Assembly (NCBI GenBank): GCA_051871715.1
Contig: JBJEDD010000068.1
Span: forward strand, 13,912-48,157
Direction: 5' to 3'
From: Muribaculaceae bacterium
GTDB lineage: Bacteria > Bacteroidota > Bacteroidia > Bacteroidales > Muribaculaceae
Length of the DNA: 34,246 nucleotides
Below the pieces are notes generated by a model. The model saw only the letters and a list, made by a program, of their open reading frames with translations. It was not told where the DNA came from and ran no database searches. This document shows, piece by piece, positions 1-34,246 of the stretch (its first letter is position 1; the number at the start of each line of letters is the position of its first letter). The position numbers and the translations under genes are program-made.

Positions 1-8
1 AAAATGCT

Positions 9-16
9 TACCTTTG
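9..16 (+). promoter_or_regulatory. Bacteroidetes sigma-A -7 promoter element (TAnnTTTG) for the XRE gene
   Basis: TACCTTTG at 9-16, 43 nt before the ATG at 60; the -33 element would lie outside the window. Confidence 0.6.
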
Positions 17-59
17 CAAGTGATAAGATTTTGTCGATAAATTACACTTTTGAAGGTTT

Positions 60-395
60 ATGAATGATATATTATCATTTCTTGACGACTATGTTCTCAA
101 CAACAACCCCGATGAGATAGCCAAGGTTATCGCAGCCGATTTCCGTCGTCGTCGCATCGAGAAAGGACTCACTCGCGAGCAAATAGCATCGAAGTCAGCC
201 GTGGCAGTGAGCAATATCGTGCGCTTTGAGCAGAAAGGACTCATATCGCTCAAAAATCTCATCGCTATAGCCATCACCCTAGGCTACAACGCCGAGGTTA
301 AGAGCATCTTTGCTACGCCCAAATACTCGACAATAGAAGAATTAACCCAAATACGCCGTAATGCCGGCAAGAAACGCGCCCACCGCCATGACTAA
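60..395 (+). CDS. XRE/Cro-family helix-turn-helix protein (HipB-like)
   Basis: 111 aa; FRRRRIEKGLTREQIASKSAVAVSNIVRFEQKG matches the HTH_3 pattern; upstream -7 element; basic C-terminus. Confidence 0.8.
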   Translation: MNDILSFLDDYVLNNNPDEIAKVIAADFRRRRIEKGLTREQIASKSAVAVSNIVRFEQKGLISLKNLIAIAITLGYNAEVKSIFATPKYSTIEELTQIRRNAGKKRAHRHD

Positions 396-411
396 GATTG
401 ACCATATATAG

Positions 412-442
412 AGCGGGCGCGGCTTCCACAGCCGCGCCCGCT
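412..442. terminator. GC-rich hairpin between convergent genes (probable terminator)
   Basis: Perfect 13-bp inverted repeat AGCGGGCGCGGCT / AGCCGCGCCCGCT with a 5-nt loop, between the stops at 395 (+) and 467 (-); no strong U tract on either strand. Confidence 0.6.
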
Positions 443-466
443 GTGGTATGGGTGGTAGTTAATCTA

Positions 467-1375
467 TTATTTCACAGCGATTTTGGTAGCAACAGAACCT
501 TGACGACGGATATACAATCCGGGGGTCAAGTCGCCGCTGACTCGCACGCCTTGCAAGTTAAAGAACTCCACGGGAGCATCCTCATCAGCAATGATATCGG
601 TGATACCCGAGGGGTCGTGACGCAGAGCCACGGCAGTGAAATTGAAGGGATTACCACCCTCGGGATTGCCTTGAATCATCAAGCGGTCGGAGTTGAGACG
701 CTCGGCGATATTCTCTGAAATTCCGAGAGCCTGAAGGTCGATAGTAGCGACAGTGGTAGTGCGCTCCACTTGTCCGTCACCACTTTGCGCCCAAATGCCA
801 TCATCGCCCCATGTGGTGCGCACGTTGAGGACATAGTTGGTATTATCACCGTTGTCAGCCGACAGATAAACGTCAAGATAGCGCTGACCTTCGTAGTTGT
901 TAAAAGCTTCCTTAAAGAGCTCGAGGGTATTCCAATTCTCAACCCAGAAATATCCGCCCCAGATAGCGCCGTCGGGCATCACGAAGCCGTCATTGTGGAT
1001 TGAAGCACCGGCGACCTTGAAGTTGGCACCACAGAGTTCGAGACCGGTGGCTTGGAGGGCAGCAAGCATATCCTTGGTGATGTATGCACGATAGGTATAT
1101 GACTCATTGTCACCGAGCCAGCAGAAGCGCGAGCCGGGGAGTTTCTGACCGTCTGACTTAATCTCAATAACGTCGGTGGTATTGACCAAGTCGAGTTGGA
1201 TGAAGTAGCCGACGGCAACATCCTCGAAATTAGAAGCTTCGAAGTAGAGCGGTGTTTCCCAGGAAACAGCCACAGGTTCATCGGTGGTAAAGATGGTCTT
1301 CACCAAGGTCTCTTGAGCGGAGACGGTAGCAGTCATAGCGAAGGCTGCGACGAGAGATGTTAATATTTTTTTCAT
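467..1375 (-). CDS. Secreted protein of unknown family with T9SS-type C-terminal domain (paralog B)
   Basis: Sec signal MKKILTSLVAAFAMTATVSA-Q; tail SGITDIIADEDAPVEFFNLQGVRVSGDLTPGLYIRRQGSVATKIAVK is typical of Bacteroidales T9SS cargo; clear similarity to 1392-2396. Confidence 0.8.
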   Translation of the reverse strand: MKKILTSLVAAFAMTATVSAQETLVKTIFTTDEPVAVSWETPLYFEASNFEDVAVGYFIQLDLVNTTDVIEIKSDGQKLPGSRFCWLGDNESYTYRAYITKDMLAALQATGLELCGANFKVAGASIHNDGFVMPDGAIWGGYFWVENWNTLELFKEAFNNYEGQRYLDVYLSADNGDNTNYVLNVRTTWGDDGIWAQSGDGQVERTTTVATIDLQALGISENIAERLNSDRLMIQGNPEGGNPFNFTAVALRHDPSGITDIIADEDAPVEFFNLQGVRVSGDLTPGLYIRRQGSVATKIAVK

Positions 1376-1391
1376 TGTCGTGATTTTTATG

Positions 1392-2396
1392 TTATTTAAT
1401 CATAATTTTTGATACTGAGTTACCCTGACGGCGGATATACAAGCCGGGGGTGAGGTCGCCGTTGACACGCTGACCTTGGATGTTGAAGTACTCGATGGGA
1501 GCATCCTCATCGGCAACAACAAGGTCCCCAACACCCGATGCCTGATTGACAAGCACAACGGCAGTGATATTGTAGCCTTTGTAGCCATTGTCTTTTTCGG
1601 AATTATATTCTTCACCGTCTGTGGTACCGGGGAAAGATTGAATCATCAGACGGTCGCTATTGAGCTTCTCGGTGATATTGGCTGCTGTGATACCCTGATT
1701 TTGCAAATCAATAGTAGAGAAAGTCGTGTGACGCTCCACTTGTCCGTCGACACCACTTTCAGCCCATATTCCGTCAGAGTTCCAGGTGGTACGCGCATTA
1801 AGCGTATATAGTTCGTTTTCAGGCTCTTGCAATTTAACCTCGAGGTAACGTTGACCGGCATAAGTATCAAACGCCTGTTCAAAAAGTTCAAGAGTCTTCC
1901 ACTCGCCTTTACCTACCCAGAAGTAGCCGCCCCAGATAGCGCCGGCAGGCATTGCGAAACCATCGTTGTAGATAGACACTTCCTCAACATAGAAATCATT
2001 ACCAAAGATTTGAATACCGCCGGCTTTCAACTTATTGAGCATATCCTCAGTGATGTAAGCACGATAGTGATATGTCTCGGCATCGAGTTTGCAGTATAAG
2101 GAGCCGGGCAAACGCTGATTATTCGATTGAATTTCAATGGAGTTAAAGAATTCAGTTTCATCATCATTCTTCAACTTGGCGTTCACAATCTTGATATAGA
2201 TGTAATTGCCTACCGAAGCATCAACGAAGTATTCGGTACCATAATCCACGTGATTCCAATCCTTGATTTGAAATGCCGGGGTTTCTTCGGAAGCCTTAAA
2301 TAATGTCGTAACGAGGTCGCCGGCTGCGCCCTCATAGGCATAAGCAGCGGTAGATACAGCAATTGCTGCAAGTGTTGATAGTAAAAATTTTTTCAT
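1392..2396 (-). CDS. Secreted protein of unknown family with T9SS-type C-terminal domain (paralog A)
   Basis: Signal MKKFLLSTLAAIAVSTAAYA; tail ADEDAPIEYFNIQGQRVNGDLTPGLYIRRQGNSVSKIMIK; shares GAIWGGYFWV, GQRYL, RTTW, DGQVER and LNSDRLMIQ with 467-1375. Confidence 0.8.
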   Translation of the reverse strand: MKKFLLSTLAAIAVSTAAYAYEGAAGDLVTTLFKASEETPAFQIKDWNHVDYGTEYFVDASVGNYIYIKIVNAKLKNDDETEFFNSIEIQSNNQRLPGSLYCKLDAETYHYRAYITEDMLNKLKAGGIQIFGNDFYVEEVSIYNDGFAMPAGAIWGGYFWVGKGEWKTLELFEQAFDTYAGQRYLEVKLQEPENELYTLNARTTWNSDGIWAESGVDGQVERHTTFSTIDLQNQGITAANITEKLNSDRLMIQSFPGTTDGEEYNSEKDNGYKGYNITAVVLVNQASGVGDLVVADEDAPIEYFNIQGQRVNGDLTPGLYIRRQGNSVSKIMIK

Positions 2397-2421
2397 TATG
2401 GTAAGAATTTTGGTTTGTTAG

Positions 2422-2457
2422 TATCGGTCGTCGCCGTTGGTGTGGCGACGACCGATA
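2422..2457 (-). other. Intergenic RNA hairpin (attenuator or mRNA-stabilising stem)
   Basis: Perfect 14-bp stem TATCGGTCGTCGCC / GGCGACGACCGATA with an 8-nt loop, between the GH32 stop and paralog A; no U tract follows it on the - strand. Confidence 0.6.
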
Positions 2458-2471
2458 TGTAATGATATTAA

Positions 2472-4001
2472 TTATTTTGAAGAAACATTTATATTAGAAA
2501 CCGTGATGTCGGCACCGTAGGAATTGATCGACCAGCAATTTTTGGCGACATTGTATATGCGATTGGTGTAGGTGAGGACATCGTTGATATAGAGGGATAC
2601 GACCGAGTTGTCAGTGACAATAACCACGTTGTAGACATTGTCGGCGGGAGTCGGGAATACATACGAGTCGTTGTTGCCGATGAAGCCGTCGCCGCCCTCT
2701 TCTTCGAGGTTAATCTTGCGAATAGTCTCGCTCTCGGGGTTAACCATCAAGGTGTAGTACACCTCAGAGTCGGAGCCGCGAGCCAAGGAGATGCCGAAGC
2801 GGTCATTAGCCGACGAAGCAGTGACAGTGAAAGCGATGCGGTTGCGAGTCATCAGGCGTGGGAAGAGGTGGAAATCGTCGCCCGAGAGGGTAACGTCGGC
2901 GATAGCGGAGCCGGCGCCAAAATAGTTGGCGATAGCGGGCACCTCGGTGGTGTAGAGAGTACCATCGGCATTTTGGCAGAGTTTGTGAGCCACGAGAGCG
3001 CCGCCCCAGTCGAGGTTGCCGGTAGTGGAGTTGCCTGCCTTGGTGGCGCACCAGCCCCAGATGTAGCGGTCAACGCCATTGGAGGCAGTCTTGCCGGCGT
3101 AGAAGCCACGGCCATTGAGGAAGCCCTCGTGAGCGTCGGGCCAGATACCGGCATCGTTGGCGGTGCAAGCCTTGAGCTCATCGATGGTGCGCCCCTTAAA
3201 GTATTGCACGCGGCGGATAGCGTCGTGCTGCTCCGAGTAAACGAGGTACCACCATTCGCCCATTTGGAACAGGTCGGCGCACTCGTAGAAGCGGTCCCAC
3301 ATCATGGTCATGAACACACCGGCAGAGGTCCATTGACGCAAGTCGGTGGAGGTGTACTCGGCGAGCACGCCCTTGCCGTCGCGCTTGGTCGACACCAACA
3401 TATGGAAGAGGTTATCCTCGCCACGGAAGACAAAGGGGTCGCGGAAATCGACATTGCTATACTCGTCGCCACCGGAGATAAGCACCGAGCGGTCCTTGGT
3501 CCAGGTAATAAAGTCGGTAGAAGTGGCGAGCATTACAGCCTCGTTGATGCCGGCAGTGATGGATTGCGAGGGTGAGTGTGCGGTGTAGAAAGTGTAGTAG
3601 ACGCCATCATTGTAGATGGTAGAGCCTGTACCGAGGGCTGCGTCCAACTCCTTCTCAGAGCCACAGGGAACCAACTCGCCGAGCGAGGTATATGAGGCAC
3701 AATCGTCGGTCTCGACGCACCAAATGGGGTGATAGGTGTATGCTTGATTGGGACGGAAGTCCTGGAGGTACATCACCTTGAAGTTATTGTCGACGGGGTC
3801 GTAGAAAGGCATGGGGTCGCCCACATAGCCCACATAAGGCTTGTAGTAGATGTCGGCTTTCTGCTCATCGGCAAAGTCGTAATAATTGGTGGTACCGGGG
3901 AGGTTGCGGTCGGTAATCACCGGCTCTTCGTCGCTGCAGGCAGTGGCGCCGATAGTGACGGCAGCCATCATAGCCAAAGCATATAATTTATTATATTTCA
4001 T
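2472..4001 (-). CDS. GH32 surface lipoprotein, BT1760-like endo-levanase
   Basis: Lipobox ...IGATA-C; GH32 motifs YVGDPMPFYDP (nucleophile variant as in BT1760-type enzymes), FRDPF and FYECAD; C-terminal beta-sandwich; lies downstream of susC/susD/SGBP. Confidence 0.88.
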   Translation of the reverse strand: MKYNKLYALAMMAAVTIGATACSDEEPVITDRNLPGTTNYYDFADEQKADIYYKPYVGYVGDPMPFYDPVDNNFKVMYLQDFRPNQAYTYHPIWCVETDDCASYTSLGELVPCGSEKELDAALGTGSTIYNDGVYYTFYTAHSPSQSITAGINEAVMLATSTDFITWTKDRSVLISGGDEYSNVDFRDPFVFRGEDNLFHMLVSTKRDGKGVLAEYTSTDLRQWTSAGVFMTMMWDRFYECADLFQMGEWWYLVYSEQHDAIRRVQYFKGRTIDELKACTANDAGIWPDAHEGFLNGRGFYAGKTASNGVDRYIWGWCATKAGNSTTGNLDWGGALVAHKLCQNADGTLYTTEVPAIANYFGAGSAIADVTLSGDDFHLFPRLMTRNRIAFTVTASSANDRFGISLARGSDSEVYYTLMVNPESETIRKINLEEEGGDGFIGNNDSYVFPTPADNVYNVVIVTDNSVVSLYINDVLTYTNRIYNVAKNCWSINSYGADITVSNINVSSK

Positions 4002-4020
4002 AATATCAAGGTATTAGCGA

Positions 4021-5394
4021 TTATTGGCAGAGATAGTTGATGGCATTCTTGGTGAGAGTGATGATATTGTCACGGTAGGGGTTGTTAGCACCATTCTTGT
4101 CATACCACTCGTAGGCAGGAGTGCCGATGGTGATAACGCGTCCGGTGGTGTAACCCTTGAGGGCTTCGTAAGGCTCAAACTCGGCGATAGTGACGATATT
4201 GGCATCATAACTGTCGGACGAAGCGAGGGCGGTAGCGCCGGTGCGTTCTTGCCAGCCTGCCATATCATTATAGGGACTCCAGTCGACGTGCCAGCAAAGG
4301 GTGCGACCCGAGTTGGAGCATCCGGCAGCGAGAAGGAGTACGCGGCCGTTGGCATCTGCTGTGAGGCCACTATACAAGGGGTGAGATTCGTGACCGGTGA
4401 TGGTGAAGCCGAGGTCATCAGCCAGGGTGGTGTAACTGTCGCCGCCATACATATCATTGGGGCTCTGTTGGTCGCGAGCGATGCGCCATACGTCGTTGAT
4501 GTAGCGAGCGCCGTCGCGCGAAGCGAGGATAGCACCACCACGCAGCCAGTAGCTATTGAAGATATCGCGAGAATCCCACATCTGCGAGGGCCAATCGGTG
4601 AAATCGAGGTGGCACCACACCATCTTGAAGTCATCGAGTTTCACCTTGTTGTCGATAAGGTCTTGAACGGCTACATAAGTAACATTGGGAACATTCTCAA
4701 TCATCCAGCGATAGGCAGCGGCAGCCTCGACATCGAGCAGGTCGGCAGAAGCCTTGTTGCCGACAAAAGCCTTGGGCTCTTGCGACATATCGTCGGGAAT
4801 AACAGTGACGAGATACTCGACACGAGCGGTGCGCAACTCGGCGACGAACTTCACGGGAGCCGAGAAGTCGATGACACTGCCTGTCTCGGGGGTGACTGTT
4901 GCACCCTCGGTAACCTTGAAAGTGGCTTGCATGGCGGTGATATCAGTGCCCATGGGGACAAATACGGTGATAGTGTGGGCGGAGTTGTCAATCGAGCCTT
5001 CGTAGGAGCCATCGAGAACAAAGGAAAGGAACTCGACATTGTCGTGCTTGACAGTGAGAGTGTAGTCACACTCGACATCACCGTTGACCACGTGGATATT
5101 GCGAGGAATCGAGCCGTTGAAATGAGTGCCGGCGGGATAATCGCAAGTGGCACCGGGGCTGAGAGTGATAGCATCGATAGTGAGGTTGGAGAGGTCGACC
5201 GAAGTAGCGACATAAGCCACAATAGCCTTGCCGGGCTCATCGATAGTACCCTCGTAACCGCTGACGGTGATAGCAGTGATGGCGGTATCGCCGTCGAGGT
5301 CAAGATTGGATTTGTTATCGTCGCTGCAGGCGGCTACGGTTACAGCCATGAGTGCCAGCAGAGCGAAGTATAATGATTTAATGTAAGTTTTCAT
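4021..5394 (-). CDS. Surface glycan-binding lipoprotein (BT1761-like; two Ig-like domains plus DUF4960-like domain)
   Basis: Lipobox ...VTVAA-C; two internally similar beta domains (YEGTID...LSPGAT / YEGSID...VTEGAT); Trp-rich C-terminal domain ending NAINYL; directly after susD. Confidence 0.8.
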   Translation of the reverse strand: MKTYIKSLYFALLALMAVTVAACSDDNKSNLDLDGDTAITAITVSGYEGTIDEPGKAIVAYVATSVDLSNLTIDAITLSPGATCDYPAGTHFNGSIPRNIHVVNGDVECDYTLTVKHDNVEFLSFVLDGSYEGSIDNSAHTITVFVPMGTDITAMQATFKVTEGATVTPETGSVIDFSAPVKFVAELRTARVEYLVTVIPDDMSQEPKAFVGNKASADLLDVEAAAAYRWMIENVPNVTYVAVQDLIDNKVKLDDFKMVWCHLDFTDWPSQMWDSRDIFNSYWLRGGAILASRDGARYINDVWRIARDQQSPNDMYGGDSYTTLADDLGFTITGHESHPLYSGLTADANGRVLLLAAGCSNSGRTLCWHVDWSPYNDMAGWQERTGATALASSDSYDANIVTIAEFEPYEALKGYTTGRVITIGTPAYEWYDKNGANNPYRDNIITLTKNAINYLCQ

Positions 5395-5407
5395 AGGTGA
5401 GAATAGA

Positions 5408-7144
5408 TTACCAGTTGCCGATATTTTGAGTATAATGGCCGTTCGAAGCGCTCATCTGTGCAAATGGGATGGGCAGATATTCGTTTTTGTCGGCAGTGAA
5501 AGAGGCTTGAGAGTAAATCGAGCAGTCGTCGGCTTCCTCGGCATAATATTTATTGAGGACCGAAGCAGCCTCGCCCCAACGAACCAAGTCGAAGAAGCGG
5601 TCGCTCTCCATAGCCAGCTCGACACGACGCTCGCGCTTGACGATGTCGAGAGCCTGATCCTGCGAGTAAGCGCCGGTGTAAGCACGGACATTCATGCGCA
5701 CGCCGTAGAGTGCTTGGTAGTCAGAAATCATAGCGGTGGACTGGCGAGCGCGGTTGCGCAAGGAGTTGACGATATCGATAGCACCGGGGATGTCTTGGTT
5801 GAGTTGGACGAGAGCCTCGGCACGCATCAGCAGCACGTCGGCATAGCGGAGGACGATGCGGTTCATAGGCGAGCCCCACCAAGCGCCTTTGACGAGATAA
5901 CCGCCATCGGGGTCGACATTATGCTTGAGGGTAACATAGTAGCCGTAGAGACCATTTGAGCGGCTCCAGATAGCCGAGCGGTCCATTATATAATTTTTGT
6001 TAAACATATAAGGGGTGCCGGGCATGCCCACGGTGAGGAAGAGGCGCGGGTCGGCGTAGTCGGAGGTCATCTCGTAGTCGCGAGCATTGAAGTTGTCGAC
6101 GGGTAAGCCGTTGTCGTCGGTGCGGAAAGCGTTGACGAGGTTCTGTGAGGGCTTGTAGAAGTCGCAACCGCCATCGGTAACACCGGGGATATTGGGAACA
6201 ATTAAGCCGTAAGCCCAGTTACAGTTACCGTTCTTGGTACCGTCGTTGAATGAGTACTGCATAGCCCAAATAGACTCGGGACCATTCTCATACTCGGGCT
6301 CGGGGCGGAAATTGTTGTGGAAATCGGGCTCGAGAGCGCAACCCGAAGCAAGCATGATAGCGGGGTCGGTGTATTCAACAACCTTGCGCAAGTCGTCCAT
6401 ATCGATGGAAGTCACTTGGTGAGAGTTGACATCATCTTGGTGATAAGCCTTGTAGAGATAAGTCTTGGCAAGGTAAGCGGCAGCGGCGGCGCGGTTGGGG
6501 CGACCAACCTCGTCTTGCTTGTCAGGGAGATTGTTGAAGGCGTATTCAAAGTCGTCGATGATGAGTTGCCAGCCTTGGTCGTTGGTGTACTCTCGGTTGG
6601 AGAGGTTGTTGTAAGCCTCGGGCGAGAGGGAGGGGTCAATGGCAAACGGAATATACTTGTAGAGGCGCTTGAGGAGGAAGTGACCGTGAGCACGGAGGAA
6701 GCGCATCTCGGCGATGCGAGTGTCGCGCAAGGGATAATCCTTGCTATCCATCGATTGGAGCACCTGGAGGGCGGAGTTGGCACGCGAGATACAGTTGTAG
6801 AGGCGCTGCCACATATCCGAGATGTTCCAGTTGGTGGTGCGGATACCCTGCGATACCTCGAGTTGGTGGAATACGTCGCCGTCCTCGGTGCCGTTGCCGC
6901 CCTTGTAAGCGTCGTCGGAACGGACGTCGAAGTTCCACATTGAGAACGAAGAGTTGATATCCTCAGCCGAAATCCACACTGCATAGGCTGAGATGACAAG
7001 GTTGTCGACATATCGGGGGTCGAGGACCTGAGTGCCGTCGAGAATACCTTGCGGTTTGGGGTTATCAAGGAAGTCGTTGCAGCCGGAGGTGGAGAGGAGT
7101 GTGGCGGCTAAAGCAGCGGCATATATGAATTTTTTCATTTTCAT
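5408..7144 (-). CDS. susD: SusD/RagB-family glycan-binding lipoprotein
   Basis: Lipobox ...STSG-C-NDFLD; motifs AEMRFLRA, LRYADVLLMRAEAL, ERRVELAMESDRFFDLVRWG, YLPIP. Confidence 0.95.
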   Translation of the reverse strand: MKMKKFIYAAALAATLLSTSGCNDFLDNPKPQGILDGTQVLDPRYVDNLVISAYAVWISAEDINSSFSMWNFDVRSDDAYKGGNGTEDGDVFHQLEVSQGIRTTNWNISDMWQRLYNCISRANSALQVLQSMDSKDYPLRDTRIAEMRFLRAHGHFLLKRLYKYIPFAIDPSLSPEAYNNLSNREYTNDQGWQLIIDDFEYAFNNLPDKQDEVGRPNRAAAAAYLAKTYLYKAYHQDDVNSHQVTSIDMDDLRKVVEYTDPAIMLASGCALEPDFHNNFRPEPEYENGPESIWAMQYSFNDGTKNGNCNWAYGLIVPNIPGVTDGGCDFYKPSQNLVNAFRTDDNGLPVDNFNARDYEMTSDYADPRLFLTVGMPGTPYMFNKNYIMDRSAIWSRSNGLYGYYVTLKHNVDPDGGYLVKGAWWGSPMNRIVLRYADVLLMRAEALVQLNQDIPGAIDIVNSLRNRARQSTAMISDYQALYGVRMNVRAYTGAYSQDQALDIVKRERRVELAMESDRFFDLVRWGEAASVLNKYYAEEADDCSIYSQASFTADKNEYLPIPFAQMSASNGHYTQNIGNW

Positions 7145-7160
7145 CAGAGATTAAGGTGAA

Positions 7161-10100
7161 TTAGAATGTAGCGTTCAAACCGAAAGTAATGCTTGTGGGG
7201 ATAGGATAGCCGAAGTTGGGGTTCTCGGGGTCAACGCCGGTGAACGACTTGCTGCTAATGGTGAGGACATTCTGAGCGCTGAGGTAGAAGCGGAGGCGCT
7301 GGAGGTGGAGGCGCTCGGTGAAGCGTTCGGGAATTACATAACCAATCTGCACGTTGCGCAGTTTGAGGTAAGAGCCGTTCTCGACGAAGTAGGTAGAGAC
7401 GCGCTTCTCGTTGTTAACATCCGAGCGAGTGAGTGCGGGAATGTCACTGTTGGGATTTTGTGGAGTCCAAGCATCGAGGAGACGCTCACCCTTGTTGAGG
7501 AAGCCGATATTGAGACCCGACCACAGGTCAGTTTCCTTTTTGAGATCGGAGATTACGTCTTGACCTTGAACACCCTGCCAGAACATCGAGAAGTCGACAT
7601 TGCGATATTGCAGATAAATGTTAAAGCCGTAGGAGAAGTCAGGCACGGGGCTGTAAATCCATTGTTGGTCCTTCTCGGTGATGTAACCGTCGCCGTCGAG
7701 GTCGCGCCAACGGATGCGACCGACACCGGCGCCTTCTTGCACGGCGTGGTTGTCAACCTCGTCTTGCGAGCGGAAGATACCGTCAGCGACATAGCCGGCT
7801 TGAGCGCCGTAGGGGTGACCGATTACGCTGTACACGCCATTGCCGCCGAATGTACCGTTGGCAGCCACAGTAGTGGGGATATCAGTGATTTTGTTGGCAT
7901 AAGTCGAGATATTGCCTGTGATTTCATATTCCAAGCCCCAAGAGGTCTTGTTGCGCCAGCCGAGGGTAAGTTCGATACCCTTATTCTCCATCTCGCCGGC
8001 ATTAATCCACTGAGTGGAGCCTTCGCCCATAGCGGCGATGCCAGCCATTTGTACGAGGATGTCGGTAGTTTTCTTGAGGTATAAGTCCAAGGAGCCGTAG
8101 AAGCGGTTGTTGAACATGCTCCAGTCGAGACCGGCATTGTATTGAGTAGTGGTTTCCCACTTGATATCGGGGTTACCGATTTGGTCACGCTTAAAGCCTG
8201 ATTGGAGAGTAGAGCCGCCATTGGTACCGGCGATATCATAGGATGTACCATAAGATTGACCGCCGGACTCGCTGACGCCGTAGTTGGGCACATATATATA
8301 ATAGCGAGCGGTGTTGGAGATTTCCTGGTTACCGGTTTGACCCCAAGAGAGGCGGAGTTTGAGGTCATTGAGCCATGAGCGTGTGTCATTCATGAACGAC
8401 TCGTTGCCGATGCGCCAGCCTGCAGATACTGAGGGGAAGGTGGCATATCGATTGTTGGCACCGAAGCGAGAGGAGCCGTCGCGACGCACGGTCACGCCCA
8501 AGAGGTATCGGCTATCGAAGGAGTAATTGGCTTTGGCGAAGAAAGATACGAGAGAGAAGCCGTCGCCCGAGCCATAAGCCTGTGCAGTACCTACACCGCT
8601 ATCGGGCCACATGAAGTCGGGGTCGAGGACAGAGAATTCGGTTTTGTAAGCCGAGAACCATGAGGAGTTCTCGCGGTTAAGTTCCATACCGGCGAGGGCG
8701 TCGATGTGATGAACGCCGAAGTCGATGTTGTAGTTAGCGACCAAGTTCCACATCCAGCGAGTCCAGTGTTCCTGCTTAGCCTCAACGGCGTTGGTGGAAT
8801 TGGCAACGTTGCCCTCGGTGATAGGATAAGTGAAGATGCGTTGTTGCTTCTGCGCATAGTCGAGACCGAAGGTTGTGCGGACATTGAAGCCCTTGAAGGG
8901 GTTGATATTAACGAAGGCATCACCAAAGAGACGCCAATAGGTGTAGCGATTGTCCTTGTTGCGGACGAGACGAGCGAGAGGGTTCTCGCGGTCGGGATAA
9001 CCGCCGACAGGACCGGCAAATTCACCGGTGGTGGTGTAAACGGGGAGGGAGGGGTTGAATTGAAGGACATTCTCCAAGAAGCCGCCGGGAGCCTGCACCT
9101 CGGTGTTGCGATTGAGCGTAAAGTGCTCGCCGACAGTGACTGCACCATTGACAAGTTTATACTCAGTGTTCATACGAGCCGAGAGGCGCTCGAAGTCGGA
9201 GTACTTGATGATACCGAGGTTTTTGTAATAACCGAGCGAGAAGAAAGCGCTCATGCGGTCGGTAGAGCCACTCACCGAGAGGTTGTAGTTCTGAGTGATA
9301 CCGGTGCGAGTGGTCTCGTCGAGCCAATCGGTATCAGCCGAGGGGGTGATGCCGGCAGCGTCGAGGTACTTGTCCATGGTGATAGAATTGAGGACAGGAT
9401 AACCATTGGCATCATATCCCCAATTGAAGTTGTAACCGAGGCCGTTGGTGTTGGGGTCTTGTCCATCGTTGACATAAGCCTGCCACATGGCTCGACCGTA
9501 ACCTTCGGCATTGAGGACGTTGAGTTGGTGTGTATAGAACTGAGCGGCAATCGAGGCATCGAGGGTTACCTTGAGGTCGCTACCGCGCTTGGTGGTGATG
9601 ATGATAACACCATTGGCGGCACGCGAGCCGTAGATAGAAGCCGAGGCAGCATCCTTGAGGATTTGGATAGACTCGATATCGTTGGGGTTGAGTTCGTGCA
9701 TGCCACTCTTGGTGGGAACACCATCAATAATGTAGAGAGGGTCATTGTTGTTGAGAGTACCGATACCGCGGATACGAACGGTAGCCGAGCCACTGGGATT
9801 ACCCTCGGCACTGATATTCATACCGGGGACACGCCCTTGGAGCGCCTTGATGGGGTTGTTCTCATTTTGGCGAGCAATCTCCTCGACATCGACAGCGGTG
9901 ATAGCACCGGTAACATCGACCTTGCGTTGAGTGGAGTAGCCGACAACGACCAGTTCGTTGAGAGCGGCAGTGCTTTCTTTGAGTAAAATAGTCATCTCGG
10001 GCTGTGCTTTCACGGTAATAGACTCAAAGCCTACATACGAGATAGAGAGGTCGGCACCCTGCGGAACGACGATGGAGAAATTACCATCGAAGTCAGTAGC

Positions 10101-10256
10101 GATACCGGCACCATTGGCCGCGCAACGCACCGAAGCGCCAATCAGCGGCTCGCCGTCAGATTCTGAAAGGATGACACCCTTGACCGTGATGTCCTCGGCA
10201 TGGGCGACAACAGCAATCAGAAAAAGCAGAATCGTACTAATGATTGTTTTTTTCAT
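7161..10256 (-). CDS. susC: SusC/RagA-family TonB-dependent transporter
   Basis: N-terminal [16 protein letters not shown] domain; plug motif PLYIIDG...[42 protein letters not shown], KWETT; C-terminal Phe. Confidence 0.96.
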   Translation of the reverse strand: [1031 protein letters not shown]

Positions 10257-10291
10257 GCTATTTTAGGTTAGTTAGTAAAATTTTTCTGCCG

Positions 10292-10299
10292 CAAAGGTA
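10292..10299 (-). promoter_or_regulatory. -7 promoter element for the susC operon
   Basis: The + strand CAAAGGTA reads TACCTTTG on the - strand, 35 nt upstream of the susC ATG. Confidence 0.7.
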
Positions 10300-10341
10300 T
10301 AATAAGATGTAGCGCCACATTATAAATAATGGTGCAAAGGA

Positions 10342-10396
10342 TATAAAAAATCGGTAGATGCAGAAAAAGTAGCAGAAAAAGCCGAAAAATTCGGTA
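10342..10396 (-). promoter_or_regulatory. Candidate HTCS operator upstream of susC
   Basis: The - strand reads AATTTTTCGGC-N30-TTTTTTATA, the same sequence and spacing as at 13238-13287; also an AAAAA(A/T)TCGGTA direct repeat at 10345 and 10385. Confidence 0.5.
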
Positions 10397-13165
10397 TTAT
10401 TCGGGCTTGTTGGCGAGATTTTCGCGTAGTTCGGTAGGAGTTTCACCGAATGCGCTGCGATAGCACTTGGTGAAATAAGCGGGCGAGGAGAAGCCTACCT
10501 CATAAGCAATTTCGGAGATAGTCTTATCAGTTGATAAGAGCAATCGACGCGCGTGCTTGAGGCGCAAGCGGCGGATCAACTCGACAGGTGTGTAATTGGT
10601 GAGCGACTTAATCTTGCGGTAGAATTGCGAATGCCCAAGTCCCATCTGAGAGGCGATATTTTCGATATTGAGGTCTTGGTTGGCTATTTCGCGATTGAAA
10701 ATTTCGATGAAACGGTTGTAGAATTCGTTGTCGAGGTCGACCTGCCCTACGGCAACGGCGGGAGTGGCAGGGCGCTGAGTCGTGGCTGTAACGAGAGATG
10801 GGTCGGCACCGGCATAAATATCGCGGATGCGCTTGCGGTTGTCGATGAGGTTGCGGCACCGCGCCTCGATAAGTTCGGCGCTGAAAGGCTTGGAGAGGTA
10901 ACTGTCGGCGCCGCAGTTGTAGCCCTCGATGCGCTTGCTATCCATAGCGCAAGCGGTGAGGATGAGCACGGGGATGTGAGAGGTGGTGACTTCTTCCTTG
11001 AGGCGCTTGCAACATTCCAAGCCGTCCATCACGGGCATCATGATGTCACATATAATAATATCGGGGACGAGGCGCATGGCTTTGGCAAGACCCTCCTTGC
11101 CGTTTACAGCGGTATGGATATCGTACTTATCGGCGAGCAACTCTGTGATTAGCAGGCGTATATCGGGGTTGTCATCAACGACGAGCAAGCAAGGCTTGTC
11201 GTCATCGGGATTGGTATAAGGTGTATCAATCAGGTCATTAGCAGAGATTTGCGCCAATTCGCCTTGGACATCTTCTTGAGTGATAAGCGCTTCGGGGACC
11301 ACAGCAGTGGCGCCCTCGATGTGCTTGACAGGGATGGTGAATGTGAATACCGAGCCCTTGCCGGGGACGCTCTGCGCCTCGATGGTGCCGCCGTGTAATT
11401 CCACGAAGGACTTGACCAGTGTCAAACCAATACCCGTACCCTGTGCATGCACCGAGTCGGATTGATAGAAGCGCTCGAAGATATTGGCAAGATCTTCCTC
11501 GGAGATACCGATGCCGGTATCGGAGATGCTGACGCGGAGCATATCATCATCGAGCGAGGTCGCGATAGTGATAGAGCCGTTATCCGGGGTGAACTTGACA
11601 GCGTTGCCGATGAGGTTGAAGAATATGCGTTCCATCTTCTCTGGGTCGAGCGCGAGGGATATACAAGCCTGAGGCTCGGGCAAGTAAGAAAGTTTGATGT
11701 CGCGGCGGGCGACCACTGCATCGAATGAGGCAATCCACTCGCGGATAGCAGCATCGAGGTTGGTCTCAACGAGGTTGAGGGTGAGTTTGTCATTCTCGTA
11801 CTTGCGGAAGTCAAGAATCTGATTGATAAGGCGATGCAGGATTTTGACATTCTTATCGGCGAGACGAGCAAGGACCGCCTGTTGAGGGGTGAGATTGGGA
11901 GCGGAAGCGAGACGAGCGACGGGCTCGGCGATAAGGGTGAGCGGAGTGCGCAAATCGTGCGACACATTAGTATAGAAGGTTAACTTGGCTTGCATCGCCT
12001 CGGCGAGTTGCTCGTTGAGGCGTTTTTGCTCCTCACCTTGCTGTTGCAAGAGTTCATTTTTGCGTAGGAGTACTGCTTGGTGGCGCTTGCGTTGCCAATA
12101 AGCACGAAGCAAAAGGAAAAGTGTCAAGCACACCAATACCAAGATGACAATTGCGGCATAAAACAGAGACGTCTGCGCCGAATGGGCGTGCCAGTAGGCA
12201 TCGAGGCTATGCTTGAGTTCCTTCATCTTGGTTGTTTCTTGCTTGAGAGACTCGTTTTGTCGCAGCAAAATATCGGCGTTGGAGAGGTTGACAGGTGAGG
12301 ACAGGGGCAAGGTGATTTCGCGACTGAATGACTCGCCTTTAAGGATTTTTAAGGCTTCCTTAATAAGGAGATTTCCCTCGGTGGGATAAAGGAAAGTAGC
12401 ATCAATGACCCCGTCGGCAACGGCTTGGATACCAATCTCCGGGGCGGCATCGATGCCAAGGATTTTAATTTTATTTAACCCCTTGGCCTTCGCCACATTT
12501 GAGGCAGCGATAGCCATACGGTCGTTGTGGGCATAAACGAGGTCGACATCCGGGAAAATATTCAATAAAGAGTCGGCAACATGTGCGGCATCCTCGTAAT
12601 TCCAGTTGCCAAATCCGCCGCCGCAAATAACTCCTGAACCGCGAGTAAATACCTCGTCGAAGCCCCCGCGTCGTCCATCGGTGGGCGAGGAGCCTTCCAA
12701 GCCATAAATCTCAATAGCAGTGGGAGTTTGGTCCAGGATAGAGAGGGCATAACGCCCAGCCATGCGCCCGATTTCGGCATTGTCGGTGTGAATGCGCGAG
12801 GTGTAGCAATCGCTGTTAATGTCGCGGTCGAAGATGATGACCGGCATACCTTGATTATACACATCTTCTATAATAGGGGTGATGGCATCAGCCTCGCGAG
12901 GAGCAACAATGATGATGTCGAAGCCGTTGTCGGCAAAATACCGGATATCGGCGATTTGCTTGTCATTGCTATCCTCGGCAGAGCGTATCTCGACGGTGAC
13001 GTCTTGGTGGAACATCACTTCGCGAAGGATCTCGTCGTTGCACTTGGAGCGCCAGTCGTCAGAACTGCACTGGGAGACACCGATTTTGTAGACCTTATCG
13101 CTGTCGCAAGAGGTATATATAGAGAGAAAGAGAGCACAAACTATGAGCAGCAGGGTGTTCTTCAT
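10397..13165 (-). CDS. Hybrid two-component sensor/regulator, BT1754-like (periplasmic sugar-binding domain, HisKA, HATPase, receiver, AraC HTH)
   Basis: Start placed at ATG 13165 (MKNTLLLIVC), downstream of a -7 element; IGVSQCSSDDWR sugar-binding domain, one TM helix, NVSHDLRTPLTLI, NLIGNAVKFT, GTGIGL, VVDDN...ICDIMMPVMDG, ISEIAYEVGFSSPAYF. Confidence 0.93.
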   Translation of the reverse strand: MKNTLLLIVCALFLSIYTSCDSDKVYKIGVSQCSSDDWRSKCNDEILREVMFHQDVTVEIRSAEDSNDKQIADIRYFADNGFDIIIVAPREADAITPIIEDVYNQGMPVIIFDRDINSDCYTSRIHTDNAEIGRMAGRYALSILDQTPTAIEIYGLEGSSPTDGRRGGFDEVFTRGSGVICGGGFGNWNYEDAAHVADSLLNIFPDVDLVYAHNDRMAIAASNVAKAKGLNKIKILGIDAAPEIGIQAVADGVIDATFLYPTEGNLLIKEALKILKGESFSREITLPLSSPVNLSNADILLRQNESLKQETTKMKELKHSLDAYWHAHSAQTSLFYAAIVILVLVCLTLFLLLRAYWQRKRHQAVLLRKNELLQQQGEEQKRLNEQLAEAMQAKLTFYTNVSHDLRTPLTLIAEPVARLASAPNLTPQQAVLARLADKNVKILHRLINQILDFRKYENDKLTLNLVETNLDAAIREWIASFDAVVARRDIKLSYLPEPQACISLALDPEKMERIFFNLIGNAVKFTPDNGSITIATSLDDDMLRVSISDTGIGISEEDLANIFERFYQSDSVHAQGTGIGLTLVKSFVELHGGTIEAQSVPGKGSVFTFTIPVKHIEGATAVVPEALITQEDVQGELAQISANDLIDTPYTNPDDDKPCLLVVDDNPDIRLLITELLADKYDIHTAVNGKEGLAKAMRLVPDIIICDIMMPVMDGLECCKRLKEEVTTSHIPVLILTACAMDSKRIEGYNCGADSYLSKPFSAELIEARCRNLIDNRKRIRDIYAGADPSLVTATTQRPATPAVAVGQVDLDNEFYNRFIEIFNREIANQDLNIENIASQMGLGHSQFYRKIKSLTNYTPVELIRRLRLKHARRLLLSTDKTISEIAYEVGFSSPAYFTKCYRSAFGETPTELRENLANKPE

Positions 13166-13194
13166 GGATTGTAGGGTTGAATAAAAATTATTGG

Positions 13195-13202
13195 CAAAGG
13201 TA
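13195..13202 (-). promoter_or_regulatory. -7 promoter element for the HTCS gene
   Basis: The + strand CAAAGGTA reads TACCTTTG on the - strand, 29 nt upstream of ATG 13165. Confidence 0.7.
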
Positions 13203-13237
13203 ATGATTTTGTAAATAAATATTTTGAATTTCGTTGT

Positions 13238-13287
13238 AATTTTTCGGCAATGACGAAAAAATACCACCATTTGCAGACTTTTTTATA
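13238..13287 (+). promoter_or_regulatory. Candidate HTCS operator upstream of the GH32-permease-fructokinase operon
   Basis: AATTTTTCGGC (13238-13248), 30 nt, TTTTTTATA (13279-13287); matches the susC upstream element in sequence, spacing and orientation. Confidence 0.5.
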
Positions 13288-13309
13288 ACAGCATAGTCCT
13301 AATAATTAG

Positions 13310-13317
13310 TAGTTTTG
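13310..13317 (+). promoter_or_regulatory. -7 promoter element for the GH32 operon
   Basis: TAGTTTTG, 31 nt upstream of ATG 13349. Confidence 0.6.
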
Positions 13318-13348
13318 CAATGCGAAACGAAAAAACAATCTATTATCG

Positions 13349-15169
13349 ATGAAAAAACCAATAACATTAATAGCCATAGCGAGCGGCATCGCACTGAGCG
13401 CCGCGGCAGCCGAGATAGAGGTGAACCATCTCGGCACCAACAATACTATGGTGCGCATCGACAGCGAGAAGCATTATTTGCTGATGCCGGTGCAAGAGAG
13501 TACCGATGATGACCGCATCGAAGTCATCGTTGACGGTAAGATAGACCAAGTGATATATGTGCGACTTGCCAAGCAGCGAGTCGACTTCAGCGTGCCGTTT
13601 GACTTGTCGCAATATGGAGGCAAGCCGGTGTTGCTGAATATAATTACGTCGCAGAGCCGCTCGTCGGTGCGCGAAGTGAGCAACGATGCCTGCTGGCACA
13701 AATTGGTGGTGAGTGATACCTTTGACACCACCAATCGCGAGGCATATCGCCCGGCATATCACCACACACCGCTATACGGATGGATGAACGACCCCAACGG
13801 CTTGTTCTACAAAGATGGTGTGTGGCACCTATACTATCAGTGGAATCCCTATGGCTCCAAGTGGCAAAATATGAACTGGGGACACTCCACGTCGACCGAT
13901 CTCATCAATTGGGAGCACTGCCCGACAGCCATTGCTCCCGACGCAATAGGAACAATTTTCTCAGGTAATTCAGTTGTCGACCACGACAACACGGCAGGCT
14001 ATGGCAGTGATGCCGTAGTATCGTACTACACATCGTGTGGAGTGAGTCAGGTGCAGAGCATGGCATACAGCCTCGATGGTGGCTATACGTTCACAAAATA
14101 CGCAGGCAACCCGGCAATCACCCTTGACAGCGAGGCTCGCGACCCCAATATCGTGCGCTACGAGCCTACGGGCGAGTGGGTGCTTGCCTTGGCTCATGCG
14201 CTCGAGCGCGAAATACTGTTCTACACATCAACTGACCTTAAGCATTGGACCCTGCGCAGTTCATTCGGCAAGGGACTGGGTTGCCAGGATGGTGTGTGGG
14301 AGTGCCCCGACCTCTTTGAATTGCCCGTGGAAGGTAGCGACACATCCAAGTGGGTGTTGCTCGTGAATATCAATCCCGGCTGCCCCTTCGGCGGTAGCGC
14401 CACACAATACTTTGTTGGTGACTTCGACGGCAAGACCTTCACAGCCGATGCCGATACCACCGGTGTGGTGCCCACCAAGTGGATGGACTATGGCAAGGAC
14501 CACTATGCCACAGTCAGCATTTTTGACGCACCCGATAATCGGCGTGTGGTGCTGGGGTGGATGAGCAACTGGCAATATGCCGCTGAGGTGCCCACTGTGC
14601 AATATCGCTCGGCAAACACACTGCCTCGCGATGTACGCCTGTTCAAGGGCGACGACGGGCAATTGTATCTTGCAAGCGCAGCCTCGCCCGAGGTCGACGC
14701 TCTGCGCGGAGCCGTAGTGAGCCGCTGCGGGCACAAGCGTCTCAGCAACAAAGCACGCACCTTCCTCTTACCAAATACCAACGCAGGCATCTGCGAAATT
14801 CAAGTAGACCTCAAGGCACAAGCCGGAGCACAAGCCATCTTATCACTGCAAAACGAAAAAGGCGAGAAAGTAGACATTGTTTATAATAAAGACCTCAAGA
14901 CGCTGAGTGTCGACCGTCGCAATAGCGGCATCGTGGACTTCAGCCAAGACTTCACCTGTGTGACTACCGCACCTCTGCACGCTGATAGCGAAGTATTGTC
15001 GCTCCGCGTCTTTGTCGACCGCTCGTCGATTGAGGTATTTGCCAACGATGGCGAGGCGGTGCTCACCAACATCGTATTCCCCACAACACCCTACACTACT
15101 ATCAGCGCCACTGCAAGCGGCAAAGCCGAGATCAATTCACTGAAAGTATACTCCATAAACGCTAAATAA
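13349..15169 (+). CDS. GH32 beta-fructofuranosidase/exo-fructanase (periplasmic, DUF4980-like N-domain)
   Basis: Signal peptide; canonical WMNDPNG, WGH, FSG, RDP and WECPD motifs; C-terminal FVDRSSIEVF beta-sandwich. Confidence 0.93.
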   Translation: MKKPITLIAIASGIALSAAAAEIEVNHLGTNNTMVRIDSEKHYLLMPVQESTDDDRIEVIVDGKIDQVIYVRLAKQRVDFSVPFDLSQYGGKPVLLNIITSQSRSSVREVSNDACWHKLVVSDTFDTTNREAYRPAYHHTPLYGWMNDPNGLFYKDGVWHLYYQWNPYGSKWQNMNWGHSTSTDLINWEHCPTAIAPDAIGTIFSGNSVVDHDNTAGYGSDAVVSYYTSCGVSQVQSMAYSLDGGYTFTKYAGNPAITLDSEARDPNIVRYEPTGEWVLALAHALEREILFYTSTDLKHWTLRSSFGKGLGCQDGVWECPDLFELPVEGSDTSKWVLLVNINPGCPFGGSATQYFVGDFDGKTFTADADTTGVVPTKWMDYGKDHYATVSIFDAPDNRRVVLGWMSNWQYAAEVPTVQYRSANTLPRDVRLFKGDDGQLYLASAASPEVDALRGAVVSRCGHKRLSNKARTFLLPNTNAGICEIQVDLKAQAGAQAILSLQNEKGEKVDIVYNKDLKTLSVDRRNSGIVDFSQDFTCVTTAPLHADSEVLSLRVFVDRSSIEVFANDGEAVLTNIVFPTTPYTTISATASGKAEINSLKVYSINAK

Positions 15170-15177
15170 AAATCTCC

Positions 15178-16362
15178 ATGACAAACAACCAACAAGCCGG
15201 CGGTCACAAGACGACGTTGCTGCAGTTTATCCCTGTGATGCTCTGCTTCTTTGCAATGGGATTTGTAGACTTGGTAGGCACAGCATCCAATTATGTACAG
15301 AAAGATTTGTCGCTGACAGATACCGAGGCAAATCTGTTCCCCTCATTAGTATTCTTTTGGTTTTTGATATTCGCCGTGCCGACCGGCATGTTGATGAACA
15401 AGATAGGTCGCAAGCGCACGGTGCTCATCTCGCTGGTAGTGACAGCCTTGTCTCTTGTAATCCCCTTGACAGGCAATGACTACTACACTATGTTAATAGC
15501 CTTCTCGCTGCTGGGCATCGGCAATGCAATCATGCAGACATCACTCAATCCCTTGGTAACCAATCTCATCAGCGGAGACAAATTGGCGTCGACTCTCACA
15601 TTCGGGCAGTTTGTCAAGGCGATAGCCTCGTTCTTGGCTCCAATCATTGCCGCCTGGGCAGCGACAACGATGATGCCCACCTTCGGCTTGGGTTGGCGAG
15701 CCCTGTTCGGCATCTTCGCCATCGTGAGCCTGCTGTCGATTGCGGCTCTTGCAGCCACTCCCATTGAGGAGGATAAGCCCGACAAGGCATCGAGCGTGCT
15801 GGATTGCTTGAAACTGCTGGGGCGCCCGTTCGTCTTGCTATGCTTCATCGGCATAATGTGCCACGTGGGCATCGATGTAGGTACCAACGCCACCGCGCCC
15901 AAGATTATGGTGGAGCGCCTGGGCTTGACTGTTGAAGAAGCCACCTTTGCTACCGGTGTGTACTTCATCTTCCGCACCGTGGGCTGCTTCCTCGGCTCGT
16001 TCATCTTGCGCTACATTTCTTCACGCATATTCTTTGCCGTGAGCGTGGCAATAATGCTTGTTGCAATGGTTCTGCTGTACTTCGGCGACACAATGCCTAT
16101 ATTGTACACCGGTGTAGCAATGGTGGGCTTCGGCAACTCCAACATCTTCCCCATCATCTTCTCGCAAGCCTTGCTGTCATCGCCCAAGGAGCAGAACGAG
16201 GTGTCGGGCTTGATGATTATGGGTCTCTTTGGCGGCACAATTTTCCCCTTGGCAATGGGAGCCGCCTCGGATGCCATCGGTCAGATAGGCTCAGTGGCTG
16301 TAATGGCTGTGGGCGTCATCTACCTCTTTATCTATATGCCTAAAATTCAAGAACATAAATAA
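15178..16362 (+). CDS. MFS sugar permease (fructose importer, BT1758-like)
   Basis: About 12 hydrophobic segments; GMLMNKIGRK MFS motif A; lies between GH32 and fructokinase. Confidence 0.88.
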   Translation: MTNNQQAGGHKTTLLQFIPVMLCFFAMGFVDLVGTASNYVQKDLSLTDTEANLFPSLVFFWFLIFAVPTGMLMNKIGRKRTVLISLVVTALSLVIPLTGNDYYTMLIAFSLLGIGNAIMQTSLNPLVTNLISGDKLASTLTFGQFVKAIASFLAPIIAAWAATTMMPTFGLGWRALFGIFAIVSLLSIAALAATPIEEDKPDKASSVLDCLKLLGRPFVLLCFIGIMCHVGIDVGTNATAPKIMVERLGLTVEEATFATGVYFIFRTVGCFLGSFILRYISSRIFFAVSVAIMLVAMVLLYFGDTMPILYTGVAMVGFGNSNIFPIIFSQALLSSPKEQNEVSGLMIMGLFGGTIFPLAMGAASDAIGQIGSVAVMAVGVIYLFIYMPKIQEHK

Positions 16363-16383
16363 AAAACCTAAAACCGCACGACC

Positions 16384-17265
16384 ATGAATGATATCGTAAT
16401 AGGAATGGGCGAAGCCCTGTGGGACGTCCTCCCCGAAGGAAAGAAAATCGGTGGCGCACCCGCCAACTTTGCATACCATGTATCTCAATTCGGCTTGCCG
16501 AGTTGCGTAGTGAGCGCCGTAGGCGACGATGCCTTAGGTGCCGAAATAATTGAGAATTTCACATCCAAAGGTCTTAACCAACTGATAGAGAAGGTGCCCT
16601 ATCCTACCGGCACCGTGCAAATAGAAATCGACCAAGCCGGTATCCCGCAATACGAAATAAAGGAAAATGTGGCATGGGACAACATTCCCTACACCGCACG
16701 TCTCGAGCAACTCGCCGAGCGCACCAAGGCTGTGTGCTTCGGGTCGCTCGCCCAGCGCAATGTGGTGTCGCGCAACACCATCAATCGCTTTCTCGATGCC
16801 ATGCCTGCCGACAACGACCGCTTCGTGATATTTGATGTCAACCTGCGCCAAGGCTTCTATAACAAAGAAATATTGTGCAACTCTATGGAGCGATGCAACA
16901 TATTGAAAATCAACGATGAGGAGTTGATTACCGTGAGCCGCCTCTTCGGCTATCCGGGCATAGACTTGCAAGACAAGTGCTGGATCTTGCTGGGCAAGTA
17001 CAACTTGAAGATGCTCATCCTCACCTGCGGCATCAACGGCTCGTATGTTTTCACCCCGGGACACGTATCCTTCCGCCCCACCCCCAAGGTAGACGTTGTG
17101 GATACCGTGGGCGCCGGCGACTCGTTCACCGCAGCGTTCATCGCCGGCATCATCAAGGGCAAGAGCGTCGCCGAGGCACACCAACGCGCTGTCGACGTTG
17201 CAGCCTTCGTGTGCAAGCACAAAGGCGCAATGCCCATCCTTCCCGCTGAATTAGTTGAATGTTGA
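16384..17265 (+). CDS. PfkB-family carbohydrate kinase (fructokinase)
   Basis: GGAPANFA, VGDD.LG, FDVNLR, LKINDEE and DTVGAGDSF PfkB signatures; fructan-locus context. Confidence 0.92.
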   Translation: MNDIVIGMGEALWDVLPEGKKIGGAPANFAYHVSQFGLPSCVVSAVGDDALGAEIIENFTSKGLNQLIEKVPYPTGTVQIEIDQAGIPQYEIKENVAWDNIPYTARLEQLAERTKAVCFGSLAQRNVVSRNTINRFLDAMPADNDRFVIFDVNLRQGFYNKEILCNSMERCNILKINDEELITVSRLFGYPGIDLQDKCWILLGKYNLKMLILTCGINGSYVFTPGHVSFRPTPKVDVVDTVGAGDSFTAAFIAGIIKGKSVAEAHQRAVDVAAFVCKHKGAMPILPAELVEC

Positions 17266-17372
17266 TATTACAGGCTATAAGATTTAATAGGTTATTAGTT
17301 TTTAAGGTCATTTGTTAGAACATCTGCAATTCTGAGGTAAGTAGGTTATAAATACTAAATGCCTGTAAACCG

Positions 17373-17405
17373 AGGTGGTCGACTGCGCCGAGCAGCCGGC
17401 CACCT
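17373..17405 (+). terminator. Probable intrinsic terminator after the fructokinase operon
   Basis: Imperfect 14-bp stem AGGTGGTCGACTGC / GCAGCCGGCCACCT followed by ATCATTTTGT. Confidence 0.45.
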
Positions 17406-17456
17406 ATCATTTTGTAAAAAAATGGCTCAAATGTAGATTTTCACAAATGTTTTAAC

Positions 17457-17464
17457 TACTTTTG
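17457..17464 (+). promoter_or_regulatory. -7 promoter element for the AlbA_2 gene
   Basis: TACTTTTG, 37 nt upstream of ATG 17502. Confidence 0.55.
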
Positions 17465-17501
17465 CAAATAATAAAAATGACAACTTAATCAAAAATCCAT
17501 A

Positions 17502-18878
17502 ATGAAGAAATTAGACATCAGAGAGAAACAAAATATTGAATTCAAGGAGTCTTGGCGCGACGAATATCTTAAATGGGTTTGTGGTTTTGCAAACGCCCAA
17601 GGAGGGAAAATATACATAGGCGTAAATGACGACCAAGAGATAATAGGGGTAAACGACACCAAACGACTTATGGAAGATATTCCCAATAAGATAGTCTCAT
17701 TATTGGGAATAGTAGCAGATATTAATCTGTATGAATCTGAAGGACTTGAATATATTGAAATAGTAGTAAATCCCAGTAACGTTCCAATCTCATATAAAGG
17801 ACAGTATCATTATCGCTCAGGCTCAACAAAGCAAGAATTAAAGGGAGTAGCTTTGCAACAATTCATTCTGAAGAAGATGGGACAGTCTTGGGATGACATG
17901 CCTGTGCCATATGCTACTATAGAGGATATCGATCGCTCAGCAATAGATTACTTTCTTCGTCTCAGTCTTGCTTCCGGACGAATCAGTGAGGATGAAACCA
18001 ATTCATCTACTGAAGATGTATTAAAAAACCTTAACTTAATCACTCCTGATGGGGGTCTAAAAAGCGCTGCTATTCTTCTATTTGGCAAACAGGTTATCAA
18101 ATTTTTTCCATCAGCGGCATTTAAAATAGGTCGTTTCCACACGGACGAAAGCGACTTAATCATTCAAGATGTTGTTGATTGCAACATCATCCAAATGGCA
18201 AGCAGAGTAATGGATGTTCTCCGTTCTCGATACTTGGTCTCGCCAATCAGCTACGAAGGAATGCAACGTATTGAAAAACTGGAGATACCGGAGAAAGCCC
18301 TAAGAGAGTTGCTCTACAATGCAATAGTACACAAACAATACTCAGGTCCGGCAATATTGATGAGAGTGTTTGACAAAAGCGTAGAAATATGGAACTACGG
18401 ATTATTGCCTGAAGAACTCACTCCCGAAGATTTAATGAAAAGACATGCTTCTTATCCACGCAATCCAAATATAGCCTCGGTTTTTTACAAAGCGGGGTTT
18501 ATTGAAACATGGGGTCGTGGATACAAAAAGATATGCGATGAGTTTGAGAAAGCAGGTATACCTGTTCCAATAGTCGAAGAGAATGGAGGTGGTGTACGTG
18601 TAACAATACAAAGGAAAGCCAATGTTAGCAATACAGCAAATAGTGGCACTGTAAATGGCACTGTAAATGGCACTGTAAAACCTGCAAAAAGGTACGAAAC
18701 AATATGCAAACTACTCAAAGACAATCCCGGAATGACAATACGAAAGATCTCAGAGGAGCTGAATATATCCCAGAGAACCATCAAAAGAGACCTTGCTAAT
18801 ATGCAGAGAAACGGCATTATTTGCAGACAGGGTAGCGACAAAACCGGTGTTTGGGTCATTCTTTCGGATGCAGAGTGA
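17502..18878 (+). CDS. Schlafen/AlbA_2 domain + RecG-C (HATPase_c_4) + C-terminal HTH protein
   Basis: EKQNIEFKESW...VCGFANAQGGKIYIGVND (AlbA_2); YRSGST; ALRELLYNAIVHKQY...RNPNIA..F...IETWGRG (HATPase_c_4); terminal HTH ISEELNISQRTIKRDL...GSDKTGVW. Confidence 0.85.
   Translation: MKKLDIREKQNIEFKESWRDEYLKWVCGFANAQGGKIYIGVNDDQEIIGVNDTKRLMEDIPNKIVSLLGIVADINLYESEGLEYIEIVVNPSNVPISYKGQYHYRSGSTKQELKGVALQQFILKKMGQSWDDMPVPYATIEDIDRSAIDYFLRLSLASGRISEDETNSSTEDVLKNLNLITPDGGLKSAAILLFGKQVIKFFPSAAFKIGRFHTDESDLIIQDVVDCNIIQMASRVMDVLRSRYLVSPISYEGMQRIEKLEIPEKALRELLYNAIVHKQYSGPAILMRVFDKSVEIWNYGLLPEELTPEDLMKRHASYPRNPNIASVFYKAGFIETWGRGYKKICDEFEKAGIPVPIVEENGGGVRVTIQRKANVSNTANSGTVNGTVNGTVKPAKRYETICKLLKDNPGMTIRKISEELNISQRTIKRDLANMQRNGIICRQGSDKTGVWVILSDAE
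18644..18679 (+). repeat. 12-bp in-frame tandem repeat, 3 copies
   Basis: (TGGCACTGTAAA)x3 encodes GTVN-GTVN-GTVK in the linker before the HTH. Confidence 0.9.
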
Positions 18879-18899
18879 AGCATAAAATGGGGTGGATAC

Positions 18900-18930
18900 T
18901 TTGATAATTGCGACATAATTGCTAAATTTG
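18900..18930 (+). promoter_or_regulatory. Consensus Bacteroidetes sigma-A promoter for the LysE operon
   Basis: TTTG (18900-18903), 19 nt, TAAATTTG (18923-18930); implies the start is ATG 18940 rather than TTG 18919. Confidence 0.7.
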
Positions 18931-18939
18931 CTCGCGAGA

Positions 18940-19569
18940 ATGGAGCAGTTGCTGTACATATTACCACGAGCAATAGCCATCGGCGTGATAATTTCGGCGC
19001 CAATGGGCCCTATAGGTATGCTCATAATCCAACGAGCACTCACCAAGGGACGCTGGTCGGGCATGTTCACCGGAGTGGGCGCCGCCCTCAGCGACTTGAT
19101 TTACTGCTTGATTACCGACCTGGGACTCTCGGTGGTGGATTATGTCGACTCACGCCCCGGGTGGCTCACCTTTGTGGGTGCCGGTGTTATCGTGGTCTTT
19201 GCGCTATACCTGTTCCGCAACAATCCCACACGCGCACTGAAGACGGCACAGCCGTCAGAGAGCAATAGTTATTGGACCGACTTCGGTACGGGATTCTTGC
19301 TCACGTTCTCCAATCCGTTCATTCTCATCATCACTATGCCGGTGATGAACAACATAGCGATGCTCCCGCCAGAGCATAGCGTGGGACACTACATATTTGC
19401 CTTCGCCTGCGTGCTATTGGGCGCGCTAATGTGGTGGAATATAATCACATGGCTTGTAAGTAGATTGCGCCGCCGCTTCAATGTACGCTCACTGTGGCTC
19501 ATCAACCGCATCGTCGCATGTATCTTGGTAGGCATGGCTATTTATATCGTCTTAAAACCCTTTATTTGA
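18940..19569 (+). CDS. LysE-family translocator
   Basis: GVIISAPMGPIGMLIIQRAL..G...G...G.GAALSD, GFLLTFSNP, WW...INRI; about 6 TM helices. Confidence 0.85.
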   Translation: MEQLLYILPRAIAIGVIISAPMGPIGMLIIQRALTKGRWSGMFTGVGAALSDLIYCLITDLGLSVVDYVDSRPGWLTFVGAGVIVVFALYLFRNNPTRALKTAQPSESNSYWTDFGTGFLLTFSNPFILIITMPVMNNIAMLPPEHSVGHYIFAFACVLLGALMWWNIITWLVSRLRRRFNVRSLWLINRIVACILVGMAIYIVLKPFI

Positions 19570-19570
19570 C

Positions 19571-20233
19571 ATGAACACACCACTGCAAATACCACGCATC
19601 GACCGCTTGGACGACATCGATGACATCAATGCCATCATTGTCGAACTTGACGACAAAGGGGCGCGTGGCGATATCAATTGTGTCAACTGGCGCGAAGTGT
19701 CGCCCTACCGACCGATGGCTGCTTTTTCCATTGCTTACTCGACACATTATATATATATTGACTTCCTCACTCGCTGCAATTATCTGCGCGCGGTAAATAC
19801 AGCCGACCAATCGCCGGTGAGCCAGGACTCGTGTGTTGAGTTTTTTATTGACCCACTGGGCGACGGACATTACTGGAATTTTGAATTCAACTGCATCGGA
19901 GCCATCAACGCATCGCACCGTCGCGAGCGCCCCAATCCTACACGCCTGACATCAGAGGAGTTGGCTACAGTGAAGCGCTATGCCTCGTGCGACACCAAGC
20001 CTTTCTGCGAGATAGAGGGGCTCTTCACATGGGACCTCCTGGTGGCTATTCCCCTGAAATTGATTGGGTTGGATGCCGAGTCTATGCCCACCACCGCGCG
20101 AGCCAATTTCTACAAATGCGCCTCAGCGACCACCGAGCCACATTACCTATCGTGGCACCCCATAAACACCGAGAAGCCCGACTTTCATCGCCTGGAGTTT
20201 TTTGGCGCAATTACATTCCTCAATAATCCATAA
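19571..20233 (+). CDS. Carbohydrate-binding family 9-like (CBM9_2/DOMON-like) protein
   Basis: VSQDSCVEFF, YWNFEFNCIG, ANFYKC, PHYLSW and PDFHR motifs; no signal peptide. Confidence 0.8.
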   Translation: MNTPLQIPRIDRLDDIDDINAIIVELDDKGARGDINCVNWREVSPYRPMAAFSIAYSTHYIYIDFLTRCNYLRAVNTADQSPVSQDSCVEFFIDPLGDGHYWNFEFNCIGAINASHRRERPNPTRLTSEELATVKRYASCDTKPFCEIEGLFTWDLLVAIPLKLIGLDAESMPTTARANFYKCASATTEPHYLSWHPINTEKPDFHRLEFFGAITFLNNP

Positions 20234-20239
20234 GCAACT

Positions 20240-21577
20240 ATGATACAACGTATTATCACAGCAGTAATCCTCACCATAGGCATCATCATCGGCACAGCGG
20301 CACAAGCGCCTCGATGGCTCGAAAGCGATGCCTCGACAGCCATAGCATCGCGCATACGCGCGGATTTCCCCTTCACAGTCGAGCAATTCAAGGCACTGGC
20401 AGCGAGCCACGATGCCTCACTCACCTCGGAGGTCATCGACGAGATGATACTCAACAAATATGTTGAGACAATGGTCATTGATGACACTGTGCGCGTGTTC
20501 CGCAAGGCGCTGCGCAACCTCAACCTACTTGATCCATCGCGCAATGGCAAGCAGATACATCGCGGCGATGATGCCCGCGATGTCGATATCAGTTATGTTG
20601 ACTCTGTAATCGACTGGACTACAGGCGCCAACCCCTATGGAGGCGCCCACCGCGTGGAGTATGCTTTCATCATCGAAATACCCGGGCACCAAGCCCTTGC
20701 AGGCGACACAGTACGTGCATGGATGCCGGTGCCTATCACCTCGGCTCGCCAACGCGATGTAGCCATCACCTATACCTCTCAACCCGAATACATCCTCAGC
20801 ACCGGGCGCTCGGTGCACAACACCATATACTTTGAGGCGCCGGCGCCGGCACTCGGCGACACATTGCGATTGGAGTATCGCGGCTCATTTATCACCACCG
20901 GTCAGTTCTTCAGCGAAGATTACATCTTGGAGCACCTGCAGCCCTATGATACCACCTCGGAGACCTATCATCGCTACACCGTCACCGAGGCGCCACACAT
21001 CGTGCGACTGCCCGCTCTCGCCAACGCCATCGCCGGCACCGAGACCAACCCATATCGCCTGTCGGAGCGCGTATTTGACTTCATCAGCCACATCCTGTGG
21101 GCAGGGGCTCGCGAGTATAGCACCATCGACTGCATTCCCACCTATGTCCTCGAGCAAGGGCATGGCGACTGCGGGCAAGTGGCTCTGCTGTACATCTCAT
21201 TGATGCGCACCCTCGGCATCCCCGCTCGTTGGGAGAGCGGCTGGATGCTCCACCCGGGCGACAAGAACTTCCACGACTGGGCAGAAGTATACTTCGAGGG
21301 CGTGGGCTGGGTGCCCGTCGACCCCTCGTTCAGTAATTACAATCTCGCACCTCGCGTGGAGAGCCGCGGCTTCTATGGTCACGGCATGGACGCTCACCGA
21401 TTTGCCTCTAACACAGGTATTTGCGGCGAATTGTATCCTCCAAAGCAATTTGTACGCTCCGAAACCGTCGATTTCCAAGCCGGCGAGGTGGAGACCTCGC
21501 GTGGCAACCTCTTCTACCACGGCTGGAAGAGCACCCTTAAACTTATTAACGTAACACCTGTCAAAATAGAACCATGA
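20240..21577 (+). CDS. Exported transglutaminase-like (Cys-His-Asp) protein
   Basis: Signal peptide; GHGDCGQ, RTLGIPARWESGW, FHDWAEVYFEGVGWVPVDPS. Confidence 0.85.
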   Translation: MIQRIITAVILTIGIIIGTAAQAPRWLESDASTAIASRIRADFPFTVEQFKALAASHDASLTSEVIDEMILNKYVETMVIDDTVRVFRKALRNLNLLDPSRNGKQIHRGDDARDVDISYVDSVIDWTTGANPYGGAHRVEYAFIIEIPGHQALAGDTVRAWMPVPITSARQRDVAITYTSQPEYILSTGRSVHNTIYFEAPAPALGDTLRLEYRGSFITTGQFFSEDYILEHLQPYDTTSETYHRYTVTEAPHIVRLPALANAIAGTETNPYRLSERVFDFISHILWAGAREYSTIDCIPTYVLEQGHGDCGQVALLYISLMRTLGIPARWESGWMLHPGDKNFHDWAEVYFEGVGWVPVDPSFSNYNLAPRVESRGFYGHGMDAHRFASNTGICGELYPPKQFVRSETVDFQAGEVETSRGNLFYHGWKSTLKLINVTPVKIEP

Positions 21578-22728
21578 GATACTCAAGATTTTCAGCCATA
21601 TTGTTCGCAGTGATAATCGCTGCCGCACCGATGCTCGCTATCACCGGCGCCGAGGTGCTAAAAAAAGTTAAAAAGCAAGTTGCTCCCGACAGCCGTCAGG
21701 TGGTCTACGAATTGGAATTTGATGGTAGCACCGGTGCGACAGGGGTCCTGCGCGGTGTCACCTCCGAGGCATCGGCATTGCAAGCCACCGTCGACGTCCT
21801 CAATGCCGCCGGCATCGCCTTTGACAATCAAGCCGTCGCCTATCCGGCAGACAATTTCGGCTTGGTCACCATTCCGGTAGCCACCCTGCGCACACGCCCG
21901 GCACATGCCGGCGAGGTAGCCACGCAAGCCGTTTTGGGCACACCCGTGAGGATACTTGAAAACAAAAAAGGCTGGATGCGCATCCAGACACCCGACGGCT
22001 ATATCGCTTATGTGCCTGACAGTTCGATTGCATCAAAGTCCAAAGCCGAGATGCGTGCCTGGCAACGCGACACTACACGCGTGGTAGTCACCAACTTGCG
22101 CCAAGTTTACCTTACATCTACACCCGGGAGCAACAATCCTCGCCAATGTGTGAGCGAACTGTGTCTGAGTAGCATCGTGACCATTAAAGCCGATGCCGCT
22201 GCCGACTCGCTGTGGGTGTGCGTACAACTGCCCAATGGTCGCTACGGCTGGGCAGAGCGCTCCAACTTTACCCCCATCAATCAATGGGCTAACCAAGACC
22301 TCGACATTGACCTCATCCTCGACACCGCCTACTCGATGGAAGGCGCACCCTACCTGTGGGGCGGCACTTCCAACAAGTGCACCGACTGCTCGGGCTTGGT
22401 AAAAATAAGTTACCTCAACAACGGCATTATCCTGCGCCGCGATGCCTCGCAACAAGCCCTCACCGGACAGCGCCTCGGCACCGATTGGGCTGAATATGAG
22501 GCAGGCGACTTGCTATTCTTCGGCGACGCCGCCAAGGGCAAAGTGACCCATGTGGGCATCTACGACAGCGACAGCCGATATATCCACTGCTCGGGACGCG
22601 TGAAGCGCAACAGCCTTGACCCCTCGGCAAGCGACTACCTGTATTCGACACTGTGGGCAGTGCGCATCCGCGGCAAAGTGGGCACCAACGGCATCACTCG
22701 CGTTGCCGACCATCCTTGGTTCTTTTGA
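21574..22728 (+). CDS. NlpC/P60 (C40) peptidase with SH3b domains, YkfC-like gamma-D-Glu-diamino acid endopeptidase
   Basis: Signal peptide; TQAVLGTPVRIL...WMRIQTPDGYIAYV (SH3b); PYLWGG, DCSG, RDASQQ, GDLLFF, THVGIY; ATGA overlap with the upstream gene; adjacent to an epimerase. Confidence 0.88.
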   Translation: MRYSRFSAILFAVIIAAAPMLAITGAEVLKKVKKQVAPDSRQVVYELEFDGSTGATGVLRGVTSEASALQATVDVLNAAGIAFDNQAVAYPADNFGLVTIPVATLRTRPAHAGEVATQAVLGTPVRILENKKGWMRIQTPDGYIAYVPDSSIASKSKAEMRAWQRDTTRVVVTNLRQVYLTSTPGSNNPRQCVSELCLSSIVTIKADAAADSLWVCVQLPNGRYGWAERSNFTPINQWANQDLDIDLILDTAYSMEGAPYLWGGTSNKCTDCSGLVKISYLNNGIILRRDASQQALTGQRLGTDWAEYEAGDLLFFGDAAKGKVTHVGIYDSDSRYIHCSGRVKRNSLDPSASDYLYSTLWAVRIRGKVGTNGITRVADHPWFF

Positions 22729-22764
22729 TACCCAACCATTTAACAATCTATAACCTACCCCAAT

Positions 22765-23895
22765 ATGAATCGCAGAAACTTTCTCAAGACATCGGCATTA
22801 GGGCTGGCGTTTGCCGCCTCACCTATCTCGATGTCGGCGCTCGACAGCCCTACTCGCACCACCACTCGCTCGGGCCGTCTCAACCTCTCGTTTGAGCCTT
22901 ACGAACTCAAACTGCGCCACTCGTTCAATCTCGCTCGCTCGCAACGCACCACCACGCCCGACGTGCAAGTGCAATTGGAATACGACGGCATCATCGGCTA
23001 TGGCGAGGCATCAATGCCTCCCTACCTGGGCGAGAGCGTCGAGTCAGTGACCAAATTTCTCTCGAGTCTCGACTTGGCTCAGTTCTCCGACCCCTTCCGC
23101 ATCGAAGATATCCACGCATATATGGACAGCATCGCCGACGCCAACCGCGCAGCCAAGGCTTCGGTCGACATCGCCCTCCATGACCTCTTGGGCAAAATCA
23201 TGGGGCAACCGTGGTACAAAATTTGGGGACTCAACCCCGATAATACCCCAAACACCTCATTCACAATCTCATACGACGCCGACCCAGCCGAGATGAAAGC
23301 AAAAATCGACGAAACGGCGCCATTCAAGGTTGTCAAAGTGAAGATGGGCGTCGGACATGACAAGGAGACCGTCGAAGCCCTGCGCCAACACAGCGATGTC
23401 GCTATCTGCGTGGATGCCAACCAAGGCTGGACCGACAAAAATCATGCTCTGGAGATGTGCAACTGGCTCGCCGAGCGCAATTGCCTCTTTGTGGAGCAAC
23501 CGATGCCCAAGGAAATGATTGACGAAACGGCATGGCTACGAGAGCGCTCGCCCCTGCCACTCATCGCCGACGAATTCCTGCAGCGTCTCCCCGACGTGGC
23601 ACGCGCTGCCGGCGCATATGACGGCATTAATATCAAATTGATGAAGAGCACCGGCATGCATGAGGCTTACCAAATGGCTACCCTCGCTCGTGCCATGGGT
23701 ATGAAGGTGATGCTCGGTTGCATGACCGAGACCTCCTGCGCTGTCACTGCCGCCGCTCAACTCTCGCCTATGGTCGACTGGGCTGACCTCGATGGCAACC
23801 TCCTCATCGCCAACGACCGCTTCGACGGCATTAAAATTGTTGATGGAAAGGTCACTATTCCCGACCGCCCCGGCATCGGTGTCGAACTAATTTGA
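22765..23895 (+). CDS. L-Ala-D/L-Glu (dipeptide) epimerase, enolase superfamily, with Tat-type signal (YkfB-like)
   Basis: MNRRNFLK twin-arginine signal; GYGE, DIALHDL, KVKMG, VDANQGW, EQP, ADE, NIKLMK, GCM.E and DLD motifs. Confidence 0.9.
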   Translation: MNRRNFLKTSALGLAFAASPISMSALDSPTRTTTRSGRLNLSFEPYELKLRHSFNLARSQRTTTPDVQVQLEYDGIIGYGEASMPPYLGESVESVTKFLSSLDLAQFSDPFRIEDIHAYMDSIADANRAAKASVDIALHDLLGKIMGQPWYKIWGLNPDNTPNTSFTISYDADPAEMKAKIDETAPFKVVKVKMGVGHDKETVEALRQHSDVAICVDANQGWTDKNHALEMCNWLAERNCLFVEQPMPKEMIDETAWLRERSPLPLIADEFLQRLPDVARAAGAYDGINIKLMKSTGMHEAYQMATLARAMGMKVMLGCMTETSCAVTAAAQLSPMVDWADLDGNLLIANDRFDGIKIVDGKVTIPDRPGIGVELI

Positions 23896-23924
23896 TGTTT
23901 TTTGACCGCAAAATTGCTCGTAAG

Positions 23925-23956
23925 GTTGCACAGAACAAAAATTATTACTAACTTTG
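23925..23956 (+). promoter_or_regulatory. Promoter for rpmH
   Basis: GTTG (23925-23928), 20 nt, TAACTTTG (23949-23956). Confidence 0.65.
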
Positions 23957-24000
23957 CGACTCGAATTGCGGAATAATAATAAAAAACAAAATACAAGGCA

Positions 24001-24156
24001 ATGAAAAGAACATTCCAACCTTCAAATCGCAAGCGTGTGAACAAGCACGGCTTCCGTGAACGTATGTCGACCCCCGATGGTCGCAAGGTTTTGGCTCGTC
24101 GTCGCGCCAAAGGTCGCGCTCGCCTCACCGTTTCCGACTCTATCGCTCACAAGTAA
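24001..24156 (+). CDS. rpmH: 50S ribosomal protein L34
   Basis: Not in the ORF track (51 aa); manual translation [51 protein letters not shown]. Confidence 0.98.
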
Positions 24157-24184
24157 TCGTTAGTGTCGGCCCTGAGCCGCCTCT

Positions 24185-24231
24185 AAATGAACTGCATCTC
24201 GCCACCGGTGGGATGCAGTTCATTTTTTGTT
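24185..24231 (+). terminator. Rho-independent terminator after rpmH
   Basis: AAATGAACTGCATC...GATGCAGTTCATTT stem, extended by G-U pairs, running into TTTTTTGTT. Confidence 0.85.
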
Positions 24232-24246
24232 AAATTATTCTTAACA

Positions 24247-24278
24247 TTTGGAATTATAAACATTTTTTTATACCTTTG
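24247..24278 (+). promoter_or_regulatory. Consensus sigma-A promoter for the kinase/AAA/FHA/PP2C operon
   Basis: TTTG (24247-24250), 20 nt, TACCTTTG (24271-24278). Confidence 0.75.
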
Positions 24279-24298
24279 CATTATATAATAATGTGCTT

Positions 24299-25414
24299 AT
24301 GGAACAGCAAAAAAACGACCAAAAATACCAATACCAACAACACCAAGAATACCGTCAACAACACTTGAGCAATGGGGTCTCGATGCAAGCAGGCAACATA
24401 TGCGCCAACTGCGGGTCTGCCGTAGAGCCGGGAGCACGCTTCTGCGCCGAATGTGGAGCACCACAAGGCTCCGGCAATGAGTGTCCCAACTGCCACAGCG
24501 CCTTACAGCCCAACCATGTAATATGCCCGGTGTGCGGTGTCCCGTGCAGCACCATATGCACATTCTGCGGCTCTGAAATGTCCGTGGGTGAGGCTTTTTG
24601 CCCCGACTGTGGCAATGCACGCGCCGGCATCACATGTCCCGACTGCGGCACCCTCAACTACCGCTCTTTCTGTCGCAAGTGCAACCGCCCGCTCAACCCC
24701 ATGGCAATGTACGCCCTGGAGCGCATCAAGGACAACCCCCACATGCAGCGTGCCGCCAAACTCAACGAGGAAATATCACAAATAGAGGACGAGATACAGC
24801 GCCTCGAGCAAGAGTTGGCTACCTTGCCTCCCGAGCCCGAAGAACCACCATATGACCCCTTCGGCGGCGCCATTGACACCTCACGAACACAGTCGGCAGG
24901 CACACAAAGCCTTATGGAACAATTTGCCCGCCTATCGGGCAACACCACAGTACAACAGCCTGTGCAGCAAGCCCCCAAGCCTCAGCAGCAACAAACCAAG
25001 GCACCGTCGTTAACCCTCCAATCGCCCGGCGGACCTGTCGGCGGCGACATCCCGGCAGCCAAAGCACCCACTCAGCGCAAGCGCCCCCAAGCCATGCGAC
25101 TCGAGCAACTCAAGGCGCAGTACAGCAGCAAGATGGAAGAATTCCAGAAAGAACTTGACGCTATAGTTCCCGACCCCAACGACCCGCCCGAAATCAAGCG
25201 CAACATTGCATGCGCCATTAAGTATAGTATGTCCTACTCTACCACCACCATCAAGAAGGACCCACGTATGTATTGGATATGCAACGAGTGTCACATCAAG
25301 CACAACAATCCATCGGAATGTGGCGTAAGAGAATACGGTGGTAAATGGGTAAAGGAAACCATCACGACTATCATCACGACCGACCATAAAGTGGACGGCT
25401 CTATCAACTTATAA
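24299..25414 (+). CDS. Multi-zinc-ribbon (DZR-type) protein with coiled coils and P/Q-rich linker
   Basis: ATG 24299 (GTG 24293 also possible); eight CxxC pairs (CANC, CAEC, CPNC, CPVC, CTFC, CPDC, CPDC, CRKC); heptad LNEEISQIEDEIQRLEQEL; C-terminal CNECHIKHNNPSEC. Confidence 0.85.
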   Translation: MEQQKNDQKYQYQQHQEYRQQHLSNGVSMQAGNICANCGSAVEPGARFCAECGAPQGSGNECPNCHSALQPNHVICPVCGVPCSTICTFCGSEMSVGEAFCPDCGNARAGITCPDCGTLNYRSFCRKCNRPLNPMAMYALERIKDNPHMQRAAKLNEEISQIEDEIQRLEQELATLPPEPEEPPYDPFGGAIDTSRTQSAGTQSLMEQFARLSGNTTVQQPVQQAPKPQQQQTKAPSLTLQSPGGPVGGDIPAAKAPTQRKRPQAMRLEQLKAQYSSKMEEFQKELDAIVPDPNDPPEIKRNIACAIKYSMSYSTTTIKKDPRMYWICNECHIKHNNPSECGVREYGGKWVKETITTIITTDHKVDGSINL

Positions 25415-25435
25415 ATCTCTCTAAACAGACACCTT

Positions 25436-28400
25436 ATGAGCAAGACAGGAACATCAGTAGCCGGAGACGGTCAAATGCCCCAAGGGGCACAAAATCCGGC
25501 AACTCCCGGTGGCACATCAATAGCCGGCGGCACAGGTACCGCAGTTGCCGGCGGAACCGGCACTTCTGTTGCCGGCAATGGCACCGGCACCGCAGTTGCA
25601 GGCGGTGGCGCCAACCCTCAAGCAGCCGCCAACCAAAGCGGTATTCCCGAATTACCCGAATACATAATCAACGGGCACAGATTTACCAAGGTCAAAGCCC
25701 TCGGTGTCCCCTCGGGCGAAGGGCGTGTCTTCGTCGTCGAAAACGGTGGCAACCAATTTGCCCTCAAGATATATCGCGCCGGACACACCCCCGACACCGC
25801 CGTCCTCGATGCCGTGAAGAAGGCGGGCGGCGGCTTCATGGTGTATCTGCGCGAACACGGTGCATGGGTTAATCCCACACCTCCCGGGCTCGCACACTAC
25901 TTCGAATTGATGGACTTCTGCCCCTACGGCTCTCTGGGCGACATCCGCATCCGCACCGACGAGGAATTCAAAGCCATCGCCACCGGCATGGCATTCTGCA
26001 TCAAGCAGTGCCACGATAACGGCTTTATCCACCGAGACATCAAGCCCGAAAACTTCCTCATGACCGTGCCGCAGATCGACCCCAATGCCAAGTCCACGGT
26101 GCAATTCGTCGTCAGCGACTTCGGCATCGGACGCCTCATGGGAGGCAAAAAAAACATCATCACCGACCTCGGCAAGACCGGTCGCTACGCCTCGCCCGAG
26201 GCTTGCTACTCGAGCAACAACGTCACTGTCGAGATGGGCTTCCCCACCGACTATTACTCAATGGGACTCACCCTGCTCGCTATGTGTATCGGTGTCAACA
26301 CCTTCCCCATTGTGTGCAAGGACAGCGAATTGGACAACTACAAGCGCCTCGGCACCGTGATGGAGCAACTCGGTCCGATGATTCGCCTCAGCGACTACAG
26401 CAAATCTCTGCTTGCCGCCCTGTTGGAGAATAACCCCGACGACCGCGCCGACTTCAAAGCCATCCAAGAGTGGATTGCCGGCAAGACCTTGAAGACCAAG
26501 CAACAAGCCGCTGCCGACGCTGCCAATGCATTCAAATATGTATTTGACGACTCCACAAACAAGATCGCTCACTCGACCGAAGAGCTCGCCGAACTCATGA
26601 TGACCGACATCGAGTATGCCAAGCGCGAACTCTACCGCGGCGCTATCGTCCGCGGACTCGAACGCCTCGGTCGTGCTCGCATTGCCGGCGACATCGACAA
26701 TATCGTCACCAATGTTTACAAGCAGGAAAGTGAGAAGGAAGTAGGCGTTTATGCCGCCTGCCTGTGCCTCGACCAGTCGATGCCCTTCATCGACCGCGAC
26801 GGCAAGGAGTGCCGCACCGTCACCGAGATTGCCGATGCCTTGTGGCGCAACCGCTCGTTCTACGCCACCGACCTCAAGAACTCGGCATCGCGCCTGTGGG
26901 CTTACCTCCAAGCCCGTGGCGATGACAACCTCAAGAAATTTGCCGGTATCTACCGCCCGATGATCGTCAAGAGCGGTCAACACGGCGTATATGCCCTGTG
27001 CAAGGCGCTTAAGCCCGGTATGCCCTACTACAACCCCAAGGGCGCTACTATGGTCGCTCCCAAGGATATAGCCGAGGACCTTTGGAATCTCCGCAATACT
27101 TACTCAAAGGACCTCGCCGACCCCAACCACTCGCTGTGGACCTTCCTCAAGGGGCTCGGTGCTAACGGTGCCAAACTCGCCAAAGACTATCCCTCACGCA
27201 TCAACGACCACGGCGAATATGCCCTGTATGGTCTCTGTCTATCCCTCGACGAGGAAACGCCCTTCTATGCCAAGAACGGCAACAAGTGCTACGACGTAAG
27301 CGAGATTGCCCAAGAACTCTGGGACCTCGACTCTGATTATAAGAAGGAGGTCATCGACCCGATGCACCCCCTGTGGACCTATATGCGCTCGTGGCACGAT
27401 GACGAGTGGACTCGCATCGCCAATGAGTATCCGCAGAAAATCAAGGACCGCCCCGCAGTGTGGTTCTACGAACTCATCTACCGCATGGATCCCACCAAGC
27501 CTTACCTTGTGAAATTTGTGGACGATGAGAAGTGGCACCATATCAACAACTTCAATGCCCTTAAAACCGAACTTTATAAGCACGGCATCCACGACGCTTC
27601 GCTCTCGCTGTTGTGCGAAGCCGACTTCGTCACATGGCTCACCGTGCAGTCCGACCCCAAGGTCGCTCAGCGTGGCGCTCTGCTGGAGAAACTCGCCAAG
27701 CAATTAGGCTCCAATGCCTCCAAAAACGGCTGGTATCTCCTCTACAGCATCATCCCCGAGTTATCGTTGACCTTGCAGACCGACACCAAGGCTACCGACT
27801 ACATTGCCACCAACGAGCAAATCGGCAATGCCCTGTGTCAACAAATCAACACCGGCAAGTACATCTCCAACGCTGTTGGTGCCAAGATTGACCTCATCGC
27901 CACATTCAAGGACCCATCGGCATTCAAGGGCTCGCGATTGGAGCAATTCATGAATGCTCGCAAGATGGGCAACTATATCAACGGCATCCTCTCAATCATC
28001 GATGTCAACCATTGCATCGCCCAGCACAAATCCGCCCCCTACGACGGTTTCACCGCACGCTGGAAAGTCGTTGATTACCTGGGAGGTAAGCTCAAATATG
28101 TAACCGCCGCCGGCAAGGAAATTACCGACCCGCGCCAACTCGCCAACCTCCCCTCGGGCGAGGTATCCAACGAGGTGAGCCGCGGCTTGCCGCAGTTCTG
28201 CTCGTTGTGGTTCCACGAGGGCAAGGGCAAGTCTTTCTCTATCAAGGACTTGACTTCTTACCACAACTTCCTCAACAAGTACATCCCCACAGCCTACAAT
28301 ATGCGCCAATCAGCGTCGATGCGCAGCCAATTGCTCGACAAAATCGACGAGCGCAACCGCGCATGGAACGCACTGGGCAATATCCGCAAGTGGGTGATGA

Positions 28401-29305
28401 TTCTGTGCCTCGTGCCTATGATAGGCATTGTCACTTGGATGATTATCCTCACCTTCACCTCCGGTACGGGCATGATTTCGAGCGCTGTTGAGGCTGTTGG
28501 TGGCGTCGTTGCCGTCATCATGGCTATCGGTGGCGCCCTCGCCGGTCTCTCCGGAGGCATCGTCGGTGCCGTCCTCGGTGGCTTGGCGGGCTACTGGCTT
28601 ACCGTGCTGATTTTCTGGCTACTCAGCGCCATAGCGCCCATCCTCTTAGCGTTATTGGCAATCGTCGGTGCCGTCTACTTCATCGTTAGACTCAACAAGT
28701 TCACCTCCGACACTTATATTTCTTCCGAGGACGAATACAACAAGTTGTACGACCAAGCCAACACCTACATCGTGTGCCACGGCTTGGGTACCGCATCTCG
28801 CACCTTCGGCAGCAATAATATCGACCCGACTCAGACCTTCCAAAGTTCAATCAACCTCGCTGCCTCGCAGAAGAAGGATACCGTGAAGGCTGCTGTCGGC
28901 ATGGTAATCCTCACCATCGTGACACTCGGGCTCGGCTTGCTCTTTGCCGGTGCTTTCTCCAATAGCGACAAGTACGCTTATGAAGATACTGAGGAAGTTA
29001 TCGAATGTATGGCAGATGACCCCATTGACCTTCTCGCCGGCTCATATACCGGTACGCTCAAGGGCAAGGACGCTTCGCTCACTATCACCAGGGCCTCAGG
29101 TGTTTACCCATTGGAAGCAACAGTCACTTGCGGCTCAAAAACTTACAATTGCCAAGGCAAAACCGAGGGCTCAACTGTTATATTATATGTGAATGGTGTC
29201 GCCGATAACCGCTTCAAAGGTGAATTGGCAAACAACGTTTACTCGGGCGACTATCAGCCTTACACCGGAGCCGCTCGTCAACAATTTGAATTTACCAAAC
29301 TATGA
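25436..29305 (+). CDS. Membrane-anchored Hanks-type Ser/Thr protein kinase with N-terminal Gly/Thr repeats and ~80-aa internal repeats
   Basis: SGEGRV loop, FALKIY, HRDIKPEN, SDFG, YASPE, DYYSMG; repeated Y.LC..L....PF/Y...IA..LW...LW.YL units; several hydrophobic helices near the C-terminus, then a small beta-rich domain. Confidence 0.9.
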   Translation: MSKTGTSVAGDGQMPQGAQNPATPGGTSIAGGTGTAVAGGTGTSVAGNGTGTAVAGGGANPQAAANQSGIPELPEYIINGHRFTKVKALGVPSGEGRVFVVENGGNQFALKIYRAGHTPDTAVLDAVKKAGGGFMVYLREHGAWVNPTPPGLAHYFELMDFCPYGSLGDIRIRTDEEFKAIATGMAFCIKQCHDNGFIHRDIKPENFLMTVPQIDPNAKSTVQFVVSDFGIGRLMGGKKNIITDLGKTGRYASPEACYSSNNVTVEMGFPTDYYSMGLTLLAMCIGVNTFPIVCKDSELDNYKRLGTVMEQLGPMIRLSDYSKSLLAALLENNPDDRADFKAIQEWIAGKTLKTKQQAAADAANAFKYVFDDSTNKIAHSTEELAELMMTDIEYAKRELYRGAIVRGLERLGRARIAGDIDNIVTNVYKQESEKEVGVYAACLCLDQSMPFIDRDGKECRTVTEIADALWRNRSFYATDLKNSASRLWAYLQARGDDNLKKFAGIYRPMIVKSGQHGVYALCKALKPGMPYYNPKGATMVAPKDIAEDLWNLRNTYSKDLADPNHSLWTFLKGLGANGAKLAKDYPSRINDHGEYALYGLCLSLDEETPFYAKNGNKCYDVSEIAQELWDLDSDYKKEVIDPMHPLWTYMRSWHDDEWTRIANEYPQKIKDRPAVWFYELIYRMDPTKPYLVKFVDDEKWHHINNFNALKTELYKHGIHDASLSLLCEADFVTWLTVQSDPKVAQRGALLEKLAKQLGSNASKNGWYLLYSIIPELSLTLQTDTKATDYIATNEQIGNALCQQINTGKYISNAVGAKIDLIATFKDPSAFKGSRLEQFMNARKMGNYINGILSIIDVNHCIAQHKSAPYDGFTARWKVVDYLGGKLKYVTAAGKEITDPRQLANLPSGEVSNEVSRGLPQFCSLWFHEGKGKSFSIKDLTSYHNFLNKYIPTAYNMRQSASMRSQLLDKIDERNRAWNALGNIRKWVMILCLVPMIGIVTWMIILTFTSGTGMISSAVEAVGGVVAVIMAIGGALAGLSGGIVGAVLGGLAGYWLTVLIFWLLSAIAPILLALLAIVGAVYFIVRLNKFTSDTYISSEDEYNKLYDQANTYIVCHGLGTASRTFGSNNIDPTQTFQSSINLAASQKKDTVKAAVGMVILTIVTLGLGLLFAGAFSNSDKYAYEDTEEVIECMADDPIDLLAGSYTGTLKGKDASLTITRASGVYPLEATVTCGSKTYNCQGKTEGSTVILYVNGVADNRFKGELANNVYSGDYQPYTGAARQQFEFTKL
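25448..25606 (+). repeat. Five GT(S/A)(V/I)AG peptide repeats in the kinase N-tail
   Basis: GTSVAG, GTSIAG, GTAVAG, GTSVAG, GTAVAG; codons differ between copies. Confidence 0.85.
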
Positions 29306-32300
29306 AATGCGTAAAATGTAACCGCGACAACCGCGACAAAGCCAAGTTCTGCAAGTATTGCGGCTCATCGCTGGCAGCCGGCAAACCCGGCTCGCCGGGC
29401 TTGGACACCATCATAGGAAAGCGCGACGCCGCCGAGTGGCTCCGCGCCACTATCGCCAGCGCCGAGGCTATCAAGCGCCAAGGACAGCAACAGGGCAGCG
29501 ACATGCGTGCCCGCCTGTGCTTCGCTATCACCGGCGTCTCGGGCTGCGGCAAGTCGTTCCTTGCCAAGGCTTTCGCCGCAGAGATGTTCCGCGCAGGCAT
29601 CACCGACCGCCCCGATGCAACCGTCATAAAATCCGCCGATTACAACAAATTTGTTGAGAAACTCGACGACAATATCAAGCCCATCAAGGGCAATGTACTC
29701 GTCATCGATGAGGCTCAAAAACTTTGTCCCGCCACTCGCGCCGACTCGGTCACCGAACTCGACAGTGTGCTCCAGCGCTGCCGTGATTGGTGCGACGACA
29801 CCGACAAGCCCATCGTCCTCTTCCTCGGCGACGAGCAACTCACTTCGTTCTTCGAGAACAACCCCGCCGCTCGCGCCATGATTCTGGACCTCATTGAGCT
29901 CCCCAAGCCCACCATAGAGGACGTCACCGCCATCGCTGTCGCCGAATTCCAAAATCTCGGCTTCACCGTGCCCCAGGACACCGCAGCCAAGATTTCGCGC
30001 GTCATCACCGCCACCAAGCGCCGCGACATCGACAAGTTTGACTACGGTCACTGCGCCCGCGATATGGCTTACGACGTATTCTCCCGACAAGCCGCCAACG
30101 GCATCGGCACCGTCACCCCCGAAATGATTGAAGGTGAGGAATTTATACCCAAAACTCTCGACGAGGTGATGAAGAGTTTCGACAAGTACGTCGGCGTCGA
30201 GGATATCAAGAACGCCATCCGCGAGATTGCACAAGCAGCCGACGATGCTCGCAGCAAGGGCTTGGCACCCAACGAGGTAGTCCAAAATCACTACGTATTC
30301 AAGGGCAACCCCGGCACCGGCAAGACCACCATGGCGCGCCTCTTCGCTGAGGCGCTCCAGGCTATGGGCGTACTCTCAAGCGGTCACATCGTCGAAGTCG
30401 ACCGCGAGAAACTCGTCTCCAACTATGTGGGCGACACCCCCAAGTTGGTGCGCAAAGCCGTCAACGATGCCCTCGGAGGTGTCCTCTTCATCGACGAGGC
30501 TTATGCCCTCTGGCGCGACAAAGATGACAAGGAGGGGCAACAAGTCGTCGACACACTCCTCAAGGACTGCGAAGACCTCCGTGGCAAGTTCGTCTGCCTC
30601 ATCGCCGGCTACCCCGTCGAGATGGACCGCTTCCTCGGCTCCAATCCCGGCTTACCTCGCCGCTTCAACAAGACTATCATCTTCCGCGATTACACCGGTC
30701 CCGAGCTTACTCAAATATTCCGCAACATGGCTACCGGTGGCAAGAATCCCGTAAAACTCGGCGACGACGTCGAGCAACAAATCGGCGCTTTCTTCGACAA
30801 GATTTACCTCACTCGCACCAAGCGATTTGGCAACGCCGGAACCGTGCGCAACATCCTCACCGATGCCATCGACCGAATGCGCAAACGTATCCAGAAAGCC
30901 AAGGACGACGGTACTTTCCGTCCCGAAGACGACAATGTGCTCATCATGGCTGACCTACAGGAGGACGAAGCCAAGACAGTAGACCAAATCCTCAACTCCT
31001 TTGACGACCTCGTCGGTATGAGCGATGTCAAGGAGCAAATCCGCTCCATCGCTCGCTCGGTCGAGATGCAACAGAAGTTGGTAGAGCTGGGTATCGGCGA
31101 GAGCAGTGTTACCAACATCCACATCATCCTCACCGGCAACCCAGGCACCGGCAAGACCACCGTGGCTATGCGGCTCGGACAAGTCTTCAAGGCTATGGGC
31201 GTCATTCCCACCGACCGCGTGGTTGTCAAGAAGAGCGAAGATATCTTTGACTCCTACAAGAACTCTGCCGGTCCCAACATGACCCAAGCTGTCGACGATG
31301 CCATGGGCGGCGTGCTCTTTATCGATGAGGCTTACAACCTCCTGCCCATGCGTGCTCCCGGGCAAGTCGACCAAGACGGCTCCGAGGCTATCGCCGCGCT
31401 CATGACTTGCATGAGCGAACGCGCCGGACAATTCATCACCGTCATCGCCGGTTACAAGACCGAAATCGACGAATTTATCCGAAACGCAAACCCCGGATTG
31501 GCGCGCCGCTTCACCCATCGCATCCACATCCCCGATTACTCTGCCGCCGACCTCACCACCATCTTCCTACAACAAGTCTCTAAGGCTAAGATGAAAATCA
31601 CCGAGGACGCCCAGAAACTCTTGGAACGCAAAATCGAGGAACTCGTCACCGCCAAGGACGAAAAATTCGGCAACGCCGGCACTATCGTCAACCTTTTCAA
31701 GGAGGCAAAAGATAAGCACTTCAACAACGTAACTACCAACGACGAGGTCGAGCGCCTCATCACCTTCTATCCCGAGGACATCCCCTACGACGCCCCCAAG
31801 CGCCTGGATATGGACGAGATTATGGCTAAACTCGACCACCTCGAGGGCTTGCAAGGTGTCAAGACCGCTATTCGCGACTTAGCCGACACTCTGCTCACCC
31901 TCCAGGCTCGCGCCGCCGATTCGGGCGAAAAAGCATCTATCAACCTCGACCACTACCTGTTCCTCGGCAACCCCGGCACCGGCAAGACCACCGTGGCGCG
32001 CATTATGGGCGACATATTCTACTCCCTCGGTCTGCTACCCTCCAACAAGGTCATCGAACTCTCTGCCAAGGACCTCAAAGCTCCTTACATTGGGCAGACC
32101 GCTCCTCTCGCCCACGCCGCCATGATGCGTGGCATGGGTGGCGTAGTGTTCATCGACGAGGCTTACTCTATCACTCAAGGTGAAGGCGAAAGCGGCTTCG
32201 GCAAGGAAGCCGTCTCCGAGATACTCCAAGTTATGGAGAACTACATGAATAAGTTCATAACCATCGCCGCCGGGTATCCTCGCGAGATGGCTGAATGGCT

Positions 32301-32625
32301 CGATAGCAACTCCGGTTTGTCGTGGCGTTTTACTGCCACTATCACCTTTGAGGATTACAACGCCGACGAACTCTCGCGCATCGCCGCCAATATGTTTGAG
32401 AAGAAAAACCTCAAAATCATGGACGCTGCCTTCACCGCCATGCACAACTACTTCGTGAAACTCACCACCCACAAGAGCCGCAACTTCGCCAACGCTCGCG
32501 AGGCGCGCAACTTCGTGGACAAGGTGCTCATCAACCAGGGCCGTCGACTGCGCCAAGAAATGAAGTTGCCCGACTTCGACCGCAACCGTTTCTACATCCT
32601 CGAGCCCTCGGATATGCAAGTCTAA
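29302..32625 (+). CDS. AAA+ ATPase with N-terminal zinc ribbon and four tandem CbbX/SpoVK/EccA-like AAA modules
   Basis: CVKC/CKYC; Walker A GVSGCGKS (29533) and GNPGTGKT (30304, 31135, 31966); Walker B VIDEA and FIDEAY x3; IAGY, NPGL.RRF and FGNAG/FANAR motifs; ATGA overlap with the kinase. Confidence 0.9.
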   Translation: MKCVKCNRDNRDKAKFCKYCGSSLAAGKPGSPGLDTIIGKRDAAEWLRATIASAEAIKRQGQQQGSDMRARLCFAITGVSGCGKSFLAKAFAAEMFRAGITDRPDATVIKSADYNKFVEKLDDNIKPIKGNVLVIDEAQKLCPATRADSVTELDSVLQRCRDWCDDTDKPIVLFLGDEQLTSFFENNPAARAMILDLIELPKPTIEDVTAIAVAEFQNLGFTVPQDTAAKISRVITATKRRDIDKFDYGHCARDMAYDVFSRQAANGIGTVTPEMIEGEEFIPKTLDEVMKSFDKYVGVEDIKNAIREIAQAADDARSKGLAPNEVVQNHYVFKGNPGTGKTTMARLFAEALQAMGVLSSGHIVEVDREKLVSNYVGDTPKLVRKAVNDALGGVLFIDEAYALWRDKDDKEGQQVVDTLLKDCEDLRGKFVCLIAGYPVEMDRFLGSNPGLPRRFNKTIIFRDYTGPELTQIFRNMATGGKNPVKLGDDVEQQIGAFFDKIYLTRTKRFGNAGTVRNILTDAIDRMRKRIQKAKDDGTFRPEDDNVLIMADLQEDEAKTVDQILNSFDDLVGMSDVKEQIRSIARSVEMQQKLVELGIGESSVTNIHIILTGNPGTGKTTVAMRLGQVFKAMGVIPTDRVVVKKSEDIFDSYKNSAGPNMTQAVDDAMGGVLFIDEAYNLLPMRAPGQVDQDGSEAIAALMTCMSERAGQFITVIAGYKTEIDEFIRNANPGLARRFTHRIHIPDYSAADLTTIFLQQVSKAKMKITEDAQKLLERKIEELVTAKDEKFGNAGTIVNLFKEAKDKHFNNVTTNDEVERLITFYPEDIPYDAPKRLDMDEIMAKLDHLEGLQGVKTAIRDLADTLLTLQARAADSGEKASINLDHYLFLGNPGTGKTTVARIMGDIFYSLGLLPSNKVIELSAKDLKAPYIGQTAPLAHAAMMRGMGGVVFIDEAYSITQGEGESGFGKEAVSEILQVMENYMNKFITIAAGYPREMAEWLDSNSGLSWRFTATITFEDYNADELSRIAANMFEKKNLKIMDAAFTAMHNYFVKLTTHKSRNFANAREARNFVDKVLINQGRRLRQEMKLPDFDRNRFYILEPSDMQV

Positions 32626-32646
32626 CCCACTCACCCCTCAACTGAT

Positions 32647-33360
32647 ATGGCAACACTCACCCCCTGCCCACACTGCAACGCTGACATTGAGAACGACAGC
32701 GTATTCTGCGACCAATGCGGCGCCGAGTTGCTCCAATGCCCCAAGTGTGGCAAATATCGCAAAGGCAAATTCTGCACCGAGTGTGGCTGCCCCACCGGCA
32801 AGCCATCAGGTGCCCCGGCTCAGCCTCAACAACCCACGCAACAGCCCGATAAACAAACTACTCAACAGCCTGTACAACAACCTCAGGCTCCGCAATATAT
32901 CGGACAACCTGTGCAGCCTCAGCAACCTGTGCAGCAACCTCAGGCTCCGCAATATATCGGACAGCCTATCCAACAGCCAATGGCTCGCCCCACGACAAAT
33001 CCCCCTATGGGTGGCACTTCAATCGCCGGTGGCGTCCCTGCCGGCGGCACATCGGTCGCCGGTGGCGCCCTTCCATCGCGTCTATCCTGCCACACCTACG
33101 GCATTGTCCTCACCCTGCAACCCGGCGCTATCCTGGGCCGCGTCAATGGCAACTATGTCGCCCAATTGAGCAGCCTCAACTTCATCTCCGGCACCCATGG
33201 GCGTTTCGATTCCACTCCCTCAGGTTGGACTTTCACCGACCTCGGTTCTACCAACGGCACTATGGTTAACGGTGCTCCTTGTATTCCTCACGTCCCACAG
33301 CCCCTGCATATCGGCGATGTGGTGCGTATCGGCAAAACTTATGACTTTTATGTAGAATAA
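32647..33360 (+). CDS. Double zinc ribbon + P/Q linker + FHA domain protein
   Basis: CPHC, CDQC, CPKC, CTEC; FHA signatures ILGR, ISGTHG, DLGSTNGT, GDVVRIG. Confidence 0.9.
   Translation: MATLTPCPHCNADIENDSVFCDQCGAELLQCPKCGKYRKGKFCTECGCPTGKPSGAPAQPQQPTQQPDKQTTQQPVQQPQAPQYIGQPVQPQQPVQQPQAPQYIGQPIQQPMARPTTNPPMGGTSIAGGVPAGGTSVAGGALPSRLSCHTYGIVLTLQPGAILGRVNGNYVAQLSSLNFISGTHGRFDSTPSGWTFTDLGSTNGTMVNGAPCIPHVPQPLHIGDVVRIGKTYDFYVE
32878..32963 (+). repeat. Direct repeat (29-nt exact core, 57-nt period) in the FHA protein linker
   Basis: CAACCTCAGGCTCCGCAATATATCGGACA at 32878 and 32935; QQPVQQPQAPQYIGQP occurs twice. Confidence 0.9.
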
Positions 33361-33362
33361 TT

Positions 33363-34246
33363 ATGAAATTCAGATACGACGTAGTGAGCGACGTGGGTCG
33401 TGCGCGCTCCAACAACGAAGATATGGCATTGGTATTCGGCGCTTTCGTCCGCGACGGCAGCAATGCCTCTATGGTCAAGATGGACTCCCGTCCGCGCTTC
33501 ACAGCCATCGTCGCCGACGGCATGGGCGGATATGGCGGCGGCGAAATCGCCTCCGAAATGACCCTCCGCTCTTTCAATCAGTTCATTCTCAACCTCCCTG
33601 CCGGGCTCGACGAGACCGACCTCCGTGTCGCTCTCAACAACTGGCTCGAAGCGCATCAAAATGCCATCTTCGCCGAGCAGACCAAGCCCGGTCTCGCACA
33701 GATGGGTACCACCCTCACCGGCATATTCACCTACGAGGACCGCGAATACATCATCAATGCAGGCGACTCGCGCGTTTATCGCTGGCGATACGGCGACTTG
33801 CGCCAACTCACTGTCGACCACAGCGAGCGCGAGCGCCTCAAGGACCCCACTGTGCCGTCCAACCTCATCTACAACGCCATTGGCGTGCCCAACGCATTCA
33901 TCACCATCACCCCGATGGTCGAGAAATACGCCATCGTCGACGGCGACCGCTACATCATCTGCTCCGACGGCTTGTGCGATATGATTGACGATGATGCCAT
34001 TGCTGCAATCCTCACCCAAAACGGCAACGCTCGCCAATTGGTCGACGCTGCCCTCAATGCCGGTGGTCTCGACAACTGCACAGTCATCGTCCTTGACGTA
34101 TCCAAGCCCGCCGAAGAGCCCGCTCCCGAGCAAGTCGAGCAGCAACCCGCCGAGCCCGAGACCAAGCCCGCCGAGCCGCTCACCCCGCCGGTTGAGCAGG
34201 CTACCGCACCACTCACCCGCGAAGAATTGGTCGCTCAAGAGGCTCC
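33363..34246 (+). CDS. PP2C/PPM-family Ser/Thr phosphatase (3' end outside window)
   Basis: Absent from the ORF track because it has no stop; manual translation MKFRYDVVSDVGRARSNNED...VADGMGG...MGTT...NAGDSRVY...LTVDHS...ICSDGL...GGLDNCTV, then a P/E-rich linker. Confidence 0.92.
   Translation, partial: MKFRYDVVSDVGRARSNNEDMALVFGAFVRDGSNASMVKMDSRPRFTAIVADGMGGYGGGEIASEMTLRSFNQFILNLPAGLDETDLRVALNNWLEAHQNAIFAEQTKPGLAQMGTTLTGIFTYEDREYIINAGDSRVYRWRYGDLRQLTVDHSERERLKDPTVPSNLIYNAIGVPNAFITITPMVEKYAIVDGDRYIICSDGLCDMIDDDAIAAILTQNGNARQLVDAALNAGGLDNCTVIVLDVSKPAEEPAPEQVEQQPAEPETKPAEPLTPPVEQATAPLTREELVAQEA

Follow-up and report, generated by a model that had tools for sequence, protein, structure and literature searches.

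A disordered kinase tail that recruits an FHA protein is known from PknG of Actinobacteria and its partners GarA and OdhI. In the part of PMC8546545 available, several autophosphorylated threonines in the disordered N-terminal extension of PknG are described as anchoring the FHA domain of GarA, and the substrate itself, GarA or OdhI, is phosphorylated on a threonine and has an ETTS motif. The T6SS pathway PpkA-Fha1-PppA is outlined in an excerpt of PMC13584744 as an autophosphorylating Ser/Thr kinase, an FHA protein that both binds the phospho-threonine of the kinase and serves as its substrate, a phosphatase, and an associated ATPase, ClpV. ArnA of Sulfolobus consists of a zinc finger, a disordered linker and an FHA domain, and binds several phospho-threonines according to the sections available of PMC12852372 and PMC6509490. 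In TIFA, Mdc1, DgcB and Rv1747, a threonine motif lies near the protein's own FHA domain and, in partial accounts, is bound by another molecule of the protein, which yields dimers, oligomers or condensates. These accounts place the binding of Mdc1 and TIFA in trans and that of DgcB probably so; the spacing in DgcB is 18 residues, and intermolecular binding appears dominant.

In this study, a conserved signalling operon of Bacteroidota was analysed in which a membrane kinase and an FHA protein carry the same threonine-containing peptide. A literature search found no paper on this operon or on the co-variation of the peptide described here.

Results

Organization of the operon

The window is the whole stretch of DNA analysed, 34,246 nucleotides from a Muribaculaceae bacterium, and all features given below lie on its + strand. 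The gene order is zinc-ribbon protein, membrane kinase, multi-AAA ATPase, zinc-ribbon-FHA protein and PP2C. A terminator-like hairpin (24185..24225), predicted by consensus scan only from a 19-pair stem and a T-run, divides the upstream gene from the operon. The first gene encodes a motif-free double-zinc-ribbon (DZR) protein (24293..25414; Pfam DZR), and the second a Hanks-type Ser/Thr kinase of 1289 aa (25436..29305; Pfam Pkinase). The third product is a SpoVK/CbbX/EccA-like multi-AAA ATPase with an N-terminal zinc ribbon and four Walker A/B pairs (29302..32625; TIGR02881, TIGR02880 and TIGR03922 above cut-off). It is followed by a protein of 237 aa composed of a zinc ribbon, a Pro-Gln linker and an FHA domain (32647..33360; Pfam DZR and FHA), and by a PP2C-family Ser/Thr phosphatase (33363..34246; Pfam PP2C, with NF033484 below cut-off), whose reading frame exceeds the window end and reaches 403 aa on the contig, spanning an assembly gap.

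The operon was present in 32 of the 158 genomes of the source genus. Its neighbours in the window are metabolic genes according to Pfam, and no vWA family was detected by Pfam in any of the five operon proteins. PADLOC 2.0 gave no match for the DZR, FHA and PP2C proteins, only partial kinase- and AAA-domain matches, and no vWA or TerY. Searches with the operon returned no plasmid matches, and only weak domain-level matches on viral contigs. No T6SS genes were found among the ORFs that recur in the flanks of 55 related loci, as grouped by BLAST clustering with 13 ORFs checked against Pfam. In two pig-gut metatranscriptomes from one study, contigs of relatives, mostly 90-95% alike, span parts of the operon, a comparison that, lacking a silent-stretch control, does not establish transcription.

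The kinase comprises a Thr-repeat N-tail, a kinase domain, a helical repeat region and predicted membrane segments, the last seen as four hydrophobic segments between aa 987 and 1170 by hydropathy. In the window, the tail is a disordered extension of 75 residues with five repeats, and the catalytic motifs ALK, HRDIKPEN, DFG and SPE are intact; HxD[IV]KPxN was found in 53 of the 55 kinases. The P+1 loop varies, reading KTGRYASPE in the window and KSGYFVSPE/KSSYFVSPE or RTPxYAAPE in other lineages. The middle region (26501..28315) was modelled by AlphaFold2 as a repeated helical fold with a mean pLDDT of 94.5. The window copy of this region matched no Pfam family, no TPR was found in the kinase by Pfam, no match was obtained among PDB sequences, and Foldseek returned nothing at E<=0.001 (best Z 7.2 in a wide search), so that for the modelled structure these searches establish neither a known fold nor a new one.

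A shared peptide under selection

The motif GT[SA][VI]AG, which the initial annotation had reported, was confirmed in five copies in the kinase N-tail and in two ahead of the FHA domain. The tail copies are TGTSVAG at Thr6 (25445..25465), GGTSIAGG at Thr27 (25508..25531), TGTAVAGG at Thr35 (25532..25555), TGTSVAG at Thr43 (25556..25576) and TGTAVAGG at Thr52 (25583..25606). The FHA protein carries GGTSIAGG at Thr124 (33010..33033), an octamer identical to the second tail copy, and GGTSVAGG at Thr135 (33043..33066), lying 21 and 10 residues N-terminal of the FHA domain, respectively. A third Thr motif in the linker, PTTNPP (32989..33006), is possibly a relic of a neighbouring T-x-hydrophobic-P variant, judging from its distribution: PT[TS]xP occurs in 19 of the 45 closest FHA homologues, versus 2 of 75 more distant ones.

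The peptide is rare in the genome. Across 4,708 six-frame ORFs (1.107 M aa), seven of the eight matches to GT[SA][VI]AG fall in the kinase and the FHA protein, and in stop-to-stop frames (1.95 M aa) nine matches were found versus 1.2 expected from composition. When a profile built from the five kinase copies was run over the 55,743 Thr windows of the genome, the two FHA copies took the top two places outside the training windows, with scores of 27.2 and 26.6; the next scored 26.0.

The shared octamer is written GGT GGC ACA TCA ATA GCC GGC GGC in the kinase gene and GGT GGC ACT TCA ATC GCC GGT GGC in the FHA gene, with three synonymous differences. Over the motifs of both genes, codon identity was at chance level (59/139 vs 58.5 expected). 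This bears out the earlier proposal that selection acts on the peptide, and DNA copying between the two genes was rejected on this basis.

Co-variation of the kinase tail and the FHA protein

The motif was then followed through the 55 loci, where each kinase-tail profile was scored against regions of the operon proteins. At least three tail repeats were present in 49 of the 55 kinases, with a median of 5 copies and up to 11, and the number varies (5 in the window, 4 in locus L020). Lineages differ in their repeat variant, and the variant of a kinase tail is usually shared by its cognate FHA protein. For 28 of the 55 profiles, versus 5.5 expected, the cognate FHA linker or C-tail scored within the top decile; the control regions DZR (4/52), PP2C (2/53), AAA (5/55) and kinase C-part (8/55) gave no enrichment of motif copies in the DZR, AAA or PP2C proteins. 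The mean was 14.4 versus 7.65 +/- 0.62 in a permutation test, and a composition-preserving shuffle gave p=0.003, which is the floor of 300 shuffles. Tree-independent pairs were 20 positive to 5 negative (p=0.002), or 20/6 on an IQ-TREE tree, and none of the control regions was significant in this test. With an alternative best-pair score the result weakened to 17/7 (p=0.03), to 16/9 when the kinase tree was used (p=0.11) and to 17/8 with the IQ-TREE tree (p=0.054). The FHA motif class switched four times on the same branches as the kinase class, where the classes were defined after seeing the data and deep class switches number only about four. The initial annotation had named co-variation in orthologous pairs as a check of its idea, and these results agree with it.

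The co-variation spans motifs as unlike in composition as DKTIR and HATGK, and the residue at the motif centre was Thr in 266 cases versus Ser in 18. GGTAIAGG is also found on kinases that do not form one clade with that of the window (AU p=0.00016) and whose P+1 loop differs. In one clade (L066), Ser replaces Thr in both the kinase and the FHA protein (SLKP) and the FHA pocket is altered too, with Cys at the position of the conserved Asn, making this clade a concrete candidate exception to the phospho-Thr specificity of FHA domains. Because the peptide changes in both proteins together by lineage, it is likely to be a private, phosphorylation-dependent docking tag co-evolving between kinase and FHA protein.

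The FHA protein and its own copy

The FHA fold was recognized by Pfam PF00498 above cut-off, and the predicted model matches solved FHA domains. The AlphaFold pLDDT was about 55 in the linker and over 95 in the FHA domain; phosphate is not modelled, which places closure outside the reach of this model. Among 83 homologues, the pocket residues G164, R165 and S181 are invariant, and H184 and N203 are at least 90% conserved; across the loci, GR was kept in 55/55, SxxH in 54/55 and SxNG in 54/55. At pT+3 the window has Ala and many relatives have Pro; DgcB, in the account available, has Val, a large hydrophobic residue. A Lys in the last loop of the FHA domain is common to both GTAIAG lineages, and a pocket residue predicting the variant was considered on this basis; it is suggestive only, with P0002, P0004 and L142, which have Arg, as counter-examples. 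A complex prediction of FHA aa 140-237 with kinase tail aa 20-60, run unphosphorylated and with no alignment, scored 0.00 and is evidence neither way.

The FHA protein's own copy is less constant than the tail repeats. No class motif was found in 17 of the 55 loci, including all six PQ(E/K)S loci, so that in about one-third of the loci one partner is without the motif, an outcome that the initial annotation had named as speaking against its model. About seven gains or losses were placed on the tree, and the copy was lost between close sisters (L030/L150 vs L149). From N-terminal copies to the first FHA strand the median distance is 12 residues, with 21 of 30 copies at <=14 and nine at >14. In seven loci the motif has relocated to the C-terminus, as linear motifs can. 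The homologue P0123 has Pro at the acceptor position, with APLKP at the motif site.

Loss of the FHA motif upon loss of the kinase was also considered. Four FHA and PP2C loci with no kinase next to them (L115, L136, L137 and L143) proved to be split operons whose kinase lies on a different contig, and this candidate was rejected. Two genomes of one lineage (G348 and G394, 95% and 98% complete) kept the AAA and FHA proteins, with no kinase match and no motif, in a search that left out the L076 record; a single lineage is too little for an argument from kinase loss.

Discussion

The best explanation is that the shared peptide is a co-evolving phospho-Thr docking tag, with the tail autophosphorylated, the FHA protein bound to it and PP2C resetting the system; we put its probability at about 0.55. 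It builds on the motif, on selection at the peptide level, on concerted change confined to the kinase and the FHA protein, and on intact catalytic and pocket residues. By analogy with PknG/GarA, autophosphorylation of the repeated N-tail by the membrane kinase would create an array of phospho-sites on which the FHA protein could dock, and the PP2C phosphatase would return both to the starting state. The docked FHA protein may in turn be phosphorylated on its own copy, which could serve as an optional second-tier site. Since this copy is absent in 17 loci and usually lies about 12 residues from the domain, too close to fold back in most lineages, intermolecular binding is favoured, and the copy may be bound mainly by another FHA molecule, which would give dimers or chains like those of Mdc1 and TIFA. 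Such binding in trans could concentrate zinc ribbons at the membrane. This argument on cis and trans binding is a geometric estimate that uses general FHA topology in place of coordinates; by it, Thr124 of the window could reach its own FHA pocket and Thr135 probably not. Likely candidates for downstream partners are the zinc-ribbon protein and the multi-AAA ATPase, the latter also being the candidate output. A more elaborate and rather unlikely extension is a signalosome with a private code, in which the phospho-tail would seed TIFA-like head-to-tail polymers of the zinc-ribbon-FHA protein at the membrane and so turn on the giant multi-AAA machine; fast-diverging variants would insulate operon versions that move between genera, and the FHA domain of the L066 clade would be rewired to phosphoserine or to unphosphorylated peptide.

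Other explanations start from the same observations. The docking may proceed as proposed, with the phosphorylated FHA copy then closing on its own pocket in the manner of GarA/OdhI and releasing the kinase, the step that the initial annotation placed before the reset by PP2C. Self-recognition is established for GarA/OdhI in the sources available, a model of DgcB permits cis binding at 18 residues in the part seen, and Thr124 and, among the 30 N-terminal copies, the nine beyond 14 residues would have room for it; the short spacing of the other 21 copies, the loci without a copy and its loss between sisters weaken this step, and we consider it doubtful. Somewhat less probable is that the motif is only a substrate or pseudosubstrate consensus of the kinase, present in both proteins because one active site phosphorylates or binds them both, and that the FHA domain reads another site. 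A consensus would predict co-variation too, and the P+1 loop does differ among lineages, but one variant sits on kinases with different P+1 loops, no copies occur in the other three operon proteins, and the sole Ser lineage alters the FHA pocket as well. The strong bias for Thr over Ser also suits reading by an FHA domain, for which the methyl group of Thr is required (PMC3146460).

We find it improbable that the peptide is read unphosphorylated, or by the AAA ATPase, PP2C or the zinc ribbons, for example as a remodelling or dephosphorylation tag. The APLKP of P0123, the retention of AAA and FHA proteins in two genomes where no kinase was found, and the unphosphorylated DgcB tail that sits in the FHA cleft in crystals, according to the partial account, would all suit such a reader. 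However, the Thr is near-invariant, the phosphate-binding residues are intact, and the two kinase-less genomes are also without the motif. Chance resemblance of low-complexity stretches rich in Gly, Ala and Thr, or copying of DNA from one gene to the other, is very improbable and largely refuted: although both regions are disordered and Gly-rich and the tail repeats expand and contract, the motif is rare genome-wide, the shuffle speaks against composition, and codon identity is at chance while the variants co-vary over unrelated compositions.

Phosphoproteomics is the usual way of matching kinase-FHA pairs to their sites; in this case, the likely phosphosite can be recognized from the sequence. 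The loci offer a natural panel of matched variants (GTSIAG, GTAIPP, KTIRP/KTVRL, KTIG/TGKA, SLKP and PQESTT) that allows cognate versus non-cognate swaps to address how kinase, linear motif and FHA pocket co-evolve. The motif is also a handle on the operon through T-to-A and pocket mutants. Since the underlying chemistry was established before with PknG/GarA, the surprise is limited.

Several described systems have parts in common with the operon. The defence kinases of the TerY triad, MADS6, MkoA and PD-T4-6 resemble it in the kinase domain only, far below cut-off (PADLOC/NCBIfam). Read from its genes, it would share with PpkA-Fha1-PppA the set of Ser/Thr kinase, FHA protein, phosphatase and ATPase, but its ATPase is SpoVK/CbbX/EccA-like and not ClpV. 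The FHA protein has the zinc finger-linker-FHA layout of ArnA; the ArnA partner ArnB is a vWA protein with its sites on a helix bundle, whereas here the sites are on the kinase and no vWA domain was found in the five operon proteins. Unlike TIFA, Mdc1, DgcB and Rv1747, as far as the available accounts go, the operon repeats the motif in a kinase tail and has lineage-specific, co-evolving variants, and binding in trans would be a shared feature. Unlike GarA/OdhI, its FHA protein has GGTS[IV]AGG and a zinc ribbon, with ETTS absent; no link of the operon to 2-oxoglutarate dehydrogenase was seen, and the motif spacing argues against intramolecular closure for most loci. The operon shares with PknG-GarA/OdhI a disordered kinase N-tail with multiple Thr sites, where phosphorylation would follow by analogy. 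In PknG, which has a C-terminal TPR domain, the tail is poorly conserved, and a tandem repeat matching the substrate site is not described in the part of the source available. The operon kinase has predicted membrane segments and a tail made of tandem copies of the FHA motif, which co-vary with the FHA protein; the FHA protein has a zinc ribbon, and the set includes a multi-AAA ATPase.

The operon and its distribution

In the window, a terminator-like hairpin is followed by five co-directional genes encoding a double-zinc-ribbon (DZR) protein, a kinase, an ATPase, a zinc-ribbon/Pro-Gln-linker/FHA protein and a PP2C phosphatase. The catalytic motifs of the kinase are intact, and four membrane segments are predicted; its middle region (26501-28315) has a confidently predicted fold with a repeated helical unit, for which neither PDB nor Pfam gave a clear match. 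The ATPase is SpoVK/CbbX/EccA-like and has a zinc ribbon at its N-terminus as well as four Walker A/B pairs; the AAA proteins of distant relatives (L151, L152, L154-L165) span 1,300-2,500 aa and have up to seven Walker A motifs. The FHA pocket residues are intact, and the predicted model of this domain resembles solved FHA-phosphopeptide complexes. Elsewhere in the window lie a polysaccharide utilisation locus (2472-17265; SusC/SusD, two GH32, hybrid two-component system, MFS transporter, PfkB kinase), whose substrate is probably fructan, and an AlbA_2/RecG-C/HTH protein (17502-18878) in a lower-GC stretch (about 47% versus about 55%). The transglutaminase-like, SH3-NlpC/P60 and enolase-superfamily genes at 20240-23895 resemble a peptidoglycan-peptide recycling cluster.

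The distribution of the FHA gene is patchy. Counting the window's genome each time, it was found in 32/158 genomes of the genus, 35/401 of the family at E<=1e-12 (22 of these at E<=1e-22), 6/401 of the order and 5/301 of the phylum; it also occurs in 11/101 genomes of one distant family. In 98 loci a single kinase was accompanied by a single short FHA ORF; three loci with no located kinase start (L073, L130, L166), two with broken FHA frames (L141, L142) and kinase-less loci were left out. Fifty-six loci remained once the set had been dereplicated at 90% kinase identity, and removal of L071, whose tail is cut at a contig end, left 55. Loci were discovered through the FHA protein, and kinases without an FHA partner are therefore invisible to this set. 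Four genomes of the genus have the operon split over two contigs (L175-L178 with L115, L136, L137 and L143), one carrying DZR-kinase, plus AAA where the contig extends, and the other FHA-PP2C behind a 1,500-aa gene. L122 and L123 contain AAA and FHA only; no match to the kinase middle region was found in their genomes (G394, 98% complete; G348, 95% complete), and their FHA linkers lack the motif. Accessory genes recur beside or inside the operon (L023-L030, L069, L098, L117-L128, L139, L140, L146, L154): a Sel1-repeat protein (12 loci), an unannotated 270-aa family (13), DUF1963 (8), a response regulator (8), two unannotated membrane-protein families (7 each) and one SMI1/KNR4 gene. SMI1/KNR4 and similar families are immunity-like, and may hint at a conflict role.

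A motif shared and co-evolving between kinase and FHA protein

The motif GT[SA][VI]AG is a real feature of both proteins, under peptide-level selection and co-evolving between them. As the initial annotation had reported, the ORFs and DNA contain five copies within the N-terminal 57 residues of the kinase (1289 aa; Thr6, 27, 35, 43 and 52) and two in the 237-aa FHA protein (Thr124 and Thr135). Seven of the eight matches among 4,708 six-frame ORFs of the genome fall in these two proteins, and a wider frame set gave 9 matches against about 1.2 expected from composition. With a profile of the kinase copies, the two FHA copies ranked 1 and 2 among non-training windows (55,743 Thr windows genome-wide). 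The genome has 10 Hanks-kinase ORFs, and the motif was absent from the other nine; several of these carry Thr motifs, for example ETQPL, ETEKL, KTVPI and ETLPI, directly after the kinase domain. Another contig, C222, holds a second, different cassette of zinc-ribbon/FHA-like, kinase-FHA, FHA-membrane, PP2C, FHA and kinase genes.

Nearly all kinase tails are tandem arrays, with a median of 5 copies and at least 3 in 49/55 loci. The unit varies by lineage, and the same unit is usually found in the cognate FHA protein, for example (kinase/FHA) TGTAIPS/TGTALPP (L111), GGTIRPG/GATVRPG (L072), DKTLRPG/EKTMRPG (L033), EKTIGTRR/GKTIGGRRK (L025), KIGKSGTGKG/KIGHSGTGKG (L125), DKTVRL/DKTVRI (L160, FHA copy C-terminal) and EGSLKP/EASLKP (L066). 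When tail profiles were derived automatically, the linker or C-tail of the cognate FHA protein scored in the top decile at 28/55 loci; equally co-inherited controls did so less often (DZR 4/52, PP2C 2/53, AAA 5/55, kinase C-part 8/55). Since kin are not independent, 27 edge-disjoint tree pairs were compared on trees built without the motifs. The concatenated tree gave 20 positive and 5 negative pairs (p=0.002), and the kinase, FHA and IQ-TREE trees gave 18/8, 21/4 and 20/6; no control region was significant. An alternative pair score was weaker (17/7, 16/9, 19/5, 17/8; p from 0.003 to 0.11). In classes drawn up post hoc, FHA and kinase agreed at 37/55 loci (null mean 12.4, maximum 21); 17 FHA proteins had no class, and the one that differed, L125, is a misclassified near-identical decamer. 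All four FHA class switches on the tree lie on branches where the kinase class switches. The co-variation in orthologous pairs that the initial annotation proposed to look for is thus present. Codon identity at matching residues was at chance level (59/139 versus 58.5 expected); peptide selection therefore maintains the match, as first suggested, and DNA copying between the two genes is rejected as its source. Six loci (L098, L118, L119, L124, L126, L127) have Trp-containing tail repeats (WG.x.PQESTT, WG.x.PQKSDT), kinases mostly with DWG replacing DFG, and FHA proteins whose short linkers contain no copy.

Probable docking of the FHA protein on the kinase tail

Across the kinase tails of the 55 loci, Thr occupies the repeat centre in 266 copies and Ser in 18, a bias that fits the need of FHA domains for the Thr methyl group described in PMC3146460. 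In PknG, according to PMC8546545, several autophosphorylated threonines of a disordered N-terminal extension anchor the FHA domain of GarA/OdhI. This precedent, the intact FHA pocket and the Thr bias suggest that the kinase would autophosphorylate its own tail and that the phosphorylated tail would recruit the FHA protein. We consider docking on the tail likely, with a probability of roughly 0.75 that covers both fates of the FHA protein's own copy, binding in trans and folding back. If the motif were instead purely a kinase consensus, co-variation would likewise be expected; however, the remaining operon proteins lack the motif, and the variant GGTAIAGG recurs in the four split operons on kinases with another P+1 loop. 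A common clade of those kinases and the one in the window is rejected (AU p=0.00016). This makes the kinase-consensus explanation less probable. For the split-operon FHA proteins, monophyly with the FHA protein of the window is not rejected (p=0.08), and they carry no motif of their own.

One clade has Ser in place of Thr. L066 has Ser in all six tail repeats and in the FHA copy, and its FHA domain is the sole one among 55 with Cys replacing the conserved Asn. The Cys is also present in three close FHA relatives, whose motif is SSLKP, APLKP or missing, whereas T-[IV]-R-P together with Asn is found in the relatives that come next. The Ser/Cys change is a single evolutionary event. Two other FHA proteins (P0043, P0131) with Asn replaced by Tyr keep a Thr motif; the pairing is therefore a lead and no rule.

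Having a copy of its own is optional for the FHA protein: the copy is absent in 17/55 loci, shows about 7 gains or losses on the tree and was lost between close sisters. When N-terminal to the domain, its Thr lies a median of 12 residues ahead of the first strand (range 9-30; 21/30 at <=14), and in 7 loci the copy follows the domain at a distance of 7-20 residues. FHA termini are on the face opposite the pocket, and by this topology we estimate that fold-back needs a minimum of about 12-13 residues. In DgcB, with 18 residues, both modes are possible and binding is apparently mostly intermolecular, as PMC6733907 describes; Mdc1 and TIFA bind in trans (reported in PMC3351161 and PMC7083832), and the phosphorylated linker of Rv1747 drives oligomers and phase separation (reported in PMC8339232). 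The short spacing and these examples make binding in trans somewhat more likely than GarA-type closure, while Thr124 of the window's FHA protein could act in either mode. Of the scheme first proposed, tail docking thus holds as likely, and self-closure is doubtful on the missing copies and short spacing; the motif is missing from the FHA partner in many loci, whereas the tail array is kept in most.

Comparison with known systems

The literature searches turned up no account of this operon or its co-variation. The main text of a bacterial kinase atlas preprint does not contain "Bacteroid", and its supplements might list the family; kinase-PP2C associations of other kinds appear in PMC7159879. 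In its working the operon resembles PknG/GarA and the T6SS PpkA-Fha1-PppA pathway, as outlined in PMC13584744, but it belongs to neither; similarly, the FHA protein has the layout of ArnA, as presented in PMC12852372 and PMC6509490, and is distinct from it.
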